Source of the DNA: Escherichia phage kaaroe
Reading direction: 5' to 3' (one strand)
Sequence record: MN850574.1
Length of the DNA stretch: 64,000 nucleotides
Shown: positions 1 to 64,000 of the stretch, one piece after another
Position numbering within the stretch: position 1 is the stretch's first letter
Layout of the letters: every line of letters starts with the position of its first letter
Made by a program: the position numbers and the translations under genes
The notes under the pieces: model-generated
The model's database searches: none
Told to the model about the DNA's origin: nothing
What the model saw: only the letters and a program-made list of their open reading frames with translations

Positions 1-1
1 A

Positions 2-331
2 GATTTAGTAGAAATCAACATTCTGACAGAACAACGTCAGAAGAACATTTTCTCTATCTATCTGAATACGGTCGCCGGACAATATCGCGAAATGAAGAAA
101 GAGAATCCAAAATTTAAACCAGATTGGGATTCCTTCTGGACGATGAAGCGTATGTTCTTGAATGTAAAAGCATTACCAGCTTGCACCATTCATAAGTCAC
201 AAGGGATCAGCGTAGACCGCGTGTTCCTGTATACTCCTTGCATGTGTACAGACAATGTTGACTTTGAACTGGCAATGCAGTTATTATATGTGGGTGTTAC
301 CCGTGCGCGGTATCGAGTAGACTATATTTGA
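2..331 (+). CDS. dda: SF1 DNA helicase, C-terminal fragment (Dda-like); 5' end upstream of window
   Basis: Frame open from window edge; helicase motif VI-like TIHKSQG...VGVTRAR; lies upstream of dexA as in T4. Confidence 0.55.
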   Translation, partial: DLVEINILTEQRQKNIFSIYLNTVAGQYREMKKENPKFKPDWDSFWTMKRMFLNVKALPACTIHKSQGISVDRVFLYTPCMCTDNVDFELAMQLLYVGVTRARYRVDYI

Positions 332-341
332 GGAAATTATT

Positions 342-509
342 ATGATTATGCGAAGTATCCCAGAATTTAATGATGTGACGGTAAGCCGTCACAATGGAAC
401 TGTTACCATGTGCTTTAGATGGGGTCTATACGGCTGGAACGTGTCCGGCGATAGTGAAGCTGCATGTATCAATAAAATGATCGAGCATTTCACTAAGCGA
501 GGGTTTTGA
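342..509 (+). CDS. hypothetical protein (55 aa)
   Basis: ORF read from sequence (MIMRSIPEF...); GAGGAA Shine-Dalgarno 7 nt upstream. Confidence 0.45.
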   Translation: MIMRSIPEFNDVTVSRHNGTVTMCFRWGLYGWNVSGDSEAACINKMIEHFTKRGF

Positions 510-510
510 T

Positions 511-753
511 ATGGTTGTTATTAATAATGTGGCTAATGTAATACATCTACAATCAATTGTCGCGTGGAACCGTCAAAAGATTCATTGTGACTATGCACAA
601 CATGTAATGAATTTTAACAACAAAGTACGCGCATACATGGCAACGGAACGACTGTTAACCGATAATTACGGTAACGGGATTATTGATTGTAGCGGTTTCA
701 TTCTGGATAAAAACGATCTGGAGTTGTTCCGGCATATCGCGGAGGATATTTAA
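511..753 (+). CDS. hypothetical protein (80 aa)
   Basis: ORF track; start immediately follows previous stop. Confidence 0.45.
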   Translation: MVVINNVANVIHLQSIVAWNRQKIHCDYAQHVMNFNNKVRAYMATERLLTDNYGNGIIDCSGFILDKNDLELFRHIAEDI

Positions 754-754
754 A

Positions 755-1423
755 ATGCTTCCAGTGGATTTAATGATTGACTTTGAAAGTTTAGGTTATC
801 CGCCTGATGGGGCGGTTATCAATATGGCGGCAATCGGATTTAAAGAAGATCCGCACAATCCACCTACATTTAAAGAACTGGTTGGCAATTCCTTTCTGGT
901 AAAATTTGATATTCCTTCCCAGAAAGGTGTAAGGGTGTTTGATCATGGTGTGGTTGAATGGTGGAAGAATACCACCTCAGAAGGCATGAGAAAGCAATTA
1001 ATCACAAATGGTACGGAAGTATCAACTAAAGAAGGTTTAGCGCGTTTTAACGCATTCTGTGAAGCCGTAGGAGTAGATCCGGTTAAATCCGTATTGTGGT
1101 CACGCGGTAATGCGTTTGATATTCCGTTACTAGTTGATATGATCCGCCGTGCACACAATACACGAGAGACGTTCAGCCTTGAACCTGTGCGATTCTGGAA
1201 TATCCGAGATGTTCGCACCGCCATTGAGCGTACATTGATGCATCGCGGGATGTGTGAGTGTCCGTTACCAATGGGTACGCTAGATGGTTTTATCGCACAT
1301 GATGCAATTCATGATTGCGCTCGCGATATTCTTATGCTAATCTATGCACAACGTTATGCTATGGGTCTGGAAGACCTACCAGAAAATCCAGATCCAAATT
1401 CAGTTAAGAAACAAAGGGGATAA
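755..1423 (+). CDS. dexA: exonuclease A (DnaQ-like 3'-5' exonuclease)
   Basis: Internal ATG with GGAGGA SD; DxE exo motif (LMIDFESLGY); similarity to T4 DexA; synteny dda-dexA. Confidence 0.8.
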   Translation: MLPVDLMIDFESLGYPPDGAVINMAAIGFKEDPHNPPTFKELVGNSFLVKFDIPSQKGVRVFDHGVVEWWKNTTSEGMRKQLITNGTEVSTKEGLARFNAFCEAVGVDPVKSVLWSRGNAFDIPLLVDMIRRAHNTRETFSLEPVRFWNIRDVRTAIERTLMHRGMCECPLPMGTLDGFIAHDAIHDCARDILMLIYAQRYAMGLEDLPENPDPNSVKKQRG

Positions 1424-1424
1424 T

Positions 1425-1598
1425 ATGCCATTATACGATTATTCTTGTGAAGAACACGGTCAATTTCAGAAAATCCGCAAAATTTCCGAGCGTGAAAAGG
1501 CAGAATGCCCTGAATGCGGTAAAGAATGCAAACAGGGATTGACTGCCCCGCGCGGGATTAATGGCGGGTACTATGATAAAAATGTGCGCGTGTCATGA
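1425..1598 (+). CDS. small zinc-ribbon protein (FmdB-like, CxxC...CxxC)
   Basis: MPLYDYSCEEHGQF...CPECG; two CxxC pairs; starts right after dexA stop. Confidence 0.5.
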   Translation: MPLYDYSCEEHGQFQKIRKISEREKAECPECGKECKQGLTAPRGINGGYYDKNVRVS

Positions 1599-1697
1599 GT
1601 CATATACTTGACAATCACTCAATTTTTAATATGATTGTTGCAGCCGTCTTTGTGGCGGTTGCAGTAAGTTATGGTTATGTTATGAAGAGGTTTAATA

Positions 1698-3521
1698 ATG
1701 AGTGAGTTTCGCATTTTATCTGATCGTGAACATGTCCTTAAGCGTGCAGGAATGTATATAGGATCAACAACTTACGAAGAACATCAACGTTTCCTGTTCG
1801 GTAAATGGACAAAAATTTCATACGTTCCTGGACTGGTTAAAATCATTGATGAGATCATCGACAACTCTGTAGACGAGGCGATCCGCACTAACTTTGAATT
1901 TGCCAATGTGATTAGCGTCGATATCCAAAACAATATTGTTACTGTAACAGACAATGGTCGCGGTATTCCTCAACATATGGTTACTACCCCAGAGGGTACG
2001 CAGATTCCGCAACCTGTCGCCGCATGGACACGAACAAAAGCAGGGTCTAACTTTGATGATACCAATCGATTAACGCAAGGGATGAACGGTGTGGGGTCGT
2101 CGTTGTCAAATTTCTTTAGCGATTGGTTTACTGGTGTGACCTGTGACGGCGAAACAGAAATGACCGTTCAATGTACAAACGGTGCTGAAAATATCACATG
2201 GTCATCGAAACCATCAAAATTGAAGGGAACAAAGGTTACATTTTGCCCAGACTTCGACCACTTCGAAGGTTATATGATGGGCAACTCTGTTTTAGATATT
2301 GTTCATGATCGTCTGCAATCATTGAGCGTAATATTTCCTAAGATCACGTTTAAGTTTAATGGTAAACGTATTGTTAGTAAGTTCAAGGATTATGCTAAAC
2401 TATACAATGATGATCCGTTTGTCATTGAAGATAAAAACTTTTCACTTGCCCTAGTTCCTGCGGTCGAGGGAGAAGGTTTTAAATCAGTATCCTTTGCTAA
2501 TGGTCTGTTTACCAAAAACGGGGGAACACACGTTGATTATGTGACAGATGATCTTTGTGAAGAGATTGTAAAACGAATCAAGAAAGAATATAAGGTTGAT
2601 GTTACTAAAGCTGCGGTTAAGTCTGGATTGACCTGTATTCTTATTGTTCGTGAATTGCCTAACCTTCGTTTTGATTCACAGACAAAAGAACGATTGACTA
2701 ATCCAACTGGTGATATCAAGCGTCATATTGATCTTGATTTTAAAAAGCTGGCTAAAGTCATTGCTAAGAAAGAAAACATTATCATGCCTATTATTGCTGT
2801 AGTCCTGGCACGCAAAGAGGCAGCAGATAAAGCGGCAGCGACTAAGGCAGCAAAGGCAGCGAAACGGGCTAAGGTGGCAAAACACGTTAAAGCTAACCTT
2901 ATTGGAACTGACGCAGAAACTACCCTGTTTTTGACGGAAGGTGATTCCGCGATCAACTATCTGATCTCTGTACGTGATCAAGATTTACATGGAGGTTTCC
3001 CGTTGCGAGGCAAAACTCTTACAACGTGGGAACAACCGGAGGCAAAGATCGTTAAGAACGCCGAAATTTTTAACATCATGGCGATCACTGGCTTGCAATT
3101 TGGTGTTGATGCATTGGAAGTTATGCAATACAAAAATATTGCGATTATGACCGACGCTGATACTGACGGGATCGGGTCTATTAAACCTAGTCTGATCTCT
3201 TTCTTTGCACGTTGGCCTGAATTGTTCGAAGATGGACGAATCCGGTTTATCAAAACACCTATTATCATTGCGGAACCAAAGAAAGGTGATGATGTTCGAT
3301 GGTATTATGACCTAGAAGATTTCGAGAACGACCGAGATAATATCAAAGGTTACAACATTCGATATATCAAAGGTTTAGCATCGCTCACAGAATCAGACTA
3401 TCATCGCGTGATCAACGATCCTGTCATGGAGATCATCACGTTACCGGAAAACTATAAAGAGCTATTCGATTTGCTCTATAGTGAAGATGCAGATCAGCGC
3501 AAAATTTGGATGCAATCATAA
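1698..3521 (+). CDS. 39: DNA topoisomerase II large subunit (GyrB-like; gp39 and gp60 regions in one continuous ORF)
   Basis: 607 aa; GHKL ATPase motifs (DNSVDEAI, DNGRGIP, GMNGVGSS) and Toprim motifs (LTEGDSA, MTDADTDG); T4 gp39-like N-terminus. Confidence 0.93.
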   Translation: MSEFRILSDREHVLKRAGMYIGSTTYEEHQRFLFGKWTKISYVPGLVKIIDEIIDNSVDEAIRTNFEFANVISVDIQNNIVTVTDNGRGIPQHMVTTPEGTQIPQPVAAWTRTKAGSNFDDTNRLTQGMNGVGSSLSNFFSDWFTGVTCDGETEMTVQCTNGAENITWSSKPSKLKGTKVTFCPDFDHFEGYMMGNSVLDIVHDRLQSLSVIFPKITFKFNGKRIVSKFKDYAKLYNDDPFVIEDKNFSLALVPAVEGEGFKSVSFANGLFTKNGGTHVDYVTDDLCEEIVKRIKKEYKVDVTKAAVKSGLTCILIVRELPNLRFDSQTKERLTNPTGDIKRHIDLDFKKLAKVIAKKENIIMPIIAVVLARKEAADKAAATKAAKAAKRAKVAKHVKANLIGTDAETTLFLTEGDSAINYLISVRDQDLHGGFPLRGKTLTTWEQPEAKIVKNAEIFNIMAITGLQFGVDALEVMQYKNIAIMTDADTDGIGSIKPSLISFFARWPELFEDGRIRFIKTPIIIAEPKKGDDVRWYYDLEDFENDRDNIKGYNIRYIKGLASLTESDYHRVINDPVMEIITLPENYKELFDLLYSEDADQRKIWMQS

Positions 3522-3524
3522 CAC

Positions 3525-3563
3525 TTGACATACAAGGGAGATTCTCTATAATGGGAGTCTCCC
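3525..3563 (+). promoter_or_regulatory. sigma70-type early promoter with palindromic spacer (PeSL-like)
   Basis: TTGACA, 16-nt spacer, TATAAT; -10 sits between inverted repeats GGGAGA/TCTCCC. Confidence 0.55.
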
Positions 3564-3586
3564 TTTTCTTTTATGAGGATTTAACG

Positions 3587-3886
3587 ATGAGCAAAAAGAA
3601 TAACATGATGATGAGTATGGCAAAGTTCATGGAAGCAGACCTGATCAAAAATACAGTACAGCATGAACGCCAGCGAGAAGCCGCAGTGATTGCAGAACAA
3701 GGTTTTCAGGTTATCCGCAATCCACCTAAAGATACGATTAAATCGAAATACAGAGAAGATCTGAAAGACCATGAAGTACGGGAACTGGTTAATGATCTGC
3801 GTGACATTGCCATCAAATATCATGGTTATCAGTGCTTACGAGAACTGATCGCAGAGCGAGTAATGGATGCATTGAAAAAAGATTAA
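3587..3886 (+). CDS. hypothetical protein (99 aa)
   Basis: Internal ATG of track ORF 3506-3886, preceded by GAGGA SD and the promoter at 3525. Confidence 0.55.
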   Translation: MSKKNNMMMSMAKFMEADLIKNTVQHERQREAAVIAEQGFQVIRNPPKDTIKSKYREDLKDHEVRELVNDLRDIAIKYHGYQCLRELIAERVMDALKKD

Positions 3887-3893
3887 AAATCTG

Positions 3894-3928
3894 TTGACAC
3901 TGGATCGGGGATATATCATAATGTCCCC
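3894..3928 (+). promoter_or_regulatory. sigma70-type early promoter with imperfect inverted repeat around -10
   Basis: TTGACA, 17-nt spacer, CATAAT; flanked by GGGGATAT/ATGTCCCC. Confidence 0.5.
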
Positions 3929-3952
3929 ATCGAAAACAAAAGGTTGACTTAT

Positions 3953-4147
3953 ATGAAACCGTTTAAGAATGAAGAAACTCAAAAATTTTGTGAAAAAATT
4001 GCAGAAATCTACTTGACAGGGAATAAGGAAAAAGCTAATATTATGTTCAAAGAGTCAGTTTCCATGATGAAAGTAGCACGCTGGGAACTGATCGCAATGC
4101 AAGACCAAATTCGTTATCTAGTAACAAAGGAGAATCAAAATGCGTAA
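3953..4147 (+). CDS. hypothetical protein (64 aa)
   Basis: ATG downstream of the TTG start used in the ORF track. Confidence 0.5.
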   Translation: MKPFKNEETQKFCEKIAEIYLTGNKEKANIMFKESVSMMKVARWELIAMQDQIRYLVTKENQNA

Positions 4148-4334
4148 CCATTACATCGAATTGGCAAGCCGTAAAGTTTCAGACCTGAAAGGCGTAATTG
4201 CTTACTATGAAGAAGTCCTGAAAAACGAAATTGCCGAGTGGGAACGTAAAGAATACAGCAAGTGCTTAGAGAAAAGCCGCGCTGAACTGGTTGACGCAGA
4301 AGCCCATCTGCAATGGGTAATTGAAAATGTATAA
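4140..4334 (+). CDS. hypothetical protein (64 aa)
   Basis: ORF track; start overlaps previous stop (coupled). Confidence 0.5.
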   Translation: MRNHYIELASRKVSDLKGVIAYYEEVLKNEIAEWERKEYSKCLEKSRAELVDAEAHLQWVIENV

Positions 4335-4345
4335 GGAGTAGAAAA

Positions 4346-4603
4346 ATGAGTCGAAGTTTTGATTTTATGATCGCCAAGTGTCATAGAGAAAAGAAATCGA
4401 TGGACCTATTTATGAAATGTCTGAGATATGAATATGCGCACCTTCGTAAACACAAAATTGACCCGCAAGTTTCCTACGAAAACATCAAGAAATATGCGAA
4501 AGAAGTGATTGACAACGATTGCACCGTGACATATAATGCGTTTATTGATTTATGGGCGTGGGATGTAATCTACGCAGAGATGGACAAAGAAGATTTTAAT
4601 TAA
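4346..4603 (+). CDS. hypothetical protein (85 aa)
   Basis: ORF track; AGGAG SD. Confidence 0.5.
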   Translation: MSRSFDFMIAKCHREKKSMDLFMKCLRYEYAHLRKHKIDPQVSYENIKKYAKEVIDNDCTVTYNAFIDLWAWDVIYAEMDKEDFN

Positions 4604-4617
4604 GTGAGGATTATATT

Positions 4618-6726
4618 ATGAAAATGCATATTGATAATGAAGAAGTATTTGGCAGTGACTTGAGCGGTGCGGTTGATTTTTCACTGAAAGCAAGTAGCAA
4701 GGCTTTTATGGTGCTTTCTAAGAACACTTATCAATATTGTGAACGTGCTTGCGTCCGTGAGTATTCGTGCAATGCTACCGACACTCACAAAGAAGCCGGA
4801 ACCTTAGATCGTCCGTTTGATATTCATTTACCGACTGCAATCGAACCGTATTTTTCTGTGCGTGATTATGGTACTGGTATTCCGTCTAAGAAAGAATTAG
4901 AACAACTGTTTACGGTTTACTTTGAATCAACAAAAGACCAGACTAATGATTATATCGGATCTTTTGGTTTAGGTGCGAAATCTGCTTATAGCTATACCGA
5001 CACCTTTACAATCGTAAACTATTACAATGGTCGCGCTTATGGCTTTACGGCATTTGTGCAAAACTCTATGCCGAAAATGGTGCAGATTTTCGACGAACCG
5101 ACCTATGAAGACAACGGTCTGAAAATCACTATTCCGGTGAAAGAAAAAGACATTCAGACATGGCATCGAGAAGCGCAATTTGTACTGCGTCATTTTGGGG
5201 AACACAAACCTAATATCAATGCAATCGAAATTAATTATTTCCCTAGCTTTGATAATTATTATGTGTGTAATGGGCGTGATAACGATTCCTATGTAGTATA
5301 TGCAATCATGGGTAAGATCCAGTATCCGATCCCGTATGAATATGTTCGCGGAACATGGTTAGAAGCTGTAAACCGCCAGCACCAGACCATTTACATTAAT
5401 TTTGAGTTGGGTGATCTGGACCTTATGCCATCGCGTGAAGAAGTTCACTTGTCAATTGAGACTAAAGCGAACATCGAAAAACGCATTGCAGAAATCAATG
5501 AAATGATGTTGGAAAAGGTTAAAGAAAAGATCGCCAACATTAAAACAGAGCGTAAACTTGCGCAATTTATGAGCGAGTATTCATCGACTCAACGCAATAT
5601 TATTAGCAAGATGGGTAAGATCGGACAATGGGACGATCCGGTAGCAATCTATAATAAGTTTGTTAATGCGGGTAAAGATTCGCCTAATGACGTAGAAGGT
5701 CAGGTGTATACTCTGTATCGTACTCGTCACACAATAAGTAAATTGCGCCCTGCTTTCGTTAGCAGTCAATACAACATTACGCATTTTGTATGGATGCATA
5801 AAGAAGATATTACGTGTCTTATTGATGATACCGATAAACCGAAACTGCGTGCACTGACTCTTAACGGCATGGTCCAGGAATACGGCATCAATAAAAAGGT
5901 ACTGGTGTTCCGTCAGAAAAACGAAAAACATATGGAGACTTTCGAGTACATCAAACAGTATTATGATGATTCTGAAATGACCGTGATTAAAGTGTCTGAG
6001 GCCGATGATCTGCGTGCTAAAGCAGTTAAACCGGAGAAGACCGAGCGTACACAACGTGAAGCGACTCCTAAGCTGCCTAACGTGTATATCATGGAAAAGA
6101 TTGGTGACAGTTGGCATAAAACCAGCCATCACATGAAAGCGGCAGAGATTCGCGAGTTATCAGGCTTGCACATGTTCCGCGTAGGTGATGCATTCGAAAG
6201 CCGTAGTCGTAAATCGATCCATAGTGAAAATACATTACACACGGCGCTTGACTACTTCGGGGTAACAAAGTATATTATTACTCGAAACGAGACACAAAAA
6301 TATCTCGTTGACGAACAATTGGAATGTGCGCTAGAATTTGTTCGCGGTAAGCTGGCTGGTCTGGCTAAGAAGGTTAAGACCAATCATCTGGGGTATGGCG
6401 AATATCTGGGTGTGATCACTATGTTGTTTCATGACGATGAACTAGAACGCTGTGTTCCAGAATTTATTGACAGACTGTACGGTCGTCATTATAATAAAGA
6501 GGTTTCCAAGTTACTCCTTCGTACTCGTTGGATTATGGACGCAGAAACTAAAAAGATTTGTGATGAAAAATTCACGGTAGCAAACGAACGAATTAAAGCA
6601 GTTTGTGCGAAGTTTAAAGAGAATAGCCCGTTACTGTATGATATTGTAGATAACTGGTATCGTATTCTGCATAATGACAAACGCGCACAAGACTTTATGA
6701 AACTGGTTAAGAATGTTAAATTTTAA
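4618..6726 (+). CDS. rIIA: rIIA protein (membrane-associated, GHKL ATPase-like N-terminal domain)
   Basis: 702 aa; HATPase-like motifs (DYGTGIP, GSFGLGAKSAY); rIIA-rIIB-like pair following gene 39 as in T4. Confidence 0.85.
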   Translation: MKMHIDNEEVFGSDLSGAVDFSLKASSKAFMVLSKNTYQYCERACVREYSCNATDTHKEAGTLDRPFDIHLPTAIEPYFSVRDYGTGIPSKKELEQLFTVYFESTKDQTNDYIGSFGLGAKSAYSYTDTFTIVNYYNGRAYGFTAFVQNSMPKMVQIFDEPTYEDNGLKITIPVKEKDIQTWHREAQFVLRHFGEHKPNINAIEINYFPSFDNYYVCNGRDNDSYVVYAIMGKIQYPIPYEYVRGTWLEAVNRQHQTIYINFELGDLDLMPSREEVHLSIETKANIEKRIAEINEMMLEKVKEKIANIKTERKLAQFMSEYSSTQRNIISKMGKIGQWDDPVAIYNKFVNAGKDSPNDVEGQVYTLYRTRHTISKLRPAFVSSQYNITHFVWMHKEDITCLIDDTDKPKLRALTLNGMVQEYGINKKVLVFRQKNEKHMETFEYIKQYYDDSEMTVIKVSEADDLRAKAVKPEKTERTQREATPKLPNVYIMEKIGDSWHKTSHHMKAAEIRELSGLHMFRVGDAFESRSRKSIHSENTLHTALDYFGVTKYIITRNETQKYLVDEQLECALEFVRGKLAGLAKKVKTNHLGYGEYLGVITMLFHDDELERCVPEFIDRLYGRHYNKEVSKLLLRTRWIMDAETKKICDEKFTVANERIKAVCAKFKENSPLLYDIVDNWYRILHNDKRAQDFMKLVKNVKF

Positions 6727-6737
6727 GAGGTGATATT

Positions 6738-6869
6738 ATGACTAAACTGACCGCTATCCAGAAAGAAACCATCCGTAAACAATACGCTCGCGGCTTGACT
6801 AAAGGCGAACTGGCACGAATCTATAATGTATCAGACCGCACAATCCGCAAGGTTGTCGAAGCAAAATAA
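6738..6869 (+). CDS. small helix-turn-helix protein (43 aa)
   Basis: MTKLTAIQKETIRKQYARGLTKGELARIYNVSDRTIRKVVEAK; classic HTH pattern; below ORF-track size cutoff. Confidence 0.5.
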   Translation: MTKLTAIQKETIRKQYARGLTKGELARIYNVSDRTIRKVVEAK

Positions 6870-6881
6870 TTCTGGTATAAT
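6853..6881 (+). promoter_or_regulatory. candidate sigma70 promoter for rIIB
   Basis: TTGTCG, 17-nt spacer, TATAAT, followed by a short hairpin at about 6892-6908. Confidence 0.4.
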
Positions 6882-6931
6882 GATGTGAATCGGGCGGCGA
6901 TAGTCGCCCAACTAATAGAGGAATGAATACT

Positions 6932-7924
6932 ATGACTAAAGCAAAAATCACCGTCTCTGACCGTAACGTTCAATGCCTGGATTCTGAAAAACAAATCAAA
7001 CTGGCTAAACAGTGGGGCGAAGGTAAGTTTACTACCCGCGAAGCACTTGCGGCAGCATTTGGGGTATCTCGTCGTACTGCCTCCCGTGTATTACTGATTC
7101 AGAAAGACGCAGTAGCGGAAGGTCGCAAGGCACTAGAAAAACGTAAAGCACGCCGTAAAACCAGTAAAGGAAAAGGCGGTGAACGCGCAAAAAAGCCCGT
7201 GACTACTTCCTCAAAAATCGTAGCAATAGCCTCAACTAAGTTTATTACTATTACATGTGGTGACATTGTTTATACTGCTGATCCATCGCATGTTAACTTT
7301 AATGAAGCACTGGAAGCGATTAAACATAATGATTTCATCAAAGCTATTACGCTGATTGACATTAAGAAAGCGGTTGAAGTATATTATCACGGCGCTTTCC
7401 GTATCGAAAATGGTATTGTGTATTATCATAATATTGTTCTTGATAATAATCTGACTCGTCGAGTTGTGGAGTCGATTAAAGAGAATAAGCCATATACGCA
7501 CTATCTGAACTTCTTTGAGAAGTGCAAGAAGAATCCTAGCCGTAAGGCGGTAGATCGTCTGTTTGACTTCTTAGAGCACAACGACATTGAGATCGGGGAA
7601 GATGGTTGTTTCTATGCATGGAAACGTGTTGATGTTGATTATAAAGATTTCTTTACGCATACGTTTGATAATAGCCCAGGGCGCACGGTTAAAATGAAGC
7701 GTAAAGACGTGGACCCAGATGATGATCGCACTTGCTCTAATGGCCTCCACGTTGCAGCGAAACACTATATTCCTCACTATGGCGGTGGACGAGGCCGAAT
7801 CATTAAATGCAAAGTTGATCCGCGTCACGTTGTAAGTATCCCGAAAGATTATGCGAATGCCAAAATGCGCTGCCATCGTTACTATGTGGTTGAAGATGTA
7901 ACCGAAGGTTTTAGCCATTACTAA
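6932..7924 (+). CDS. rIIB: rIIB protein
   Basis: Internal ATG 11 nt after AGAGGA SD; ~330 aa; directly downstream of rIIA. Confidence 0.8.
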   Translation: MTKAKITVSDRNVQCLDSEKQIKLAKQWGEGKFTTREALAAAFGVSRRTASRVLLIQKDAVAEGRKALEKRKARRKTSKGKGGERAKKPVTTSSKIVAIASTKFITITCGDIVYTADPSHVNFNEALEAIKHNDFIKAITLIDIKKAVEVYYHGAFRIENGIVYYHNIVLDNNLTRRVVESIKENKPYTHYLNFFEKCKKNPSRKAVDRLFDFLEHNDIEIGEDGCFYAWKRVDVDYKDFFTHTFDNSPGRTVKMKRKDVDPDDDRTCSNGLHVAAKHYIPHYGGGRGRIIKCKVDPRHVVSIPKDYANAKMRCHRYYVVEDVTEGFSHY

Positions 7925-7938
7925 CAGAGGAATTAATT

Positions 7939-8265
7939 ATGGTTGATATGAAAGTTACTTGCGAAAGTGCACATGTTGAAGTTGAAAGTAGCCAATATTC
8001 ATTGCGTCCGTCCGGTCGCGTTACTGTGACTATGGATGATGTTGATTTGGTTAATAATGTTAGTGTTGAAGATATCGTTAATGAGTATGATCATAGCGAA
8101 CTACTAGACGCAATTCCTGAACATGTTGTGATCCAGCACGTAGTAAGCAATAATGATCCATCGACTTTCATTAAAGAATATGGCGCTGATGAAATGCTCG
8201 ATGAAATTGGCGAAAAGATTGTTATTGCATGGCTTGAAAACAACGGTTATACTGTAGAACAATAA
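7939..8265 (+). CDS. hypothetical acidic protein (108 aa)
   Basis: ORF track; GAGGAA SD. Confidence 0.5.
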   Translation: MVDMKVTCESAHVEVESSQYSLRPSGRVTVTMDDVDLVNNVSVEDIVNEYDHSELLDAIPEHVVIQHVVSNNDPSTFIKEYGADEMLDEIGEKIVIAWLENNGYTVEQ

Positions 8266-8272
8266 TCAACAT

Positions 8273-8296
8273 AGGCCGCTTTGCGCGGCCTTTCTT
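8273..8296 (+). terminator. intrinsic terminator
   Basis: GGCCGC / GCGGCC stem followed by TTTCTT. Confidence 0.5.
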
Positions 8297-8310
8297 AGAG
8301 GGAATACATT

Positions 8311-8604
8311 ATGACGGTCACGGTTATTACCAAATACGACGACGAAAATGTGATTTACGGTGACGTGGTTGTTGTTCACGGTCGTAGCATGAAAGTTACT
8401 GGTAATTGTAAAGATGGTGCTATTATTTGCGGTGAATTGGTGAGAACAGTCAATCCTATCACCGACGAACAAAAGCGAGTCATTATCAGAAAACTTAAAG
8501 ACAGTGGATATTGTAACGTCGTGGTGATTCAAGAAAAAATTGAAGTAGGTCACTTATACACAAATCAGAAAACAATTCCTGTATCAATGGTTAAAGGCGG
8601 TTAA
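8311..8604 (+). CDS. hypothetical protein (97 aa)
   Basis: ORF track; GAGGGAA SD. Confidence 0.5.
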   Translation: MTVTVITKYDDENVIYGDVVVVHGRSMKVTGNCKDGAIICGELVRTVNPITDEQKRVIIRKLKDSGYCNVVVIQEKIEVGHLYTNQKTIPVSMVKGG

Positions 8605-8606
8605 TA

Positions 8607-8969
8607 ATGCTAGGTCATTCTAAAATAGAAGATTGCTCATTCAGAGCAATGAAAGATGATTTTTCGGTCCTGTACGCGTCTATCCGAGAGTTGTTTGTAG
8701 ATTTTAAGCAATTCAGAGAATACAAAGGCGTTAAGATGCGGGAGTGGGTATTCTGGCCTTTCTATATCATTACTCTGTTTTCTATGGTATTTTGTTTTGT
8801 CGGGATCACTATCGCTAGTTTTGTCACTTGCGTTTTCCTGATTATCAGGTGTATCATGTTTGCTTTGATTGCTGCCCCGTTTATTGTGTCAATCCTTCCG
8901 TTAAAATGGCTATTGGATTGGGCTGATAAATCTGATAAAGTAAAGAATGTGATTTGTAAGCGTGTATGA
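8607..8969 (+). CDS. predicted integral membrane protein (120 aa)
   Basis: Long hydrophobic stretches (WVFWPFYIITLFSMVF..., FALIAAPFIVSILPL). Confidence 0.5.
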   Translation: MLGHSKIEDCSFRAMKDDFSVLYASIRELFVDFKQFREYKGVKMREWVFWPFYIITLFSMVFCFVGITIASFVTCVFLIIRCIMFALIAAPFIVSILPLKWLLDWADKSDKVKNVICKRV

Positions 8970-8976
8970 GGTGAAG

Positions 8977-10323
8977 ATGAATAAATCAGTTACTTACCGC
9001 AGCCTTGAAAGCATTGTACATAATGAAGCTAAGGAATATGCGATCTATTCTGCCGAGGAACGCGGGATTCCTCAATTAGTGGATGGGCTTAAACCAGTGC
9101 AACGCTTTGTTATGGAGTGCGCACTTCAAAAGAGTAAAGGTGACCGTAAGAAATTCCGTAAGATGGCAGATATTGGATCTGGTGTTGCTGAGTTGGGGTA
9201 TCACCACGGCGAAACTAATGCCGTAGAAGCCGGATCACTCATGGCGAATACATGGAGCAATAATACTCCACTGCTTGACGGTCAAGGTAACTTCGGATCG
9301 CGTTTAGTCCAGAAAGCAGGTGCGGCACGTTATATCTTTGCTCGCGTGCATGAAAACTTCTTTAAAATCTATAAAGATATGAATTGCGCACCTAAGCACG
9401 AAGATCTGGAACACATCCCGCCAGCGTTCTACTTGCCAGTTGTGCCAATGGTATTGGCTAACGGTATTAGTGGTATTGCTACAGGGTATAAAACTGACAT
9501 TTTACCGCATTCACTGGAAAGCCTTATTGAATGCACAGAGCTAGCACTTGCCGGAAAACTGGATAAAGAACCTAGTGTTCAATTCCCGAAATTCACGGGT
9601 AAAGTTATCCCGCGAGATGATCGCGATGGTGTGATTCTTGAGGGTACATATGAACTAAACGGCAAGACTAAACTGACAATATCAGAAGTTCCTTATAAGT
9701 TCGACCGTGAAGAATATGTAGCGGTACTGGATGCACTGGAAGAAAAAGATCTGATTGTATCGTATAATGACCGTTGCTCTAAGGACGGATTCAGATTTGA
9801 AGTAACACTGAAACGCGATTATTTCAAAAGCGAAGATGAATCCGCTCGACATGAGCAAATCATGAAGGATTTTAAACTAACGCAGTTAGTAGCCCAGAAT
9901 ATCGTAGTAGTTAACGAACGTGGTTTAGTAGAAGTATTCGAGAAAGCGAGCGATCTGATCCGTCGATTCGTCGAAATCCGATTAGGGTATGTCGATAAAC
10001 GCATTGAATTGATGCAAGCGGAAACGCTGGAAGCATACAATTATGCAATGGCTAAAGCCGAATTTATCGATCGCGTAATTAAGGGCGAAATCGAGCTACA
10101 GGGCAAGAAAAAGGCCGAGGTAATGCAATCCATCAATGGACATGAAAAACTGCGTCCATACGCCGATAAGCTAGTTTCTATGCCATTGTATAGCGTTACT
10201 CAAGAAGAGTATGATCGACTGGTCAAAGATGCCGATAAACATCATAGTGAATATGAGTATTGGACAAAGACGACCGCAATGAAGGAATATAAGAAAGATC
10301 TTAAAGAACTTAAGAAGGGTTGA
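8977..10323 (+). CDS. 52: DNA topoisomerase II medium subunit (GyrA-like)
   Basis: ATG after GAGGTG SD; GLKPVQRFV and active-site AARY motifs; T4 gp52-like. Confidence 0.9.
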   Translation: MNKSVTYRSLESIVHNEAKEYAIYSAEERGIPQLVDGLKPVQRFVMECALQKSKGDRKKFRKMADIGSGVAELGYHHGETNAVEAGSLMANTWSNNTPLLDGQGNFGSRLVQKAGAARYIFARVHENFFKIYKDMNCAPKHEDLEHIPPAFYLPVVPMVLANGISGIATGYKTDILPHSLESLIECTELALAGKLDKEPSVQFPKFTGKVIPRDDRDGVILEGTYELNGKTKLTISEVPYKFDREEYVAVLDALEEKDLIVSYNDRCSKDGFRFEVTLKRDYFKSEDESARHEQIMKDFKLTQLVAQNIVVVNERGLVEVFEKASDLIRRFVEIRLGYVDKRIELMQAETLEAYNYAMAKAEFIDRVIKGEIELQGKKKAEVMQSINGHEKLRPYADKLVSMPLYSVTQEEYDRLVKDADKHHSEYEYWTKTTAMKEYKKDLKELKKG

Positions 10324-10523
10324 TTATGAAAGAATATCCAGAAGGCGGTTATATTGCATTTGTGTACAACAATAAAAAGATTGTGCCAATGGTCGTTGAG
10401 ACTATGGAAGAAGCCAACCGGATCACTATTGAATCTCTGAGCAAATTAGCAGAGATGACAAACACACCAGAACACAGAGCAAAGATCGACAGCTTGATGA
10501 AAGAATTTTCAGAGAGGAAATAA
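10320..10523 (+). CDS. hypothetical protein (67 aa)
   Basis: ORF track; start overlaps gene 52 stop. Confidence 0.5.
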   Translation: MIMKEYPEGGYIAFVYNNKKIVPMVVETMEEANRITIESLSKLAEMTNTPEHRAKIDSLMKEFSERK

Positions 10524-10526
10524 ATT

Positions 10527-10922
10527 ATGACTGAACGACGCATTACTTCAAATGGTTTGGGTACTCATCATGCCTGGATGGTTGACCCAGACAAAAATCC
10601 TTATAAACTTTACGATACAACGATTAAACCGTGGAATAATGGCGTATGGAAAACACCACCCACAACAGCACCTATTATGACTGATCAGAAACCGTTTAGC
10701 CCGATGGCGGAACCAGTACAGATTAAGCCGTTACCTTACCAGATAACGACGAATAGCATCACCAACAAACAAGAAAATGATATTGATATGATCTACGAGA
10801 TGATTAAACTTTGGCGTGATGTTTATCTGGGTGTTCTCTGCAACACAGATAAAAGTGCACATGCGGCAGCGGTACTGGCATCTCATGCAGTAGACGAAGC
10901 CAAAAAGAAATTTAGTAAGTAA
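10527..10922 (+). CDS. hypothetical protein (131 aa)
   Basis: ORF track; AGAGGAAA SD. Confidence 0.5.
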   Translation: MTERRITSNGLGTHHAWMVDPDKNPYKLYDTTIKPWNNGVWKTPPTTAPIMTDQKPFSPMAEPVQIKPLPYQITTNSITNKQENDIDMIYEMIKLWRDVYLGVLCNTDKSAHAAAVLASHAVDEAKKKFSK

Positions 10923-10931
10923 CTGATTATT

Positions 10932-10958
10932 AAGCCGATCCTTGTGGTCGGCTTTTTT
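10932..10958 (+). terminator. intrinsic terminator
   Basis: AGCCGA / TCGGCT stem followed by TTTTTT. Confidence 0.6.
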
Positions 10959-10971
10959 ATTTTAAAAGTTG

Positions 10972-11000
10972 TTGACTTCCATAATCCATCATTGCATAAT
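10972..11000 (+). promoter_or_regulatory. sigma70-type early promoter
   Basis: TTGACT, 17-nt spacer, CATAAT, then conserved ACCAAACAAAAGGAGAATCAAAG leader. Confidence 0.5.
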
Positions 11001-11031
11001 ACACACATACCAAACAAAAGGAGAATCAAAG

Positions 11032-11304
11032 ATGAACAACGAAAACAGCAAAGTGTTGGCAATTGCAGATAAAGTAGGTTACTGGAAATGCTGGGATGAT
11101 ATGGAGAAATTAGGCGGTCGCTATCTCGATAACTTAGAGTTGCATTATTGCCAAGCGCGTAATGCAGAAGTTGCGGGAGTAGCAATCGAAGATATTCCGT
11201 CTAAAGTCTTCGGATTCTCTAAAGATGATACTCTAGAATATGTTTTCAAGGCTGTTATGGATCAAGCATGGGAAGACGCAGAGACACGCGCTCTTGACTG
11301 GTGA
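11032..11304 (+). CDS. hypothetical protein (90 aa)
   Basis: ATG after GGAGAATCA SD; track ORF 10969-11304 begins inside the promoter. Confidence 0.5.
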   Translation: MNNENSKVLAIADKVGYWKCWDDMEKLGGRYLDNLELHYCQARNAEVAGVAIEDIPSKVFGFSKDDTLEYVFKAVMDQAWEDAETRALDW

Positions 11305-11308
11305 TAAT

Positions 11309-11479
11309 ATGAACTGGTATAAAATTTGGAAAAATCAGGTGGAGGCTTATCTAGGGTATAAGCCAACCGACGAAGAATTACTTGAAGCAATGTACGAAGA
11401 CGGCTTAAATCCGAAAGTAGCCGCGCAAGAATACGCGGAATGGGTGAAGGTCGAAGATAACCTAAAGGGGAAACTATGA
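11309..11479 (+). CDS. hypothetical protein (56 aa)
   Basis: Internal ATG of track ORF 11240-11479, overlapping previous stop. Confidence 0.4.
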   Translation: MNWYKIWKNQVEAYLGYKPTDEELLEAMYEDGLNPKVAAQEYAEWVKVEDNLKGKL

Positions 11480-11676
11480 AGAAAATGATTGCGATTGCTT
11501 TGCTGGCTAGTGCATGTACGGTAAATGCTAATACCGCAGCGATGGTCGCGGCTGTAACTGCTGCAAATGCGTCTGTTATGGCATCGCAAGAGGCAGCACG
11601 CCAGCAAGCACAACAAGAAGCCCAGCGAAAAGCACATGAGGCGACGAAAAATTTCACGAAAATAACAAAAAACTAG
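11476..11676 (+). CDS. small secreted or lipo-protein (66 aa)
   Basis: N-terminal signal peptide MKKMIAIALLASAC...; Q/A-rich C-terminus. Confidence 0.5.
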   Translation: MKKMIAIALLASACTVNANTAAMVAAVTAANASVMASQEAARQQAQQEAQRKAHEATKNFTKITKN

Positions 11677-11710
11677 TTGACGCCAAAGGTCATCGGTAGT
11701 ATTATACTCC
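11677..11710 (+). promoter_or_regulatory. PeSL-like early promoter cassette
   Basis: TTGACG, 17-nt spacer, TATTAT, degenerate GTAGTA/TACTCC repeat, CCCATACCGAAACGAA leader. Confidence 0.5.
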
Positions 11711-11739
11711 CATACCGAAACGAACTGGAGGAAATAAAA

Positions 11740-11982
11740 ATGGTTAAAGTTAATGTTATCGAAGTTGCACTGTACGACGCTGGGATCTTCCTGAATGAAA
11801 AAGAAGCTGCCGTCCTCGACGAACTGAAAACTGTTTTTGTTCCTGTAGTAGAAGACGTAGAAGCAATCAAAATCGCTTCTCGTAAACTGTCCCGCGAAGC
11901 ATTCGACATGATTGATCCGGTTTTCAAAGTTATGCACGAATGCGCGGTTATGATGACCGAAGAAGAAGCGAAAAATTTCTAA
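11740..11982 (+). CDS. hypothetical acidic protein (80 aa)
   Basis: ATG after GGAGGAAA SD; track ORF starts at TTG inside the promoter. Confidence 0.5.
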   Translation: MVKVNVIEVALYDAGIFLNEKEAAVLDELKTVFVPVVEDVEAIKIASRKLSREAFDMIDPVFKVMHECAVMMTEEEAKNF

Positions 11983-11989
11983 AAACTAG

Positions 11990-12024
11990 TTGACGTAAAG
12001 ATAAGGGAGTAGTAACATACTCCC
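11990..12024 (+). promoter_or_regulatory. PeSL-like early promoter cassette
   Basis: TTGACG; inverted repeat GGGAGTA...TACTCCC across the -10; conserved leader. Confidence 0.55.
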
Positions 12025-12047
12025 ATACCAAACGAAAGGAGAATCAC

Positions 12048-12257
12048 ATGAAATCTATCGAGCAAGTAGTAACAGAGTTTATGAGCTACGAAGGAAACCG
12101 CATCTTTGGACGTTCTCAAGTTCGCGAGATCGTAGAAGAAGTTGCTGGAGAGTTTGCGGAATCTGGTCACATTATCACGCAAGAACGTAAAGAAGAAGCA
12201 GTAAACCAGATCATGGCTATACAGAAAATGCGTATTAATGCACGAGCGGGGGCTTAA
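12048..12257 (+). CDS. hypothetical protein (69 aa)
   Basis: ORF track; GGAGAATCA SD. Confidence 0.5.
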   Translation: MKSIEQVVTEFMSYEGNRIFGRSQVREIVEEVAGEFAESGHIITQERKEEAVNQIMAIQKMRINARAGA

Positions 12258-12258
12258 A

Positions 12259-12558
12259 ATGAATTTTACCGATAAAGTTTTTGAAATTAGTCGCACTACT
12301 TCAATTAAAAATCTTAGGGCGGCTGCATTTATGGTTGATAAAGGGTTTAATATGGCATCGTCTGACGGTGTACCGTACTTTGCACCAACTTTCGTTGGCT
12401 GGATGACTGATCGTAAACGTGATTACACTAAAGCATATCCGCATATGGTACTTAGTAAAATTATCACTAAAGTGTATCCACATATGGTACTTAATGACGT
12501 TATCACGGACCACGATCACTTTACAAACTTTATTGTTTCCGGTGAATGGCGAAAATAA
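12259..12558 (+). CDS. hypothetical protein (99 aa) with internal repeat
   Basis: Internal ATG of track ORF; contains YPHMVL direct repeat. Confidence 0.45.
   Translation: MNFTDKVFEISRTTSIKNLRAAAFMVDKGFNMASSDGVPYFAPTFVGWMTDRKRDYTKAYPHMVLSKIITKVYPHMVLNDVITDHDHFTNFIVSGEWRK
12436..12507 (+). repeat. intragenic imperfect direct repeat (two ~33-nt units)
   Basis: TATCCGCATATGGTACTTAGTAAAATTATCACT and TATCCACATATGGTACTTAATGACGTTATCACG. Confidence 0.6.
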
Positions 12559-12569
12559 TTTAAAACTAG

Positions 12570-12604
12570 TTGACACCGGATTAAGGGAGTAGTAACATAC
12601 TCCC
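12570..12604 (+). promoter_or_regulatory. PeSL-like early promoter cassette
   Basis: TTGACA; inverted repeat GGGAGTA...TACTCCC; conserved leader. Confidence 0.55.
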
Positions 12605-12632
12605 ATCAAGACAAAACACTGAGGAATATATT

Positions 12633-13391
12633 ATGAAAAACATTATCGCTGCTATCGTTCTTTCTGCTACTGCTTTCGGTGCTAACGCTGCGTCCTTTGA
12701 TTGCGCTAAAGCTACTACCAAATCAGAGAAGTTTATTTGTGCTAATGAGTCTATCTCCGCACTGGACTCTAAACTTCATGAGGTGTATGTTAAGGCTGTT
12801 AAGATTGATCCGTCTCTGAAACAAGAGCAACGAAACTGGAATAAAACTGTTCGTGATACAATGATCAATATAGGGCAGATTCAGCCACTGGAGGCTGTAT
12901 ATAACGCTCAAATCCAAAACTTGATGAATGTATTACCTAAAGAAGAAACCGCGTCAGAAAGCGATTCAGAGACTTCTGCGAAGGTTGAAGAAGAACAACC
13001 GAAACAGGAAGCAAAAGTGGTAGAAGAACCGAAGGTCGAAACTTTTACCTATCAATGTACCGTTCGTTATGAGTGGAGTATGAAAGATGGAATTTCCACA
13101 AAAATTAAAGAGGCTCCACTGTATGCAAAATATGGAAACCAGCCAGGGGATCTTAAAGTAACCATTAAAAATGGGAAGATGGTTGATTTTGTATACACTG
13201 ATGAATACAACGTACACAAAGCAAACGTACAAGAAACCGTTATGACTAAAGGCGGGTTTTATAAGAATGTTGGCAAGAAAGATCTATATGAATACTCCGT
13301 TTTCGAACCAAACGACGGAACTATTCGATTTGAAAAACGTCATCCTACATTCGGTGGAGCAATTGATGTAGATCAATACGTTTGCAAGTAA
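12633..13391 (+). CDS. secreted protein with DUF1311/LprI-like N-terminal domain
   Basis: Signal peptide MKNIIAAIVLSATAFGANA; FDCAKATTKSEKFICANESISALDSKLHEVY pattern. Confidence 0.5.
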   Translation: MKNIIAAIVLSATAFGANAASFDCAKATTKSEKFICANESISALDSKLHEVYVKAVKIDPSLKQEQRNWNKTVRDTMINIGQIQPLEAVYNAQIQNLMNVLPKEETASESDSETSAKVEEEQPKQEAKVVEEPKVETFTYQCTVRYEWSMKDGISTKIKEAPLYAKYGNQPGDLKVTIKNGKMVDFVYTDEYNVHKANVQETVMTKGGFYKNVGKKDLYEYSVFEPNDGTIRFEKRHPTFGGAIDVDQYVCK

Positions 13392-13402
13392 GAGGTTAAA
13401 TT

Positions 13403-13690
13403 ATGCAATTCAATAACATGAAGATTACAAAAGATTGGTGGAAGGCGATGCAAGATACTCCAGAAACCAAATTAAGCGAGACAACAACCACAATACAAGT
13501 TGATTACGAAGATCCGAAAGACATATACAGAGAGATTTTAATCAGAGAGCTTATAAAAGCTGGAAACTATCAAACACCAGATGGCCTTATTGACATGATG
13601 GTTAAAGGTCTGTATAGTGGTAAAAATCCAGATATTTTACCGTGGTACGAGGGATATTTTAAAACATATCGTGACCACAACCGAAAATAA
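13403..13690 (+). CDS. hypothetical protein (95 aa)
   Basis: ORF track; GAGG SD. Confidence 0.5.
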   Translation: MQFNNMKITKDWWKAMQDTPETKLSETTTTIQVDYEDPKDIYREILIRELIKAGNYQTPDGLIDMMVKGLYSGKNPDILPWYEGYFKTYRDHNRK

Positions 13691-13713
13691 GTTGTTGACG
13701 TGAGGATTATATT

Positions 13714-13905
13714 ATGGTAATTTTTAATCGCGATGGTATCATAGTTCGGCAGCATCCATTCCTTGAATACTATCAGGTTGAACAATGGGGATATGGAGAT
13801 TGCAACCGCTCATACGGTCAAAGCTGGGGATACCGTACAGTTTTTGAATCAACTAATATTGACAAAGTACGACAGAAAGTTTTAGAACTTCTTAACGATA
13901 AGTGA
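13714..13905 (+). CDS. hypothetical protein (63 aa)
   Basis: ORF track; GTGAGGATTATATTATG initiation motif. Confidence 0.5.
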   Translation: MVIFNRDGIIVRQHPFLEYYQVEQWGYGDCNRSYGQSWGYRTVFESTNIDKVRQKVLELLNDK

Positions 13906-13915
13906 GGATTACATC

Positions 13916-14284
13916 ATGGAAATTCAAAACAATTACGAAAAATGTGTTATTATCAATGATTTGCAACGTCAATTGCACAACTACGAAACCGATTATAAAA
14001 CAGCAACCAAAACTGGAAAGCTGAAAGTGTGGGAAGTCTGGTATAACCGGAACTATCTGGGAAGCATCCACAAACTTGATCGCAGTGATGTTTATACAAT
14101 GCATGTAGGCGCTTGTGGTGAATCGGATGTAGCATTTAATTTCATGGAAGCACTTGCATTCTATGTAGAATATCTGGTAGACTATATCGAGTTGGAAGAG
14201 GAAGTTGTAGAATTGCTTCCTCCACCGGAAGAAGCGCCGGAAGCAACGATCCTGAAAGCATTAAAGAAAATCTTTGTTAAGTGA
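13916..14284 (+). CDS. hypothetical acidic protein (122 aa)
   Basis: ORF track; GTGAGGATTACATCATG initiation motif. Confidence 0.5.
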   Translation: MEIQNNYEKCVIINDLQRQLHNYETDYKTATKTGKLKVWEVWYNRNYLGSIHKLDRSDVYTMHVGACGESDVAFNFMEALAFYVEYLVDYIELEEEVVELLPPPEEAPEATILKALKKIFVK

Positions 14285-14292
14285 GGTGAACT

Positions 14293-14625
14293 ATGAAAAA
14301 TGTACTGATTGTGTGGGAACTGATTCCAGAAACTACTGAATTATACATGGTACAGGTTGACAATAAAGAATTTGAAATTCTGAAACGCGTCAACTGCAAA
14401 TATATTAACATTGATGACATGACCCCAGAAATGGACTATGTAAACTATGCTCTCATGCAGCCTAGTTGGATTATGGATGAAACTAAAGCAGACGCCGAAT
14501 CGCTGGGTGTACCGGAAGAAGTATTAGCGAAATGGCATCAATTCAAAGTTGAAATAAAAGAGGGCGAACCGTTTATTCCTAGCGGTAAGATCGATGCGGT
14601 GATCGTAACAGGTTTTCATCTGTAA
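14293..14625 (+). CDS. hypothetical protein (110 aa)
   Basis: ORF track; GTGAGGTG SD. Confidence 0.5.
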   Translation: MKNVLIVWELIPETTELYMVQVDNKEFEILKRVNCKYINIDDMTPEMDYVNYALMQPSWIMDETKADAESLGVPEEVLAKWHQFKVEIKEGEPFIPSGKIDAVIVTGFHL

Positions 14626-14637
14626 GGAGATTATACA

Positions 14638-14970
14638 ATGTTTAACTATGACAAATATGAATCATGGAAAGCGACCGAATTGAAAGAGGCAGCGCGGTTA
14701 ATCACACCGCGTCTTTATCCGGTGTTGTTTAGCGCAGATAAAGTAACAAGGGAAGTAAACGAGGCGCTATCGGTTTTAGGCTATCTGATCGATAAAGTAG
14801 AGAAAACATCGGTATTCACAAATAGCGTAGAATATACCCGGTATCGAGTGTTTTTAGATTCCTTGCTCGTTGTCATTAAGGCACTAAATGATCATAACTA
14901 CACCATGAACATGACGAAAATAATCGACGAAGCAAGAATTATGACAGAGAATATTTTCGGTAAATTTTGA
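14638..14970 (+). CDS. hypothetical protein (110 aa), paralog of 15085-15408
   Basis: ORF track; C-terminal ...MTENIFGKF resembles ...AENVYGKF. Confidence 0.5.
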   Translation: MFNYDKYESWKATELKEAARLITPRLYPVLFSADKVTREVNEALSVLGYLIDKVEKTSVFTNSVEYTRYRVFLDSLLVVIKALNDHNYTMNMTKIIDEARIMTENIFGKF

Positions 14971-15084
14971 TTATGAAAGATGATGAATCATTGAAAATTG
15001 CACTGGTTATGCTATTACAAGGTATAGAATTAGCAAACCACGAAAAAATGTTGAAACAACAGCGTGAAATTATGAGAGGTGATT

Positions 15085-15408
15085 ATGATCGAGTTTGAAA
15101 TTGACAACTTTCACGAAAAAGCAGAAGACCTAACCAAAATTTTGATTAGTCGAGGTGCATATAATACGAAAGATATTATAAAAGAAGTTAATGTAGCGAT
15201 GGACGCGATCCGAAAGGAATTTAAACATATTTCAGCGATTGGAGAAAATGGTCATCTTGAAGATGTTGAGCTGGTAGCACTGCGACGCTATTACTTCTTT
15301 GTTGATTGCATCATTGATCTAGCTAAAAATTATAGTCATTACATGAAAGATATTGTAAAAGATGCACGTAAGCTGGCAGAGAATGTTTACGGGAAGTTTC
15401 CAGAATGA
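15085..15408 (+). CDS. hypothetical protein (108 aa), paralog of 14638-14970
   Basis: ATG after GAGAGG SD (track starts at GTG 15079). Confidence 0.5.
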   Translation: MIEFEIDNFHEKAEDLTKILISRGAYNTKDIIKEVNVAMDAIRKEFKHISAIGENGHLEDVELVALRRYYFFVDCIIDLAKNYSHYMKDIVKDARKLAENVYGKFPE

Positions 15409-15653
15409 AATTAGAACAAGCGATTGTATACTTTGAGATGGGCTATGATATTGCTCGTGTAGAGTGGGAAGATGGTGATTTTGTCCGATTGATTGATCTT
15501 CCAGAAACAGCTATTGCACTGGTCAAAGTAGAAAACGGCGTACAACGAAATTACGCGTTTTCTGACGAAGACAAACAAGCCGATGACTGGTACGCTACCT
15601 GTTTTCATCATACAGCGTCAAAATGCGATTCAGGCGCGTCTATGCGCCAATAA
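15405..15653 (+). CDS. hypothetical protein (82 aa)
   Basis: ORF track; start overlaps previous stop. Confidence 0.5.
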   Translation: MKLEQAIVYFEMGYDIARVEWEDGDFVRLIDLPETAIALVKVENGVQRNYAFSDEDKQADDWYATCFHHTASKCDSGASMRQ

Positions 15654-15656
15654 AAA

Positions 15657-15684
15657 GAAGGGGAGGCCGAAAGGCTTCCCCTTT
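15657..15684. terminator. bidirectional terminator between convergent gene blocks
   Basis: AAGGGGAGGCC-GAAA-GGCTTCCCCTT hairpin with A/T runs on both sides. Confidence 0.6.
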
Positions 15685-15687
15685 AAG

Positions 15688-16344
15688 TTATCTAATCCTT
15701 CCGAGGATTCTGGCAGATTGATTGCAAAGAGTATCTAAATTCTCAATGTCAATATCCGGTTTATTCTTCCATGAAATGGCGATACTACCAGAATAGACAT
15801 TATCGAGATTGAATATAGGACAAGAATACATGAAACCTATATCGATATTCTCTAATTTCTTTTCTCTTGATGGAATATACTGGAAATCTTTATCGGTAAA
15901 ATATGATTTACCTAAAAGATGCCTACGATATTCTTCACTCGTTTTATTGATAGGGAATCCGCCTAAATTTTTTTCATCGATTGTGTGAGGTAGCTTTCCT
16001 TCATATGCCACCAAATCAACAAAATAGTTTAGGTTTTTCGGACGAAAACTAAAAACAGCAGAAAAATCGGCATCAGCCGACACATGAACTATCTGTAACT
16101 GCTCCTGTGCTGCATTATCAAAATTGCGGTCTTTCTCTACCTGGAGAATGTGAGCATAAGTCTCATAACGAGTCTCTTTATAAAGCGCAAATAACTCGTT
16201 TTTACTATAAACGACAAATGCTAATATGGACAACACGACGGCAGCAAAAACACGAAGTACGAGCAACTCCGTGCTTTTAGTTGTGAAAATAGCGCGCAGG
16301 ACATTTGAGATAGCAAAGTCTTTCCCTTTTTCAGAAACTTGCAT
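15688..16344 (-). CDS. t: holin (T4 t-type, single N-terminal TMD with large periplasmic domain)
   Basis: 218 aa; strong similarity to T4 holin T (LQIVHVSADADFSAVFSFRPKNLNYFVDLVAYEGKLP, ...CNQSARILGRIR). Confidence 0.9.
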   Translation of the reverse strand: MQVSEKGKDFAISNVLRAIFTTKSTELLVLRVFAAVVLSILAFVVYSKNELFALYKETRYETYAHILQVEKDRNFDNAAQEQLQIVHVSADADFSAVFSFRPKNLNYFVDLVAYEGKLPHTIDEKNLGGFPINKTSEEYRRHLLGKSYFTDKDFQYIPSREKKLENIDIGFMYSCPIFNLDNVYSGSIAISWKNKPDIDIENLDTLCNQSARILGRIR

Positions 16345-16377
16345 ATAATGCCCTAAGATAACTATGACAGTGTACTC

Positions 16378-16617
16378 TTATTTAGGTAGTTGACTATCAC
16401 TAGGTTTATCTTGCTCGTTACTATCTTCTGACTGATCTTTATTAAACTCCTTATAAAGTTCTTCCACAAAACGATCATCAATTGGCGTATTGGTATAAGC
16501 CGCAAGACGACGAGCGCAATAGAAGAAAATTTTAGTGAGCATCTTTTCACTAATTAACTTTGACAATAATTTCATTCCGAAATTAGACAAAGCACCAATG
16601 ACGATATTATAGACCAT
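16378..16617 (-). CDS. hypothetical small protein (79 aa) at the position gp38 occupies in T4
   Basis: ORF track; AAGGAG SD 8 nt upstream; hydrophobic N-terminus, acidic tail. Confidence 0.45.
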   Translation of the reverse strand: MVYNIVIGALSNFGMKLLSKLISEKMLTKIFFYCARRLAAYTNTPIDDRFVEELYKEFNKDQSEDSNEQDKPSDSQLPK

Positions 16618-16657
16618 AGCCGTTTCTCCTTAGTAGTTCCCTTCCCTGGGAGTTTCC

Positions 16658-19420
16658 TTAATTCTTTTTAAGTTCCGCTAGTTCAGCTTTAACGGCATTC
16701 AATTCTTCGCTCATTTCCTGAAACGCCTTAATTAAAAGAGCGTTGACAGCAGAGTTAGAAATTGTTAAGATCTCTTCTGGCTTATCGGGATCGCCGATGT
16801 TAGAAGTTGTTACTGCTTCCGGTAATTCTTTTTCAAGATCCTGAGCAATAATACCAACTTCATGAGCAATGACAGTACGGTCGGTTAAAGATTTAACCTT
16901 GTCATAGGTGTATACCGTCAAGCGATTAACTTTATCAGTGGCATTCTCCTTATACTCTTCCTTGTTGATTTTAAGGCGAGCATCAGAGCGAATGTAAACG
17001 TCGTTAAAGTTACCATTGCGTCCAGCTTGGAAATCGCCGTTTTTATAGAAGGTAGTATTAGATTCAACACCAGAACCTTTAACATGAACTCGCCATGAAC
17101 CTTCATTAAGAAGCATACCCAACGAGAATGTTACTGCACCTTGAACATAACGTTGCTTGATCAAAGGAACATATGTAGACGCATCACCACGGTCTAAACG
17201 TTGGAAAATAGGTGCTTTGACGTTATCATCATGTTGAGATGCAAAAGAACCAGCACCCGCAGAACCAGAATCTATAGTAATGACGCTAGCGCCGCGTTGA
17301 ATAGCATTACCAAAATTCAGACTACCGCCTACGTTAGCATCGCTTCCGCTATAGAAAGAACCTGCAACAGAGAACTTAACCGGACCAGTTCCACCCGCAG
17401 TACGTTCGGTATACCAATGATAACTTGTTGCATCCGTACATTCAAAAACTTGTTTTCGTGATTCATTACCCCATGTATGGAGACTAAATTGCGAAGAAGA
17501 ACCACGGTTAGCATGGAATGTAATTTCGCCAGATTCTACACGCACAAATCCTTTAAATCGCGCAGTAATTTCACCGGTTGCCATTTTACGTTCAGTTGTG
17601 AAGTGTGCACCGCTATTGTCTTCAAACTGCAAAATGTTATCACGGGCGTTATTGCTATCACCCCAATGGTTGATTTTAAAGAAATCACGAGATCCTAATC
17701 GTCCACTAGAGAAATGAAGGAAACCTTTTTCTACATAAACATCACCCGTAAAACGAGCGGCTTTGCTTGCACGTTCTAACGTTAATGCAGCTTCGTTACC
17801 GTCACCGCCTAATTGAACGTTACCGGAAGTCAAATCGTAAATGAATGGTCGGTTGCCGTTCCACCCACCAAAACGATCATTTTCGGCAGTAGAAAGAAGA
17901 TAAACTTTAGTGCCGTCATTACGCCAGAATGCACCATAATTACCAAAGATCATACGGTATGCATCAGAATTGGCAGCTACATATTGACCATTAGTGTATA
18001 CAATTTTGGTTGCACCTGCGCTTAAAGATACTTGACCACTTGCTTCTAGCTTAACAAAGTTTTTACCTTCGTCACTATACCATTGAAAATCGTTGGTTTC
18101 TGTAGAACCAAAACCAAACCAGCCTTGACGTTTATTAGCCCCGTCTCGCTGATCCATATATTCAAAATAGTTACTACAACCAGTAGGACGCCACATACGA
18201 ATCGCGTTATTGCCTTGCAGATGAAGTCTATTGACAAATAAACCATCACTACCAACAATTTTTAATACTTCTTTTTGGTCGGTGGAACCAGTAGCCAAAC
18301 GATACACATCACCTTGAACAGTTTCATGCCATATTGTTTCCGCCGCACGACTGCGGAATTTACGCATATATTTTTTATTGTTGTCTGGTACGTTATTAAG
18401 GCTCACAATATCATAGGTTGCTTGTGAGTTATTATCAAACATCAACGTTCCGGCTTTGTTTTCTGTGTTGAACATCGTAATAACACGAGCATCAAATTTA
18501 GTTCCGGTTGCTGGTGCAGTCGCCGAAAATTCAGGAACATCATAAACAGTCAATGCGACGTCAACAGTTTTTCCAAACTCTACAATAACGTTATCGGTGT
18601 AACGACCATAGTTAACATAAATGTCATAGTTATCACCGGAAGTATTAATTGCAAATACTTCATGGACGTTCAAAGAATTTCGACGATATGCAGCAATAGT
18701 AACACCTTTAGGATTTCCATTCCCACCACGAATCACGATTTCAAGGAAATCCACCTGGTCGTAGGATTTAACATTAAATCCGTTTCCACCATAGATACGA
18801 ATAAATGCCATTTTTCCTTGCTGGGGGATCATTGCGGTTGCAATCTTAAAGTAGCCACGAGTTGCGTCACCGGAAGGAACAGACATTTTAACGTTCTTAA
18901 CAAACATACGGTCAATTTCTTGTTTGCTATAAACGTTCAATTCTCCTGGAGTTGGTTTATCACCTTCGTGATACATTTTATAACTAAATGCTTTTTGACC
19001 TTCTCTATTATAGCCATAAGTTTCTACACGCGATCCAGTGTGCCCATACTGGAAAGTAAATCCTCGACCATGTTGGACACCGGAAGAGTGAGGAACGTTT
19101 AGCGTGAGTTCGAGAAGACCATCAAGACCATTGGTACGGAAAGCGCCAAAGTAGTTAAGATCTCTCGCTGTCTGATCTTCCAGATAGTTAGCGGTTTTAC
19201 TTAAGATATAATTATTACCTTTAACCTTACCCGCCATTGTAACATCGCGGTCATAAACCGGAGGACAACTTAAATTGATAATAGTACCGGAATCATTTTT
19301 AGTAAGAAGATATTGATCCGCAAGGTTGATTGCCAATTCCCCCGGATTCATCGTACTAGCATCAGGTTTACGACCTTTAGTGCTAGTGCGTTTAAATTGG
19401 ATTCTGCTTAAATCTGCCAT
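16658..19420 (-). CDS. 37: long tail fibre distal subunit
   Basis: 920 aa; N-terminus MADLSRIQFKRTSTKGRKPDASTMNPGELAINL resembles T4 gp37. Confidence 0.88.
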   Translation of the reverse strand: MADLSRIQFKRTSTKGRKPDASTMNPGELAINLADQYLLTKNDSGTIINLSCPPVYDRDVTMAGKVKGNNYILSKTANYLEDQTARDLNYFGAFRTNGLDGLLELTLNVPHSSGVQHGRGFTFQYGHTGSRVETYGYNREGQKAFSYKMYHEGDKPTPGELNVYSKQEIDRMFVKNVKMSVPSGDATRGYFKIATAMIPQQGKMAFIRIYGGNGFNVKSYDQVDFLEIVIRGGNGNPKGVTIAAYRRNSLNVHEVFAINTSGDNYDIYVNYGRYTDNVIVEFGKTVDVALTVYDVPEFSATAPATGTKFDARVITMFNTENKAGTLMFDNNSQATYDIVSLNNVPDNNKKYMRKFRSRAAETIWHETVQGDVYRLATGSTDQKEVLKIVGSDGLFVNRLHLQGNNAIRMWRPTGCSNYFEYMDQRDGANKRQGWFGFGSTETNDFQWYSDEGKNFVKLEASGQVSLSAGATKIVYTNGQYVAANSDAYRMIFGNYGAFWRNDGTKVYLLSTAENDRFGGWNGNRPFIYDLTSGNVQLGGDGNEAALTLERASKAARFTGDVYVEKGFLHFSSGRLGSRDFFKINHWGDSNNARDNILQFEDNSGAHFTTERKMATGEITARFKGFVRVESGEITFHANRGSSSQFSLHTWGNESRKQVFECTDATSYHWYTERTAGGTGPVKFSVAGSFYSGSDANVGGSLNFGNAIQRGASVITIDSGSAGAGSFASQHDDNVKAPIFQRLDRGDASTYVPLIKQRYVQGAVTFSLGMLLNEGSWRVHVKGSGVESNTTFYKNGDFQAGRNGNFNDVYIRSDARLKINKEEYKENATDKVNRLTVYTYDKVKSLTDRTVIAHEVGIIAQDLEKELPEAVTTSNIGDPDKPEEILTISNSAVNALLIKAFQEMSEELNAVKAELAELKKN
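16661..16987 (-). other. C-terminal intramolecular chaperone domain of gp37 (predicted autoproteolytic)
   Basis: SDARLK motif then ~105 aa ending in coiled-coil AVKAELAELKK, as in T5 pb1 / endosialidase chaperone domains. Confidence 0.6.
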
Positions 19421-19458
19421 TTTATAAAATCCTTAAACGGTTATTAGAATAATATTAT

Positions 19459-19485
19459 TTAGAAAAGCGGGGATTGTCTCCCCGC
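19459..19485 (-). terminator. hairpin between genes 36 and 37 (terminator or attenuator)
   Basis: GCGGGGA / TCCCCGC stem; on the minus strand followed by TTTTCT. Confidence 0.45.
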
Positions 19486-19490
19486 TAAAA

Positions 19491-20981
19491 TTAGAAAGTA
19501 CCAAAATCAATCACCGCATTAAGTGGAACTGCGCCAACATCAGCCGGAGTAGGTTTATTACCTTCATGATAAAGCTGATAGCGGTCCACGGTTTGAGTAT
19601 TGTTTCTAGAACGGAAAAACACGACCTTTGAGTCGTGGGTGATCCCCAGCTTTTCGGTCCCTTTAATATCACTAATGCGGTGAATCATAGCAGTACCATC
19701 AGCACCGCTTAACGCCGCATAACAGTTATCCCCGTTATAGTTAGTTTTAGCTGTTCTAACACCGTTTGCAGCCGGAACAGTTAACGGTCCTGTCATGGTA
19801 TCGCCAGTGACGTTAACATAGCGAATATCAGCCAATTTACGGTGATCTACATAGTTCCATGCAGTCCATGATTCATTAGAACACGAACGCCAGCACATCG
19901 GATGGTCAATAGATTCAGGATAATACACCTGAACAATTCGACGAGTACCAACAGCATCTTCTGGGCGATATACCATCAAAACGCCGTTATAATAGCTATC
20001 AGACGGTTTATTAGTACCTGATCCAGCATTTTCCACACGATAGATACCGCGATTAATAAGAGTGTTCCAATCAACGTTTCCAATGATGGTTGGATTTGCT
20101 ACCATTGATTTTCTCTCAAAGTAGCTCAAACGAACCAATTCATTAGGACCAGCAGGATCGTTTGTCGCCAACATTCTAGGCGCTTGCAAGTTACCTTCCA
20201 TAATATCACCAGCACGTTTAACCTGTGCATCATTGGTGACATTGCCTAGCCCAACATCGGCTTTAGTTGGTTTATTGTTGGTGTGATAAAAACGACCTTC
20301 TCTGCCATTAACAAAAATGGTAGGCTCATCTTTACTTCGGAAGACCAACGTGTCAAGAACGTTACCATAATAGATCTTAGTCGCATCAAAATTAATTAAA
20401 TCACGTTCCCTTGCAATTAATTTCGAATCAACCGATAGTTTAACAGTGACAGTGTTTAAATTATATGTTCCTGTGAGGGTATCACCGCGACGAGACACCA
20501 AATCTAAATCATTATTCGTTGGTTTATTAACAGGGCTATAGACGCGTTGACCTGTGTCTTTAATGGTTGTCCCTTCGATAGTCCCTTTAGACTTAAATTC
20601 GCCCGTTGTGGTGTCAATATACGCCATAATAACGCCATCACGGGCATTAACAAAGCCGATTGACTTCCATGAATGCAAACCCCAGCTTACGCCGTCAAAA
20701 TTAGCAGCGTCGCTCTGACCTTTAAAGATACCATTCTTTTTGGTTTCTCCAGCCGATGCGCTACCTACGCTTAAACCTTCCTCGAAATGAACTTGCTTTT
20801 GAAATGTGCCACCTTCGGATGCACTAACAGCATCAAAATCGGTAGCCGAAGGTCTATCAAAAGCGGTATAGATTTTATGACCTTTGTAGAAAAGCTGATC
20901 CCCCGCTGGCTGGATCGTCAAGTTTCCTTGCGTCCAAATGGGAGATCCACCTACAGTAGATCCATATTTCAAATCTGCCAT
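19491..20981 (-). CDS. 36: long tail fibre protein gp36 (enlarged, 496 aa)
   Basis: N-terminus MADLKYGSTVGGSPIWTQGNLTIQPAGD resembles T4 gp36. Confidence 0.85.
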   Translation of the reverse strand: MADLKYGSTVGGSPIWTQGNLTIQPAGDQLFYKGHKIYTAFDRPSATDFDAVSASEGGTFQKQVHFEEGLSVGSASAGETKKNGIFKGQSDAANFDGVSWGLHSWKSIGFVNARDGVIMAYIDTTTGEFKSKGTIEGTTIKDTGQRVYSPVNKPTNNDLDLVSRRGDTLTGTYNLNTVTVKLSVDSKLIARERDLINFDATKIYYGNVLDTLVFRSKDEPTIFVNGREGRFYHTNNKPTKADVGLGNVTNDAQVKRAGDIMEGNLQAPRMLATNDPAGPNELVRLSYFERKSMVANPTIIGNVDWNTLINRGIYRVENAGSGTNKPSDSYYNGVLMVYRPEDAVGTRRIVQVYYPESIDHPMCWRSCSNESWTAWNYVDHRKLADIRYVNVTGDTMTGPLTVPAANGVRTAKTNYNGDNCYAALSGADGTAMIHRISDIKGTEKLGITHDSKVVFFRSRNNTQTVDRYQLYHEGNKPTPADVGAVPLNAVIDFGTF

Positions 20982-21015
20982 AAAGTAACCTCAAAAAATT
21001 AGTTATAGTTCCGAG

Positions 21016-21023
21016 TATTTATA
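21016..21023 (-). promoter_or_regulatory. T4-type late promoter (TATAAATA) for gene 36
   Basis: Exact TATAAATA on the minus strand about 35 nt upstream of the gene 36 start. Confidence 0.6.
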
Positions 21024-21140
21024 GAATGTTAACAAAATATCGCTTCGCGACGTGCCGTAGGCACTGGCTATTTTTTAACCGAAACAAATTTCTATTATTC
21101 TAAAGATCTTTCTTCGTTTTGGTTACATTTTAACCAACTG

Positions 21141-21174
21141 TATAAAAAATAAAGCCGACCACATGGGTCGGCTT
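21141..21174 (-). terminator. intrinsic terminator after gene 35
   Basis: AAGCCGACC / GGTCGGCTT stem with T-run on the minus strand. Confidence 0.55.
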
Positions 21175-21184
21175 GTTAAAAATG

Positions 21185-22324
21185 TTAATCAACATCGAAC
21201 TCTTTAAAGTTGTTGGATGTGATGTGTTTATTATCTCTGGGTAGTTTAAGAAGACTCATTACAGGGTTAGTAAAATCACCGTTATCCTGAATATGAGTTG
21301 TTCTAACACCATTAACACCAAATGAAGTAGGACCAGTAGTTTTGACAACTCCACTGATCGGCGTTATTAGTATGTTTCTAATTTTAACAATACCTTCATT
21401 GGAGTTGGTTGGATATCTGATACAACCAGTTACTACACTATCAACTCCTTCCGGTACGGTATAGACGGCTTCAAACTTTTCCCATTGGTCTTTTTTGCTG
21501 GCATTGTATCGAACACCAGTTTGATATTGTCCATCGGTGAAGTAGTTGTGATAGAAACGCGCTGTTACGTTGGCTGCGGCTGCGGCACTATCACGGAACA
21601 ATTCAAAGGATATTGATAGTTTGTCACCTGCCTTTATGTTAAAATCCTCAAGTGGGGCGCTGGTCTCATCATGAGGCCATTGTATTAGCTCGAAATGTTC
21701 GGCATCTTCGCTAACATACTCAACCGGATAATCTAAAAATCGTTGTGGTGTTCCTGTTATAGCAAGATCATCTATAGTATCATAGACTTTCTCAATTTGT
21801 ATAGATGAATCTTGTCCTTCCCCGTGAGTTGCTTGCATCCCTTCGCACACAATTTTACCCATTTTAGTAGAATAAATTGCTGCATATGATACACGAGGCA
21901 TTTGCTGTAGCAAAATGTGATTCGGGAATGATACAGATCCCAGCTTAGAGAATACACCATCACTGATCGGATCTGCAAACAATTCTCCATGCGTTGCCAT
22001 CGCAATGATATAGTCACCTTTCAGCAAAGAAAGATAATCACGCATTGCCAAAACAGCACCGCGACCATAGAATACCTTTTCTTCGTGTAGTTGTCCAGTT
22101 GGAGTAAGAACTTTAAAATTTAGGCCATTTTCATAGCCAGTGCCAACGATCTCCACTCCATTAAATCTAATCCTTGCTGGTTTGGTAGAATCCGCATTAG
22201 ATCCGCGCACTTCCAGCTTATACATCACAGAGTTATTTTCTGAAATGCTGGTAAATGTCGCAGAGTCTTCGTCGAAATGCGCAAACCTAATTCCAGTGTT
22301 GCGTAATTCTATATCTTGTGTCAT
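21185..22324 (-). CDS. 35: long tail fibre hinge connector
   Basis: 379 aa; between genes 34 and 36. Confidence 0.75.
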   Translation of the reverse strand: MTQDIELRNTGIRFAHFDEDSATFTSISENNSVMYKLEVRGSNADSTKPARIRFNGVEIVGTGYENGLNFKVLTPTGQLHEEKVFYGRGAVLAMRDYLSLLKGDYIIAMATHGELFADPISDGVFSKLGSVSFPNHILLQQMPRVSYAAIYSTKMGKIVCEGMQATHGEGQDSSIQIEKVYDTIDDLAITGTPQRFLDYPVEYVSEDAEHFELIQWPHDETSAPLEDFNIKAGDKLSISFELFRDSAAAAANVTARFYHNYFTDGQYQTGVRYNASKKDQWEKFEAVYTVPEGVDSVVTGCIRYPTNSNEGIVKIRNILITPISGVVKTTGPTSFGVNGVRTTHIQDNGDFTNPVMSLLKLPRDNKHITSNNFKEFDVD

Positions 22325-22335
22325 AATAACCCCAT

Positions 22336-22353
22336 AGGGGGCTTTCGCCCCCT
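22336..22353 (-). other. stable GCGAAAGC-type hairpin between genes 34 and 35
   Basis: GGGGGCGAAAGCCCCC on the minus strand; no T-run. Confidence 0.5.
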
Positions 22354-22357
22354 TTAA

Positions 22358-25300
22358 TTAGTCTTCCCAGATAAAGTCTACGGTACGAGTCAGATTATTG
22401 GCGATGATTTTAACATTACCAACTTTGATCCAATCACGAACCGTCATAGAGTTCATTAAACCACCTTCTGCAACTACTGCCCCGATTTCCTGAGCGGTAG
22501 GCTTATTCTGTTTGGTGTAAATTTCACCCCATGCTGTCCATTGACCACCAGTACCGGAACGGATATAATGTTTATGAGTACCATCAGGGGACCAAAGCTG
22601 GGTAAGCCCGTCCGCGTCAGTACCCCATTGCATCAGAGTACCGTTTTTCTTCTCTGGATAAGTTTCTTTGATGTTCTGGGTAGTAACTCGCATATTCCAG
22701 AAACCGATGTTACCGATTGCCGGAGCGGTTGCCGCGCTAGCTTCATGCTTAACAGAAACAATAGGCGCATTATCCATAGTCAGCTTACCGACCATTGTAT
22801 CGCCAGCATTCTTAACAAACTGACGGTTAAGAACTTCGTCGGCGTTTCCTGCGTGTACGATCTGATATTTCTGTCCGGCGATCTCTGTAGTTAACGTTTG
22901 ATGACCTGCCTTGATGTTAACACTTCCACCGTGACCGATATTCAGCATACCATCTGAGGAACGAGTCATTGCCGGATTAGACTGGTCAACTATGTATAAA
23001 CCGCCTTGTTTCGCATACAGGTTACGACCTGCAATAAAGTCTCTATATGCTGTCGCGTCGCCATTGTGTTTCATAGCAAAGGCGTAATGCTCAACGACTC
23101 CACCATCATTGATTTTACCGAAAGCGATAGCATCACTATCAACAACTTGCGCTGTTCCAGTACCACCAACGATAATAGACCAAGAGTTTTTCATGCCTTC
23201 CGATGCGGTTGTGCCATGCAGAGTAATTCCGGTGTGACCGTCAACTCCACGCTCACCCAACACCAGATGACCATTACTCGGAACATCGGTCGAGTTCTTA
23301 GTCACAGACAGAGTTTCAAAGGAACCTGATTTTAAGCACTCTAAATCGCCCTTCACGTTAACGTTTTTATTAAACGTGTAATTGCTCTCTATGGTCTGAT
23401 CAATGTCTCTACGCGCCCATTTAGCGGCCTCTACGTTACCCAATTTCAAACTATTCTGAGCGGTTGCCATCTTAGGTAAGAAATTAGCAAGTGCGTAGTT
23501 TAATCCTTTAGGGGTAACAGCAATTCCGTCATGCTGGTAGTTTCCTAGTTCTTGAGTAGAACCTTGCAGATTATCACCAACAAAACAGTTTTCCTGAGTA
23601 GCAACTTTCAAGAAGCCACGACGCGCTTCGGTTGCTTTCCATGTATCCTCTGTCTGAACAACATATTTGAAGTTCTTCGGAGAAATTGCTACATTGTCCA
23701 TAATACCAGCCACGGTTTCGGCTTGAGTACCAACTCGGATAATACCTTCTTTACCTTCGGTGGCCTTTTTGCCTTGCAGCTTTTTAGGCGTGATGATTGT
23801 AGTATCATCTTGACCAGCGTCAGTAAGCTGAGTAGTCGCAACTTTAGCGACACCTTTTGTATCTTCGGTTGCATCCAGACCGCTGATCATGATACCTTGC
23901 CACAAATCACCAGTAAGGTTAAGCCCCTGAGTCGGATCTACTTTCAAACGCTGTGCATTCTCAAAGAAGGTTTTAATCTTCAATGGGGTAGAAATGCGAT
24001 CATCGTCACGACCTGCGTCAAATTCCGGCTGAGTTGCAATTTCTGCTAAACCGTGTAAAGTTTCCGTTGCGCGGCGAGTATGCAACTTTTTAGGCGTGAT
24101 GATATGGTTATCACTTTGACCTAAGTTTGTTTCTTCCTGAGTTGCAATTTCAGCGATACCAGTGCGCGATTCGGTAGCAGTACGTTTCGTTAGCGTGCGA
24201 GTCGTGATGAGTAAAGCATCTTGCTGGGTTGATTCTGTAGCCCCTTGCACTTCCGCGTCAGTTGCCAGATAGCCAACACCACGGGAAGTTTCGGTCGCCT
24301 TGACTTCGTTGATGTTTTTTGGCGTAACAATTTTAGCATGGTCATTGATGTTATAGATCCCTGTACCAGCTTCGCCACGTCGAGCGGCAGCACTGCCGCC
24401 AGCCTGAACAATTTCAGCAATACCAGCGAGATCTTCGGAAGCGCGACGTTCTTCTAATTTCTTAGGAGTAATAGCGCGGGTATCGTCTAAACCTTCATTG
24501 GTTTCGTGCTGGGTTGCAATTTCCATCACACCACGACGGGCTTCGGTAGCAACACAGTCATTTAACTTTTTAGGCGTAACGATAACATCATCCAGGAAGT
24601 TGGAACCAGTATCTTGATGCGTTTCCGCTTGAGTCGCAATGCGAGCAATACCGCGTCGAGTTTCGTTGGCGGTTTTATTAGCCAGCATTTTTGGTGTTAC
24701 TGCAACTTCGTCGCTAGGATTCTCTTCATGGTTTTTATTCGTTTCAGTTTGGGTAGCCAGTGCAATTACACCAACACGATCTTTACGAGTCGGATCTACT
24801 CGTTCTACAATCGGGTGAGCATGTGCCACCAACCAGTATTTCTTACCATCATCACCTTCTGAATAAGAGAACTCCAGATAAGGTACATAATCATTTGCAG
24901 CGTTGAAAGACAATTCAGATACTCCCGTCCATGTATCGGTCCCATTGAATGGGTACTCGCTACGCTTAGGAAACTGAACCATGTTTTTCTGCATAAGGAT
25001 TTTTGTATCCTCTGTGGCGGTGATAATACGGCAATTCTGGTTTCCGTTCATATACTGCATAGAAACTTGAATACGATCACCCGGCTCGACATTGGTCGGC
25101 AGCGTCAGAGTAACATCACGACCACCAAATACAGCAACATAGCTATTAGGTTGCAAGCGAGTGTCATCGATGATCGGTTTAAGACGAACAGACTGATCAC
25201 CATCCCACAAACGCCATAAGTTTTCCGTCTTGTCAAAGATGAATACACCATGACCGCTACGCTTACCGATAATCTCTTTTAGACCGGACGTGCCAATTGA

Positions 25301-26098
25301 TTGTTCTTCTGCGTGCTCATGAACTTTAACCGTAACGTGGTTGGTTGCGGTTAATCCGTCAAGGTCTGTAGTCTGGATCATGTCGCCATTGTTGGCAAAC
25401 TTAGGAAGCACTAAGGTAATATTACCCAACGAACTACGACGAAATACCTGATCACCATTCTGCATTTGAATAGCATCAATCGCTGGCTGTGCGTACACAC
25501 CGCGTGGCTCTGTTCCTGTCTGATAAACATGCCAACGATTACGAACAAAGATGAAATAGTTCATTGCATACGGGGTAGTGCAATACCATTTTCGGTTGTA
25601 CACATTACCGTTATGGTAAAACTCATGTCCTGTACTCAAGAACGATAATTCGTTAACACCACACTTGCCACCGATATCTTTTACTGTTATAGTGTCTCCC
25701 TCTGCTGGTTTAGTTGGCATAGAGAAAGTCAAGTTTGCAAATTGACCATCTGCTGCGATATAATCACCAGACTGTAAAGGAGTATCACCGGAAGTTGCTG
25801 CAATATAATCCCAACGTGGGTCCGTGCGCAGTGCTTGCCATTTAGTCGGGTCAAAATCACCTGCTGGCTTTGTGATATCTTCTTTTGCATAATACGGACG
25901 GTTTTGATAGATTGTAGTTCCGTATTGATCATAACCGCGAGTTGTGTCATACTGAGTAATACCATTATGGTAATTGAAAAATTCAACGTTGACCGCATCG
26001 GTGTTGACATTCTTATCAGCCAATGCTACATTGACGACCTTTTCATTACCAGCGTCAAAGCCAAATGTGGCCTTGAAATGTTGAGAAAAATCTGCCAT
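22358..26098 (-). CDS. 34: long tail fibre proximal subunit
   Basis: 1246 aa; about nine GxAxxAT(Q)xE repeats (GIARIATQAET, GVMEIATQHET, GIAEIATQEET...). Confidence 0.88.
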   Translation of the reverse strand: MADFSQHFKATFGFDAGNEKVVNVALADKNVNTDAVNVEFFNYHNGITQYDTTRGYDQYGTTIYQNRPYYAKEDITKPAGDFDPTKWQALRTDPRWDYIAATSGDTPLQSGDYIAADGQFANLTFSMPTKPAEGDTITVKDIGGKCGVNELSFLSTGHEFYHNGNVYNRKWYCTTPYAMNYFIFVRNRWHVYQTGTEPRGVYAQPAIDAIQMQNGDQVFRRSSLGNITLVLPKFANNGDMIQTTDLDGLTATNHVTVKVHEHAEEQSIGTSGLKEIIGKRSGHGVFIFDKTENLWRLWDGDQSVRLKPIIDDTRLQPNSYVAVFGGRDVTLTLPTNVEPGDRIQVSMQYMNGNQNCRIITATEDTKILMQKNMVQFPKRSEYPFNGTDTWTGVSELSFNAANDYVPYLEFSYSEGDDGKKYWLVAHAHPIVERVDPTRKDRVGVIALATQTETNKNHEENPSDEVAVTPKMLANKTANETRRGIARIATQAETHQDTGSNFLDDVIVTPKKLNDCVATEARRGVMEIATQHETNEGLDDTRAITPKKLEERRASEDLAGIAEIVQAGGSAAARRGEAGTGIYNINDHAKIVTPKNINEVKATETSRGVGYLATDAEVQGATESTQQDALLITTRTLTKRTATESRTGIAEIATQEETNLGQSDNHIITPKKLHTRRATETLHGLAEIATQPEFDAGRDDDRISTPLKIKTFFENAQRLKVDPTQGLNLTGDLWQGIMISGLDATEDTKGVAKVATTQLTDAGQDDTTIITPKKLQGKKATEGKEGIIRVGTQAETVAGIMDNVAISPKNFKYVVQTEDTWKATEARRGFLKVATQENCFVGDNLQGSTQELGNYQHDGIAVTPKGLNYALANFLPKMATAQNSLKLGNVEAAKWARRDIDQTIESNYTFNKNVNVKGDLECLKSGSFETLSVTKNSTDVPSNGHLVLGERGVDGHTGITLHGTTASEGMKNSWSIIVGGTGTAQVVDSDAIAFGKINDGGVVEHYAFAMKHNGDATAYRDFIAGRNLYAKQGGLYIVDQSNPAMTRSSDGMLNIGHGGSVNIKAGHQTLTTEIAGQKYQIVHAGNADEVLNRQFVKNAGDTMVGKLTMDNAPIVSVKHEASAATAPAIGNIGFWNMRVTTQNIKETYPEKKNGTLMQWGTDADGLTQLWSPDGTHKHYIRSGTGGQWTAWGEIYTKQNKPTAQEIGAVVAEGGLMNSMTVRDWIKVGNVKIIANNLTRTVDFIWED

Positions 26099-26126
26099 TA
26101 TTGGGTCTCCTTTTATAGTATGTTCA

Positions 26127-26134
26127 TATTTATA
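26127..26134 (-). promoter_or_regulatory. T4-type late promoter (TATAAATA) for gene 34
   Basis: Exact TATAAATA on the minus strand ~28 nt upstream of the ATG, then AAAAGGAG SD. Confidence 0.65.
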
Positions 26135-26172
26135 AAATAAGGCTTGATAGAAACAAAAGAGGATGATATATT

Positions 26173-26358
26173 ATGGTTAAAGTTGATTTGTCAGAAGGTG
26201 CAAAATGGGTAGTTGACAGAATCCCTGATAAGGATTACAATTATTTCCGCGCCGAATTAAACAATGCAATTCTGCGAGTTATGGAGAAGTACGGGTATGA
26301 CCGTGAAGTATCTAACTCGTTTGGCGAATATGTTGTTGTGAGAGTGGAGAGAACTTAA
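26173..26358 (+). CDS. hypothetical protein (61 aa)
   Basis: ORF track; AGAGGA SD; divergent from gene 34. Confidence 0.5.
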   Translation: MVKVDLSEGAKWVVDRIPDKDYNYFRAELNNAILRVMEKYGYDREVSNSFGEYVVVRVERT

Positions 26359-26360
26359 TT

Positions 26361-27308
26361 ATGACGTATAACCCATTTACAAAAACGACCGCTACACTTA
26401 ATGATTTCTTCGATGATCCAGAAGATAAACTGCCGGAAGGTGTGCATTTGATTGATATGTCGCAGCTTATGATTGCTACTATCTCACATACCTTTAAACC
26501 GGAAGATCCTATTAATGAAGGTATGATCCGTCATCTTATCCTTGACACCATGCGTTATAATATGACAAAATTCAAAGAGCAATACCCAATTACGGTACTT
26601 GCCTTTGATTCAAGCAAAGGTTACTGGCGACGTGATATCGCACCTTACTATAAACGCAACCGTAAGGAAAAACGAGACGCAGATCCGCGTGATTGGGAGA
26701 TGATCTTTGCTGCGATCAATAAGATCACCGAAGAGTTTAAAGAGAACATGCCTTATCACGTTATTAAGGTTGACAAAGTTGAAGCGGATGATATAATCGC
26801 TGTGTTAACTAAAAAGTTTTCTGTCGAAGGTCGCCAGGTGCTGATCAACTCAGGCGATGGTGACTACACACAGTTACACAAATACAAAAACGTGAAACAG
26901 TGGTCGCCAGTACAGAAAGCGTGGAAGAAATGCAAATATGGTAGCCCTTACAAAGACCTTATGGTAAAATGTGTTAAGGGTGACGCAAAAGACGGTGTAG
27001 CTTCTATCAAGTGCCGTAGTGATTTCATTATCTCACGACTGGAAGGAGAACGAGCTAAACCAATTGCAACCAAATGGTTAGAGCAAATTTTCGATGCCGA
27101 AGATCCAAAGTCTTTGATGACAGAGGAAGAAGCACGACGCTTTGACGAAAACCGCGAACTTATTGATTTTGAATTTATTCCTGATAACATCGAATATGAA
27201 ATTTTGTTAGCATGGGAGAAATCTAAACCAGCACCACGCGGTAAAATTTATAACTATTTTGTAACAAATGCGTTAGTTAAAATGTTGCAGAAAATTGGTG
27301 AGTTCTAA
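26361..27308 (+). CDS. rnh: RNase H (FEN-family 5'-3' exonuclease)
   Basis: 315 aa; strong similarity to T4 RNase H (GYWRRD, ADDIIAVLTKKFS, DGDYTQLHKY, KQWSP, PRGKIYNYF). Confidence 0.93.
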   Translation: MTYNPFTKTTATLNDFFDDPEDKLPEGVHLIDMSQLMIATISHTFKPEDPINEGMIRHLILDTMRYNMTKFKEQYPITVLAFDSSKGYWRRDIAPYYKRNRKEKRDADPRDWEMIFAAINKITEEFKENMPYHVIKVDKVEADDIIAVLTKKFSVEGRQVLINSGDGDYTQLHKYKNVKQWSPVQKAWKKCKYGSPYKDLMVKCVKGDAKDGVASIKCRSDFIISRLEGERAKPIATKWLEQIFDAEDPKSLMTEEEARRFDENRELIDFEFIPDNIEYEILLAWEKSKPAPRGKIYNYFVTNALVKMLQKIGEF

Positions 27309-27318
27309 GGGTTGATAT

Positions 27319-27915
27319 ATGAAAGAACTTGAATTAAAATACTATGCACACTCACAAATTGGCGTCGAAACAATCTGTGATTTGTGGGTAGCAATGTATG
27401 ACGGGTACAATCTAGTAGATCGTGCTAACACTCTAAAACACGAATTTTATTATGATACCGAAGATCATGCACTGCGTCGAAAAGGAATTTATGCTCGACT
27501 TGACGTTAATAGATCATTGATCATGGTCAAAATAGGTGATAGTGAATCTGGACTCTTCAACCGAGAAGAAATTACTTTTTCAACAATGGATGATTTCTAT
27601 CATTATGTTGATAGTCTAGGCGTAAACTCCGACCTTATCGTTCCTTTATTGCAAGTAATGACATACCGCAAGTCATTGACACTTGACCTTGAGGGTGCTA
27701 TAGTGGAAATGTGCAAAGACACTTTCTATTATTGCAAAGTCGGCGAAAGAATGGGAGAGGCTCACTATGAACTTGAGTTCGAGTTAAAATCAGGTGATGA
27801 AAAAGCACTTGACATTATCCGAGAAATGATGCTAGAATATGTTGGTGACGATTTAAGTCCTAGCGAATTTTCAAAAGCTGAACGTGGTTTTCAATTAATG
27901 ACGAAAGAGGGTTAA
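27319..27915 (+). CDS. CYTH-like (triphosphate tunnel metalloenzyme) domain protein
   Basis: N-terminal ELELKYY (ExExK) and C-terminal HYELEFELK acidic strand; 198 aa. Confidence 0.5.
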   Translation: MKELELKYYAHSQIGVETICDLWVAMYDGYNLVDRANTLKHEFYYDTEDHALRRKGIYARLDVNRSLIMVKIGDSESGLFNREEITFSTMDDFYHYVDSLGVNSDLIVPLLQVMTYRKSLTLDLEGAIVEMCKDTFYYCKVGERMGEAHYELEFELKSGDEKALDIIREMMLEYVGDDLSPSEFSKAERGFQLMTKEG

Positions 27916-27919
27916 TATT

Positions 27920-28195
27920 ATGACTGAACAGAAAAAAGAAAAAGTAGTATTTGACGAAGCAGTGCACGGAAATACCCTGGCACAACTGATTAAAGAAGCC
28001 AGCGATCAGAAAACCATTCAAGAAGCATATGGCGATAAGATCAAAGAGATCAAACAGCGTGCTAAAGAAGAATTAGGCGTAGATGGTAAAATGTGGGGCA
28101 TTCTGTTTAAACTGTATCACCAGCAACAGCGCGAAACCTTCGAAGCAGAACGCGATGAAGCAGTAGAACTCTATGATCGGGTGTTCAATGCTTAA
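27920..28195 (+). CDS. dsbA: double-stranded DNA binding protein DsbA
   Basis: 91 aa; similarity to T4 DsbA (VFDEAVHG, LIKEAS, ELGVDGKM, EAERDEAVELYDRVF). Confidence 0.85.
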   Translation: MTEQKKEKVVFDEAVHGNTLAQLIKEASDQKTIQEAYGDKIKEIKQRAKEELGVDGKMWGILFKLYHQQQRETFEAERDEAVELYDRVFNA

Positions 28196-28442
28196 TGAAC
28201 ATGCGGTAAAAGCCGCGAATAAAACAGCAAACGGTCTTGCAATCGAAAAACTGGTTGTTGAAGAGGGATTGACTTATCTTGAAGCGACAACTCAGTTTGT
28301 AGAGGAAAACTCTATAGAATATGGTCACTATCAGAAATATATTCCGGTGTCCATTATTGACAAGATCACACAAGAATGTATAGTAAATAGAACGCTCAGG
28401 AAGGGAGTGATCGACGAACCGACCAACACTCTCGATATTTAA
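28188..28442 (+). CDS. 33: late transcription accessory protein gp33-like (positional call)
   Basis: Between dsbA and gene 59 as in T4; sequence identity not verified. Confidence 0.4.
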   Translation: MLNEHAVKAANKTANGLAIEKLVVEEGLTYLEATTQFVEENSIEYGHYQKYIPVSIIDKITQECIVNRTLRKGVIDEPTNTLDI

Positions 28443-28451
28443 GGGGTATGT

Positions 28452-29132
28452 ATGATCAGAAACCGTCTTCCTCCAGATCCAGATATGCGAATTAATGCTA
28501 AATCTGTGTATATGTTATATTGCATGATGAAAGCTCATATGAACGGGCGTTATGATTGCGTAAAATACAATTGGAGGATGCGGTTATCTGATGCCGCATT
28601 CAATAAACGCAGAGATAAGTATTATTTCGCGAAATTAGCGGAAAAGTACAATCTAAGAGAATTATACTTCCTATTCCTAAGCAATCTGGTAGCTAATACC
28701 GATGCATGGGTAGGTGAAATCACCGATGTTGACGCATACGGGTTTTACATGGAGTACATCGGTAAAATCACTGATGCGGCAACACGATTTGACGATGACA
28801 TTAAAAGTCTTGTATACTTCTCAGAGAAACGCGGGGTTACTCTTAAAGAGCTAATTACATACAATCCCGCAACCGAAACTAGCGGTATATTTAAACTACT
28901 GCAAAATCGGATTATATCGTTTGAGTCGTTTATGTTGTTAGATAGCTTTCTAAATATAATCGACGAACACGACAAGGTAGCCAAAGACTTGATTTGGCAA
29001 ACTTATAGTGTTAAAATGAAGGCGTACAAGAAACTACTTGTTATTGACGCCGCAAAAGCAAGAGCATTATTTGTTAAAGTAGTTAAAGAGTGTAAAGAAA
29101 TATCTCAATTAAAAGCCGAAACAAATAGTTGA
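28452..29132 (+). CDS. 59: helicase loader gp59
   Basis: 226 aa; similarity to T4 gp59 (KSVYMLYCMMKAHMNGRYDCVKYNW, LVANTDAW, SFLNIIDEHD). Confidence 0.9.
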   Translation: MIRNRLPPDPDMRINAKSVYMLYCMMKAHMNGRYDCVKYNWRMRLSDAAFNKRRDKYYFAKLAEKYNLRELYFLFLSNLVANTDAWVGEITDVDAYGFYMEYIGKITDAATRFDDDIKSLVYFSEKRGVTLKELITYNPATETSGIFKLLQNRIISFESFMLLDSFLNIIDEHDKVAKDLIWQTYSVKMKAYKKLLVIDAAKARALFVKVVKECKEISQLKAETNS

Positions 29133-29156
29133 CAAGTAAATTTAAATCTGTATAAT
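29129..29156 (+). promoter_or_regulatory. sigma70-type promoter for gene 32
   Basis: TTGACA, 16-nt spacer, TATAAT; AU-rich leader follows. Confidence 0.55.
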
Positions 29157-29192
29157 AGTCTAGTAAATTAATCAAAAGAAGGAATAGTGAAT

Positions 29193-30161
29193 ATGTTTAA
29201 ACGCCAAGATTCTTCCAAACTGCAAGCTCAACTGGCCGCACTGAAAGGTGGCAACGGTTTCTCCAAAGAAGATCCGAAAGAGTGGAAGATTAAGACTGAT
29301 GCAGCAGGTAACGGTGAAGCCCTGATTCGCTTCCTGCCGTCTAAGACAGAAGACGGTCTGCCGATTGTGAAACTGGTAAACCATTCCTTCAAAGTTAATG
29401 GCAAATGGTATTGGGAAAACTGCTCAAGCACCCACGGTGATTTTGATTCTTGCCCTGTGTGCAAATATATTAACGAAAAAGACTTGTACAATACCGATAA
29501 AACCGAATGGCAACTGATTAAGCGTAAAGCGTCTTACTACGCAAACATTCTGGTACTGAAAGATCCTCAAGCACCAGAAAATGAAGGTAAGGTATTCAAA
29601 TTCCGCTTCGGTCAGAAAATTTATGATAAGATCGTTGCAATGGTGAACGTGAATACCGATATGGGCGAAGTTCCGGTAGATGTAACTTGTGTGTTCTCTG
29701 GTGCTAACTTCCTCCTGAAAGCTAAGAAGGTTGATAAACACCAGAACTATGATGATTCTCGTTTCATGCAGCAATCACAGCTTCCGAAAATTGAAGACGA
29801 AGCATATCAGAAATATCTGATGGAAAACATGGTTGATCTGAGTGAGATTGTAGCGCCTAGCCAGTTTAAACCGTTCGATGAACTGGAAACCAAATTTAAG
29901 AAAACTATGGGCGTTTCTATGGTAGCTGGTGCTGCGGCTTCCAGTGCTGCGGCAGCGATTAACAGCCAGCTTGACGATTTTGACGCACAGATGAATGCAT
30001 TCGATTCTGGTATGACCGCAGCTAGCACTGTAGTTGGTATTAACGCAGCTAGCACGGCGTTAGATTCTTCCGCTGATGACCTGATGGCATCTCTGGACCT
30101 GGGTGGCGGTACTTCCTCCGCTTCTGATCTGGATGATCTTGACGCTCTGTTAGGGATGTAA
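29193..30161 (+). CDS. 32: single-stranded DNA binding protein gp32
   Basis: ATG after AAGGAA SD; Zn site H..C..CxxC ([14 protein letters not shown]); strong similarity to T4 gp32; acidic C-terminus. Confidence 0.93.
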
Positions 30162-30171
30162 TGAATTTTAC

Positions 30172-30197
30172 AGCCTCCCTTCGGGGAGGCTTTTTAT
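30172..30197 (+). terminator. intrinsic terminator after gene 32 (UUCG-loop hairpin)
   Basis: AGCCTCCC-TTCG-GGGAGGCT followed by TTTTTATT. Confidence 0.7.
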
Positions 30198-30223
30198 TGC
30201 CTAAAATTTTATGAAAAAAGATG

Positions 30224-30251
30224 TTGACATGTTGGCGAGGTAATGTATAAT
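30224..30251 (+). promoter_or_regulatory. sigma70-type early promoter
   Basis: TTGACA, 16-nt spacer, TATAAT, then CATCGAAACAACGGAGGATAAAAATATG leader. Confidence 0.55.
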
Positions 30252-30281
30252 GAACTCATCGAAACAACGGAGGATAAAAAT

Positions 30282-31526
30282 ATGAAAACTTACTTTGCAA
30301 AAGATGTTTGTTATATTATCAAAAATAAATCCGTCTCAAAAACACCAGAACATTACGAGAATCGCTCAATAAATTATGCATTGTCTCATGGTTTCGTTTA
30401 TTTGGGGTTTATTGGAGAATATTCTGGATGCCAAACCTTGTCAAATTTTGAATGTAAAAGACATGGAACGTTTGCGGTCAGAGTACAAAATCTAAATCAT
30501 GCTAAACATGGTTGCCCAAAATGTGCCATTGAGGATAGGGCAGAAAAAAGAAAATTGAGTATAGAAAAGATTTATAACGACATAAATCGAATCTGTGACG
30601 AGAACGGAACTATAGAATTAACAGAAATTAAAGGTGGGTATAAAACAACAAAAACACGAAATTTATTTTTTAAATGTAAATTGTGTAATGGCATGTTTAA
30701 TACATCACATGATCATTTAAAACGAGGTCAAGCATGTCCAAAATGTCGGTATAAAAAAATTTCTGTGTGTAATACTAGAAACCAACTTGATATTGAACTT
30801 GACATAAAAATAGAATGTAAAAAAAGAAAAACCGTTGAATTTGTAGAATTTGAAAATGGATATTGCAGATACAAGTCAAAAAATTTAATAATGAGATGTT
30901 TGCGTGGACACGGAAATTACACAACAACAGCAAACGACTTTTTTAAGGGACGTGGTTGTCCTACATGCGGAGGAACGAAAAGACTAACAGAAAAACAAGC
31001 ATCTGAACAAATGATAAAAGAGTGTGAAATTAGAGGTTATGATTTTTTGGGATTTTTTAATGGGTATAAAAAGTCGGCAGAACCTAATGCAAAATTAAAA
31101 TGTAAACGCAGTGGGGTAGTTTTTTATACATCACACAACAATTTTATGAAAGGACAAAACTGTAAGTGTTGCTCTGAATTTGGATATAGAACAACGAAAT
31201 CTGGTGTTTTCTATGTACAGAAACTGTTAGAAAATAATATTTTTTGTGGTGTTAAATTTGGTGTAACCAATAGAACAACAAAAGAACGAATTGGAGGTCA
31301 ATCTCGCCTTTCCAAATTCGACCACGAGATCTTTTATGAACTTACTTTACAAGACGGTCAAAAGATCTTAGACTTAGAGAACAAGATCAAGGAAGCGATG
31401 AAAGGTAAAACTTCCTATATCTCAAAAGAAGATATGCCGGATGGCTACACAGAAACAGTAGCGCCGTCAGAATTGAGCACTATCATGTATATCGTAAAAA
31501 CTTTTGAAAAAGAGTTGACAGCGTAA
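30282..31526 (+). CDS. zinc-ribbon repeat protein with C-terminal GIY-YIG/T5orf172-like region (possible homing endonuclease-like element)
   Basis: Four repeats of ~45 aa ending G(C)PxC; C-terminal GVFYVQKL...FCGVKFGVTNRTTKERIG; AT-rich codon usage. Confidence 0.4.
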   Translation: MKTYFAKDVCYIIKNKSVSKTPEHYENRSINYALSHGFVYLGFIGEYSGCQTLSNFECKRHGTFAVRVQNLNHAKHGCPKCAIEDRAEKRKLSIEKIYNDINRICDENGTIELTEIKGGYKTTKTRNLFFKCKLCNGMFNTSHDHLKRGQACPKCRYKKISVCNTRNQLDIELDIKIECKKRKTVEFVEFENGYCRYKSKNLIMRCLRGHGNYTTTANDFFKGRGCPTCGGTKRLTEKQASEQMIKECEIRGYDFLGFFNGYKKSAEPNAKLKCKRSGVVFYTSHNNFMKGQNCKCCSEFGYRTTKSGVFYVQKLLENNIFCGVKFGVTNRTTKERIGGQSRLSKFDHEIFYELTLQDGQKILDLENKIKEAMKGKTSYISKEDMPDGYTETVAPSELSTIMYIVKTFEKELTA

Positions 31527-31542
31527 CGCAATAGTGTATAAT
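31515..31542 (+). promoter_or_regulatory. sigma70-type early promoter
   Basis: TTGACA, 16-nt spacer, TATAAT, then CATATCGAAACAAAGAGAGGATTATATTATG. Confidence 0.5.
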
Positions 31543-31573
31543 GTACATATCGAAACAAAGAGAGGATTATATT

Positions 31574-31903
31574 ATGTGGACTGTAGAACAAATCGTAGAT
31601 GAAAAAGTAAGTATTATCTCATGTGGCACTATTGAAGAATGCCTAAAAGCCGCCAATCGTGAATGTATTACGGTTTATGAAGCCCGTCGCGGGGATGGTA
31701 CTGTGTTAACCAGCGACTATCGATATGAACCAAAAATGATTACCTTTCGTTTCTGGGAAAATGGTGTTAATGTTGGGGTATCTCACTTAAAACGTTTTCG
31801 TGATTATTCTGACCGTTATTTCATCACACCGGATAACGGTCAAGAATTTAAGACAGCAATCACAGAAGAAAATGTAAACGAAAACTATTTCAAACTGATT
31901 TGA
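31574..31903 (+). CDS. hypothetical protein (109 aa)
   Basis: Internal ATG of track ORF 31541-31903 after GAGAGGA SD. Confidence 0.5.
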   Translation: MWTVEQIVDEKVSIISCGTIEECLKAANRECITVYEARRGDGTVLTSDYRYEPKMITFRFWENGVNVGVSHLKRFRDYSDRYFITPDNGQEFKTAITEENVNENYFKLI

Positions 31904-31918
31904 TGGGAGATTTATATT

Positions 31919-32488
31919 ATGATTCAATGTGTATTTGCGATTGGTGACACTAAAATGTCAGATGAAAACTGGGCTTTTGGTTTTAAAGGCGGTTTACCGT
32001 GGGGTCGTCCAATCAAAAAGGACATGGAAAACTTTAAAATGCGCACTATGGGAGATGTTGATCTTGCGGCGGTAGTAATGGGACGTAATACCTTTGAAAG
32101 TCTGCCTAAAGCACTGGAAGGTCGTCTTAATGTGGTTATTAGTACCGATGCCAGCAAGCCGACACCGAAAGCCAAAAACGGCGACCAGCCTAATGTGTAT
32201 ACTGGAATTGAATTAAAGGATCTGTTAAAAGTCCTGGAGAAAACGCAAGGTTTGGTAAGTGTTATCGGCGGACCTTCCCTGATTGAAAAAGCGGTTGACT
32301 TTGCGGATCGTATTGTGTTAACGTATGTTCAACGTTCAGGAATCAACGATCCATTTGAATATGATGTTGGTATCTCTAAGGAAATGATTCAGGAATTATA
32401 TTTTGACTTTGTAACCAAAGAAGAACATAATTACTTCCTTGATGATTACCTGATCAGCGAACAAATTTTAGAACGTAAGAAGGCGTAA
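31919..32488 (+). CDS. frd: dihydrofolate reductase
   Basis: 189 aa; DHFR pattern (AFGFKGGLPWGRPIKKDMENFK); position between gene 32 and td. Confidence 0.85.
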   Translation: MIQCVFAIGDTKMSDENWAFGFKGGLPWGRPIKKDMENFKMRTMGDVDLAAVVMGRNTFESLPKALEGRLNVVISTDASKPTPKAKNGDQPNVYTGIELKDLLKVLEKTQGLVSVIGGPSLIEKAVDFADRIVLTYVQRSGINDPFEYDVGISKEMIQELYFDFVTKEEHNYFLDDYLISEQILERKKA

Positions 32489-32489
32489 C

Positions 32490-32582
32490 ATGAAAATTCT
32501 GACAGATTATGAGTGCAAACATTGTGGTGAATCTTTGATGTTTGCTGGTAGTCGGTGTTTACACTGCGGACGGGAACAATAA
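32490..32582 (+). CDS. small zinc-ribbon peptide (30 aa)
   Basis: MKILTDYECKHCGESLMFAGSRCLHCGREQ; CxxC...CxxC; stop overlaps next start. Confidence 0.4.
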   Translation: MKILTDYECKHCGESLMFAGSRCLHCGREQ

Positions 32583-32851
32583 TGAAAGTCGGTATTATTC
32601 AATTATGGACGGCTACCAGTGAAAACTACGCAGTAGCCGTAGATTATTACGGTTTACAATATCTCTATGATGAAGCGAGCGCATCATGGCTTCCTGTGCA
32701 AGAAAATAGCGATATATCAAGACCTGCTACTATATTCGACCGTGGCGTTGTCTTTATCGATATTGACGAGACAGTAGCAAAACTGCGTAAGAAAGCAATC
32801 AATAAGAAAAAGGTGATGTGGGATGAAAGAATATTTGAAACTATTGCGTGA
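32582..32851 (+). CDS. hypothetical protein (89 aa)
   Basis: Internal ATG of track ORF 32555-32851; 3' end overlaps td start. Confidence 0.45.
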   Translation: MKVGIIQLWTATSENYAVAVDYYGLQYLYDEASASWLPVQENSDISRPATIFDRGVVFIDIDETVAKLRKKAINKKKVMWDERIFETIA

Positions 32852-34055
32852 TGTTCTTGATAATGGATGGCCTCGTGAAGACCGAACTGGGGTAGGTACG
32901 CTATCTAAATTCGGCGCAGAGATGCGAATTGATTTAAGCAAGGGTTTCCCATTACTGACCACTAAAAAGATGGCTACAGCCTCTGTAATTGGCGAATTGC
33001 TATGGTTTATGGAGGGATCACTTGACCGCCGTCGCTTACAGGAAATTACACGCGGTAAGTTTGACGAAGAAGCCTTCGACATTTGGCGCGGCAACTGTCT
33101 TGATATGAAAGAAAAGAATCCTTTGCGATTCAATGGTTATAATGTCGGCAATATGTATGGTATGGCATGGCGACGCAAACCGATTCATCCACACGGTGAA
33201 ATCAAAATTAAGCGCGTTAAGAGCAAATATGCACATACATTTAAGCACCCGTGGGTAGAAGACTTTACGCCAACCAATGAAACAGAAGACCGTTTATGTG
33301 CTATCTGGCGTGGTATGCGTTATGAAGAGTTTGATTCTGAATATAATCAATTCTTAGTAGCAGACCACTGGAAGACTCAATCTAATTTTGTTAATGATGC
33401 ATATTGCTTGTGGGGATTCCAGGAATGGGTAGATGATGGTTATTTCGGTTATCTGCTTGATAGTGATTATCTGGGCGGGGATATTTTAGCGCCAGATACC
33501 ACGATCTTTGCTAGTATGGACGTAGACACATCGAGCACTAAAGACGATGAAGAATATGTCTATCGACCGAAGATTTGGGAAGACCAGTTACAAAACGTGA
33601 TTGAACAAATTAAAAACAATCCAACGGATCGACGTATCATCATTGACTCATGGAACGTACAAGGAACACATAATGCTGTATTAGGTGTATGTCATCCTTT
33701 CGTGCAATTCTACGTCAATGAAGGTAAACTGTCTTGTATGTGGTTTCAGCGAAGCGTAGACAGCTTTTTAGGCTTGCCCTTTAACGTCGCCAGCTATGCG
33801 CTGTTAACTCACATCATAGCGAAAATGTGTGATCTTGAGGTAGGAGAACTGATTTTCTCTGGTGGAGATACTCACATTTACAAAAACCATTTTGATCAAG
33901 TTATGGAACAGTTAAGCCGTGTTCCGTTTGATAAACCAACGATTGAGTTGCCGGAATTTAAATCTTTAGATGAGGTATTGACAAAGACTCCGAAAGACTT
34001 TAAAATTCACAACTATCAAAGCCATCCAGCAATCACCGCTCAAATGGCAGTATAA
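32823..34055 (+). CDS. td: thymidylate synthase with a ~130-aa internal insertion; no intron
   Basis: 410 aa continuous ORF; ThyA motifs (active-site CHPFVQFYV, RSVDSFLGLPFNVASYALL, SGGDTHIY, C-terminal AV). Confidence 0.88.
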   Translation: MKEYLKLLRDVLDNGWPREDRTGVGTLSKFGAEMRIDLSKGFPLLTTKKMATASVIGELLWFMEGSLDRRRLQEITRGKFDEEAFDIWRGNCLDMKEKNPLRFNGYNVGNMYGMAWRRKPIHPHGEIKIKRVKSKYAHTFKHPWVEDFTPTNETEDRLCAIWRGMRYEEFDSEYNQFLVADHWKTQSNFVNDAYCLWGFQEWVDDGYFGYLLDSDYLGGDILAPDTTIFASMDVDTSSTKDDEEYVYRPKIWEDQLQNVIEQIKNNPTDRRIIIDSWNVQGTHNAVLGVCHPFVQFYVNEGKLSCMWFQRSVDSFLGLPFNVASYALLTHIIAKMCDLEVGELIFSGGDTHIYKNHFDQVMEQLSRVPFDKPTIELPEFKSLDEVLTKTPKDFKIHNYQSHPAITAQMAV

Positions 34056-34060
34056 ACAAA

Positions 34061-34076
34061 GGGGGCGAAAGCCCCC
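34061..34076 (+). other. stable GCGAAAGC-type hairpin between td and nrdA
   Basis: GGGGGC-GAAA-GCCCCC; no T-run. Confidence 0.5.
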
Positions 34077-34123
34077 AATATGGAGGATAAACTTGTTCCT
34101 GCTAAAATATGAAGTGAGGTAAT

Positions 34124-36367
34124 ATGATTAAAAATGTTGTTAAGTCTTCCGGTCTGACTGTTCCTTTTGAAAAAGAAAAAGTAATGAAAATTCTGGAAGC
34201 GGCAGCCGAAGGTCATAACGTTGATCCATATGAATTGTTTGATATGGTTGAACCACTTCTGACAGAAGGTATGTCTACCAACGATATCCAGAAAGTATTG
34301 ATTAAGGTCGCAGCAGATAACATTACTGTAGAAACACCCGATTATCAATATGTAGCAAGTAACCTTGCAATGTTCGCGCTTCGCAAATCAGTATACGGTC
34401 AATTCCAACCGATTGATTTTTACAGCCATATTGAGCGTAATATTGCAACCGGAAAATATGATCGCGAAATTCTGCAAAAGTATTCCCGTGAAGAAGTGGA
34501 ATATCTGGAGAAATTCATCGACCATAAACTTGATTTTAAAATGACCTATGCTGGTGCGATGCAGTTAAAAGAGAAATATCTTGTTCAAGATCGCAGCACT
34601 AAGAAAATCATCGAAACACCGCAATTTGCGTATATGCTGATCGGTATGTGCTTGCATCAAGAAGAGACAGAAAATCGACTTGAACATGTGATTGATTTTT
34701 ATAATGCGGTTGCGAATAAGCAAATCTCTCTGCCTACTCCGATTATGGCAGGTGTGCGTACCCCAACACGCCAATTTAGTTCGTGTGTGGTGATTGAAAG
34801 TGATGACTCATTGCAGGGTATTAATGAAACCGCAAATGCAATCATCAAGTATATTAGCAAGCGTGCTGGTATCGGTATCAACGCTGGCATGATTCGCGCG
34901 GAAGGATCTAAGATCGGGCATGGTGAAGTTCGTCATACTGGAGTTATCCCATTCTGGAAACATTTTCAGACTGCCGTTAAGTCATGCTCACAAGGCGGTA
35001 TTCGTGGCGGGGCAGCGACACTCTATTACCCAATGTGGCATTTAGAGTTTGAAAGTCTGATTGTGTTAAAGAACAATAAGGGCGTGGAAGATAACCGCAT
35101 TCGCCATCTTGACTACGGCGTACAGATTAATAACCTGATGGTAGAGCGATTCCTTAAACGGGATTACATTACTCTGTTTAGTCCAGATGTTGCGGGTGGC
35201 TTGTTGTGGGATCTGTACTTCCGAGACGAGGAAGGTTTCCGCCAACTTTACGAAAAACTGGAAAAAGATCCGAGTGTTCGTAAAACTCGTGTTAAAGCCG
35301 AAGACCTGTTTTTAGCGGTGGCAATTGAACGTTTTAACACTGGTCGAATCTATCCAACGTTCACAGACAACATGAACAATCACGGGGCGTTTATTCGTAA
35401 TGTAGCACCGATTAAACAATCTAACCTGTGTTGTGAAATTGCTCTGCCTACTAAACCGATGGGTCGTGATGATTCAGAGATCAGCCTATGTACTTTGGCA
35501 GCATATGTTTTAGGAAACTTTGATATCGAAAATATGGAAGAAGTAGAACGCATTGCTATGGTTATGGTGCGTGCACTTGACAACCTGTTAGATTATCAGG
35601 ATTATCCTGTAGAGCAAGCTATGACAGCCAAAAAACGTCGCTCTCTGGGTGTTGGGGTGACTAACTTTGCATCGTATCTCGCGGATAATTTCTTCACATA
35701 TGAAGACGCTAACGAGTTTACGCATAAAACGTTTGAACGCTTGCAATATGCTCTGATTAAGGCTAGTGTGCAACTGGCTAAAGAGAAGGGTGCTTGCGAA
35801 CTGATGCACGAAACCCGCTATGGTCGCGGTGAACTGCCTATCGACTGGTACAAAAAGACAGTAGATGAACTGGTTGATCCGGTGTATGAGATGGATTGGG
35901 AAGAACTGCGCGAAGACCTGAAAAAATATGGCATTCGTAATAGTACGCTTTCGGCTCTGATGCCTTGTGAGTCGTCTTCTCAGGTATCTAACAGCACAAA
36001 CGGTATTGAACCACCTCGCGGGATTGTATCGGTTAAAGGATCGAAAGAAGGGCAATTTAATCAGGTTATTCCGAACGTAGAGAATAATGCTGATGTTATT
36101 GACCTGCTTTGGACACTGATCAAGAAAGGTAACAAGCCCTATCTGACACTGGCAGCGATCATGCAGAAGTTTGTAGATCAGGCGATTAGTTCCAATACAT
36201 CCTATGATCCAAGCACTTATAAGACTGGTAAAGTCGATATTGCTGATGTGTTAGATGATATGTTGTTCGCTCAACATTACGGTCTGAAAACCCTGTATTA
36301 TGCGAACGTTCGCGACGGTGCAGATGGTACGGAAGACGCTAGCGAGTGCTCATCTTGCAAGCTGTAA
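34124..36367 (+). CDS. nrdA: ribonucleotide reductase large subunit (class Ia)
   Basis: 747 aa; N-terminal ATP-cone, active-site SNLCCEIALP, C-terminal CSSCKL. Confidence 0.93.
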   Translation: MIKNVVKSSGLTVPFEKEKVMKILEAAAEGHNVDPYELFDMVEPLLTEGMSTNDIQKVLIKVAADNITVETPDYQYVASNLAMFALRKSVYGQFQPIDFYSHIERNIATGKYDREILQKYSREEVEYLEKFIDHKLDFKMTYAGAMQLKEKYLVQDRSTKKIIETPQFAYMLIGMCLHQEETENRLEHVIDFYNAVANKQISLPTPIMAGVRTPTRQFSSCVVIESDDSLQGINETANAIIKYISKRAGIGINAGMIRAEGSKIGHGEVRHTGVIPFWKHFQTAVKSCSQGGIRGGAATLYYPMWHLEFESLIVLKNNKGVEDNRIRHLDYGVQINNLMVERFLKRDYITLFSPDVAGGLLWDLYFRDEEGFRQLYEKLEKDPSVRKTRVKAEDLFLAVAIERFNTGRIYPTFTDNMNNHGAFIRNVAPIKQSNLCCEIALPTKPMGRDDSEISLCTLAAYVLGNFDIENMEEVERIAMVMVRALDNLLDYQDYPVEQAMTAKKRRSLGVGVTNFASYLADNFFTYEDANEFTHKTFERLQYALIKASVQLAKEKGACELMHETRYGRGELPIDWYKKTVDELVDPVYEMDWEELREDLKKYGIRNSTLSALMPCESSSQVSNSTNGIEPPRGIVSVKGSKEGQFNQVIPNVENNADVIDLLWTLIKKGNKPYLTLAAIMQKFVDQAISSNTSYDPSTYKTGKVDIADVLDDMLFAQHYGLKTLYYANVRDGADGTEDASECSSCKL

Positions 36368-36375
36368 AATAAGTG

Positions 36376-36404
36376 TTGACGCGGGGAGAAATCCCCGCTA
36401 TAAT
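36376..36404 (+). promoter_or_regulatory. PeSL-like early promoter cassette
   Basis: TTGACG, CGGGGA-GAAA-TCCCCG hairpin in spacer, TATAAT. Confidence 0.55.
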
Positions 36405-36603
36405 ACAACCATCAAAAACAAGTGAGGATTTTATTATGACCAAATTAAAATGTGTTGCTGTAGATTTTTGAACTAGCTGATAGCTTTGTTGTTGGTGATG
36501 AATATGATGCTCAACATGATGGGACTTGCTACTACGTCGAGGATGAATATGGTGTAGAATGGGCGATTCTTCCTGATGATAAATGTTTTGAGGTTGTCGG
36601 ATA

Positions 36604-36777
36604 ATGGCTACTGTATGGTTATTGATTGCAATCAGCAATTCAATGTATAATTACGGAAATATGTCAAGCATTGAATTTGCAACAAAGCAGGATTGCGTTA
36701 AAGCTCGCGAGATTATCCGCGAAGACAATAAACGCTTTATGAATCTATATTGCGTTGAAAAACAAAAGGTGAACTAA
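36604..36777 (+). CDS. small protein (57 aa), tandem paralog A
   Basis: MATVWLLIAISNSMYNYGNMSSIEFATKQDC...; below ORF-track cutoff. Confidence 0.5.
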   Translation: MATVWLLIAISNSMYNYGNMSSIEFATKQDCVKAREIIREDNKRFMNLYCVEKQKVN

Positions 36778-36944
36778 TGGCTACATTATGGTTATTGCTT
36801 TCCGTTAGCGTAGGCTCATATAATAAAGGAACTGTTACCAGCGTGGAGTTTTCATCACATCAAAGCTGTTTTGAAGCCGTGCAGGAATTGCAACAGGATA
36901 ACGAAATAAACAGAAATACTAAGTTCTTTTGTGTTAAAAAGTGA
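36777..36944 (+). CDS. small protein (55 aa), tandem paralog B
   Basis: MATLWLLLSVSVGSYNKGTVTSVEFSSHQSC...; start overlaps paralog A stop (TAATG). Confidence 0.5.
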   Translation: MATLWLLLSVSVGSYNKGTVTSVEFSSHQSCFEAVQELQQDNEINRNTKFFCVKK

Positions 36945-36959
36945 TAGTGAGGTGAATTA

Positions 36960-38120
36960 ATGAGCGTATTTAACCGCGAACATGTTGATATTATGAACGA
37001 ACCAATGTTTCTGGGTAGTGGGTTGGGTATCGCTCGCTATGATATTCAGCGTCATCAAGTATTTGAAGAACTGATCGAAAAGCAATTGTCATTTTTCTGG
37101 CGTCCAGAAGAAATTTCACTTGCAACCGACCGCATTCAATATCTTAATATGGGTGACGTTGAAAAGCGTTTCTTTACTGAAAACTTGAAGTATCAGACAT
37201 TACTTGATTCTATTCAAGGTCGCGCACCGTCCGCAGCATTTGGTCCAATTGTATCTGATCCAACTCTCGATACATGGTTGCAAACATGGACATTCAGCGA
37301 AACGATTCATAGCCGAAGCTATACACACATTATGCGTAACTGTTTCATTGATCCGGCTAGTGAGTTCGACCAGATCATCGATAACCCTGCTATCATGAAG
37401 CGAGCGGAATCTATCGGGAAATATTATGATGATGTTCTTTATTGGATTCGTAAGTATGAGAATGCAAAAGAAGATCTCCGCTATTGGGAAGAACGAGACG
37501 ACCAGACAGCATTAGATGATGCAAGAAGATTTTTTGAAGATACAAAACGAGATCTGATGGCTTCGATTTATCTGTGTGCACACTGCGTCAATGCACTGGA
37601 AGCAATTCGTTTTTATGTGTCCTTTGCATGTACTTTCAGCTTTGCCGAACGTGGTTTACTGGAAGGTAACGCGAAGATCATGAAATTTATTGCGCGTGAT
37701 GAACAACTTCACTTAAAAGGCACACAATACATTATTCGTCAATGGCAAACGGGGGTTGATGGTGATGAGTGGAAACAGATTGCGGAAGAACTTGAAGGCG
37801 AAGCAACGAAAATCTTTCTGGATGTTGTCGAGCAAGAAAAAGAATGGGTAGACCACCTATTCGCAATGGGGGCAATTCCTAACCTGTCACCGGAAATTCT
37901 GAAAACCTATGTAGAATACCTGGCAGATTCCCGTATGCGTGCTGCCGGACTGAAAAGCCCGTTTAGTGTTCGTCGTCATCCGTTACCGTGGATGCGTAAA
38001 TGGTTGAACTCTGACGAAGTACAGAATGCAGCGCAGGAAGTAGAGATTATGTATCTGGTATCTCAGGTTAATACCGATTTAACAGATGACGACTACAACC
38101 GATTCGGGAAATATCTATGA
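36960..38120 (+). CDS. nrdB: ribonucleotide reductase small subunit; no intron
   Basis: 386 aa; di-iron ExxH motifs (FSETIHSRSYTH, ARDEQLH); GAGGTG SD. Confidence 0.9.
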   Translation: MSVFNREHVDIMNEPMFLGSGLGIARYDIQRHQVFEELIEKQLSFFWRPEEISLATDRIQYLNMGDVEKRFFTENLKYQTLLDSIQGRAPSAAFGPIVSDPTLDTWLQTWTFSETIHSRSYTHIMRNCFIDPASEFDQIIDNPAIMKRAESIGKYYDDVLYWIRKYENAKEDLRYWEERDDQTALDDARRFFEDTKRDLMASIYLCAHCVNALEAIRFYVSFACTFSFAERGLLEGNAKIMKFIARDEQLHLKGTQYIIRQWQTGVDGDEWKQIAEELEGEATKIFLDVVEQEKEWVDHLFAMGAIPNLSPEILKTYVEYLADSRMRAAGLKSPFSVRRHPLPWMRKWLNSDEVQNAAQEVEIMYLVSQVNTDLTDDDYNRFGKYL

Positions 38121-38593
38121 TATATTTTGTCGATTTAGATTTTACGATCACAGATCCAACACATCGACTAGCAAAGATGCCAACCGAAAATCTTGATAAA
38201 GTCGAGTCATGGATCGAATATAACAAAGCATGTGGGGGAGATTCCCCCATTTACGATGTAATTCGTGTTATTAATGCTCTTTCCGACAACGGGCATTTGA
38301 TTTACATCCTCACCGGACGAAGTTCACATGCTTACATGGAAACAATTGATTGGTTAATTTCTAACGGGGTGTGTTTTGATAAAATCTTTATGAGAGGCCG
38401 TACCGATTCCCGTAAAGATTATCACATCAAATTAGAGGTAATTAAATCCTTTGATAAAGATGAAGTTGTCGGAGTCTTTGAGGATAACCCAGAAGTGATT
38501 AAAGTTTTGCGTGAAAATGGTTATCGTGTCTTTGACGTAGGAAATCACAAAGATAAGACGCGAGCGGATATTGCAAATCACGGTCATGATTAA
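38117..38593 (+). CDS. HAD-superfamily phosphatase-like protein (resembles the Pnk phosphatase domain)
   Basis: 158 aa; N-terminal FVDLDFTIT (DxDxT); similar to the C-terminal half of the pseT product in this window. Confidence 0.6.
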   Translation: MIYFVDLDFTITDPTHRLAKMPTENLDKVESWIEYNKACGGDSPIYDVIRVINALSDNGHLIYILTGRSSHAYMETIDWLISNGVCFDKIFMRGRTDSRKDYHIKLEVIKSFDKDEVVGVFEDNPEVIKVLRENGYRVFDVGNHKDKTRADIANHGHD

Positions 38594-38604
38594 TGTTTGT
38601 TCAA

Positions 38605-38630
38605 AGTCGCCCATAGTGGCGACTTTTTTG
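38605..38630 (+). terminator. intrinsic terminator
   Basis: AGTCGCC / GGCGACT stem followed by TTTTTTG. Confidence 0.65.
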
Positions 38631-38640
38631 TTATTGGGTG

Positions 38641-38669
38641 TTGACAATCTGATCTTGCCATAGCATAAT
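38641..38669 (+). promoter_or_regulatory. sigma70-type early promoter
   Basis: TTGACA, 17-nt spacer, CATAAT, then CATCGAAACGGAGGAACATATG. Confidence 0.55.
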
Positions 38670-38693
38670 ACGCACATCGAAACGGAGGAACAT

Positions 38694-38912
38694 ATGGAAA
38701 CAGAAGAACAAGTCATTGCATATTTTCATCGTAAAAAGATGAAACTTAGAATTGAAAAGCAGTACATCAATCACTACATTGACCGAGTTCACTTAACAAG
38801 TACACCTTACCTATTCCGGTTGATAAACCCTAGAAAACGGTGGGAGAAGTTGGATAGAAACACAAAAATAATTGATAAGCTCACCCAGTGGTGGAATGAA
38901 TACAACAAGTAA
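38694..38912 (+). CDS. hypothetical basic protein (72 aa)
   Basis: ORF track; GGAGGAA SD. Confidence 0.5.
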   Translation: METEEQVIAYFHRKKMKLRIEKQYINHYIDRVHLTSTPYLFRLINPRKRWEKLDRNTKIIDKLTQWWNEYNK

Positions 38913-38919
38913 AAAGTAG

Positions 38920-38954
38920 TTGACACTGAATAACGGGGGTAGTAAGATACTCCC
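38920..38954 (+). promoter_or_regulatory. PeSL-like early promoter cassette
   Basis: TTGACA; GGGGGTAGTAAGATACTCCC palindrome; conserved leader. Confidence 0.55.
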
Positions 38955-38981
38955 ATCGAAACGAAACAAAGGAGAATCAAA

Positions 38982-39200
38982 ATGAAATTTACTTGCACCG
39001 ACTCTATCAGCAAACACTTTGTAGTAGGCGAAGTATACGAATCTACTACCATTCGCCAGCGTGACCTGATGGGTCGCCTTTACAATCAGCCAGTATTCAT
39101 TATTGGCGAAGAATTGTTCTACATTGAAAACCGTCCGTGGGTTGCTTTCAATAAACGAGGACGCAAGGTAGCAAAATTCGAACTTGTCATTAAAAAGTAG
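38982..39200 (+). CDS. hypothetical protein (72 aa)
   Basis: ORF track; GGAGAATCAAA SD. Confidence 0.5.
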   Translation: MKFTCTDSISKHFVVGEVYESTTIRQRDLMGRLYNQPVFIIGEELFYIENRPWVAFNKRGRKVAKFELVIKK

Positions 39201-39235
39201 TTGACAGCATGAAACGGGGGTAGTAATATACCCCC
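39201..39235 (+). promoter_or_regulatory. PeSL-like early promoter cassette
   Basis: TTGACA; GGGGGTAGTAATATACCCCC palindrome; conserved leader. Confidence 0.55.
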
Positions 39236-39267
39236 ATCGAAACGAAATACACTTTAAGGAGAATCAA

Positions 39268-39417
39268 ATGAACAACTTTGACGCGGTACTGAAAATGGCA
39301 ATCGAAACTTACGCGGAGATCTCCGGCGAGAAAGTAGAGGACATTATCAAAGAATGTCAGAACTTTGAAAGCCAGACAGCCAAGAATGTTCAAATGTTGA
39401 TGTTTGCGGTTGCATAA
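39268..39417 (+). CDS. hypothetical small protein (49 aa)
   Basis: MNNFDAVLKMAIETYAEISGEK...; GGAGAATCAA SD; below track cutoff. Confidence 0.45.
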   Translation: MNNFDAVLKMAIETYAEISGEKVEDIIKECQNFESQTAKNVQMLMFAVA

Positions 39418-39425
39418 AAAAGCAG

Positions 39426-39460
39426 TTGACAGCATATCACGGGAGTAGTAAGATACTCCC
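39426..39460 (+). promoter_or_regulatory. PeSL-like early promoter cassette
   Basis: TTGACA; GGGAGTAGTAAGATACTCCC palindrome; conserved leader. Confidence 0.55.
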
Positions 39461-39487
39461 ATACCAAAACAACTAAGGAGTATCAAG

Positions 39488-39886
39488 ATGATTAAATTTC
39501 AAACTCGCAAAGATGTTCTGGACTTCGTTAAAGTTTTCGGTTACGCTGCATTGCAACATGCAATGGACAAAATGACCATCTCCCCAGATCAGACTATGCT
39601 GATCCGTATGGTTAAAGCAACCGCCTACAAAAACGACATTACCCTCTCAGAAATCAACGACGGTAATACTGTTCGCGAGGTAATTGTTTCTTTCGAATCA
39701 CCGAAAATTGGCGGTTTTCATACCACGATGTTAGGTGAAATCACTGTCACTGTATACGGGCAAGGTGGCGGAGTGTTTACCGTCAAAGAAGCAATGGAAA
39801 ATGGAACGCTGAACAAAGAAAAACTGGAATTTGTCCTGAAAATCATCAAGGAGCGTAACGAAGCTCGCGATATTCTGGAAAGTTAA
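39488..39886 (+). CDS. hypothetical protein (132 aa)
   Basis: ORF track; AGGAGTATCAAG SD. Confidence 0.5.
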   Translation: MIKFQTRKDVLDFVKVFGYAALQHAMDKMTISPDQTMLIRMVKATAYKNDITLSEINDGNTVREVIVSFESPKIGGFHTTMLGEITVTVYGQGGGVFTVKEAMENGTLNKEKLEFVLKIIKERNEARDILES

Positions 39887-39893
39887 TAAGGTG

Positions 39894-39919
39894 GGCGGGA
39901 GAAATCCCGCCTTTGTTGT
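39894..39919 (+). terminator. intrinsic terminator
   Basis: GGCGGGA-GAAA-TCCCGCC followed by TTTGTTGT. Confidence 0.6.
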
Positions 39920-39936
39920 GACGTGAGGAAAGGATA

Positions 39937-40398
39937 ATGATTAATGAGCTAATAGAAAACTATGGATTCGTTAAATATTCATGTTTAGAGTGTAAAGATG
40001 GTGATGTGATTCTGCCGCCTCAGAAGAACCGTTTAAATGTTCTTTACGCTATTGTTGTTGATGATGAACTGGTATACATTGGTCAGACTGTCAATCTCAG
40101 AAAGCGGATCAATTATTACCGGACTAGCATTAACAGACAAACACCAACAGCGGATACTCGCAAGAGTAAGAATATTCATAAGGCGCTAGAGGAAGGTAAG
40201 ACAGTAACATTCTATTACCGACAGTGCTTTGAGTTGTACATCGAGAATCCAACGGGTAAGGATATTATAAGCACTGCCGATATCGAAGAACCTGTTTTGA
40301 TCACCAAATTTAAACCAGAATGGAACACAAATTATGTCAACAAAAGAAAACAACAAAAAAGTTTTAGCATTGTTCAAAAATCTGATGGCACTATGTGA
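39937..40398 (+). CDS. stand-alone GIY-YIG nuclease domain protein
   Basis: 153 aa; VLYAIVVDDELVYIGQTVNLRKRINYYR (GIY...YIG...R); 3' end overlaps rnlA start. Confidence 0.6.
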   Translation: MINELIENYGFVKYSCLECKDGDVILPPQKNRLNVLYAIVVDDELVYIGQTVNLRKRINYYRTSINRQTPTADTRKSKNIHKALEEGKTVTFYYRQCFELYIENPTGKDIISTADIEEPVLITKFKPEWNTNYVNKRKQQKSFSIVQKSDGTM

Positions 40399-41503
40399 CG
40401 GATCTGATACGTTCTATTACAAAGATGAAATTACGGCGATGCAAACCCGTATGCGCATTTTTAGTTATCTGTACTTGAGCAAACCGGAAATGTGGAATAA
40501 ACCAGATGCGTTAGAGTGTCGCGGGATCATGTTTGAAATTGACGATAAAGGTCGTCCGGTCCGCATCGCATCTCGTCCTATGGAGAAGTTTTTTAATTTG
40601 GGTGAGAATGATCGCGCTCGCTTTAAGCCGGAAGATGTGGAAATGGTCATGGACAAAATGGACGGTAGTCTAGTAAGCACATACATTGATAACGGCTATG
40701 TTCAGTTGAAGTCTAAAGCGGCCTTGTACTCAAGCCAGGCAGAGAGAGCAAACGGTCTTCTGTATTCAGAGAAGTATGCGGATCTACGCGCTAAGATTGC
40801 TGATATTGGGTCTGATTATACTTTCAACTTTGAATATACAGCGCCCAGCAACCGAATTGTTGTAGAATATTCTGAACCGTCGCTAACACTTCTGAATGTA
40901 CGCCATAACGTCACAGGAGAGTACGTACCGCATCAAATGCTATTTTCTGACGCAATCCTACGTCCTCATCTGGTAAATGCGTTACAGGTTGATTCAGCGC
41001 GTTTTAGCAATATTCTTGATGAAGTTCGGACCGCAGAAGGTATCGAAGGAATTGTTGCACGCACTAAAGACGGTCAAATGTTCAAAGTGAAGAGTGAATG
41101 GTATATTGGTGTGCATAACATTAAAAACACATCGATGTTTCCTAATAACCTGATCTACTATGTCGTAGAAAGCGAAACCGATGATTTGCGTGCTGCATAT
41201 GAAGGCGAACCGGAAGCACTGGAACGAATCGAGCTATTCGAGGAAGCATTCAGGTCTATTCTTCGCAATGCCTTCACGACAGCAACAGAATTTTATAACG
41301 CACACGCGGGAGAAGACAGAAAGACATATGCATCAAATGCGACTATCGAATCACGTAAACATGGTGATGCACAAGCATATATTTTCATGTGTCTGATGAT
41401 TGCATTTGATGGTCTTGATTATGACCGTATTCTGGATTCAATGAAAACTTACTATCTACGGAATTATAAGAAACTTATTCCGGCTGATAAGATTGATTGG
41501 TAA
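40334..41503 (+). CDS. rnlA: RNA ligase 1
   Basis: 389 aa; adenylation motif KMDGSL; strong similarity to T4 Rnl1 (DALECRGIMFE, VRIASRPMEKFFNL, DRKTYA). Confidence 0.9.
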   Translation: MSTKENNKKVLALFKNLMALCDGSDTFYYKDEITAMQTRMRIFSYLYLSKPEMWNKPDALECRGIMFEIDDKGRPVRIASRPMEKFFNLGENDRARFKPEDVEMVMDKMDGSLVSTYIDNGYVQLKSKAALYSSQAERANGLLYSEKYADLRAKIADIGSDYTFNFEYTAPSNRIVVEYSEPSLTLLNVRHNVTGEYVPHQMLFSDAILRPHLVNALQVDSARFSNILDEVRTAEGIEGIVARTKDGQMFKVKSEWYIGVHNIKNTSMFPNNLIYYVVESETDDLRAAYEGEPEALERIELFEEAFRSILRNAFTTATEFYNAHAGEDRKTYASNATIESRKHGDAQAYIFMCLMIAFDGLDYDRILDSMKTYYLRNYKKLIPADKIDW

Positions 41504-41508
41504 TAATA

Positions 41509-41532
41509 AGCGGGGCTAGTTCCCCGCCTTTT
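41509..41532 (+). terminator. intrinsic terminator
   Basis: GCGGGG / CCCCGC stem followed by CTTTTG. Confidence 0.55.
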
Positions 41533-41547
41533 GTCGTTGGGGGTAAT

Positions 41548-41871
41548 ATGTCAAAGCTGATATACATTGTTATCATCTCTGTGTTGCTAGGGGTAGGTGG
41601 TAATATGTGGTGGGAAAATAAAAAGGAGGTAGATCGACTGAATCAGGAATTTACAGAGTATAAGAAAAAGACAGATGAAAAGATGAAGGTCGTAGACTCA
41701 CTACAAAAGGAGATGTACGGAATAAGAACTAAGTTTGCAGAAGAACAAAACAAAGCAATGAAAGACGCTACACGAGGCTATGTAGTAGCACAAAAACCAA
41801 AGTTGGTAGAGAAACAGCTTAATGATTCATTTAAGGAGTTTACCGAAGAATTAAAGGAGGCTACTAAATGA
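41548..41871 (+). CDS. membrane-anchored coiled-coil protein (107 aa)
   Basis: Internal ATG of track ORF after GGGGG SD; N-terminal TM LIYIVIISVLLGVGG. Confidence 0.5.
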   Translation: MSKLIYIVIISVLLGVGGNMWWENKKEVDRLNQEFTEYKKKTDEKMKVVDSLQKEMYGIRTKFAEEQNKAMKDATRGYVVAQKPKLVEKQLNDSFKEFTEELKEATK

Positions 41872-42320
41872 GCATAGAAATATTGCCTACACAAGAGCAG
41901 ATAAGCAATTTTAATCTGGTTGATTATCTGTGGATAGGTGCAAGCATTATTATCCTGATGGTGTTTTCAATTTTCGTGATACACTGGATGTTTAAGAAAG
42001 CACATAAGAATTTTCAGACCTCCATAATCCATGTCTTCGCTTTGCCTATTGTATTTGCGCTTTCTTCGTGTACAATGGACCATTATTCACAGGAACCGAA
42101 ATTACATCCTCCACTACCAGCACCAATAGAAAAAGTTGACATTGACCTGAAAGTGGATACAATAGACGGTAAACCTAGAGTTTCTATGTCGTGGGAGGAC
42201 TCCCAAAAATTCAGAGTCTGGCTTGCGGATATTAAGAGATATACACTTGAAAGTAAGTTGATCATGTGTTATTATCGAAAAGAACTTAATGAGGAACGGT
42301 GCAAACCGAAGGAGAAATAA
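41868..42320 (+). CDS. membrane protein, possible lipoprotein (alternative start 41988)
   Basis: TM segment, then lipobox-like MFKKAHKNFQTSIIHVFALPIVFALSSC. Confidence 0.45.
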   Translation: MSIEILPTQEQISNFNLVDYLWIGASIIILMVFSIFVIHWMFKKAHKNFQTSIIHVFALPIVFALSSCTMDHYSQEPKLHPPLPAPIEKVDIDLKVDTIDGKPRVSMSWEDSQKFRVWLADIKRYTLESKLIMCYYRKELNEERCKPKEK

Positions 42321-43198
42321 TGCCGAAATGTGAAGTGATTTTAACCGTTGGTTGTTCTGGGTCCGGTAAAACTACATGGGCTATGGAAACGTGTAAACGG
42401 TTTAGTAATTATCGTAATGTGAATCGTGATGATCTTCGTCTTATGTTGTTTGGTGTTGACTCACATTTGAAATACAAGTATACTAAGGAAAAAGAAAAGC
42501 TGGTAGAGTCTATTCAGAGAATGATTGCTCGTGAGACTCTATCACGCGGATTGAGTATCATTATCTCCGATACCAACCTGAAAGAAAAACATCGTGTATT
42601 CTACAAAGAACTTGCAAAAGAATTTAACGCGGTGTATACTGAACAAGTGTTCAATGAATCATTTGAGACACTAAAGAAACGTAATTTCTATCGCGGCGAG
42701 AAAGCAATTCCACTTTCTCATTTGCGCAACCAATTTTATCTGATGCAGGAATATATGGGTCAAGAAGTATACAAACCGAATACTATGCTGCCAAAGGCAG
42801 TGATCTTTGATATTGATGGAACATTAGCGGATAAGGGCGGTCGTCATCCGTTTGACTGGACAAAGGTCAAAGAAGATAAACCACGTCCGCAAGTGATCGA
42901 AATGCTTAAACTGTATCGTGATAATGGCTATCGTATCATTACATGCTCAGGTCGTGAGGATGTTTGCGAAGAAGATACTCTGCAATGGTTGCGTGAACAG
43001 GGTATTGAACCTAGTGATCACTTTCAACGTGAAACTAATGATCGTCGTCCTGATCATGAAGTAAAGAAAGAGATTTTCTTCTCTGAAATTGCACCGCGAT
43101 ATCATGTTGTTTTGGCAGTAGATGACCGTGATCAAGTGGTTGACATGTATCGCTCAATTGGTGTAGAATGTTTTCAGGTTAACTACGGAGACTTTTAA
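42320..43198 (+). CDS. pseT: polynucleotide 5'-kinase/3'-phosphatase
   Basis: ATG after AAGGAGA SD; Walker A GCSGSGKTT; phosphatase DIDGTLA; T4 Pnk-like C-terminus (IGVECFQVNYGDF). Confidence 0.9.
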   Translation: MPKCEVILTVGCSGSGKTTWAMETCKRFSNYRNVNRDDLRLMLFGVDSHLKYKYTKEKEKLVESIQRMIARETLSRGLSIIISDTNLKEKHRVFYKELAKEFNAVYTEQVFNESFETLKKRNFYRGEKAIPLSHLRNQFYLMQEYMGQEVYKPNTMLPKAVIFDIDGTLADKGGRHPFDWTKVKEDKPRPQVIEMLKLYRDNGYRIITCSGREDVCEEDTLQWLREQGIEPSDHFQRETNDRRPDHEVKKEIFFSEIAPRYHVVLAVDDRDQVVDMYRSIGVECFQVNYGDF

Positions 43199-43401
43199 TG
43201 TTTACCGATAAACTCAAGCAATTAGGCGAAGCACTTGCTAAACGTGGTTTTAATGTTGAAATTGAACCAGCACCAGTTAACCCGTTTAGTGATGAGCGTC
43301 GCAGTGTGTATGTCATTATGAGCAATGATCATGGCGTGAATACATTCAATGTAAAACAGTATAGCGACGGATCAGTAGAATACTTTCGCGTATACGGTTA
43401 A
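43198..43401 (+). CDS. hypothetical protein (67 aa)
   Basis: ORF track; start overlaps pseT stop. Confidence 0.5.
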   Translation: MFTDKLKQLGEALAKRGFNVEIEPAPVNPFSDERRSVYVIMSNDHGVNTFNVKQYSDGSVEYFRVYG

Positions 43402-43422
43402 TTAATATGTGAGGATTATATT

Positions 43423-43929
43423 ATGTTGTCACAAACTTACATGCAGATCGCTTATCTAATCGCAAAGAACTCTAAATGCGTTTCGTGGAAGGTAGGCGCA
43501 CTGATCGAAAAAGACGGGCGAATCATTTCTACTGGATTTAATGGCACTCCAGCAGGGCAAGTAAATTGTAGCTGTCATGCACATAAAAGCGGTTGGCTGG
43601 ATGATGACGGAAAAATGATCCCAGAAAAACGACCAGAACATAGTGCATGGTCACAGAAAAACGAGATCCATGCTGAATTAAATGCTATTTTGTTTGCTGC
43701 CCGTAGCGGTGTATCGATTGAAGGCGCTAGTATGTGGTGTACTGCTTCACCGTGTCCAGATTGCGCTAAAGCAATTGCAAACAGTGGTATTAAACATCTA
43801 TACTATTGCGACACATATGATCGAAATGGTGGGCGTGATTGGGCTGATATTTTGGATAAAGCCGACATTACGGTTACTCGTATTCCAAAAGCATTATTGT
43901 CTGATTTGAAGGTTATTGATAATGACTGA
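43423..43929 (+). CDS. cd: dCMP deaminase
   Basis: 168 aa; zinc motifs HAELNA and PCPDCA; similarity to T4 Cd. Confidence 0.9.
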   Translation: MLSQTYMQIAYLIAKNSKCVSWKVGALIEKDGRIISTGFNGTPAGQVNCSCHAHKSGWLDDDGKMIPEKRPEHSAWSQKNEIHAELNAILFAARSGVSIEGASMWCTASPCPDCAKAIANSGIKHLYYCDTYDRNGGRDWADILDKADITVTRIPKALLSDLKVIDND

Positions 43930-44236
43930 ACAAGTTGATAATATCGCACTTCGTGAAGCACTAAAGAAAATGTTTTCGGTCGGTACTCACTCTTTGCAGT
44001 TTACTAAGAAAGATGGTACTGTCCGTGAGATGATCGCCACGCGAGATCCGGCACTGATGCCTTTCGAAACATACGAAAAGTGGTTAGTTCCTAATGTTGA
44101 AAAACCGCGTAAAGAATCAGAAACATCTTTGCCAGTATATGAAATTGCAGTTGAAGGTTTCCGTAGTTTTGGGCTTGATAGTCTGATTAATGTAGACGGG
44201 CTGACTCCAGCGCAGATCGTCGAAATTTATAAATAA
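43922..44236 (+). CDS. hypothetical protein (104 aa)
   Basis: Internal ATG of track ORF; overlaps cd stop. Confidence 0.5.
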   Translation: MTEQVDNIALREALKKMFSVGTHSLQFTKKDGTVREMIATRDPALMPFETYEKWLVPNVEKPRKESETSLPVYEIAVEGFRSFGLDSLINVDGLTPAQIVEIYK

Positions 44237-44277
44237 TTCATCATTAAACTGTATTGATTTGAAGAGGTAATAAAATT

Positions 44278-44601
44278 ATGACCGTTAAAACTCCTAAAGC
44301 ACTTGGTGACTATGTGATCATTGAAGCTAAAGCAGAAAGCGCAGGGACAGAAGTAAAAAGCTCTATGGGGATCATTATTGAGCAAAAGCGCACTATGGGC
44401 GAGATTCCGCTGGTAGGTAAGATTATTGATATCGGTGAAACGGTAGATAAAGAATTGCTGGGTAAAACTGTTTTACTGCCACATGGCAAGATGAATAAAG
44501 TTCCTCATCCAGACGTTATTAACGGCGTTAAGAAGGAAGAAGAGATCGACCTGAAATGGACTGTAACGCACAAACAGAATATTGTGGTAGTTTACGGTTA
44601 A
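44278..44601 (+). CDS. 31: GroES-like co-chaperonin for capsid assembly
   Basis: 107 aa; GroES-like (LGDYVIIEA..., mobile-loop-like region); between cd and ligase as in T4. Confidence 0.75.
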   Translation: MTVKTPKALGDYVIIEAKAESAGTEVKSSMGIIIEQKRTMGEIPLVGKIIDIGETVDKELLGKTVLLPHGKMNKVPHPDVINGVKKEEEIDLKWTVTHKQNIVVVYG

Positions 44602-44612
44602 TGATTTTAAAC

Positions 44613-44639
44613 GGCGGGAAATAATCCCGCCTATATTTT
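44613..44639 (+). terminator. intrinsic terminator
   Basis: GGCGGGA / TCCCGCC stem followed by TATATTTT. Confidence 0.6.
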
Positions 44640-44684
44640 GACTATATGATTTTGTAAGTTATTGATTATTAAGGAAATTTTATT

Positions 44685-44849
44685 ATGAAAACTATGAATG
44701 TAAACATCCACGAAATCCATACCGAAGTATTCACCGAAGAAGACCAGTTTGGTGTATGGGTAAACCCTCATTCGATTACTATCGATATTCCTAATGACGA
44801 TTATGATCCGTTCTCTCTGATTAGCGAGATTAGTTTCAATGACTTCTGA
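44685..44849 (+). CDS. hypothetical small acidic protein (54 aa)
   Basis: MKTMNVNIHEIHTEVFTEEDQF...; AAGGAAA SD; 3' end overlaps next start. Confidence 0.4.
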   Translation: MKTMNVNIHEIHTEVFTEEDQFGVWVNPHSITIDIPNDDYDPFSLISEISFNDF

Positions 44850-45318
44850 AATTGATATCTATGCGGGTGGACCTTATCCATCGGGTGAATTGAGTAATTT
44901 CAATAAAAGACCATTCCGTCTATTTGGTTGCGATATTAACAGCACAGAAGGATTTTTACAGGGGCTAAGATTTAAGAACCCTCAGAGACAAAGAGAAATC
45001 TTTTTGATGCACGGTGGCAAAGCAAAAAGAACCGGAAGAACTGAAAAGATTGAGAATCACATGTTATATTTTCAGGGTCGCCAGATTCATCGAATGAGTG
45101 AGCATTATTACAGACTGGTACATCTGGCATTTGTTACGATGGCACGGAATAACCCAGAATTTTGTAAAGCATTACTCTCTACCGGAAATAAGAAATTACG
45201 TCATAGCATAGGTGGAACTGATCCGTTAAAGACTATATTGACTGAATCGGAATTTTGTAGTATCCTCAATGATATTCGTGAACGTTTAACAAAACGAGGT
45301 GAAAATGTCAATTCTTAA
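44839..45318 (+). CDS. NADAR-like (YbiA/DUF1768 family) protein
   Basis: 159 aa; SNF...PF...G....S.E...Q..RF..........AK.TGR pattern. Confidence 0.55.
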   Translation: MTSEIDIYAGGPYPSGELSNFNKRPFRLFGCDINSTEGFLQGLRFKNPQRQREIFLMHGGKAKRTGRTEKIENHMLYFQGRQIHRMSEHYYRLVHLAFVTMARNNPEFCKALLSTGNKKLRHSIGGTDPLKTILTESEFCSILNDIRERLTKRGENVNS

Positions 45319-46801
45319 TATCATTAATCAGCTTGCAGCAACAGACAAAACATCGCTGAAAGAAAAGATTCTGAAAGAATCCGCGAGCAATGAAACGCTG
45401 AAAGAATGCTTTTATCTGGCATATTGCAAACAGGTTACGTTTGGCGTAAAGAAATACGATAAACCGTCTCGCTATTCGTCTGTATTGTCTTTATCCGGTG
45501 CATTACAGGTCTTTAAAAATAAACTTGCCACGCGTCAAGTAACTGGTAATGCAGCATTACAGCTAGTTACCGATACTCTGACTTGCTTGTCAGAAAATGA
45601 TGCTAAAGTTGCAATGATGGTCCTGAATCGTGATCTGGAATGTGGTTGTTCCGCTACTACTGCAAACAAGGTATGGAAGAAACTGATCCCTCAGCAACCG
45701 TGCCACCTTGCATCGTCATGTTCTGATAAGACTATTGCTAATATCAAGTATCCGGCGTATGCACAACTTAAAAGCGATGGCGCTCGTGGTATGGCTGATA
45801 TTGACGGGGAAACATTAGCAATCTATACCCGCTCAGGTAATACCTATCAAGGGCTTGATGATTTGTTTGCGGTTTTAGAGCGTCTACGAGGCCGTGGAAT
45901 TGTTCTAGATGGCGAATTGGTATATATGCCTACCCTTTCGCAAACACCAGCGCAGAACTTCGTTGAAAGCGTTTATGATGGTACTCTGTCATGGATATTT
46001 GAAGAAGAGGAAATGCCATTAACGCCAGTAGCGGAAGCAGTGAAAGAATCCGTTGTTGCAGATCGTCAGACCGGAAATGGTATCCTCAACAAATCACTTA
46101 AAGGAACTATTCCAAAAGAAGAAGCCCAATGTATTGTTTACACTGTCTGGGATGTTATCGACCGTGATGTGTATTACGGAAACGAGAAAGCAACGAAGCA
46201 ATATAAAGATCGATTCGAAGAACTAAAACAGATTGTTGAAGAACTTAACGATCCTCGTGTTCAGATCATCGAAAACACTGTAGTTAACAATATCGATGAA
46301 GCTCGCGAAGTATATCATCGTTATGTCAACATGGGCTTAGAAGGTATTATCCTTAAAAATTTACATGGTGTATTTGAAGATCGCCGTAGTAAAGATCAGG
46401 TTAAATTTAAAGAAGTGATTGACTTCGACGCGGAAATTGTTGATGTATATCCGCATAGTAAAGACCCCAATAAGGTAGGCGGTTTTACTGTCCGTAGTGC
46501 GTGCGGACGAATGATGACTAACACCGGATCGGGATTAACCGACACTACAACCGAAAAAGGTGATGATGGTATCGAACGTGTAATTCCGTTCGATCGTCGA
46601 AATGAACTCGACCGAGAAATGTTATGGGCTGACCGTCATAACCTGATTGGAAAAGTCATTGAGATGACATGCAACGGGTATATCCGCAGCAAATCACGTA
46701 AAGAAGATGAACCGGAGTTCTCTTTATTTCTCCCAATCATCAAACGTATTCGCTACGACAAGACCACTGCAAATACAGTAAAAGAGGTATTCGATGTGTG
46801 A
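45305..46801 (+). CDS. 30: ATP-dependent DNA ligase
   Basis: ATG after GAGGTG SD; motif I KSDGAR; strong similarity to T4 ligase (LTGNAA, GLEGIILKN, KFKEVIDFD, DPNKVGGF). Confidence 0.92.
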   Translation: MSILNIINQLAATDKTSLKEKILKESASNETLKECFYLAYCKQVTFGVKKYDKPSRYSSVLSLSGALQVFKNKLATRQVTGNAALQLVTDTLTCLSENDAKVAMMVLNRDLECGCSATTANKVWKKLIPQQPCHLASSCSDKTIANIKYPAYAQLKSDGARGMADIDGETLAIYTRSGNTYQGLDDLFAVLERLRGRGIVLDGELVYMPTLSQTPAQNFVESVYDGTLSWIFEEEEMPLTPVAEAVKESVVADRQTGNGILNKSLKGTIPKEEAQCIVYTVWDVIDRDVYYGNEKATKQYKDRFEELKQIVEELNDPRVQIIENTVVNNIDEAREVYHRYVNMGLEGIILKNLHGVFEDRRSKDQVKFKEVIDFDAEIVDVYPHSKDPNKVGGFTVRSACGRMMTNTGSGLTDTTTEKGDDGIERVIPFDRRNELDREMLWADRHNLIGKVIEMTCNGYIRSKSRKEDEPEFSLFLPIIKRIRYDKTTANTVKEVFDV

Positions 46802-47270
46802 TAATGAAGGGGCGAAAGCCCCTAAACCTAAAAAATTGTCAAAGAAAGAGCAACGCCAGATCCTGAAAATGAAATATGGTGGACGTTGTGCCTATTGTGG
46901 CGAGGAACTAGGGGATCGCTGGCACGCGGACCACATCAAACCAGTATTGCGACGCTCAAAGGTAGTCTATGATGAAAATGGACGAATTGCCCGTAATGAT
47001 GATGGATCATGGAAATATAAGGTTGTAGGAATGCATAAACCGGAGCATGATATACTTGATAACATGAATCCGGCGTGTGTGCAATGCAATCTTTATAAAA
47101 GCTGTATGGGCTTAGAATACTGGCGTAAGTGTATACGCGAGAACTTCCAGAAGTACATTCAGCGCAATATGGGATTGCGAGCGGCTAAACGCTTTGGCTT
47201 GCTGTCAATCCACGACCAGCCAGTAGAATTTTATTTCGAAAAGTACGATCGCGAGCATCAAGAAAAATAA
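46794..47270 (+). CDS. HNH endonuclease
   Basis: 158 aa; CAYCG...HADHIKP...N...CVQCN; start overlaps ligase stop. Confidence 0.75.
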   Translation: MCDNEGAKAPKPKKLSKKEQRQILKMKYGGRCAYCGEELGDRWHADHIKPVLRRSKVVYDENGRIARNDDGSWKYKVVGMHKPEHDILDNMNPACVQCNLYKSCMGLEYWRKCIRENFQKYIQRNMGLRAAKRFGLLSIHDQPVEFYFEKYDREHQEK

Positions 47271-47283
47271 TTCAAAAAGTTGT

Positions 47284-47312
47284 TGACAGGGGATCGGTGA
47301 TCCCCTATACTA
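47284..47312 (+). promoter_or_regulatory. PeSL-like early promoter cassette
   Basis: TTGACA, GGGGATCGGTGATCCCC hairpin in spacer, TATACT; conserved leader. Confidence 0.6.
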
Positions 47313-47356
47313 CACACATCAAAACGAAACACACTTTCTTAAACGGAGAATCAAAA

Positions 47357-47668
47357 ATGAAATACATCGTAACGCTGCCAATGATTGACTTCGACGGAAC
47401 CATGAACACCCAGAAGACCATGAGCGCGGAGAACCAACTGAAAAACGCTACCCTGATTCGTGAAGTTCGCAAGGCACTGGCAAAAGAATTTAACACCAAA
47501 ATTCATTCTGTAACTGGCGAACGTTTCGCGGATCATCTTGATATCAACATCAAACCAGTGCGCAACGGTGTTATCTCTGTAACAACCAGCCGCCCACATG
47601 CTGACGCTGATAATCTGACCGCTCGCGCAGAAGATGTAATTATGACCGTTATCATGGAAAAACTTTAA
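47357..47668 (+). CDS. hypothetical protein (103 aa); paralog of 50675-50962
   Basis: ATG after GGAGAATCAAAA; shared VRKALAKEFN motif. Confidence 0.5.
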   Translation: MKYIVTLPMIDFDGTMNTQKTMSAENQLKNATLIREVRKALAKEFNTKIHSVTGERFADHLDINIKPVRNGVISVTTSRPHADADNLTARAEDVIMTVIMEKL

Positions 47669-47676
47669 AAAAGTTG

Positions 47677-47705
47677 TTGACAGGGGATCACCGATCCCCT
47701 ATACT
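47677..47705 (+). promoter_or_regulatory. PeSL-like early promoter cassette (hairpin in flipped orientation)
   Basis: TTGACA, GGGGATCACCGATCCCC, TATACT; conserved leader. Confidence 0.6.
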
Positions 47706-47739
47706 ACACACATACCGAAACGAACTAGGAGAATCAATT

Positions 47740-47919
47740 ATGAACTTCAACGAAATCATCGCTAAAATCCGCTACAACGAAGAAACCATTGAACTGATGC
47801 AAAACAATATCACCAATGGCTATATGATTGCAGCGTCACAAGAAATCATTGATTTGACGGTAGCAGAAAATGCTCAGTTGAAACATCAACTTTCAACGGC
47901 TGGCGTGATTGTTATGTAA
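47740..47919 (+). CDS. hypothetical protein (59 aa)
   Basis: ATG after AGGAGAATCAA. Confidence 0.5.
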   Translation: MNFNEIIAKIRYNEETIELMQNNITNGYMIAASQEIIDLTVAENAQLKHQLSTAGVIVM

Positions 47920-47936
47920 TAAAGAGAGGTGACTAA

Positions 47937-48239
47937 ATGGCAAAAGTTCAGGTAGGTGAGGTCTTCAAAATGGAAGACCACACCGTGGAAGAGATGAAAG
48001 GCGCAGTATTGAAAGTAATTAATTCAATGTGGCGTAGTGTGCTTTACATCAACTTTATCGACGGTGATGTGTGGTGGGCTAGCGATAGCGATAAATGGGA
48101 TATCAAGTTCTACAAAGGTCATACTCACTGGTTAGGATCAGAGGATGTTGTAGAAGTTCTTGCGGTTGATGTTATGCCAGGAGAGATCGAGAATCTTAGC
48201 GGAACAGCAAAAGAAGCATTGACACGCCATTTTGCGTAA
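47937..48239 (+). CDS. hypothetical protein (100 aa), HxHW-family paralog
   Basis: ORF track; GHTHWLGSEDVVEVLAVDV. Confidence 0.5.
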   Translation: MAKVQVGEVFKMEDHTVEEMKGAVLKVINSMWRSVLYINFIDGDVWWASDSDKWDIKFYKGHTHWLGSEDVVEVLAVDVMPGEIENLSGTAKEALTRHFA

Positions 48240-48295
48240 TGTAGTATAACAATAATCGGGAGGGTAATACTCTCCCACAAATTGAGGATAATATT

Positions 48296-48487
48296 ATGTG
48301 TGGTCTTAAAATGGTTGCTGAATATAAGCGAACTGGTAATGTTATGATGTATCGACGCAATACCAACGAAGAATGGAAACCTTCAAACCGCATTAAATCC
48401 ATCCAGACGTTTATGAATAACATAAAAGAAAACCTTTTCGTTAAGCGTGCTGGTGTTGGACATTGGGAAGTTTACGAAGCTGTATAA
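48296..48487 (+). CDS. hypothetical basic protein (63 aa)
   Basis: ORF track; GAGGATAATATTATG. Confidence 0.5.
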   Translation: MCGLKMVAEYKRTGNVMMYRRNTNEEWKPSNRIKSIQTFMNNIKENLFVKRAGVGHWEVYEAV

Positions 48488-48500
48488 TTTTGAGGAAAAT

Positions 48501-48797
48501 ACTATGGAACATACTAATTTGTTTGTAGCCGAACCTTTCGTTGAAGGCAATAAAAATCTGGCTAATACCGTTATTCTTTATGAAGATTGGATCTTTTACA
48601 TCGACGAGCATTTAGATGTATTTTGTCGCACAGATAAAAGTGACCAATTTCCAATTGAAAAAAATCGAACATCAAATCATTGGTACGGCGGGAATGACGA
48701 AACCGACCTAGCTATTGTTCTAGAATCAGGCGTAGAATCTGAACATGCCAATGAAGTGGCAGACAAATTTATGAAATACGCATATAAAGCATTATAA
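48501..48797 (+). CDS. hypothetical acidic protein (98 aa)
   Basis: Internal ATG of track ORF after GAGGAAAA SD. Confidence 0.5.
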   Translation, partial: TMEHTNLFVAEPFVEGNKNLANTVILYEDWIFYIDEHLDVFCRTDKSDQFPIEKNRTSNHWYGGNDETDLAIVLESGVESEHANEVADKFMKYAYKAL

Positions 48798-48802
48798 AGT
48801 TG

Positions 48803-48831
48803 TTGACAGGGGATCGGTGATCCCCTATAAT
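48803..48831 (+). promoter_or_regulatory. PeSL-like early promoter cassette
   Basis: TTGACA, GGGGATCGGTGATCCCC, TATAAT; conserved leader. Confidence 0.6.
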
Positions 48832-48863
48832 GCACACATACCAACGAGATAGGAGAATCAAAA

Positions 48864-49031
48864 ATGTTCCAGACTAAAGCAGAATGCGAAGCATACATTG
48901 TAGCAAACCACGGTGAAGACTACCTGAAATTCGATATCGTAGTAGCACAGAAGATCACCGGAATGGTTGCAAAATATCTGGGTGTTAAAGAAGGTTACTA
49001 TCCGAGCAACGCACCGGAAATCAACAAATAA
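48864..49031 (+). CDS. hypothetical protein (55 aa); near-identical copy at 52144-52311
   Basis: MFQTKAECEAYIVANHGEDYLKFDIVVAQK...; below track cutoff. Confidence 0.5.
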   Translation: MFQTKAECEAYIVANHGEDYLKFDIVVAQKITGMVAKYLGVKEGYYPSNAPEINK

Positions 49032-49034
49032 TAG

Positions 49035-49068
49035 TTGACAATGATTAAAGGGAGTAGTAAGATACTCA
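49035..49068 (+). promoter_or_regulatory. PeSL-like early promoter cassette (degenerate palindrome)
   Basis: TTGACA ... GGGAGTAGTAAGATACTCACA; conserved leader. Confidence 0.5.
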
Positions 49069-49095
49069 CATCAAGACAACAAACGGAGAATCAAA

Positions 49096-49275
49096 ATGAA
49101 AGCTATCGAAGTTCAGAAGTACATGGAACTCATCATTGAAGGTAAAGCACATACAGTATTGACTACCCACGTAGGATATGATAAAAATGTGCATATGCTG
49201 GTAGACAATATCGGCTGGATGAAGTTTAACCCTAACGAGAACGTACAAGCTCAAGAAATGACCATCCCTTTCTAA
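49096..49275 (+). CDS. hypothetical protein (59 aa)
   Basis: MKAIEVQKYMELIIEGKAHTV...; GGAGAATCAAA SD; below track cutoff. Confidence 0.45.
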   Translation: MKAIEVQKYMELIIEGKAHTVLTTHVGYDKNVHMLVDNIGWMKFNPNENVQAQEMTIPF

Positions 49276-49287
49276 GAGGAATATATT

Positions 49288-49566
49288 ATGATGCGAATTA
49301 CTGCAACGCTGGATAAGACACACAAAGAAAGATTTTTCGGTATGATCTTAAAAACGCCGATTTTCGATAATTACCTTTATGTTGACTATGAAGGTCACAT
49401 TAGCTATAAATGTAAAAATGATATTCGTGATTCCTTTGGTGATAAATCACAAGCTGATATTCATGACCACTGGTGGAACCATGACGAACCTTTACGAGTT
49501 ATCGCAGTTGATGTAAAAACAACAAAAGAAGCTGATAAGGTAGTGAATGATTATGAGCAAATTTAA
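49288..49566 (+). CDS. hypothetical protein (92 aa), HxHW-family paralog
   Basis: ORF track; HDHWWNHDEPLRVIAVDV. Confidence 0.5.
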   Translation: MMRITATLDKTHKERFFGMILKTPIFDNYLYVDYEGHISYKCKNDIRDSFGDKSQADIHDHWWNHDEPLRVIAVDVKTTKEADKVVNDYEQI

Positions 49567-49810
49567 AGAATACAAAGCATATCAACAGATCCTGCGAGTA
49601 TACGCACCAGAGTTCGCCGAAAAGATGATGGAAGATGCATCAAAATGCCCGTCCTTTTCTGGAAACAAAAACCATTATTCTACTCGTATTGTATCATGGA
49701 AAGAAACATGTTACACTCAACAGTGGATAAACGTTTTCTCAAAAACAATTGGTTGGAATGGTGTTAATTATGGGTATTCAGAGTCAATTCAAAGATTATC
49801 GAGTGTATAA
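49553..49810 (+). CDS. hypothetical protein (~85 aa), tandem paralog 1
   Basis: ORF track; MSKFKEYKAYQQILRVYAPEFAEKMMEDASKCPSF. Confidence 0.45.
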   Translation: MSKFKEYKAYQQILRVYAPEFAEKMMEDASKCPSFSGNKNHYSTRIVSWKETCYTQQWINVFSKTIGWNGVNYGYSESIQRLSSV

Positions 49811-49988
49811 AGAAATCTGTGCTGTATTTGATGAGAAAACAGCAGATAAAATGATGAAAGAAGCGTCACAATGTTCATCTTTTGTTGATAACAAAGATTT
49901 AAGAGTAAATGAGATCGTGTGCTGGAGCGACACGAAACATGAAATTGTATGGCGTACCGTGTACTATAGCCGCGACCGAGGATTATAA
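49770..49988 (+). CDS. hypothetical protein (72 aa), tandem paralog 2
   Basis: Internal ATG of track ORF; MGIQSQFKDYRVYKEICAVFDEKTADKMMKEASQCSSF. Confidence 0.45.
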   Translation: MGIQSQFKDYRVYKEICAVFDEKTADKMMKEASQCSSFVDNKDLRVNEIVCWSDTKHEIVWRTVYYSRDRGL

Positions 49989-49989
49989 A

Positions 49990-50310
49990 ATGAAATTAAC
50001 TAAAAAGATTTTCCCAGAATTGCGTAACTGTCTGTTACTGGTTACTGAATATAAACCTTATACGATCTATTTGTACGTTGATGAAAATCTGAAAATCCGT
50101 TACTATGATTATACGTCTCCAGTGATGAAATCATTTGCTCACTCGATCGCAAATAACTGTATGAATCACAATCATTGGGTATCAGAAACGGATGACGATG
50201 CGTCAGAAGTTGTAGTGGTTGCATGGAATCTATCACCAGCGGAAGCAGATCAAGCACGCATTAAGCATTATGCGAAAAACAATTGGTTTGACCTTATAAA
50301 TGAGGACTAA
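49990..50310 (+). CDS. hypothetical protein (106 aa), HxHW-family paralog
   Basis: Internal ATG of track ORF; HNHWVSETDDDASEVVVVAWN. Confidence 0.5.
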   Translation: MKLTKKIFPELRNCLLLVTEYKPYTIYLYVDENLKIRYYDYTSPVMKSFAHSIANNCMNHNHWVSETDDDASEVVVVAWNLSPAEADQARIKHYAKNNWFDLINED

Positions 50311-50314
50311 TATT

Positions 50315-50593
50315 ATGTTCAAAGTAGGTGATAAGTTTATTCTTAGTCGTGATATTCTCCCTAATCTGAAAGGTTGTATCATCAATCCTAGTAAAAATTC
50401 ATGGTTTTATCTGTTTATCGATGATGATCTAAATGTACGCGCCGAATATAAAGAAGGTCTTCGTACTGGTCTTGGTTTCTTTCACGATCATGACCATAGC
50501 CATTGGCTAAACGGTGGATTCGAAGCAACGGTGATAGCGGTTGATGTGGATTACACAAACATCATAGAAAAATATCAAAAAATTATTTTATAA
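50315..50593 (+). CDS. hypothetical protein (92 aa), HxHW-family paralog
   Basis: ATG after GAGGACTAATATT; HDHDHSHWLNGGFEATVIAVDV. Confidence 0.5.
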   Translation: MFKVGDKFILSRDILPNLKGCIINPSKNSWFYLFIDDDLNVRAEYKEGLRTGLGFFHDHDHSHWLNGGFEATVIAVDVDYTNIIEKYQKIIL

Positions 50594-50599
50594 AAAGTG

Positions 50600-50634
50600 T
50601 TGACATAAGATCGGGTGTATAGCATAATACACCC
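50600..50634 (+). promoter_or_regulatory. PeSL-like early promoter cassette
   Basis: TTGACA; GGGTGTATAGCATAATACACCC palindrome with CATAAT; conserved leader. Confidence 0.6.
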
Positions 50635-50674
50635 ATCGAAACGAGATACACTTTCTAACTAGGAGAATCAAATT

Positions 50675-50962
50675 ATGGCATACATTACTATCACTCTGAA
50701 AGTTAACAAATTTGCTCACGCTGCACACGAAACCGATAATGCAATCCGTAACAACAAGTTCGCACGTCTGGTACGCGATGCAGTAGCTAAAGAGTTCAAC
50801 TTCAAATTTGCAGATGGTAAAGTTATCACTAAATGGACTCATGACGGCGAAACTAAAGTAGAACTTGCTGACAACTTCGCAAATCAGGAATATGCACACC
50901 GTCGCATTAATGAAATCATCAGCGATGAACTCTACTACGGTGTACAGGAAGGACTGTTTTAA
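50675..50962 (+). CDS. hypothetical protein (95 aa); paralog of 47357-47668
   Basis: ORF track; LVRDAVAKEFNFK. Confidence 0.5.
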   Translation: MAYITITLKVNKFAHAAHETDNAIRNNKFARLVRDAVAKEFNFKFADGKVITKWTHDGETKVELADNFANQEYAHRRINEIISDELYYGVQEGLF

Positions 50963-50966
50963 TATA

Positions 50967-50987
50967 CGGGGCGTTAAGCCCCCTTTT
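50967..50987 (+). terminator. intrinsic terminator
   Basis: GGGGC-GTTAA-GCCCC followed by CTTTTC. Confidence 0.5.
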
Positions 50988-51011
50988 CATCCAACTATTG
51001 AGGATAATACT

Positions 51012-51320
51012 ATGAAAGATAATATCTTTGAATTTACCCGCGAAAATCTCCCAATGTTCCGAAAGTCTCTGCTTAAACTAGAGAACAGCAATTACGATGT
51101 ATATTTTTACATCACCGAAGATCTAGAGATCCTTTACGCTGATTACCCAGGTCCGATCCGTACCTTCGAAGAAGCATCGCAGTATAAAAATGTTCACGGT
51201 CATGAGCACTGGTTACGAGAAAACCCAGGTCGCAAGAAAGCACGCGTTAAAGTGATTGCGATTGACGTAACACCAGCATACGCCGACCGGATTGCACTGA
51301 ATGATTATTTGTCTAAATGA
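51012..51320 (+). CDS. hypothetical protein (102 aa), HxHW-family paralog
   Basis: ATG after GAGGATAATACT; HGHEHWLRENPGRKKARVKVIAIDV. Confidence 0.5.
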   Translation: MKDNIFEFTRENLPMFRKSLLKLENSNYDVYFYITEDLEILYADYPGPIRTFEEASQYKNVHGHEHWLRENPGRKKARVKVIAIDVTPAYADRIALNDYLSK

Positions 51321-51327
51321 TTTTATT

Positions 51328-51353
51328 AGCCGACCTTAGCGTCGGCTTTTTTA
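51328..51353 (+). terminator. intrinsic terminator
   Basis: AGCCGAC / GTCGGCT stem followed by TTTTTTATT. Confidence 0.65.
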
Positions 51354-51376
51354 TTGCATAAAATTAAAAAAAAGAA

Positions 51377-51410
51377 TTGACACCAGATCACGCCTATAGC
51401 ATAATACACC
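51377..51410 (+). promoter_or_regulatory. PeSL-like early promoter cassette
   Basis: TTGACA ... CATAATACACCC; conserved leader. Confidence 0.55.
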
Positions 51411-51445
51411 CATCGAAACGAGATACCACTTAGGAGAATCAAACA

Positions 51446-51715
51446 ATGGCACTGACTAAAACCACTACCAACTTTGCAAAACGTCACGGCTTCGACATTG
51501 AAATCAATAGCTTTAACGATTACACTCTTCTGTGTGTATATGAAATCGAAAATGATTGCGAGTGGATGTTCAGCTATCGCGTAAACGAAGACGGATCTTT
51601 CACTTGGAACGGAAATATCTATCTTGCACAGGAAGTAAAAGAAGAACTTCCGGCGAATATCAAAGATGAGAAACATTTACGTCAAGTTTTAAAATTTATT
51701 TCTGAAAATATCTAA
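51446..51715 (+). CDS. hypothetical protein (89 aa)
   Basis: ORF track; GGAGAATCAAAC SD. Confidence 0.5.
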   Translation: MALTKTTTNFAKRHGFDIEINSFNDYTLLCVYEIENDCEWMFSYRVNEDGSFTWNGNIYLAQEVKEELPANIKDEKHLRQVLKFISENI

Positions 51716-51723
51716 AAAAGTTG

Positions 51724-51757
51724 TTGACACCAAAGTAAGAACATAGCATAATACACC
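51724..51757 (+). promoter_or_regulatory. PeSL-like early promoter cassette
   Basis: TTGACA ... CATAATACACCC; conserved leader. Confidence 0.55.
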
Positions 51758-51785
51758 CATACCGAAACGAACTGGAGAATCAAAA

Positions 51786-52067
51786 ATGAAATTCATCAAA
51801 GCAACCGAAATCCTGAAAAACAAAGAAGCATACATCGGAAACATCGTTGGTATGAACATTCGCGGCGCTGGTAGCCAGTGGACCAAACTGGTTGATGTTA
51901 AAGCTAAAGGCGATAAAATTGAGTTCACTGTAAAAATGCTTACTCATAACGCACATATGGGTATCAAGACAAAAACGATGGCAGCAGATAAAAGCATTAA
52001 CTATCAGGGTCTGGGTGATTGGCTGAACTGGTGCAAAATGCACAATATCGAAACTAATCACGAATAA
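51786..52067 (+). CDS. hypothetical protein (93 aa)
   Basis: ORF track; GGAGAATCAAAA SD. Confidence 0.5.
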   Translation: MKFIKATEILKNKEAYIGNIVGMNIRGAGSQWTKLVDVKAKGDKIEFTVKMLTHNAHMGIKTKTMAADKSINYQGLGDWLNWCKMHNIETNHE

Positions 52068-52081
52068 TTTTAAAAAAGTTG

Positions 52082-52110
52082 TTGACGGGGATCGGGAGAT
52101 CCCCTATAAT
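52082..52110 (+). promoter_or_regulatory. PeSL-like early promoter cassette
   Basis: TTGACG, GGGGATCGGGAGATCCCC, TATAAT; conserved leader. Confidence 0.6.
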
Positions 52111-52143
52111 ACACACATAACGAAACGAAATAGGAGAATCAAA

Positions 52144-52311
52144 ATGTTCGAGACTAAAGCAGCATGTGAAGCATATATCATTGAAACCCACGGCGAAGAT
52201 TATCTGAAATTTGACATTGTAGTAGCACAGAAGATTGTAGGGATGGTTGCAAAATATCTGGGTGTTAAAGAAGGTTACTATCCGAGCAACGCACCAGAAA
52301 TTAACAAATAA
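52144..52311 (+). CDS. hypothetical protein (55 aa); near-identical copy of 48864-49031
   Basis: MFETKAACEAYIIETHGEDYLKFDIVVAQK...; below track cutoff. Confidence 0.5.
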   Translation: MFETKAACEAYIIETHGEDYLKFDIVVAQKIVGMVAKYLGVKEGYYPSNAPEINK

Positions 52312-52325
52312 TTTTATAAAAAGTA

Positions 52326-52354
52326 TTGACAGGGGAGGATAACTCCCCTACAAT
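52326..52354 (+). promoter_or_regulatory. PeSL-like early promoter cassette
   Basis: TTGACA, GGGGAG-GATAA-CTCCCC, TACAAT; conserved leader. Confidence 0.6.
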
Positions 52355-52394
52355 ACAACCATCAAGACGAGATACCACTTAGGAGAATCAAACA

Positions 52395-52646
52395 ATGGCT
52401 AACATCGAAACCGCAAAGAAAATCGCTAAAGACCTGAACGTTAAAGGCTTCCGTAAACTGAAATTACAGCGTGTACGCTACACCATCGGCAAACAGTGCT
52501 CTTTCATGAGCGAAGAAGTTGCTAACAGCCTCATTGATAACCTGATTGCGGCTGGCTGGGAAGTTGCGGATCTGAAAACTTGCCGCGAACTGGCTAACAA
52601 AGGTCTTTTAGATTCTGTTACTATCAAACCAATGGGGGCAGCGTGA
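52395..52646 (+). CDS. hypothetical protein (83 aa); first gene of the coupled operon
   Basis: ORF track; GGAGAATCAAAC SD. Confidence 0.5.
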   Translation: MANIETAKKIAKDLNVKGFRKLKLQRVRYTIGKQCSFMSEEVANSLIDNLIAAGWEVADLKTCRELANKGLLDSVTIKPMGAA

Positions 52647-52888
52647 AAAGAAAATTAATTAAACGCAATAAGGAATTTCTTAATAACTGCATTAAGGCCG
52701 CTAATGGTTGGCCTTTGTGCCTCTTCCTTTATGATTGGTATTCTAAACAATCAGTTGAGGAAACACGACACTATAAGAAGATCAGAAAAGAATCATATAC
52801 AAAACAAGGCCGCATTAACGGACTTTACTTAATGTGGCACGGCAAAGAACCTTCTAAAATCTGCGTTGGATTAAAGGGGCGTATATGA
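52643..52888 (+). CDS. hypothetical basic protein (81 aa)
   Basis: ORF track; start overlaps previous stop. Confidence 0.5.
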   Translation: MKRKLIKRNKEFLNNCIKAANGWPLCLFLYDWYSKQSVEETRHYKKIRKESYTKQGRINGLYLMWHGKEPSKICVGLKGRI

Positions 52889-53601
52889 AACAAAAATTAA
52901 TATTCTGTAACTTTGACGGATCGGGGATAATGGGGCTAGAATGGGCTAAAGCAGGTCATAAGGTGATCTGCTTTAATGCTGACGATGGCGACCACGGCAC
53001 ATACAAAAAGTATAATACCAGATTTGAACACCCAAACATTACCTATGTAAACACATGGATTGATTTGAACTGGCTAGAAAGAGCAATGGACCTTGAATGG
53101 GGGAAACCGGATATTATCTTTGCATTCCCACCGTGCACCAATTTAGCTGTTAGTGGCGCTGCACACTTTGAACGAAAGAAACGAGAACAAGGACCATTGA
53201 TTCAAGTTCATGATGTAAGGGCAGCTAAAATAACCGCTTATTTGGGTGAATGGCTAGGAGTTCCCTACATGATAGAGAATCCTGTAAGCGTTATCTCTAG
53301 CATGTGGCGTAAGCCTGATTACATGTTCCACCCGTGGGAATATGGCGGTTATTTGCCGGAAGATGATAAACATCCTACTTTTCCTGAGTATATCGCCGCC
53401 CGTGATATGTACCCGAAAAAGACTTGCTTATGGACCGGACAAGGCTTTATAATGCCAGAAAAGAAACCGTTGCAGATTAATAAAGGGTACAGTAAACAGC
53501 ATTCTAAGCTAGGCGGGAAAGGAACGAAAACAAAGACTATCAGGTCACTTACCCCGCGAGGATTCGCAAAGGCAGTATTTGAAGCAAATAAGGATCTATG
53601 A
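52885..53601 (+). CDS. short DNA C5-cytosine methyltransferase-like protein (no obvious target-recognition domain)
   Basis: 238 aa; motif I-like FDGSGIMG, motif IV-like FPPCTNLAVSGA, motif VI-like IENPVSV. Confidence 0.55.
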   Translation: MKQKLIFCNFDGSGIMGLEWAKAGHKVICFNADDGDHGTYKKYNTRFEHPNITYVNTWIDLNWLERAMDLEWGKPDIIFAFPPCTNLAVSGAAHFERKKREQGPLIQVHDVRAAKITAYLGEWLGVPYMIENPVSVISSMWRKPDYMFHPWEYGGYLPEDDKHPTFPEYIAARDMYPKKTCLWTGQGFIMPEKKPLQINKGYSKQHSKLGGKGTKTKTIRSLTPRGFAKAVFEANKDL

Positions 53602-53936
53602 TGAGATTGTTTAAGTATTCGCTAACGTCAAATTACGATAAACAAGGTCATTGCATCCGTTGCCCTGATTGTCATAGCCATAACATCGAAAGCAAGATCA
53701 CCGATCATATTGATGGACTTTGGTCGCCAGCAAGTGAAATAGAATACTATTGCGCTGATTGTGGAATTGTAGTAGCATATTGGGCATACGGATCATATGA
53801 TCCATACTTCCAGATGGGAGAACGTTCAATCCCTGCGCTTATCTGGAGAATTAAGAACAATATCCGCTATTCATGGGATGAGTTCTTAAAAGATATTGAT
53901 TTACGTGATGATCCATTCAGGAGAACTATATTATGA
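53598..53936 (+). CDS. zinc-finger protein (112 aa)
   Basis: CIRCPDCHSH ... CADCG cysteine clusters; start overlaps previous stop. Confidence 0.5.
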   Translation: MMRLFKYSLTSNYDKQGHCIRCPDCHSHNIESKITDHIDGLWSPASEIEYYCADCGIVVAYWAYGSYDPYFQMGERSIPALIWRIKNNIRYSWDEFLKDIDLRDDPFRRTIL

Positions 53937-54112
53937 TAACACCACAACTACACGGTAAAGAGATTTGCGATCTTACTTGGGAAGAGTTGGTCATGTATCG
54001 CGACACCTACAAATGGTTTGAATCCATGAAAGAATTTGTAGCAGCAGTACGAGAAGAAATGAGCATTCGCCAGTATGCGGACGCATATATTGAAAAGGTA
54101 AGCACACTATGA
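53933..54112 (+). CDS. hypothetical protein (59 aa)
   Basis: MITPQLHGKEICDLTWEELVMYRDTYKWF...; overlaps neighbours on both sides; below track cutoff. Confidence 0.45.
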   Translation: MITPQLHGKEICDLTWEELVMYRDTYKWFESMKEFVAAVREEMSIRQYADAYIEKVSTL

Positions 54113-54627
54113 ACCGTTTAACGCCTAAACGCCGTTACTATACCAATACTAAAAACTTTGTCATCTCTGTTTATGAGGCGTGGTTAGAAGATGGCTTTAT
54201 CAACATGAACCCAGATTATCAGCGTCCTTTGGTATGGGACACCGAAAACAAACGTATGTTTATCGAAAACCTGATTAATGATTTTCCGGTTGGTGCTATC
54301 GCAATGGCTAAGATTGATGATGGCTCTCGCTATGAGATCGAAATCGTGGACGGTAAACAGCGTTTAAACGCAATATTCTCCTTCATGAAGGATGAGTTTA
54401 GCATTGCTGGTAATGATGATTCTATGTTGTATTACAGTGATTTTACGCCAGCAGAAAAGCGACGTTTCCGAAATCTCGGACTACCCGCGATCATGATGGA
54501 AGAGAGCACACGAGAAGACCGATTAGAGTATTTCTACAAAACAAACTTTTTCGGTGTGCCTCAATCGGAAGAACATCGCCAGCATGTGATTGCCCTATTG
54601 CAAGATGAGCAATTAAAAAATAACTAA
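54109..54627 (+). CDS. DUF262-like (ParB/Srx-fold, GmrSD/DndB N-terminal-type) domain protein
   Basis: 172 aa; PDYQRPLVWD...FPVGAIAMA...YEIEIVDGKQRLNAIFSF (DGQQR-type motif). Confidence 0.55.
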   Translation: MNRLTPKRRYYTNTKNFVISVYEAWLEDGFINMNPDYQRPLVWDTENKRMFIENLINDFPVGAIAMAKIDDGSRYEIEIVDGKQRLNAIFSFMKDEFSIAGNDDSMLYYSDFTPAEKRRFRNLGLPAIMMEESTREDRLEYFYKTNFFGVPQSEEHRQHVIALLQDEQLKNN

Positions 54628-54635
54628 AAAAGTTG

Positions 54636-54664
54636 TTGACAGGGGATCATCGATCCCCTATAAT
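54636..54664 (+). promoter_or_regulatory. PeSL-like early promoter cassette
   Basis: TTGACA, GGGGATCATCGATCCCC, TATAAT; conserved leader. Confidence 0.6.
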
Positions 54665-54698
54665 ACACACATACCGAAACGAACTAGGAGAATCAAAC

Positions 54699-54878
54699 AT
54701 GAAACACTTAACCATCGAATCGGCAATCATCGCAATCGCTAAAGTTCAAGCGGCTTATAATTGCACTGACATTGAAGCCATTTCAAAAATGCAAGCAGAA
54801 GCAGCAAAAGCGGGTGACGAGAAATCTTTAGATGTTCTCTGCGAAATCAAAGCAGAATTGATTTCAAAAATGTTCTAA
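54699..54878 (+). CDS. hypothetical protein (59 aa)
   Basis: Internal ATG of track ORF after AGGAGAATCAAAC. Confidence 0.5.
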   Translation: MKHLTIESAIIAIAKVQAAYNCTDIEAISKMQAEAAKAGDEKSLDVLCEIKAELISKMF

Positions 54879-54884
54879 AAGTTG

Positions 54885-54919
54885 TTGACATAACAGAGGG
54901 TGTATATCACAATACACCC
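54885..54919 (+). promoter_or_regulatory. PeSL-like early promoter cassette
   Basis: TTGACA; GGGTGTATATCACAATACACCC palindrome; conserved leader. Confidence 0.55.
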
Positions 54920-54949
54920 ATACCGAAACGAACTACTAAGGAGTATCAA

Positions 54950-55162
54950 ATGGCTAACATCGAAATCATCATTACCGACGTAACTTATGACCGCATTAAC
55001 GAAATCGGTACTGCATTACTGGAAGATGGAACAACTCGTACCATCAACTACGCAGAATACGTTGAAATGCGCGGTTGTATTAAACGAGTAGGAAAATATA
55101 TCCTGATTGAAAAAGACTATTCAGGATACACCTTAGAGCAATTGCTCGATGGTGCATTATAA
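54950..55162 (+). CDS. hypothetical protein (70 aa)
   Basis: ORF track; AAGGAGTATCAA SD. Confidence 0.5.
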   Translation: MANIEIIITDVTYDRINEIGTALLEDGTTRTINYAEYVEMRGCIKRVGKYILIEKDYSGYTLEQLLDGAL

Positions 55163-55167
55163 TAAAT

Positions 55168-55188
55168 GGGGGCGTTAAGCCCCTTTTT
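55168..55188 (+). terminator. intrinsic terminator
   Basis: GGGGGC-GTTAA-GCCCC followed by TTTTTC. Confidence 0.6.
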
Positions 55189-55229
55189 CATAAATATAGG
55201 TTTATAGGTTATCAACTAGAGGATATAAA

Positions 55230-57281
55230 ATGTTTAACTTAGAAATCGACGATCTAATGATTGAATCTTTCGAGAAATGGCTGTTGACGGAAGAGGAAGA
55301 AAACTTTGGCAGTATTGCTCCGGTACAGTGCTTAAAGCCTAAGCAGAATCCTAAACAGCTTTTTGCAGTACAGACACGCGATAAAGATGTGATTGTCCGT
55401 CTTTGTAACTTCACCAACAAAACACCTAAAATCATTCGTATGGGTGACAAGACCGCACATGTTGTACTGTGCGAAATGAACAAAAGCGGTCGTATTGTAC
55501 AGCTTAAAAATGGTCTAGGCGATAACCCGATTGCAGTTATGTCAAGTGCTTTTGATGTGGTTATGGAAACAGCCCGTAAAGCGCAATTAGACGCTGTTAT
55601 GTTCCGTTTTAACGTATCCCGCATGAAAGGTAAGACCGAACTGGTTAAGCGCGTTATAGAGCGTTTGGTGCGTCGTACACCGAAGTTTGAAGTATTCCAG
55701 CAGGAAGTAATGACCAGCAAAAAGATCGCTTTAGTTGTTGTCAAGCGTCGCGGGATGGCGATTGATAAGATTAAAGGTATTAAACTTGATGAATCCTTGT
55801 TCACTAAAGTAGAAAGTGATTTAGGTGATCGCTGGGTATCTAAGGCTACTGGTGAATCTCTGACTAAAGATGAGGCATATGCGGCTAGTCTTGTGTCAGA
55901 AGAAGAACGAAACGCGGAAGCAGAACAACGCGTAGCGGCTAAATCTCGTTTGACTAAAGAAGAAATGCTGAAAACTCAAGCGACATATAACAGCGACTAC
56001 GTGAATCATCCAGAAAAAATTAATCTTAAACCGGAAGAAGATATCACCGAAGCAGAACCTAAGAAACAGTTTAATACTCTGATTGACCGTCAAGCCTTAG
56101 AACGTTCAACCGCCCGTTCTCTGAATGACTGGACAAGTGATATTATCACTCGCTATGGTTTCATGCGTACTATTTTTGAAAGCGAAGCCGATGCAAAATA
56201 CGCAGTAAGCGAACTGGTAAAAGTTCAGGATCAATATGATCCATTGTCTGCGGAAGTTATCGCAGCCTCGGTCAAACGCTTAAAAGAAATCATGAGCGAG
56301 GAAGTATTCGAAAACAAGATCACCGCCCTGGCAATGGATCGAGTAGACCAGTCTATGCCAGCAGATGTAAAAGCTGAAATGCTGCGTAGTCATATCACCC
56401 AGATTAAAACAGATGCCCTACGTAATATTGCCTCCGGTATGTTTGAAGCAATTGCTAGCAACATGGGTGAAATGATGGCAGATATTGATCTTGATCTGCC
56501 GGGCGCGGAAGGTTTTGTGTTGAGCGAATATGCCGATGCAGCATACATCAATATGAACAACTTCCTAACCGACCGTAAGCTGGAAGAGTTTGAAGGCATC
56601 GCAGATCCAGAAGAATTGGTCAAGATGTGCGATGCACTGGATAATGCCTTCTCCAACTATGGCGTTAAACTTGATCCGGGTACTATTCTGTATCGTGGTA
56701 TGGACTTCCGGTCGCAAATGTGGGAAACTGCACGTAAGCAAAAAGCGTTTTACTTTAAAAACTATGTGAGCACTTCCCTTGCACCTAACATTTTTGGCGG
56801 CTGGAATGCAAACGTGGCTAGTGCCGTTGCTGGTGTTGATTCTATGGCTGGCTCTCGCGGTGAAGGTGGCGCTAATGTTGCTTTCTCCATTGCTGGCGCG
56901 GAAAACATCCCTGTATTGCCAGTAGGTAACAAAGCATTTGCTTACAAAGAATGCGAGATTTTACTTCCTCGCGGTGTTGTGTTATCCTTTGATACGGTAA
57001 CTCGTGCTACGGCATCGACGGATTCACAAGAAACTTATTACATCGAGGCACATATTATGAACAAAAATGAACTGGCAGCATTACAAGAATCTGGCGAGAT
57101 GATCGCGGACGGTGATGCATTCATCCGTGAAGGTGTTGTTAAACCGGCTTCTGACCTGTCTTTCTCCAGCTTCATTAGCGAAGCTAAAACCGAACGTAAG
57201 AAAGCAGATAAGGCAACTCTACGTCAGCTTATCGCTGATCTGGTATCTGTAGACGCAATGCCAGATAAATTTAAAATGTAA
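55230..57281 (+). CDS. alt: Alt-like ADP-ribosyltransferase (packaged RNA polymerase-modifying enzyme)
   Basis: 683 aa (T4 Alt is of similar length); C-terminal R-S-E triad (LYRG, YVSTSL, ECEILLPRG); between ligase and baseplate genes. Confidence 0.8.
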   Translation: MFNLEIDDLMIESFEKWLLTEEEENFGSIAPVQCLKPKQNPKQLFAVQTRDKDVIVRLCNFTNKTPKIIRMGDKTAHVVLCEMNKSGRIVQLKNGLGDNPIAVMSSAFDVVMETARKAQLDAVMFRFNVSRMKGKTELVKRVIERLVRRTPKFEVFQQEVMTSKKIALVVVKRRGMAIDKIKGIKLDESLFTKVESDLGDRWVSKATGESLTKDEAYAASLVSEEERNAEAEQRVAAKSRLTKEEMLKTQATYNSDYVNHPEKINLKPEEDITEAEPKKQFNTLIDRQALERSTARSLNDWTSDIITRYGFMRTIFESEADAKYAVSELVKVQDQYDPLSAEVIAASVKRLKEIMSEEVFENKITALAMDRVDQSMPADVKAEMLRSHITQIKTDALRNIASGMFEAIASNMGEMMADIDLDLPGAEGFVLSEYADAAYINMNNFLTDRKLEEFEGIADPEELVKMCDALDNAFSNYGVKLDPGTILYRGMDFRSQMWETARKQKAFYFKNYVSTSLAPNIFGGWNANVASAVAGVDSMAGSRGEGGANVAFSIAGAENIPVLPVGNKAFAYKECEILLPRGVVLSFDTVTRATASTDSQETYYIEAHIMNKNELAALQESGEMIADGDAFIREGVVKPASDLSFSSFISEAKTERKKADKATLRQLIADLVSVDAMPDKFKM

Positions 57282-57298
57282 TTTTTAAGAAATAATGG

Positions 57299-57327
57299 TT
57301 GACTCAAACGGGGACTAGTTTTATACT
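57299..57327 (+). promoter_or_regulatory. sigma70-type promoter with palindromic spacer
   Basis: TTGACT, CGGGGACTAGT...ACTAGCCCCG inverted repeat, TATACT. Confidence 0.5.
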
Positions 57328-57359
57328 AGCCCCGTTTTCTGTTATATGGGAGGTTTAAA

Positions 57360-58184
57360 ATGTTCAAGAAATTACAGGATTTTCGTCTTTCAGAAGAATC
57401 ACGCGAATCAATGATGGAACGTATGGATAATTACATCGAAACATATGACATTGAGGGGATTAATGGTTACATGATCACTGAGATGATCAGCGATCAGATT
57501 AACTTTGATGATTATGTGAAGGTTATCCGCTTCCTTGAGCGCGAGACACAAGATTATGGATTTGTAAAGAAAATCATTAATGTGATGTATGAAGTACACT
57601 CCGAAGACTTTGGAGATAATGTATTCAAACATTACAAACATAACAACATAACCCCAGCAGAATATAATGCAATCTGTGATTATGTGTCTGAACAATACGA
57701 ATGGGTAAATGGTGCTCTCTTAGGGGAAGAAGACATGACCGATGAGATATCAGAGATTGTTGATTTGATGGATTGTGTCATGGATAAAACCGAAAAGTTA
57801 AACGGTACTCTTTATCGAGGTCAACATCTTGACATTCAGACAATAGAGCGTATCATTGAAGATAAGGAGTTTACCTTTAAAAACTTTGTATCTACCAGCA
57901 TGACACCGATCATCTTTGGAGGATGGCTATCAAACAGCACTAGCCTTTATTGTGAGAATCGATATGAATCAATGACCGGAAAGATGCAACATTCTTGTAA
58001 TGTATCATGGGTAATTGACGTAAAAGATCATAAAGGTTTTGTTGTTGGGTCAATTGCATGGAACCCTTGCGAATGTGAAGTAATTTTACCGCGAGGGACT
58101 TGCGTCAAGGTAAACGACGTAGTAGAATCTTTCGGCGATGAGAATCGTAGACAATTTACAATTTTCGGTGAGGTGACTAAATGA
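57360..58184 (+). CDS. second ADP-ribosyltransferase (paralog of the Alt catalytic domain)
   Basis: 274 aa; LYRGQ, FKNFVSTSM, ECEVILPRG aligned with the Alt C-terminus. Confidence 0.7.
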   Translation: MFKKLQDFRLSEESRESMMERMDNYIETYDIEGINGYMITEMISDQINFDDYVKVIRFLERETQDYGFVKKIINVMYEVHSEDFGDNVFKHYKHNNITPAEYNAICDYVSEQYEWVNGALLGEEDMTDEISEIVDLMDCVMDKTEKLNGTLYRGQHLDIQTIERIIEDKEFTFKNFVSTSMTPIIFGGWLSNSTSLYCENRYESMTGKMQHSCNVSWVIDVKDHKGFVVGSIAWNPCECEVILPRGTCVKVNDVVESFGDENRRQFTIFGEVTK

Positions 58185-58666
58185 AAATGATTAAACTGAT
58201 TGGTCTTGCGGCTGCATTCATGCTTACTGGTTGTGCCAACATGGAAGCTATGATGAATGCTAAATCAGATCCGGTTTTCTTGCTTCGTGAATGTAAAGCA
58301 GCATATGCAAGTGATGATCAGATCGAATCATGCTTTATTTCTAAAATGGAACGTCGAGACGTAGATCGAGTTAAAGTTGGTTTAGCACCACAAACGCAGA
58401 TGTTCAAGGAGGCAATCAAAGAAGCGCGGGAAGAGAAAGCACAAGAAGAAAAGAAGCGTCAAGAAGAATTGCGCAAGCAGAAAGAAGAGTCTATACAACT
58501 TGAGAAGATGAAAGCGCGGGATCGCTGTATTATCATGTCTGACATGCAGATAGAGCAAGAAGCAAGAAAGGCAGCATTAAACGGTGATTATGACCGTTAT
58601 GAAGAACTTAACAGCGCAGAATTTCAAACTAAGGCACTAAAATATTGCAATGATTTAGCAAAATAA
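58181..58666 (+). CDS. lipoprotein (161 aa)
   Basis: Signal peptide with lipobox MLTGC; charged coiled-coil middle region; start overlaps previous stop. Confidence 0.6.
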   Translation: MKMIKLIGLAAAFMLTGCANMEAMMNAKSDPVFLLRECKAAYASDDQIESCFISKMERRDVDRVKVGLAPQTQMFKEAIKEAREEKAQEEKKRQEELRKQKEESIQLEKMKARDRCIIMSDMQIEQEARKAALNGDYDRYEELNSAEFQTKALKYCNDLAK

Positions 58667-58668
58667 AA

Positions 58669-58692
58669 AGGCGGGGATAATCCCCGCCTTTC
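58669..58692. terminator. bidirectional terminator between convergent genes
   Basis: GGCGGGGA-TAA-TCCCCGCC flanked by A-run upstream and T-run downstream. Confidence 0.65.
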
Positions 58693-58697
58693 GCTTA

Positions 58698-59630
58698 TCA
58701 GAACCAGTTAGTGACAGTATTCACCACACGCCCACCAACGCCATTTAGACGCGATAAAGCATTACCAGCAGCAGATAACCCACTATCAAGTAAATTATTG
58801 CCGAAAGTGTTTGTTATTGCGTTTATTGCCTTATCCTCAATCCATTCTCGCGCGGCTTGCTCTCCTACAGCACCAGTTTGCATAGTCCTATACGCAAAAG
58901 TAACATCGAATGTTGTAATTTCGTTGTTATTTTCATAGGTTAATTCCGGTGCACTCACACCAACAGGAACACAACCATTAAACATCATGATCGTGTGAGG
59001 AACTCCCATTCGGTTATGTAAGTTAACCTGAATATCTGCTTCAACGTCAACAGGAAGCGCACGAAGCCCTGTAACGGGGTCTTCTACTGAGTTAACCCAA
59101 TCCTGCATTGCTCTATAGTTTGATGCGCTAGAGTCCATTCTAAAGCTCAATACAAGCGGATCGAAATCACGTCCGGTAATTCGAATGTTTGGCGCATTGT
59201 GGTTACGGTCCATTTCATAATTCAATCTGTTTTCTGGAACCTTAACAGCATACACCAGAAGACCGCTTGTCTTATATGCCATATTGAACCAGTCAAGCGC
59301 ATATGTACCAACATCAAATTGCCCCAGAAGAGATTGAACTACGCGGGATGACATTGCACCTAAAAGATACTTTTTGACACCGGATGAATCAACAGCACGC
59401 CTAACACCCTGTACAGCAAGATTTGTTAATGCGTCAGTATAATCACCACGAGTAATCCCGAAATAGTCATTTAATGCATTTGGTATAATATCATATACCG
59501 CACCGCCCATACTTTCTAGGATCGCTTGTGTCTTATTACTTGGAGTGGTGGCAAATGCCACGCTGAATAAGTTAGATCGCTGAAAGTCAAGGTTAGCGGC
59601 TTGTTCGTTAAAATCATTTAAATCAAACAT
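58698..59630 (-). CDS. 54: baseplate tail tube initiator
   Basis: 310 aa; N-terminus MFDLNDFNEQAANLDFQRSNLFSVAFATTPS resembles T4 gp54. Confidence 0.85.
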   Translation of the reverse strand: MFDLNDFNEQAANLDFQRSNLFSVAFATTPSNKTQAILESMGGAVYDIIPNALNDYFGITRGDYTDALTNLAVQGVRRAVDSSGVKKYLLGAMSSRVVQSLLGQFDVGTYALDWFNMAYKTSGLLVYAVKVPENRLNYEMDRNHNAPNIRITGRDFDPLVLSFRMDSSASNYRAMQDWVNSVEDPVTGLRALPVDVEADIQVNLHNRMGVPHTIMMFNGCVPVGVSAPELTYENNNEITTFDVTFAYRTMQTGAVGEQAAREWIEDKAINAITNTFGNNLLDSGLSAAGNALSRLNGVGGRVVNTVTNWF

Positions 59631-60688
59631 TATACCACACTCCCAAATATAGTACCACGGGAAAGTGTCAAGATCTCTCTAAATGATACTTCCAGAACAA
59701 ATGTACTAGGCAAGTTAGGAGAAATAGCAAGGCCATTAAACTTACCATCAGGCGACTTGTCCAGACGTACACTTGAGATCTGAGCGGGACCAAATGCATC
59801 GCTACGCCCTTCAAACGATGTACGCTTGCCGAAGTTAGAGATCATCCATATTGTCGGGTTAGATACAGTAATTGCGTTTGATAGAAAATCGGTGATCCCT
59901 TCAAACAGAGTATCATTTCTCTTCGCTTCCTCTGGGGTGGATTTTCTCAATAGTGTATTTTTATACCACGCATCAACTTCCGCTTTTAATTCTTTTGCGG
60001 TGCTGGAAATACCACTAGACCCATAAGACAACTCTAAAAACGTTTCGTATATGATCAGAATATTGCGAAGGTCTTCAATACTACGTGGGGTTAGATGCCA
60101 TACGTAGTTTTTAGTTCGTGCGTCAGCACCAGCATACATGCTTCGCGCAGTATTATAAATCTGTTCACCGTGATCGGCAAGGTATCCACCAGTAATACTT
60201 TCGATACCACCAAAAACGGCAGTAGATGCCATATTAGAAAGAGCACCGCCTAAAGTACCACCACCGCGAGAAATAACAGATTCACCAACATCATTAAACT
60301 TATGGCTAGCAGCGTCAACGTCAGATTGACTACGAGGAAGAAGAATATTAGCAATTGCCTCTCGGTCAAATGCAGCATTTCTCCCACCCAAATTTAAATC
60401 AAAACCAGCGATATTAACGCTACCACCAAAACCGCTAGCAACATTTTTCTTTTTCCTGAAATCACGCAACGAACCAGTAGTACGAGATGTATAATCGTAT
60501 GCAGTGAATAACAGACCATTATTATATAAGTCGTTGATATAATAACCGCTAGCATCATTACCGCTAGCACGTTCAGCGGGGAATTGAGCGGTTAATGTTT
60601 TCCCTTTATTTTTTGAGGTAAAACCAGCGGAGGTTTTAACCCCCGCTTTAAAGCTATCAACGGCATCATTGATAACACTAATTTTCAT
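59630..60688 (-). CDS. 48: baseplate tail tube cap
   Basis: 352 aa; order 27-28-29-48-54 as in T4. Confidence 0.75.
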   Translation of the reverse strand: MKISVINDAVDSFKAGVKTSAGFTSKNKGKTLTAQFPAERASGNDASGYYINDLYNNGLLFTAYDYTSRTTGSLRDFRKKKNVASGFGGSVNIAGFDLNLGGRNAAFDREAIANILLPRSQSDVDAASHKFNDVGESVISRGGGTLGGALSNMASTAVFGGIESITGGYLADHGEQIYNTARSMYAGADARTKNYVWHLTPRSIEDLRNILIIYETFLELSYGSSGISSTAKELKAEVDAWYKNTLLRKSTPEEAKRNDTLFEGITDFLSNAITVSNPTIWMISNFGKRTSFEGRSDAFGPAQISSVRLDKSPDGKFNGLAISPNLPSTFVLEVSFREILTLSRGTIFGSVV

Positions 60689-62421
60689 TAAAAGTTCCCC
60701 ATATTAATTGTACCGGGAGCATCAATTCTAGTTGTTGGTGCACCCTGTTTAATAGTTCTATTGTTTGTTACAATTTGTGTATTATTTACGTTTGAGGTCT
60801 GATTTGTCGTTTGTTGCTGGATTGCAGCTTGTTTCTGCATTTGTTCAGTACGTTCCGCTTGTTTTGCTGTTTCCGTTTCAGTTGCAGGAACAGGATTAGT
60901 TGGAACCACACCCTTAGTTTTATCAGCATACATCTCATCAAATTTTTCAATAAGACGCTCTAACTGAGAACGATCACTTTCAACTAATGTAGGATCTTGA
61001 ACTTGCTCACGGTAAACATCAATATCCTTTTTCAACTCTCCCATTCTTTCTTTGTCATAGTCACCGCTCAAATTCTCCATAACTTCATTAATATTATTGA
61101 TCGCGCCCTCGCTTTTAATTCTAAGTTTACGACTAGCAGATCGTTGTTCAGCAGAAACAGACTTGTATTCCCCGCGTTTTAATTCTTCTTGTCGTTTCTC
61201 TGCGTCAACATCCTTTTGATCTCTCCAGCCCAGACTAACAAGACCTTCGTTAACTTTATCCTTAATAGAATCCCCAATAGCTTCGCCAATATCACGGGCT
61301 TTTCCTGTCCATCCTGTGCGCTCTCCATATTTGTCTTCTTCGTGTTCAGACTCGACCTTATCCATTAATTCGAGTTCTCTTTCATTTGGCTTATAGCCTT
61401 TAGCAACAGCAGACTTTAAAGCACCGTATTCTAACTTATCGGCATAATCACCCATACCGGGGATCATGCGAAGAATTTTAGCAATACCAGTAGTGATAAT
61501 TCGATCAAGTTGGATAAAGGTTTTATAGAATGCATCACCAATACCCATAACAAGAGATTTAATTAATTCTCCATATTCGCCTTTAGACCAATAATCTCGA
61601 ACTTGACGAATCGTGGTTAAGATATCGCTAATTGGTCCAGCCCATTCTCCGGCCTTATCCATAAATTCATCAAATTTTGTTTCGAATAAATCACTCCAAT
61701 ATCTGAAATGAATCATAAGGGTATCAATGGCAAAAACAATACCCATCAAAATAGCGCCCCATTTTGCGGCTTCTGCCATAGCGGTCAAGGTGATCTTAAA
61801 TAACATCCCTAAGACCTTATTAGAGATACCTATGGTTTCTTTAAATCCTCCACGAACAACTTTAAGAAGATTTTCCATAGAATCCGCATTGCGCTTATCT
61901 GCGGCGTTCTTTTTCTTCCGTTCCTCAACATCTGGTTTTTTCTTTGGAAGACCTTGATAGTTGTCATTATTAGGCTGTTCCGGTACAGTAGGCAAAACTG
62001 GCTGAGGTGATGGCATTGTTTGCGGTTGTTCCGGTTTTTTCAGTGCTTCTTCAATCGCACCAATACCGCTAGCCATTTTACTGACAACACCAAATCTACG
62101 TTCCATCATAACACCAAAACCACGTAATTTCTCATTCATCTGAGAAGAGAAATTATTGAGTTTTTGCAATTCTTCATAAGTTTTTTGGGTATTGCCAGCG
62201 GTAGATTGTGTATTTTCTGCCGTCAATTCATTGGCTGCGGTGTTATCCTCTACCGCACCAACAACTTCATTAGATTTTTGTTCCACTGTCTCGGCCACCA
62301 ATTCGGTAGCGGCTTGCAAATTATCAATAGAATCAAGTTTATCTAATTTGTTAAGTTTATCAATCGGGTTTTCTTCCGCTTCCTTGCGCATCCCGCGAAA
62401 TGATGTTAATGCGTCATTCAT
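60688..62421 (-). CDS. 29: baseplate hub / tail length determinator
   Basis: 577 aa; coiled-coil and Q-rich regions; synteny. Confidence 0.7.
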   Translation of the reverse strand: MNDALTSFRGMRKEAEENPIDKLNKLDKLDSIDNLQAATELVAETVEQKSNEVVGAVEDNTAANELTAENTQSTAGNTQKTYEELQKLNNFSSQMNEKLRGFGVMMERRFGVVSKMASGIGAIEEALKKPEQPQTMPSPQPVLPTVPEQPNNDNYQGLPKKKPDVEERKKKNAADKRNADSMENLLKVVRGGFKETIGISNKVLGMLFKITLTAMAEAAKWGAILMGIVFAIDTLMIHFRYWSDLFETKFDEFMDKAGEWAGPISDILTTIRQVRDYWSKGEYGELIKSLVMGIGDAFYKTFIQLDRIITTGIAKILRMIPGMGDYADKLEYGALKSAVAKGYKPNERELELMDKVESEHEEDKYGERTGWTGKARDIGEAIGDSIKDKVNEGLVSLGWRDQKDVDAEKRQEELKRGEYKSVSAEQRSASRKLRIKSEGAINNINEVMENLSGDYDKERMGELKKDIDVYREQVQDPTLVESDRSQLERLIEKFDEMYADKTKGVVPTNPVPATETETAKQAERTEQMQKQAAIQQQTTNQTSNVNNTQIVTNNRTIKQGAPTTRIDAPGTINMGNF

Positions 62422-62936
62422 GATAGGCGATCCAATATGTTAATTCCACCATAGATAGTACCTTCCGGTGTATCCAGTGCAATAGTTTTTCTTAATCCTG
62501 TAGCCCAATCCATAATAAAAGCTGGGAAATCATGGAAGTCTACGCTAGGATCGTGATAATGATGACTCAAGAAATCAGCGTCATCGATAATGGGGTCAGA
62601 AGTATACATTGGATTTTTAAATTTAAAGACTTTACCATTTAAAGTAAATTCAGTCTCTGTACAAATATACACATCAGACAGCTTAAGACCATCTTTTTCT
62701 TCCAGACACTTACCATTAAACGCACAAAGGTTAAGCATAACCAATTCAGACTCGGCAGCGTTTAACCCAGGACAGATTGAATCAAGAAGAATCTTTAATG
62801 TTTCATCACAGCTACGAACATCTTTTAATAATCGATGTTGCTTAATCCCCATTTTTGGGATCTTGATATGTTTCCCGTTTATCTCTAATTTTTTTACAGG
62901 AACAACAAATTTTAACATAGGTTTAGTTTCTGTCAT
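62418..62936 (-). CDS. 28: baseplate hub distal subunit
   Basis: 172 aa; synteny between 27 and 29. Confidence 0.65.
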   Translation of the reverse strand: MTETKPMLKFVVPVKKLEINGKHIKIPKMGIKQHRLLKDVRSCDETLKILLDSICPGLNAAESELVMLNLCAFNGKCLEEKDGLKLSDVYICTETEFTLNGKVFKFKNPMYTSDPIIDDADFLSHHYHDPSVDFHDFPAFIMDWATGLRKTIALDTPEGTIYGGINILDRLS

Positions 62937-64000
62937 TATATCTTACCTTCAAATTTGACTTCCTGTAATTCTTCGCTGTTACCGATCATATACAGGTGAG
63001 TTAATGATTGCTCTCGGCTAATTTCATGCACCACTTCGTCAACAATAAAATCATTGCGTGCTTGTTGCTTCTCATCAAAGAATCGAATAACCATACCGGG
63101 GCGCAACGAAAAATTACCGTGACACACGGCGGTAGCATATGAATCATATTGTTCTATTGTGGCAAGTTTAGAACCTTCCAAAAACGCATTCTTATAAGTT
63201 AAATCGCCATAAGCGCCACCATGAGCAAAGTGTGCAATGTTATCCCCATTACCAACAATAATTTTATTATACTGCTTAGTAACAAAATCAATAGTTGTGT
63301 ATGTCACATTGCTAAATGAATTTTTAACTTTAGCATTGCTCTTAGTCTGCCACTCGAAATTAAAAACCATCAGATTAGGCGACATATCAATAAACTGCCC
63401 CATGAGTCTAGGCTCACAGATTATAGCTGGTATTGGCTCATTTTTTAATATTGTATCGTGTCCAGCGATCGTTATACCATCAAAATCTTCCCAGCAATAC
63501 ACGAAAGACTCGGTTTCTACGCTTTGCCCGTATGCCCTCACAAAATCCATATAGTCATTTATGGTACTAACCCACGGACAACGAGGAATAACAACGTTAT
63601 CACCCTTTATAGTAGGTTTCCATAAAGGAACTTCCTTATAGATGGCATCAATCATGCTAGTTACGTTATTAACCGCGTTATTTGTCAATGAGCGAGAAAA
63701 TTTAAGGTTTAATGATTCGTGATAGCTCTTTAACTGGAATGTTAAAATGTTGTCGGATTTTTGGTCAATTGTTACATTACTATGAGAGATCCCATAGATT
63801 CGGTTAAACACTTCATCTGTATTAGCAGTGGATAGCGAAATCTGAATGATCTCTCTCCCGTTTAATTTTGTATGCATCGCCTTATTATCATAGAATTGCA
63901 ACAATCCTTCGTTCACCCCACGAATCGAATCACGCAGAGTCATTGTAACAAAGGTAGCACCCAATTCTATAAAGCGATGATTTAGAAATGCCTCATAATC
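62936..64000 (-). CDS. 27: baseplate hub subunit, N-terminally truncated by window edge
   Basis: Frame open to window end (track M at 63964 is a TTG codon); synteny. Confidence 0.65.
   Translation of the reverse strand, partial: DYEAFLNHRFIELGATFVTMTLRDSIRGVNEGLLQFYDNKAMHTKLNGREIIQISLSTANTDEVFNRIYGISHSNVTIDQKSDNILTFQLKSYHESLNLKFSRSLTNNAVNNVTSMIDAIYKEVPLWKPTIKGDNVVIPRCPWVSTINDYMDFVRAYGQSVETESFVYCWEDFDGITIAGHDTILKNEPIPAIICEPRLMGQFIDMSPNLMVFNFEWQTKSNAKVKNSFSNVTYTTIDFVTKQYNKIIVGNGDNIAHFAHGGAYGDLTYKNAFLEGSKLATIEQYDSYATAVCHGNFSLRPGMVIRFFDEKQQARNDFIVDEVVHEISREQSLTHLYMIGNSEELQEVKFEGKI

Follow-up and report, generated by a model that had tools for sequence, protein, structure and literature searches.

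The 64,000-nucleotide stretch of the Escherichia phage kaaroe genome (MN850574.1) analyzed here, hereafter the window, very probably (roughly 0.9) derives from an RB49-like (Krischvirus) relative of T4 that carries neither motA nor asiA and that therefore has no MotA/AsiA sigma appropriation and no MotA-box middle promoters. A sequence-only reading had already proposed that this phage, like RB49, lacks T4-style middle transcription, and that proposal is supported by its kinship to RB49, the missing homologues, the missing MotA boxes and the literature. It should be noted that the absence of motA and of middle promoters in RB49-like phages is already known, having been reported in 2002-2006. 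Both a motA orthologue and a middle-promoter consensus were sought in RB49 and neither was found (Nolan 2006, citing Desplats 2002; PMC1524935), and RB49 appears neither in the list of phages with motA and asiA nor in the list of those with asiA only (PMC2988021). RB49-like phages are the textbook exception among T4-type coliphages, a status that current profile methods and exhaustive database searching confirm here, and they offer a natural comparison for the contribution of middle-mode transcription.

Kinship to RB49 and layout of the gene 52-to-t interval

The window belongs to Krischvirus by its close nucleotide identity to RB49-type genomes and its colinearity with them. Positions 105673-164018 and 1-6724 of RB49 (Krischvirus RB49, AY343333) are colinear with it at 95-98.6% identity, 55 of the 65 records matching window positions 40000-64000 do so at 95-99% identity, and the gene 52-to-t interval is 93-98.5% identical at the DNA level to 58 Krischvirus-type records. 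The corresponding RB49 interval (RB49ORF253c-266c) has the same flanking genes, gene order and orientation, with 97-98% DNA identity over the common parts. Insertions and replacements nevertheless distinguish the window from RB49. For example, a segment of about 1.1 kb with four ORFs (11467-12556) is missing from RB49, which has ORF261c and ORF262c at this site instead, and is present in Krischvirus FL37 and Delraymugoa.

The interval (10320-15653) contains 17 gene-like ORFs on the + strand, most of them preceded by a recognizable Shine-Dalgarno sequence. The near-identical Delraymugoa genome has 16 annotated ORFs, the number counted previously, owing to a 1-nt indel that merges 11476-11676 with 11740-11982; RB49 has only 14 annotated ORFs here because it lacks the segment 11467-12556. 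The assignment of the flanks to gene 52 and t held for both genes, by Pfam and by identity to T4. The features are as follows:

8962-10323, +: gene 52, topoisomerase II medium subunit (Pfam DNA_topoisoIV 6.3e-69; 50.6% identity to T4 gp52 over 435 aa, E 9e-147)
10326-10523, +: 65-aa ORF equivalent to RB49ORF266c (phrog_15105 1.3e-47), no AsiA or MotA signal
10527-10922, +: 131-aa ORF equivalent to RB49ORF265c (phrog_15644 5.9e-92)
10932-10954, +: terminator-like hairpin (9-bp stem, then a T run)
11032-11304, +: 90-aa acidic ORF (pI 4.4), predicted helical (phrog_7287)
11309-11479, +: 56-aa ORF (phrog_8655)
11476-11676, +: 66-aa basic ORF, N-terminus resembling a signal peptide, within the segment absent from RB49
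11740-11982, +: 80-aa ORF
12048-12257, +: 69-aa ORF (phrog_14966)
12238-12558, +: 106-aa ORF whose internal repeat includes YPHMVL (phrog_19692)
12633-13391, +: 252-aa secreted protein, LprI/DUF1311-type domain at the N-terminus (Pfam LprI 1.4e-5, 25.9 bits, cutoff 22; phrog_14799)
13403-13690, +: 95-aa ORF (phrog_15915)
13714-13905, +: 63-aa ORF (phrog_6957)
13916-14284, +: T4 arn.4 homologue (phrog_1594 5.9e-25)
14293-14625, +: 110-aa ORF (phrog_4658)
14638-14970, +: 110-aa paralog of 15085-15408, 32% identity (phrog_9457 2.7e-43)
14973-15098, +: 41-aa ORF (phrog_17009)
15085-15408, +: 107-aa protein, predicted four-helix bundle, probably not AsiA-like
15405-15653, +: 82-aa Tad2-like/DUF2829 ORF at the place of T4 asiA (Pfam PF11195 2.4e-6)
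15688-16344, -: holin t (Pfam Phage_holin_T 4.5e-61; 48.5% identity to T4 t)

Gene 52 also has an alternative ATG start at 8977.

T4 does encode motA and asiA between 52 and t, as had been stated, in the order 52, motA.1, motA, arn.4-arn, asiA.1, asiA, t. As in T4, the interval is bounded by gp52 (51% identity) and t (49% identity) and consists of small early-strand genes running toward an oppositely oriented t, among them an arn.4-family gene; T4 arn.4 (1.1e-26) and window 13916-14284 match the same profile, phrog_1594. A note to RB49ORF257c makes the same assignment, and RB49 likewise combines this arn.4-like ORF with the absence of both motA and asiA. From the T4 motA-asiA block the window interval keeps just the arn.4 homologue; Arn, arn.1-3, asiA.1 and motA.1 are also without counterpart. 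Whereas T4 encodes MotA (PF09114 and PF09158) and AsiA (PF09010) in this region and uses MotA-box promoters, both the genes and the motif are absent from the window.

Absence of MotA and AsiA homologues

The sequence-only reading saw nothing resembling AsiA or MotA among the interval ORFs and named a profile search at this locus as a way to find them; Pfam, PHROGs, tblastn, custom HMMs and hhalign all gave negative results there. No interval ORF matched either family in Pfam at E<=1 or in PHROGs (AsiA, phrog_1166; MotA, phrog_1345) at E<=0.1, while the T4 proteins used as positive controls matched their PHROGs at 1.3e-41 (AsiA) and 2.3e-98 (MotA). By tblastn, AsiA had no match at E<=10 and the best MotA match was at E=2.3. 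Comparison of the interval ORFs with AsiA and MotA profiles in hhalign gave probabilities below 5% throughout (both the N-terminal and C-terminal domains of MotA <5%; AsiA <2%), including 0.3% for the acidic ORF 11032-11304 against AsiA. No interval ORF matches the AsiA family profile, which includes a conserved N-terminal core (...ASILIKF..DIL....F..FLNE.G...), or the profiles of the N-terminal activation domain and the C-terminal double-wing DNA-binding domain of MotA. The interval also lacks a two-domain cytoplasmic protein of MotA size (~210 aa), its ORFs measuring 41-131 aa apart from the 252-aa signal-peptide protein at 12633-13391.

The search was extended to the whole window and to the complete RB49 genome, which served as proxy for the ~100 kb of the kaaroe genome beyond the window, and homologues elsewhere were likewise not found. 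HMMs built from 83 MotA sequences and from 36 AsiA family representatives, the latter being the members recovered by an exhaustive profile search of 1.84 billion representative proteins, were run against six-frame ORFs of at least 30 aa (positive controls: T4 MotA 1.7e-94, T4 AsiA 5.2e-37). Nothing better than E=0.013 was found for MotA, and the best E-values for AsiA were 0.24-0.59. The E=0.013 match, RB49 frd.2, was rejected as a MotA candidate: it spans 68 residues (12.5 bits) of the linker region only, and T4 has frd.2 besides motA. In tblastn, none of the 36 AsiA representatives matched the window or RB49 below E=0.036. Finally, the expert annotation of RB49 (298 features) includes srd, modB, alt, rpbA, 55, 33 and dsbA, and contains neither motA nor asiA.

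The T4-type phages KVP40, nt-1, Aeh1 and 65, which have asiA but no motA, resemble the window in that they have neither a recognizable MotA nor a consensus for middle promoters (PMC1524935, PMC2988021). However, they still encode an AsiA orthologue, an inhibitor of the sigma70 holoenzyme, whereas in the window AsiA is undetectable with the 36-representative profile.

Promoter motifs and the transcription program

Sigma70-type early promoters had been described as abundant. This is true of the window as a whole, where sites with at least 10/12 consensus positions number 68 on the + strand and 12 on the - strand (14.7 +/- 3.8 expected), but only partly of the interval, where the excess on the + strand is modest (4 sites vs 1.3 expected; 21 of 500 shuffles reach 4); a loose scan of 8000-17000 gave no excess (23 sites vs 24.1 expected). 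The four interval sites are:

10972-11000, +: TTGACT-17-CATAAT (10/12), in an intergenic gap
11677-11705, +: TTGACG-17-TATTAT (10/12)
12570-12598, +: TTGACA-17-TAACAT (10/12), in an intergenic gap
13590-13618, +: TTGACA-17-TATAGT (11/12), upstream of 13714

Sigma70-like sites also lie 37-120 nt upstream of rIIA, rIIB, 39, 32, 59, dsbA, rnh, nrdA and pseT.

A search for MotA-box middle promoters, proposed along with the original observation, found about as many matches to the pattern (TGCTTtA at about -30 plus a sigma70 -10 element) as chance predicts in both the window and RB49; T4, the control, showed 5-7-fold enrichment on its early strand (10 vs 1.9 and 15 vs 2.1 expected). The window gave 5 matches against 3.2 expected, and 1 vs 1.4 and 1 vs 1.6 on its early (+) strand. 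RB49 gave 1 vs 0.8 and 0 vs 1.4 over 1-50 kb, and the 5 matches over both strands of its entire genome are at chance level. The window has no excess of the exact T4 late motif TATAAATA (3 vs 5.7 expected); the annotated late sites of RB49 are TnTAAATA instead.

In place of the T4 motA-asiA block the window carries 16-17 small genes, a lineage-specific and partly variable group read from sigma70-type promoters in the early direction. We infer, in part from the literature, a two-tier timing of transcription. Prereplicative genes orthologous to those of T4, such as the nine listed above that lie directly behind near-consensus -35/-10 promoters, would be read by unmodified host sigma70 holoenzyme, and late transcription via gp55/gp33/gp45 would come next, with no MotA-dependent tier between.

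Alternative readings of the interval

An interval protein could have an AsiA- or MotA-like function and yet escape recognition, through extreme divergence or for want of any sequence relationship, in which case sigma70 remodelling would persist in some form. The acidic 90-aa ORF (11032-11304) and the four-helix-bundle paralogs (14638-14970 and 15085-15408) are the candidates. KVP40 AsiA is functional though just 27% identical to T4 AsiA, and a MotA analogue has been proposed for phages with asiA but without recognizable motA (PMC2988021); several interval ORFs are AsiA-like in being small, acidic and helical, and belong to tiny, uncharacterized families. We nevertheless consider this very improbable, given that the profile of 36 very diverse AsiA relatives is silent and hhalign stays below 5%, that the sole interval ORF above 131 aa is secreted, leaving no cytoplasmic ORF big enough for the two MotA domains, and that the MotA box is absent. 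The structural test among the candidates, for a compact all-helical fold of ~90 aa as in the solved AsiA structures, covers one family, the single-sequence AF2 model of 11032-11304 (pLDDT 51) being too poor for use. Nothing supports a hidden functional AsiA analogue in the interval, although a non-homologous one would escape sequence and profile methods. Equally long odds attach to the idea that a Krischvirus-restricted small early protein (the phrog_9457 paralogs or 11032-11304) acts as a non-homologous RNA polymerase/sigma70 modulator in the inhibitory role of AsiA, which binds region 4 of sigma70 and blocks -35 recognition; if true, T4-type phages would have two independent means of shutting off early transcription. 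Slimmer still is the chance that motA, asiA or both have moved to the genome outside the window. T4-like genomes are mosaic, and insertions and replacements set even the window apart from RB49, but complete RB49 has neither gene by annotation or six-frame HMM search and has MotA boxes only at chance level. Moreover, none of the 87 MotA clusters with a source name carries the name of an RB49-like phage, and Krischvirus DNA gives no match to any of the 36 AsiA representatives.

Compatible with the absence of motA and asiA is the suggestion that the interval serves mainly as an anti-defense and host-takeover island, analogous to the T4 arn region, rather than as a transcription-control locus. Its early accessory genes form a variable cluster that includes the arn.4 homologue, the Tad2-like ORF, the secreted LprI-domain protein and the four-helix-bundle paralog pair, and the content differs among close relatives. 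The equivalent T4 block includes Arn, an anti-McrBC protein. We hold the suggestion tentatively, at somewhat less than even odds, since a family-level link to a known anti-defense protein is limited to one ORF and 13 of the 17 interval ORFs carry no functional clue. That one ORF, 15405-15653, passes the Pfam gathering cutoff for Tad2/DUF2829 (28.4 bits vs 25, profile positions 1-71 of 73), and its product resembles no solved structure at the sequence level. For other members of the DUF2829 family, sequestration of the Thoeris signal is established (bioRxiv 10.1101/2023.05.01.538930), and judging by its sequence the ORF is a candidate for a Tad2-like anti-Thoeris protein acting by 1''-3' gcADPR sequestration. 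Together with the other uncharacterized families of the interval, it could be mined for anti-defense or host-takeover functions.

Gene order and phage background of the interval

In T4 (AF158101), gene 52 is followed by motA.1, motA, arn.4, arn.3, arn.2, arn.1, arn, asiA.1, asiA and the convergent gene t, in agreement with the statement in the sequence-only reading that T4 encodes both MotA and AsiA between 52 and t. In phage kaaroe, the corresponding interval (window positions 10320-15653) has 17 gene-like ORFs encoding 41-252 aa. All of them lie on the + strand, and most are preceded by a recognisable Shine-Dalgarno sequence. Sixteen CDS are annotated in the same interval of the near-identical phage Delraymugoa; a 1-nt indel relative to that phage alters the gene call at 11476-11982, joining 11476-11676 to 11740-11982. 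Because this indel accounts for the difference, the earlier count of 16 small ORFs was accurate.

Flanking genes and selected genes of the interval (window coordinates)
8962-10323, + strand: gene 52 (Pfam DNA_topoisoIV, 6.3e-69; 50.6% identity to T4 gp52 over 435 aa, E 9e-147)
12633-13391, + strand: secreted protein, 252 aa; Sec-type signal peptide; N-terminal domain of the LprI/DUF1311 (lysozyme-inhibitor) family, partial
13916-14284, + strand: arn.4 homologue (phrog_1594, common to T4 arn.4)
14638-14970 and 15085-15408, + strand: tandem paralogs (phrog_9457), 32% identical to each other
15405-15653, + strand: Tad2-like/DUF2829 protein, 82 aa (Pfam 28.4 bits against a cutoff of 25; phrog_1048)
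15688-16344, - strand: holin t (Pfam Phage_holin_T, 4.5e-61; 48.5% identity to T4 t)

The interval matched 58 phage records at 93-98.5% identity, all of them RB49-type (Krischvirus), with FL37, FL15 and Delraymugoa as the top matches, and a second probe (window 40000-64000) again matched Krischvirus. The whole window is colinear with RB49 in reverse complement (RB49 6724-1 and 164018-105673, 95-98.6% identity) apart from a few replacements. Since the window is itself RB49-type, the phrase "as reported for RB49-like phages" literally describes its source. One of the replacements, window 11467-12556 (~1.1 kb, four small ORFs), has no counterpart in RB49 and is present in FL37, FL15 and Delraymugoa; one of its ORFs is signal-peptide-like and A/Q-rich, and another has an internal repeat containing YPHMVL.

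Searches for AsiA and MotA

The claim that no ORF of the interval resembles AsiA or MotA was borne out by Pfam, PHROGs, tblastn and hhalign. None of the 17 ORFs matched PF09010 (AsiA), PF09114 or PF09158 (MotA) in Pfam at E<=1. In PHROGs (E<=0.1), 15 of the 17 fell into families of unknown function and two had no match; in the same run, T4 AsiA recovered phrog_1166 (anti-sigma factor, 1.3e-41) and T4 MotA recovered phrog_1345 (2.3e-98). Likewise, T4 AsiA had no tblastn match in the window at E<=10, and hhalign of each interval ORF with alignments of AsiA and of the N-terminal and C-terminal domains of MotA gave probabilities below 5% throughout. The best tblastn match of T4 MotA in the window (E=2.3, 22% identity over 106 aa) lies at 15345-15662, at the Tad2-like ORF; it is at chance level, was not reproduced by Pfam MotCF, by an HMM of 83 full-length MotA homologues or by hhalign (0.3%), and was rejected. 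The phrog_9457 paralogs were also considered as an AsiA candidate. Their AF2 model is confident, but it is a generic four-helix bundle without a specific structural neighbour. For ORF 11032-11304, the single-sequence AF2 model (pLDDT 51) was too low in confidence for use.

Beyond the window, the complete RB49 genome (AY343333) was searched in place of the rest of phage kaaroe. Its expert annotation (298 features) lists neither motA nor asiA; it does name srd, modB, alt, rpbA, 55, 33 and dsbA. HMMs were run against six-frame ORFs of at least 30 aa from the window and complete RB49 (n=3,687, including an 8-kb T4 control locus). Two AsiA HMMs were built, a first from 7 sequences and a second from 36 representatives. 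The latter are all the proteins that reached E<=0.001 when 1.84 billion cluster representatives were searched exhaustively with HMMER; this search replaced a word-index search with T4 AsiA, which had returned only 10 close relatives. The positive controls were recovered at 1.7e-94 (T4 MotA) and 5.2e-37 (T4 AsiA). In the window and RB49, the best AsiA HMM matches had E=0.24-0.59, and tblastn with the 36 AsiA representatives gave nothing below E=0.036. The best non-T4 match to the MotA HMM was RB49 frd.2 (E=0.013, 12.5 bits, 68 residues). This candidate was rejected: the match spans the MotA linker only, T4 has its own frd.2 besides motA, and Pfam gives just a sub-threshold RecT match. Annotation, HMMs and tblastn thus place no motA or asiA elsewhere in the window or in complete RB49.

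Promoter motifs and a proposed transcription programme

MotA-box middle promoters, the other check proposed, occur at chance level in the window and in RB49 1-50 kb and are enriched in T4. The pattern TGCTTNA-N11-13-TANNNT was found 5 times on both strands of the window (3.2 +/- 2.0 expected) and 10 times on the early strand of the T4 control, its first 50 kb (1.9 expected), where the relaxed pattern GCTT-N13-15-TANAAT was found 15 times (2.1 expected). With the first and the relaxed pattern, respectively, counts were 1 vs 1.4 and 1 vs 1.6 expected on the window + strand and 1 vs 0.8 and 0 vs 1.4 on the early strand of RB49 1-50 kb. Counts in the window and RB49 are close to expectation, and therefore the cis element is missing along with the factor.

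The described abundance of sigma70-type promoters held across the window and, on a smaller scale, in the interval, but only at a threshold of at least 10/12 consensus matches; a loose scan of 8000-17000 showed no excess (23 sites vs 24.1 expected). At the stricter threshold, the whole window has 68 sites on the + strand and 12 on the - strand (14.7 +/- 3.8 expected). The + strand of the interval has 4 (10972, 11677, 12570 and 13590) vs 1.3 expected, a number reached in 21 of 500 shuffles; three of the four are intergenic, and a fifth site (9/12) lies in a gap at 11990. Near-consensus sites are located 37-120 nt upstream of the rIIA, rIIB, 39, 32, 59, dsbA, rnh, nrdA and pseT orthologues; for rIIA and gene 32 the upstream site is a 12/12 match, at distances of 81 and 37 nt, respectively. 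Within the 68 vs 12 asymmetry, perfect TTGACA-N16/17-TATAAT sites (n=9) are all on the + strand, e.g., 3525, 4509, 6467, 26770, 29129, 30224, 31515, 48803 and 54636. A strong terminator-like hairpin (10932-10954, + strand; 9-bp stem and T run) ends no more than 20 nt before the promoter-like site at 10972, and with both elements the interval is predicted to comprise two or more transcription units.

The exact T4 late-promoter consensus, TATAAATA, is not enriched in the window (3 vs 5.7 expected). Annotated late sites in RB49 follow TnTAAATA, reading TGTAAATA or TCTAAATA, which suggests that the late consensus is relaxed. The single + strand copy of TATAAATA, at 44228-44235, precedes the gene 31 orthologue by 50 nt.

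No motA, no asiA and no MotA-box motif above chance level were found, and sigma70 promoters are enriched. With both the genes and the motif missing, the proposed lack of T4-style middle transcription, as in RB49-like phages, is supported. RB49-type phages were already known to lack MotA/AsiA (published in 2002-2006). The relevant statements in Nolan et al. 2006 (PMC1524935), citing Desplats et al. 2002, are that RB49 has conserved early and late promoter motifs and that a middle consensus and a motA orthologue were sought unsuccessfully; the window-wide sigma70 enrichment fits these statements. In the review of Hinton 2010 (PMC2988021), RB49 is in neither the motA+asiA nor the asiA-only list. 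We infer a temporal programme in which strong -35/-10 promoters, read by sigma70 holoenzyme in its unmodified form, likely drive the prereplicative genes (the accessory cluster between 52 and t among them), late genes are likely served by the gp55/gp33/gp45 system, and a MotA/AsiA tier between the two is probably missing.

Other genes of the interval and the adjoining tail fibre

The arn.4 family (13916-14284) is the sole member of the T4 block also found in the interval, and the inclusion of T4 arn.4 in phrog_1594 explains the RB49ORF257c annotation as a T4 "12.8 kD protein in the AsiA-MotA region". In T4, asiA directly precedes t; here that position is taken by the Tad2-like ORF. DUF2829 proteins sequester the Thoeris signal (bioRxiv 10.1101/2023.05.01.538930), and in this T4-type coliphage ORF 15405-15653 is a candidate for an anti-Thoeris sponge of that signal. 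For the secreted protein at 12633-13391, a Spackle-like role against the tail lysozyme of a superinfecting phage is conceivable; no sp or imm gene is listed in the RB49 annotation. Neither the Tad2-like nor the LprI-like ORF matched any PDB sequence by phmmer. The phrog_9457 paralogs have only four homologue clusters among 5.8 billion proteins, and both conserve a C-terminal motif, ARxxxENxxGKF. The other interval ORFs are Krischvirus-restricted.

Beyond t, the gp37-like distal tail fibre (16658-19420, - strand, 920 aa) and its RB49 counterpart are well conserved outside ~1.2 kb (17026-18287), which either fails to align or does so at 79% identity and where the receptor-recognition region has probably been exchanged. 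Gene 38 of RB49 is annotated at a distant locus rather than beside the tail fibre, and the ORF adjoining the fibre here (16378-16617, 79 aa) corresponds to RB49 dc5/ORF251w (phrog_402).

Follow-up and report, generated by a model that had tools for sequence, protein, structure and literature searches.

The self-cleaving chaperone of gp37 with the subsequent attachment of gp38, the displaced gene 38 (g38) and the host-range mutants in RB49 gp38 are already known. In S16, cleavage of the gp37 chaperone exposes the surface on which gp38 docks (PMC7917993). One gp38 monomer attaches once the gp37 chaperone has been removed (PMC9569957). In RB49, host-range mutations map to gp38 (E230K; PMC9569957), and the displacement of g38 in RB49-type phages has been stated explicitly (PMC3157838; bioRxiv 10.64898/2026.04.02.716166). 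In T4, the receptor is bound by the C-terminal domain of gp37 itself, and the protein called gp38 there, an assembly chaperone, is unrelated (PMC3157838).

Here, we analyze the fiber locus of Escherichia phage kaaroe within a 64,000-nucleotide (64-kb) stretch of its DNA (MN850574.1), referred to as the window. The window is 90-97% identical at the DNA level to RB49, MIZ6, FL38, GoldenSnicker and other krischviruses, and its best DNA matches in a phage collection have 96-97.6% identity; by these identities, it is the DNA of a Krischvirus, i.e., an RB49-like coliphage. We find that gp37 ends in a Peptidase_S74 domain with its catalytic residues in place, and that g38 lies elsewhere in all relatives checked. 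Altogether, kaaroe very probably has a standard RB49-like long-tail-fiber tip on the T2/T6/S16 plan, in which g38 is displaced and the 79-aa ORF beside the holin gene t belongs to a lysis pair (Table 1).

Table 1. Features of the fiber and lysis genes of kaaroe, with positions in the window
Feature	Position	Strand	Basis
gene t, T4-type holin, 218 aa	15688..16344	-	Pfam Phage_holin_T, E 4.5e-61
79-aa ORF, homologue of RB49 Dc5/RB49p252, PM2 P18 / Gp-l family	16378..16617	-	PF26925, phrog_402
gene 37, distal long-tail-fiber subunit precursor, 920 aa, 102.1 kDa	16658..19420	-	ORF list, phrog_1699
Intramolecular chaperone / Peptidase_S74, aa 812-920, 109 aa, 12.17 kDa, predicted autoproteolytic removal	16658..16987	-	PF13884
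Lys817 codon, predicted general base, Ser-x4-Lys spacing	16970..16972	-	SDARLK sequence
Ser812 codon, predicted nucleophile; scissile bond Arg811-Ser812	16985..16987	-	computed position, S16 alignment
Predicted mature gp37, aa 1-811, 89.9 kDa, ending ...GRNGNFNDVYIR	16988..19420	-	mass computed, boundary by alignment
gene 36-like fiber subunit, 496 aa, upstream of g37, same late block	19491..20981	-	phrog_16472, phrog_1425
T4-type late promoter consensus TATAAATA, upstream of g36	21016..21023	-	exact match

The product of gene 37 matches phrog_1699, "long tail fiber protein distal subunit," with an E value of 8e-152, and contains the Pfam domains Gp34_trimer (aa 418-528) and Peptidase_S74 (aa 812-871). 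The gene 36-like subunit matches phrog_16472 (E 0), phrog_1425 ("hinge connector") and, weakly, Pfam Phage_T4_gp36. The late promoter listed in Table 1 is the only exact copy of TATAAATA on the minus strand near the g36-g37-ORF79-t block. No exact copy is present in the 40-nt spacer between g37 and the 79-aa ORF or in the 33-nt spacer between this ORF and t; a search for a dedicated late promoter of either of the two genes gave only one-mismatch sites, at 19456-19463 and 17040-17047. A scan for sigma-70 promoters and terminators gave nothing better than chance level.

By sequence homology, the C terminus of gp37 is a genuine S74-type intramolecular chaperone, related to the domains of S16, T2-like and T5-like fibers. 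The match to Peptidase_S74 (PF13884) has an E value of 1.4e-11 and 44.9 bits against a cutoff of 22, and the domain makes up the extreme C terminus, i.e., the last 109 aa. In a PDB sequence search with gp37, the sole significant match was the S16 gp37 construct 6F45 (6F45_A, E 2.3e-6), in an alignment that takes in the entire chaperone domain with its SD(R/A)R(I/L)K motif and that pairs Ser812 with the second Ser of VS^SDRRIK in S16; weaker matches of the chaperone domain were the fiber 8JOV and MYRF. By tblastn, the module is also present in T2-like, T5-like and endosialidase-like fibers, and the gp37 C termini of RB14, ECML-134 and other T-even-type phages are 56-66% identical to that of kaaroe. 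The preliminary description of this locus had proposed a chaperone of the self-cleaving type at the SDARLK motif, and the Pfam match together with the intact Ser-x4-Lys pair bears out the chaperone domain. The ∼105 aa that it placed after the motif are 103 by computation, or 109 when counted from Ser812 to the stop codon, and the region that it singled out ends, at 16987, exactly with the Ser812 codon.

The Ser and Lys of this pair sit at the N-terminal edge of the domain with a spacing of five residues, which recurs in SDRRIK of S16. The Ser/Lys dyad has an established role in endoNF and T5 pb1. T2-like phages have DVYIR^SDGRLKI, a sequence that has been matched to the cleavage site of S16 (PMC7917993) and to which the kaaroe motif, DVYIR^SDARLKI, is nearly identical. 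We infer from homology that the chaperone of kaaroe gp37 is released by autoproteolysis; the boundary of the predicted mature protein was set by aligning kaaroe gp37 to DLNVS^SDRRIKK, where S16 gp37 is cut, and to the T2-like motif (PMC7917993), and the C-terminal end of this mature protein would be the end on which gp38 docks. For the C-terminal 200 aa, an AlphaFold2 model built from the single sequence had a mean pLDDT of 39 and was unusable, so the fold assignment is by sequence homology only; in this low-confidence model, the last ∼30 aa (AVNALLIKAFQEMSEELNAVKAELAELKKN) are helical (model residues 169-199).

The slot directly downstream of g37 does not contain g38. As had been described, the 79-aa ORF is the only ORF between g37 and the holin gene. 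A tblastn search of the whole 64-kb window with RB49 gp38 gave no match even at E = 10. By contrast, RB49 g38 is located at 45367-46143 (Pfam GP38, 7e-72; Gp38_N, 6e-18), ∼55 kb from g37, and the nearest relatives, MIZ6 (123322-124107) and FL38 (161725-162510), each encode a gp38 of 261 aa, the first ∼110 aa of which are nearly identical to those of RB49 gp38. In all three genomes, g38 is situated between the tk/rI block and the dam/endonuclease VII block. Near-full-length gp38 is encoded in 98 records; among the 60 matches listed, it is present in the close relatives RB49, Phi1, ECD7, ELT3, ELT4, AV108, TB34 and SAP as well as in pEJ01, Whisky, Cognac, 011D4, GoldenSnicker, PHB13, Makalu_001 and PTE-Eco09, and it was confirmed separately from this listing in MIZ6 and FL38. 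In all Krischvirus members checked, a set that does not include FL37, W115, Brandy, Delraymugoa, Aragogtheria, MIZ2/3, G37-3 and phiS, g38 lies ∼55 kb from g37, and coordinate mapping to relatives places the expected site in kaaroe ∼39 kb past the left end of the window. Thus, the earlier statement that gene 38 is absent holds for the slot and for the window but is not supported for the genome, as all relatives checked carry a displaced g38. The missing adjacent g38 is a genus-wide displacement, i.e., a feature of gene order and not of fiber construction, and the relatives point to a g38 in the kaaroe genome outside the window.

Within the genus, g37 of kaaroe is 90-95% identical at the DNA level to the g37 genes of other krischviruses, the chaperone domain is 92-100% conserved among krischviruses, and the neighboring shaft is mosaic. 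The C-terminal 164 aa of gp37 are 100% identical in kaaroe and FL38. Over the ∼150 aa that precede this conserved tip, kaaroe and RB49 have 8-20% identity. Because the N-terminal domains of gp38 are nearly the same despite this divergence between RB49 and kaaroe, the docking surface for gp38 on gp37 would, judging by these alignments, have to be small or structural. A metagenomic krischvirus-like contig (L015) encodes, in order, the chaperone end of g37, a g38 with Gp38_N and GP38 domains, a PF26925 ORF and holin T. This gene order indicates that the S74 domain and gp38 can share one locus and that the small ORF is not a replacement for g38.

The 79-aa ORF is preceded by a ribosome-binding site (AAGGAG) 8 nt upstream of its start. 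Its family is annotated as hypothetical in all phage records examined. The ORF matches phrog_402 with an E value of 5e-20, as does ORF l of PM2 (8e-14), and an hhalign comparison of its family with PM2 ORF l gave a probability of 88.7% and an E value of 2.6e-6. PF26925 (Phage_PM2_Gpl) is a precomputed annotation in all close homologues (61-92% identical), and the family name comes only from these homologue annotations; the ORF had no match in an NCBIfam scan or in a local Pfam scan, for which the Pfam copy lacked the PF26925 model. The protein has no clear transmembrane segment (maximum Kyte-Doolittle value of 1.4) and no strong amphipathic helix by hydrophobic moment. When a profile made from the alignment of the small ORF was run against 1.84 billion representative proteins, it returned only 19 matches, which are stand-alone proteins of 60-90 aa except for a 196-aa repeat protein (P0018; YKYTDTPADKRSVDDLHKR x six) that we judged to be a spurious motif match; no informative domain fusion of the family was present among the 19. 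The family adjoins holin T in the kaaroe window and in L012, L015, L017 and L018. In phage Mijalis, a homologue precedes a "putative holin," and in a Vibrio phage, one follows the lysozyme gene; in GAP52 and LAh_8, the homologue is in the tail module without linkage to lysis genes. A tie of the small ORF to fibers that end in S74 was considered and dropped, as the upstream fiber of Mijalis has gp37_trimer and Gp10_C domains without S74 and that of L012 has Gp10_C.

P18 is needed for disruption of the outer membrane at lysis, a function known for PM2 only (PMC9502842, PMC6356626), and homologues have been described in RB49 and Felix O1 (PMC1950889, 2007). We infer that PM2 ORF l is gene XVIII, encoding P18, because ORF k has a transmembrane segment, as would be expected for the holin-like P17. 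An Rz/Rz1-like identity of the two ORFs was dropped, since the paper behind it concerns PRD1. Based on family and gene neighborhood, the product of the 79-aa ORF of kaaroe is probably an accessory lysis protein that forms a pair with holin t. Krupovic and Bamford also reported P18 homologues in PaP3, P-SSM2, P-SSM4 and S-PM2 (PMC1950889), and Kongari et al. list all four of these phages, as well as PM2, as "spanin-less." The overlap of the two lists raises the tentative idea that the P18 family might be the missing outer-membrane disruptor of some spanin-less phages. Kaaroe has canonical T4-type spanins, PseT.3/PseT.2; that the ORF is a working accessory lysis factor beside them, acting in a spanin-independent breach of the outer membrane or as a partner of the T-holin, is a tentative suggestion that we regard as rather less likely than its alternatives taken together. 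For such a role of the family in lysis, an E. coli phage would provide a tractable system.

Other readings of the locus have to be weighed against a T2/T6/S16-type tip. Kaaroe might have no gp38 at all, so that the chaperone folds gp37 and the gp37 tip left by cleavage makes the contact with the receptor, in the manner of T5 pb1. Receptor-binding fibers that terminate in S74 do exist, e.g., those of the T5-like type, and g38 is found neither in the slot nor in the window; however, its expected site is beyond the left end of the window, the residues just before the cleavage site are a conserved T2-type motif, all relatives checked have a displaced g38, including FL38 with its identical gp37 end, and the host-range mutants of RB49 map to gp38 E230K (PMC9569957). 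We therefore consider a gp38-free fiber highly improbable. The preliminary description had favored precisely such a fiber, independent of gp38 and with a tip formed by gp37 itself. Neither part is supported: gp38 joins the fiber once the gp37 chaperone is gone (PMC9569957), and the chaperone and gp38 are not alternatives, because they act in sequence in T2/S16-type fibers (PMC7917993). A gp38 homologue elsewhere in the genome, named in that description as an argument against its own reading, is present in every relative checked. What can be kept is the narrower claim that the trimer probably folds by means of its built-in chaperone and not by means of a T4-type gp38 chaperone. Similarly, the S74 domain might have lost its cleaving activity and be kept on the virion fiber as a remnant, given that cleavage in kaaroe is predicted from homology. 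This, too, is very hard to reconcile with the data, since both Ser812 and Lys817 are in place, the domain is strongly conserved beside a mosaic shaft, the homologous domains of S16 and T2 are cleaved, and an uncleaved domain would block docking of gp38.

The position of the 79-aa ORF directly downstream of fiber genes, in Krischvirus as well as in Ounavirinae (Mijalis, Hena2), would also fit a fiber-assembly factor or a small adhesin-like protein that has taken over the role of g38. The homologues that GAP52 and LAh_8 have in their tail modules point in the same direction, and Trojet et al. (PMC3157838) considered that small ORFs after g37 may be chaperones or adhesins, with regard to Aeh1 and not to RB49. 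We nevertheless regard this role as unlikely. The ORF coexists with an adjacent g38 in L015, its holin T neighbor is constant while the upstream genes vary (an S74 fiber, a Gp10_C fiber or three inserted ORFs), the fiber upstream of the Mijalis homologue lacks S74, the Vibrio phage homologue follows a lysozyme gene, and the PHROG and Pfam family is common with PM2 ORF l, the putative P18.

We suggest the following model for the T2/T6/S16-type tip of kaaroe. gp37 would be made as a 920-aa precursor in which the last 109 residues are the S74-type chaperone. This domain would trimerize and drive folding of the upstream trimeric fiber. Subsequently, Ser812, helped by Lys817, would cut the Arg811-Ser812 bond to release a 12.2-kDa fragment, and the C terminus thereby exposed on the trimer of ∼90-kDa mature gp37 would dock one gp38 adhesin, by analogy with the described systems. 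gp38, in turn, would use its conserved N-terminal domain for docking and its glycine-rich C-terminal domain for the receptor. With g38 displaced ∼55 kb from g37 as in the genus, its gene would lie beyond the 64-kb window, and the 79-aa ORF and holin t would form a small late lysis pair in which the ORF is not a fiber gene. A missing adjacent g38 together with an S74 domain must, thus, not be read as a gp38-free fiber, and prediction or engineering of host range in such phages should target the displaced g38 and not the gp37 tip. The main value of these findings is correct annotation; the sole lead of some value is the P18-family gene beside holin t.

RB49, with its genus, is among the closest described systems. 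It has the same gene order of g36, g37, the 79-aa ORF (Dc5) and t, a chaperone domain that is ∼95% identical and a small ORF that is 97.5% identical; in contrast, the gp37 shaft of kaaroe is a mosaic unlike that of RB49, with a C-terminal half equal to FL38 and a middle equal to MIZ6. T4 gp37 occupies the same position in the fiber module and is homologous in its N-terminal and shaft regions, but kaaroe does not follow the T4-type plan, as its gp37 has the S74 domain at the C terminus, and T4 gp37 tip structures gave no match in the PDB sequence search. PM2 ORF l and the 79-aa ORF are both beside a holin-type gene at the end of the late operon; they have only ∼20% identity over 40 columns, the 79-aa ORF has an extra acidic 19-aa tail, and kaaroe has T4-type spanins whereas PM2 is listed as spanin-less. 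The gp37-gp38 tip of S16 (6F45) and the tips of T2 and T6 have a homologous chaperone with the SDxRxK motif, as in kaaroe, and adhesins of this type have the Gp38_N and GP38 architecture found in RB49 g38. In S16, T2 and T6, g38 immediately follows g37, unlike in kaaroe, and upstream of the cleavage site, S16 and kaaroe gp37 cannot be aligned beyond the last few residues. T5 pb1, which forms the L-shaped fiber, and the K1F endosialidase resemble kaaroe gp37 in having a Peptidase_S74 domain with a Ser/Lys motif at the C terminus of a trimeric fiber; however, the cleaved tip of T5 pb1 binds the receptor itself, whereas in kaaroe we propose that a separate adhesin is added after cleavage.

The preliminary description of this fibre locus, a chaperone-bearing C-terminus on the distal long-tail-fibre subunit gp37 and no gene 38 (g38), is confirmed as an observation, and its interpretation is half right: the lack of g38 beside g37 is a hallmark of Krischvirus (RB49-like coliphages) and probably not gene loss. 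The feature is already described for RB49-like phages and for T2/S16-type fibres generally.

The locus comprises four consecutive minus-strand genes, and the ORF list agrees that only a 79-aa ORF (ORF79) lies between g37 and holin t. The fibre/holin region has 90-95% DNA identity to krischviruses including MIZ6, FL38, GoldenSnicker, RB49, Phi1 and ECD7, and a separate 25-kb block of the window has 96-97.6% identity, again to Krischvirus. The window's plus strand is the RB49 minus strand, and on the RB49 map it runs from ~6.7 kb across the record ends to ~107 kb. Elsewhere, a 252-aa ORF with a clear signal peptide (MKNIIAAIVLSATAFGANAAS...) sits in the variable early region bounded by the topoisomerase gene and t; its conserved counterpart in RB49 is RB49p262 (hypothetical protein). 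A 161-aa ORF has a lipoprotein-type N-terminus (MKMIKLIGLAAAFMLTGC...) and matches phrog_16112 (unknown function; E 4e-109) and, weakly at its N-terminus, the Cor superinfection-exclusion family (E 0.006).

Features of the window and of related metagenomic contigs (own coordinates)
Feature	Coordinates	Strand	Details
252-aa ORF	12633-13391	+	
Holin t	15688-16344	-	Phage_holin_T, E 4.5e-61 (Pfam)
ORF79	16378-16617	-	79 aa
g37	16658-19420	-	920 aa
Late-promoter site within g37	17040-17047		one mismatch
g36-g37 spacer	19421-19490	-	
Late-promoter site in g36-g37 spacer	19456-19463		one mismatch
g36-like gene	19491-20981	-	
Late promoter upstream of g36	21016-21023		exact consensus
Late promoter upstream of g34	26127-26134		exact consensus
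PseT.3-like i-spanin	41497-41871	+	phrog_739, E 1e-26
PseT.2-like o-spanin	41868-42320	+	phrog_812, E 2e-32; match covers residues 54-150 only
161-aa ORF	58181-58666	+	
L015, region with the g37-t slot	2-2164		g38
L017, region with the g37-t slot	401-6921		three ~100-aa ORFs of unknown function
L012, region with the g37-t slot	149-4286		nothing; preceding fibre short (524 aa), Gp10_C-tipped

Near the block, the T4-type late promoter consensus occurs without mismatch only upstream of g36. Because the g37/ORF79 (40 nt) and ORF79/t (33 nt) spacers have no exact late promoter consensus and the nearby sites carry one mismatch, ORF79 and t are probably read through from g37 or transcribed from a weak internal promoter. 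In the g36-g37 spacer, a GC-rich hairpin (GCGGGGAGACAATCCCCGC) and TTTT directly precede TCTAAATA, which is one mismatch from the late-promoter consensus and ~36 nt ahead of the g37 start, a predicted terminator-then-promoter arrangement.

gp37 is assigned to the PHROG 'long tail fiber protein distal subunit' (E 8e-152), and Pfam places Peptidase_S74 ('chaperone of endosialidase') on aa 812-871 (E 1.4e-11; 44.9 bits, cut-off 22). The SDARLK motif starts at residue 812; the codon of its Ser (16985-16987) coincides exactly with the end coordinate of the feature as first described. From Ser812 to the stop are 109 aa with a computed mass of 12.17 kDa, giving for the 102.1-kDa precursor a predicted mature chain of 89.9 kDa. 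Together, coordinates, Pfam match and masses indicate that the SDARLK/chaperone observation is correct, well above chance. In tblastn, T-even-type gp37s carry the same module at 56-66% identity; T5-like and endosialidase-like fibres carry it at 30-44%. The sole significant match in a PDB sequence search is 6F45 chain A (E 2.3e-6), the gp37 fragment of Salmonella phage S16 crystallised with gp38, with an alignment that starts at SD(A/R)R(L/I)K and ends in the terminal helix; phage fibre 8JOV and the known S74 relative MYRF match less strongly. The Pfam, 6F45 and tblastn matches thus bear out the S74-type assignment. A single-sequence AlphaFold model of the C-terminus (mean pLDDT 39) was too poor to be informative. 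Mid-protein, aa 418-528 match Gp34_trimer (E 4.6e-28; Pfam), which serves trimerisation in the proximal fibre subunit; the gp37 of L017, a krischvirus-like metagenomic contig, likewise carries it. At the position aligned to the S16 cleavage site (DLNVS^SDRRIKK), T2-like Yersinia phages read DVYIR^SDGRLKI (PMC7917993) and the window reads DVYIR-SDARLKI, which predicts a cut at Arg811/Ser812; Lys817 sits at Ser-x4-Lys spacing from Ser812.

The absence of g38 had been read as pointing to a probably gp38-independent fibre, with gp37 itself as the receptor-binding tip. For the g37-t slot and the entire 64-kb window this absence holds, RB49 gp38 giving no tblastn match even at E = 10. It is unlikely to be a loss of the gene. 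RB49 gene 38 is annotated at 45367-46143, ~55 kb from g37 on the circularly permuted map, and its product carries Pfam GP38 (7e-72) and Gp38_N (6e-18). Near-full-length gp38 was found by tblastn in 98 records; the 60 of these that were listed include 16 close relatives of the window, a check that leaves out FL37, W115, Brandy, Delraymugoa, Aragogtheria, MIZ2/3, G37-3 and phiS. Direct inspection confirmed 261-aa gp38s at the same displaced locus in MIZ6 (123322-124107) and FL38 (161725-162510), with an N-terminal ~110 aa nearly identical to that of RB49 and variable glycine-rich C-terminal loops. A gp38 homologue elsewhere in the genome was thus present in every relative checked. The displaced g38 of RB49-like phages is on record (Trojet et al., PMC3157838), and for five krischviruses a 2026 preprint (10.64898/2026.04.02.716166) puts ~55 kb between gp38 and gp37. 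Efimov et al. (PMC9569957) describe gp38 joining the fibre once the gp37 chaperone has been removed, and host-range mutants carry gp38 E230K. Relatives and literature together contradict both gp38-independence and a gp37 tip. Coordinate mapping onto MIZ6 would place g38 about 39 kb past the window's left end. A narrower point survives: trimer folding probably proceeds via the built-in chaperone and not via a T4-type gp38 chaperone.

L015, a krischvirus-like metagenomic contig with the same downstream genes as the window, has in order a g37 end with the chaperone domain, a 265-aa gp38 (Gp38_N and GP38), the small ORF and holin T. Here the S74 domain and gp38 are found side by side at one locus, which also shows that the small ORF is no stand-in for g38. 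In krischvirus-like metagenomic phages, the interval from g37 to the P18-like ORF (named for the PM2 lysis factor) and t is a variable slot. The L012 contig, with a Gp10_C tip followed by the P18-like ORF, has the same arrangement as Ounavirinae, which suggests shared-module exchange.

Aligned with FL38, MIZ6 and RB49, gp37 is a recombinational mosaic, and its shaft is variable although the adhesin is gp38. Columns ~500-988 have 95-100% identity to FL38, and columns ~350-500 have 93-100% to MIZ6 but drop to 30-64% against FL38. Over the ~150 aa preceding the conserved tip, identity to RB49 is just 8-20%, the chaperone domain has ~95% across all aligned, and the C-terminal 164 aa are identical (100%) in FL38 and the window.

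Compared with the mosaic gp37 beside it, ORF79 is 96-100% conserved among krischviruses; a good ribosome-binding site, AAGGAG, precedes its start by 8 nt. ORF79 matches phrog_402 (E 5e-20), as does the 51-aa PM2 ORF l (E 8e-14); hhalign relates the family to ORF l at 88.7% probability, and all close homologues have a precomputed Pfam hit to PF26925 (Phage_PM2_Gpl). ORFs k and l are the final genes of the PM2 late operon and, because ORF k bears a transmembrane segment, as holin-like P17 is expected to, ORF l would correspond to P18. Outer-membrane disruption in PM2 needs P18 (PMC9502842, PMC6356626), and Krupovic and Bamford reported P18 homologues in PaP3, Felix O1, RB49, P-SSM4, S-PM2 and P-SSM2 (PMC1950889). 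In four T4-like contigs, the ORF79 homologue is directly upstream of holin T, whatever precedes it: g38, a Gp10_C fibre, or an S74 fibre with or without three further ORFs. The Ounavirinae homologue is flanked by a fibre lacking S74 and a 'putative holin', and that of a Vibrio phage follows a lysozyme gene; the position of the ORF within the tail module in GAP52 and LAh_8 indicates that linkage to lysis genes is not universal. Neither a clear transmembrane helix nor an amphipathic helix was found in ORF79. From homology and gene order, ORF79 is a reasonably likely accessory lysis protein that would work with t; this P18-family gene beside the holin is the one modest lead.

Canonical T4-type spanin genes are also present in the window, just upstream of pseT, so that spanins and a P18-family ORF coexist in this phage. 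Given the limited extent of its match, the o-spanin ORF probably has an internal true start. Of the listed P18-homologue carriers, Felix O1 and RB49 stand apart from the others, and RB49, placed in T4 spanin families (PMC6139136), does have spanins. Kongari et al. 2018 list PaP3, P-SSM2, P-SSM4 and S-PM2, as well as PM2 itself, as 'spanin-less', and this overlap between literature lists may hint that P18 homologues provide an alternative route of outer-membrane disruption.

Follow-up and report, generated by a model that had tools for sequence, protein, structure and literature searches.

Tripolyphosphate (PPPi) is the default substrate of the CYTH or triphosphate tunnel metalloenzyme (TTM) family, and we know of no bacterial or phage CYTH triphosphatase with a known physiological role. 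Escherichia coli YgiF (structures 5a60 and 5a61), a cellular housekeeping protein, combines a CYTH with a CHAD domain. Class IV adenylate cyclases (Aeromonas CyaB and YpAC-IV; 2fjt and 3n10) share the superfamily and the barrel, and three signatures part them from hydrolytic TTMs: an HFxxxxExExK motif, replacement of the central arginine of xRxR by a small residue, and a change of ExE to ExA on β8 (Vogt et al. 2021; PMC8233210). Thiamine triphosphatases carry W/YxRxR, whose aromatic residue stacks against the organic moiety of their substrate beside the plug helix, and other TTMs have a small residue at this stacking position (PMC8233210). In viruses the TTM fold is found in Aeromonas phage proteins (65.2, D3, Aeh1 ORF004c), in jumbo phages and in Cet1-type capping enzymes, and the jumbo-phage CYTH enzymes have been proposed to degrade unwanted NTPs (Iyer et al. 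2021). A literature search for phage CYTH enzymes and for the gene described here in RB49-like phages yielded nothing but annotation tables and one broad proposal concerning jumbo phages. The search found no biochemical or genetic work on any member of the clade, and a Kongming dITP paper does not cover phage triphosphatases.

The DNA analysed here, referred to as the window, is a stretch of 64,000 nt from Escherichia phage kaaroe, a Krischvirus and thus an RB49/JSE-like 'pseudo-T-even' coliphage. An ORF of 198 codons, running from ATG to TAA as an earlier sequence-only reading had described, lies between a T4-type rnh gene (RNase H; 26361-27308; PF09293 and PF02739) and dsbA (27920-28195; PF11126). 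The rnh gene ends 10 nt before the ORF, dsbA begins 4 nt past its end, and the order on the single strand is rnh, CYTH, dsbA, gp33, gp59, gp32. The CYTH gene thus appears to be tightly coupled to rnh. In T4, rnh and dsbA are separated by 8 nt with no gene inserted, and the remark that T4 has no gene in this slot was therefore correct. Its conservation, its profile match and its confidently predicted fold led us to reject a chance ORF. Neither Rfam nor a tRNA scan gave anything relevant at this locus, and the NCBIfam and PADLOC libraries gave no match. A further ORF of 61 aa (26173-26358, +; PHROG 3594, unknown function) lies directly 5' of rnh; every Krischvirus locus examined has it at this position, and T4 lacks it.

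Assignment of the protein to the CYTH family is not new. The gene is 99.7% identical to that of FL15, 99.2% to that of JSE and 98.3% to that of RB49, where the orthologue is named RB49p245 or RB49ORF244c. The RB49 RefSeq record notes that RB49p245 is 'similar to P45267, P30871, HI1598, ygiF', and RB49ORF244c was tabulated as a CYTH domain match with an E-value of 0.0026 (Nolan et al. 2006; PMC1524935). Most metagenomic orthologues have a precomputed PF01928 match. GenBank orthologues are named 'inorganic triphosphatase' in Makalu_001 and Makalu_002 and 'adenylate cyclase' in PHB13, AV108 and KMB43; the remaining records read 'hypothetical protein', and PHROG 14893, which matches over the full length (E = 1.5e-131), is labelled 'unknown function'. 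Given these records, the novelty implied by the sequence-only reading was overstated, and as a bare domain assignment the result matters little. The enzyme family is well known, and this protein is one of its divergent members, YgiF-like and stand-alone. What is newly described here is its YxRxD/K40 tunnel variant and a deeply divergent allelic core over a conserved tunnel. One orthologue (P0036, with the Skers-type allele discussed below) is filed at NCBI as the Escherichia coli protein AAHF58_000195 on a contig of 163,765 bp, which is almost certainly a Krischvirus genome inside a bacterial assembly.

To define the distribution of the gene, we searched 50,697 phage records with tblastn. The CYTH gene was found in 58, all Krischvirus, and the Krischvirus rnh and dsbA-33 segment was likewise found in 58, so the gene is universal in the genus. 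In every one of these genomes it lies between rnh and dsbA. A single copy among the 58, that of vB_EcoM_G2494 (L014, 301-896), is disrupted: codon 59, within the Y-A-R motif, has lost one nucleotide, and the copy is annotated as two ORFs. The 1-nt deletion reflects either a true frameshift or an error of sequencing; if real, the CYTH gene is dispensable at least in the laboratory. A search of 5.8 billion proteins returned only 43 clusters, with identities down to 45%, and when 1.84 billion representatives were searched exhaustively with a profile, E-values were below 1e-30 for 3 and below 1e-10 for 6, beyond which came a cloud of CYTH proteins of ~200 aa and CYTH-CHAD proteins of ~500 aa. More distant clade members have identities of 45-48% (P0043), 35-40% (P0044) and 30-35% (P0045). 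All clade members with visible context, which for P0044 and P0045 comes from short read-assembly contigs, have the gene directly 5' of dsbA-gp33, with rnh 5' where the contig extends that far. IMG/VR scans for P0044 and P0045 gave no match, and tblastn with the distant clade members against cultured phages matched only Krischvirus. Other phage and giant-virus CYTH proteins, including the viral ones named above, are structurally remote (TM-score of at most 0.5), were missed by sequence search and lie at different genomic positions, and we regard them as independent acquisitions; Klebsiella Eowyn, uncultured phages and giant-virus capping enzymes belong to this remote group. In Krischvirus and in the uncultured phages related to it, the gene is thus fixed as an accessory gene. 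An accessory enzyme present in every Krischvirus genome, inside a frozen cluster of replication and late-transcription genes, should serve infection.

The CYTH assignment itself proved right. Pfam CYTH (PF01928) matched residues 41-190 with an E-value of 4e-6 and 27.2 bits, above the gathering score of 23.2, and all proteins returned by the profile search of 1.84 billion were CYTH-like in length and architecture. The AlphaFold2 model, for which 15 members of the family were used, had a mean pLDDT of 91.6 and a pTM of 0.85 and consisted of eight long β-strands plus helices, giving the predicted eight-stranded antiparallel β-barrel with the closed tunnel of the CYTH/TTM superfamily. A Foldseek search of the PDB placed TTM-fold proteins at the top, the first being full-length YgiF 5a60 (E = 1.7e-12, TMq 0.75, 24% identity). 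In a structural comparison YgiF scored 20.5 (2.6 Å over 183 residues, 25% identity), ahead of BH2851 (16.3), a plant TTM3-like protein (15.9), human thiamine triphosphatase (14.6), the Mimivirus capping triphosphatase (13.4), the Yersinia class IV adenylate cyclase (12.3) and Cet1 (11.3). YgiF is thus the closest solved structure by a clear margin, and it was also the only PDB entry reached by sequence with HMMER (E = 0.038 with the single sequence and 0.004 with the profile). Since the fold is present in the model and its structural matches are TTMs, structure prediction does not refute the original assignment. The match covers residues 6-201 of the 435 of YgiF; the kaaroe protein has no CHAD domain and ends after the plug helix. 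YgiF belongs to the cell, whereas the kaaroe protein is a phage product during infection.

Table 1. Features of the CYTH gene and its surroundings in the window
Feature	Position (nt)	Strand	Basis and remarks
Candidate promoter: perfect sigma-70 consensus TTGACA-16-TATAAT with TG (extended -10), inside rnh	26770-26797	+	Consensus match only; 520 nt upstream
rnh stop codon and 10-nt spacer with Shine-Dalgarno-like AAGGG (taagggttgatatATG)	27306-27318	+	Read from sequence
CYTH/TTM stand-alone protein gene, 198 aa	27319-27915	+	ORF, Pfam, PHROG, AlphaFold2, structural match to YgiF
ELELKYY, residues 3-9	27325-27345	+	
ExExK hallmark E3, E5, K7 on β1	27325-27339	+	98-sequence alignment; invariant in family alignment A1
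Variable core, ~aa 10-150	27346-27768	+	12-55% nt difference between Krischvirus genomes
K40 codon, clade-specific basic residue	27436-27438	+	Alignment column counts; invariant in A1
Y58-A-R60-L-D62 on β3	27490-27504	+	98-sequence alignment; motif definitions from PMC8233210
HYELEFELK on β8, residues 149-157	27763-27789	+	Alignment; E151 and K157 also tunnel-facing
3' block, aa 151-198	27769-27915	+	Backbone-like in all Krischvirus alleles; carries the dsbA ribosome-binding site
SKAERGF, start of the C-terminal plug helix	27871-27891	+	AlphaFold2 helix 186-194; alignment; HMMER against 5a60

To examine the active site, we aligned YgiF and the phage clade with 90 related stand-alone proteins that the deep search had returned (98 sequences in all, L-INS-i), and took residue roles from PMC4641920. 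Residues 1-199 of YgiF were rebuilt from HMMER output, and their numbering agrees with the residues named by Martinez et al. (2015). The ExExK residues E3, E5 and K7 aligned with YgiF E4, E6 and K8, of which E4 and E6 are metal-2 ligands (PMC4641920). On β8, E153 aligned with E160, a metal-1 ligand invariant across all TTMs, and E155 with E162, a further metal-2 ligand (PMC4641920). The N-terminal ELELKYY and C-terminal HYELEFELK had been put forward as the acidic strands of a CYTH enzyme, and these alignments bear that out. R60 corresponds to R56, the catalytic arginine whose mutation kills YgiF, and K71 to K69, which binds substrate and orients E4 (PMC4641920). The conserved tunnel residues R82, E84, R117, E130 and D134 match R81, E83, R126, E139 and D143 of YgiF, while K186 and R189 match K191 and R194 of the plug helix. 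All residues proven important in YgiF or AtTTM3 by mutagenesis or structure are present, including E151, and the active-site residues listed here are invariant or nearly so across the phage family (alignment A1). Glutamate occupies both the 153 and the 155 columns in 92/92 relatives, and column 60 is arginine in 91/92. Of the basic tunnel set, R60, K71, R82, R117, K186 and R189 are present and only the second, non-essential arginine is altered, to D62. The β3 register adopted here is solely that of the multiple alignment. HMMER pairwise and profile alignments shift β3 by two residues and put Y58 opposite YgiF R56, as if the catalytic arginine were missing. This register was set aside; L-INS-i, through the intermediate sequences, puts R60 there.

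Several tunnel positions set the phage clade apart. Position 58 is A, S, G, T or V in 89/92 relatives and tyrosine in the kaaroe protein; position 62 (YgiF R58) is arginine in 88/92 and aspartate here. The YgiF-type combination of a small residue with RxR on β3 is therefore absent. D or N at position 62 is restricted to the phage clade and co-occurs perfectly with K40 on the adjoining strand, where relatives have L, Q or M, which looks like the relocation of a basic group. In addition, F136 stands where 69/92 relatives have glycine. Compared directly with YgiF, the kaaroe protein has aspartate for R58, tyrosine for the glycine two before the catalytic arginine, lysine for leucine at position 40 and phenylalanine for glycine at 136. 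In the register used here, which differs by two residues from the HMMER pairwise one, Y58 and R60 would fall on the aromatic and central positions of the thiamine triphosphatase signature W/YxRxR, and the last arginine is D62. The protein reads YxRxD, its identity to mammalian thiamine triphosphatase (THTPA; 3bhd, 5a64) is only ~14-18%, and YgiF is clearly closer. Replacement of the second arginine of RxR by D62 could alter or weaken triphosphate binding. PPPase activity is abundant in E. coli, where inorganic pyrophosphatase already performs most PPPi hydrolysis and PPPi is not detectable (PMC3440374), so the default substrate would bring the phage no obvious benefit. Together, the clade-specific changes and these E. 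coli findings make an organic triphosphate more attractive than bare PPPi, and the residue pattern suggests a small organic triphosphate with its organic part towards the plug helix. Candidates are canonical and non-canonical NTPs or dNTPs, the thiamine compounds thiamine triphosphate and adenosine thiamine triphosphate, pppGpp and 5'-triphosphate RNA ends. An alarmone had been put forward in the sequence-only reading as a possible substrate. E. coli accumulates thiamine triphosphate in amino-acid starvation and adenosine thiamine triphosphate in energy starvation (PMC8615392).

Comparison of the locus between Krischvirus genomes revealed an allelic mosaic. The cluster ORF61-rnh-dsbA-33-59 is 95-100% identical in nucleotide sequence across these genomes, whereas the variable core of the CYTH gene exists as separate classes of allele, 45-88% identical, with sharp boundaries within the gene (loci L001, L004 and L007-L011). 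Relative to the window, core identity is ~100% for the RB49-type allele, 83-98% for that of GEC-3S, 80-88% for the Phi1/Brandy/MIZ2 type, 50-58% for the Skers type and 45-67% for the metagenomic P0042 type. The first ~25 nt and the last 147 nt of the gene are at backbone identity. By Nei-Gojobori estimates, codons 151-198 have a dS of 0-0.25 and a dN of 0.01-0.02, and the flanking genes a dS of 0.02-0.2 with ω of 0-0.1. Against the Phi1 type the core has a dS of 0.41-0.50, a dN of 0.11-0.13 and ω of ~0.3. In comparisons with the Skers-type and P0042-type cores, synonymous sites have reached saturation (pS 0.77-0.80) and dN is ~0.6, as large as the distance to a separate, uncultured lineage in which rnh, dsbA and gp33 show a dN of only 0.12-0.15. 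The Skers-type and P0042-type cores are also compositional outliers, with a GC content of 0.32-0.34 and a GC3 of 0.21-0.26 compared to ~0.40 in the backbone. The simplest reading is that these are old alleles, probably from related phages of lower GC content, which were swapped by homologous recombination, with breakpoints in the two conserved ends of the gene, 5' (ExExK) and 3'. In sister lineages the CYTH protein shares 35-48% amino-acid identity compared to 70-82% for its neighbours, and it has therefore evolved ~3 times faster. Positive selection was considered and found unsupported: ω is ~0.3 in the core and synonymous sites are themselves elevated or saturated, so old alleles, recombination and looser constraint account for the divergence, with no demonstrable positive selection. 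Two smaller patches were seen nearby. The 3' end of rnh (27120-27240) is 73-77% identical to Skers, Phi1, GEC-3S and RB49 and 95-100% to Brandy, MIZ2 and the P0042-type contigs, and thus appears as two alleles that assort independently of the CYTH alleles. In gp59, positions 28740-28799 are 82-88% identical to most Krischvirus genomes and 100% to RB49, a small recombinant patch.

Variation within the core is not evenly spread. On its strands, tunnel-facing positions had an entropy of 0.59 bits compared to 1.29 bits for outward-facing ones (Mann-Whitney p = 6e-5), and helices and loops reached 1.42 and 1.32 bits. Selection therefore acts on the tunnel: the interior is conserved while the exterior is free or driven to change, and the divergence is not decay. 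The mosaic is in effect a natural experiment on what selection may act upon besides catalysis, with one tunnel kept beneath very different surfaces.

Collectively, fold, residues and gene context suggest that the protein is probably a stand-alone YgiF-type TTM, predicted to act as a phosphohydrolase and to be made with the replication genes. The full two-metal catalytic set, mapped by alignment on PMC4641920, is consistent with the earlier proposal that it hydrolyses a triphosphate substrate. From characterised homologues, a triphosphate-metal complex would enter the eight-stranded β-barrel and be held by K7, R60, K71, R82 and R117 together with K186 and R189 of the plug helix. E153 would complete metal 1, and a second metal on E3, E5 and E155 would activate water for attack on the terminal phosphate, so that the products would be Pi and a diphosphate. 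The other branch of that proposal, a CyaB-type adenylyl cyclase engaged in nucleotide signalling, finds no support. A class IV cyclase raising cAMP during infection would share the superfamily, and the name is used in the PHB13, AV108 and KMB43 records. However, all three class IV signatures are missing: the protein begins M-K-E-L-E-L-K, and with ExExK starting at residue 3 there is no room for HF; the central arginine of the xRxR strand is kept as the invariant R60; and the second glutamate of the β8 ExE is kept as the invariant E155. Because these signatures fail and the structural match to a cyclase is weak, cyclase activity is very unlikely. Several deposited phage genomes carry the label 'adenylate cyclase', which originates from the class IV enzymes; it is very likely wrong and could be corrected. 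It also seems improbable that the protein is an RNA 5'-triphosphatase that takes the γ-phosphate off pppRNA, whether from the primase-made pppApC... primers removed by the adjacent RNase H or from host mRNA 5' ends for faster decay. Neither in structure nor in sequence was the Cet1/viral capping branch closest, the protein being much nearer to the small-molecule YgiF branch, and in the AlphaFold2 model the plug helix shuts one end of the tunnel. T4, moreover, removes its primers without such a gene, and for accessory genes of T4-like phages the identity of the neighbours counts for little as evidence. A special case of the hydrolase reading, which we hold possible though doubtful, fixes the substrate as inorganic: the protein would simply cleave inorganic tripolyphosphate or short polyphosphate chains, in the manner of a YgiF tunnel domain that lacks CHAD, and might, with the same reserve, remove PPPi produced by, for example, dNTP triphosphohydrolases or polyphosphate turnover. 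YgiF is its nearest solved structure; YgiF, AtTTM3, NeuTTM and SaTTM are all PPPases; and its nearest non-phage relatives are the CYTH and CYTH-CHAD proteins noted above. Against this stand the host pyrophosphatase and the undetectable PPPi, the aromatic residue at position 58, a site that is otherwise aromatic only in substrate-stacking thiamine triphosphatases, and D62, which takes away a phosphate-binding arginine.

The allele mosaic bears on two further readings, both of which give weight to the surface of the protein. In one, catalysis is secondary or absent and the protein acts through its variable surface or as a triphosphate sponge, for example as an inhibitor or decoy of a host factor. 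This would account for the extreme allelic diversity, the faster divergence of the core, its higher ω compared to at most 0.1 in the flanks, and the concentration of variation on the outside. Nevertheless, catalytic as well as binding residues are invariant across alleles whose synonymous divergence is saturated, and ω is well below 1 and so gives no direct sign of positive selection; we give this reading little credence. The other, which we judge unlikely but less so, keeps the hydrolase and makes it an agent of host takeover or counter-defence that destroys a stress or immune triphosphate of E. coli, with a surface arms race recorded in the alleles. Candidate targets would be thiamine triphosphate, adenosine thiamine triphosphate, ITP or dITP from deaminase-based defences, pppGpp or a novel signal. 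If this were true, a host factor would recognise or inhibit the enzyme surface, and divergent, recombining alleles around an invariant tunnel would be the record of that contest.

The proposed timing of the predicted phosphohydrolase draws on transcription signals in the window. We found 26 sigma-70-like sites on the + strand between 25900 and 30400 compared to 12.8 ± 3.9 in shuffles. Three matched all 12 of 12 consensus positions: the site inside rnh (Table 1) and those at 29129-29156 and 30224-30251. The second coincides with an early promoter annotated before gene 32 in the RB49 record. The site inside rnh is a candidate early promoter of a CYTH-dsbA-33-59 message, and no terminator-like site was found between it and the CYTH gene. 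The CYTH gene is thus likely to be expressed early together with rnh, dsbA, 33 and 59, which serve replication and late transcription, and through this co-transcription the CYTH protein would probably be made early. A weaker site at 27809-27838 (11 of 12) was considered as an embedded dsbA promoter that might preserve the 3' block. Its hexamers are not kept in sister lineages with saturated synonymous sites, so an embedded promoter is unsupported and recombination explains the block.

Other signals in the window concern neighbouring genes. Gene 32 is directly followed (30172-30191, +) by a strong hairpin that resembles an intrinsic terminator, AGCCTCCC-TTCG-GGGAGGCT with a run of T behind it; this hairpin matches the position of the GEC-3S terminator after gene 32 and would close the rnh-to-32 transcription unit. 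The T4-type late promoter motif TATAAATA occurs just 5' of the long-tail-fibre gene 34 (22358-26098, -), at 26127-26134 on the - strand, and is present in only three copies within the 64-kb window. The gp59-gp32 spacer (29133-29186) is empty in kaaroe. Skers has an HNH homing endonuclease there (L001, 5802-6398) and T4 the GIY-YIG endonuclease SegG (L002, 2410-3042), which suggests that this junction is a recurrent landing site for homing endonucleases.
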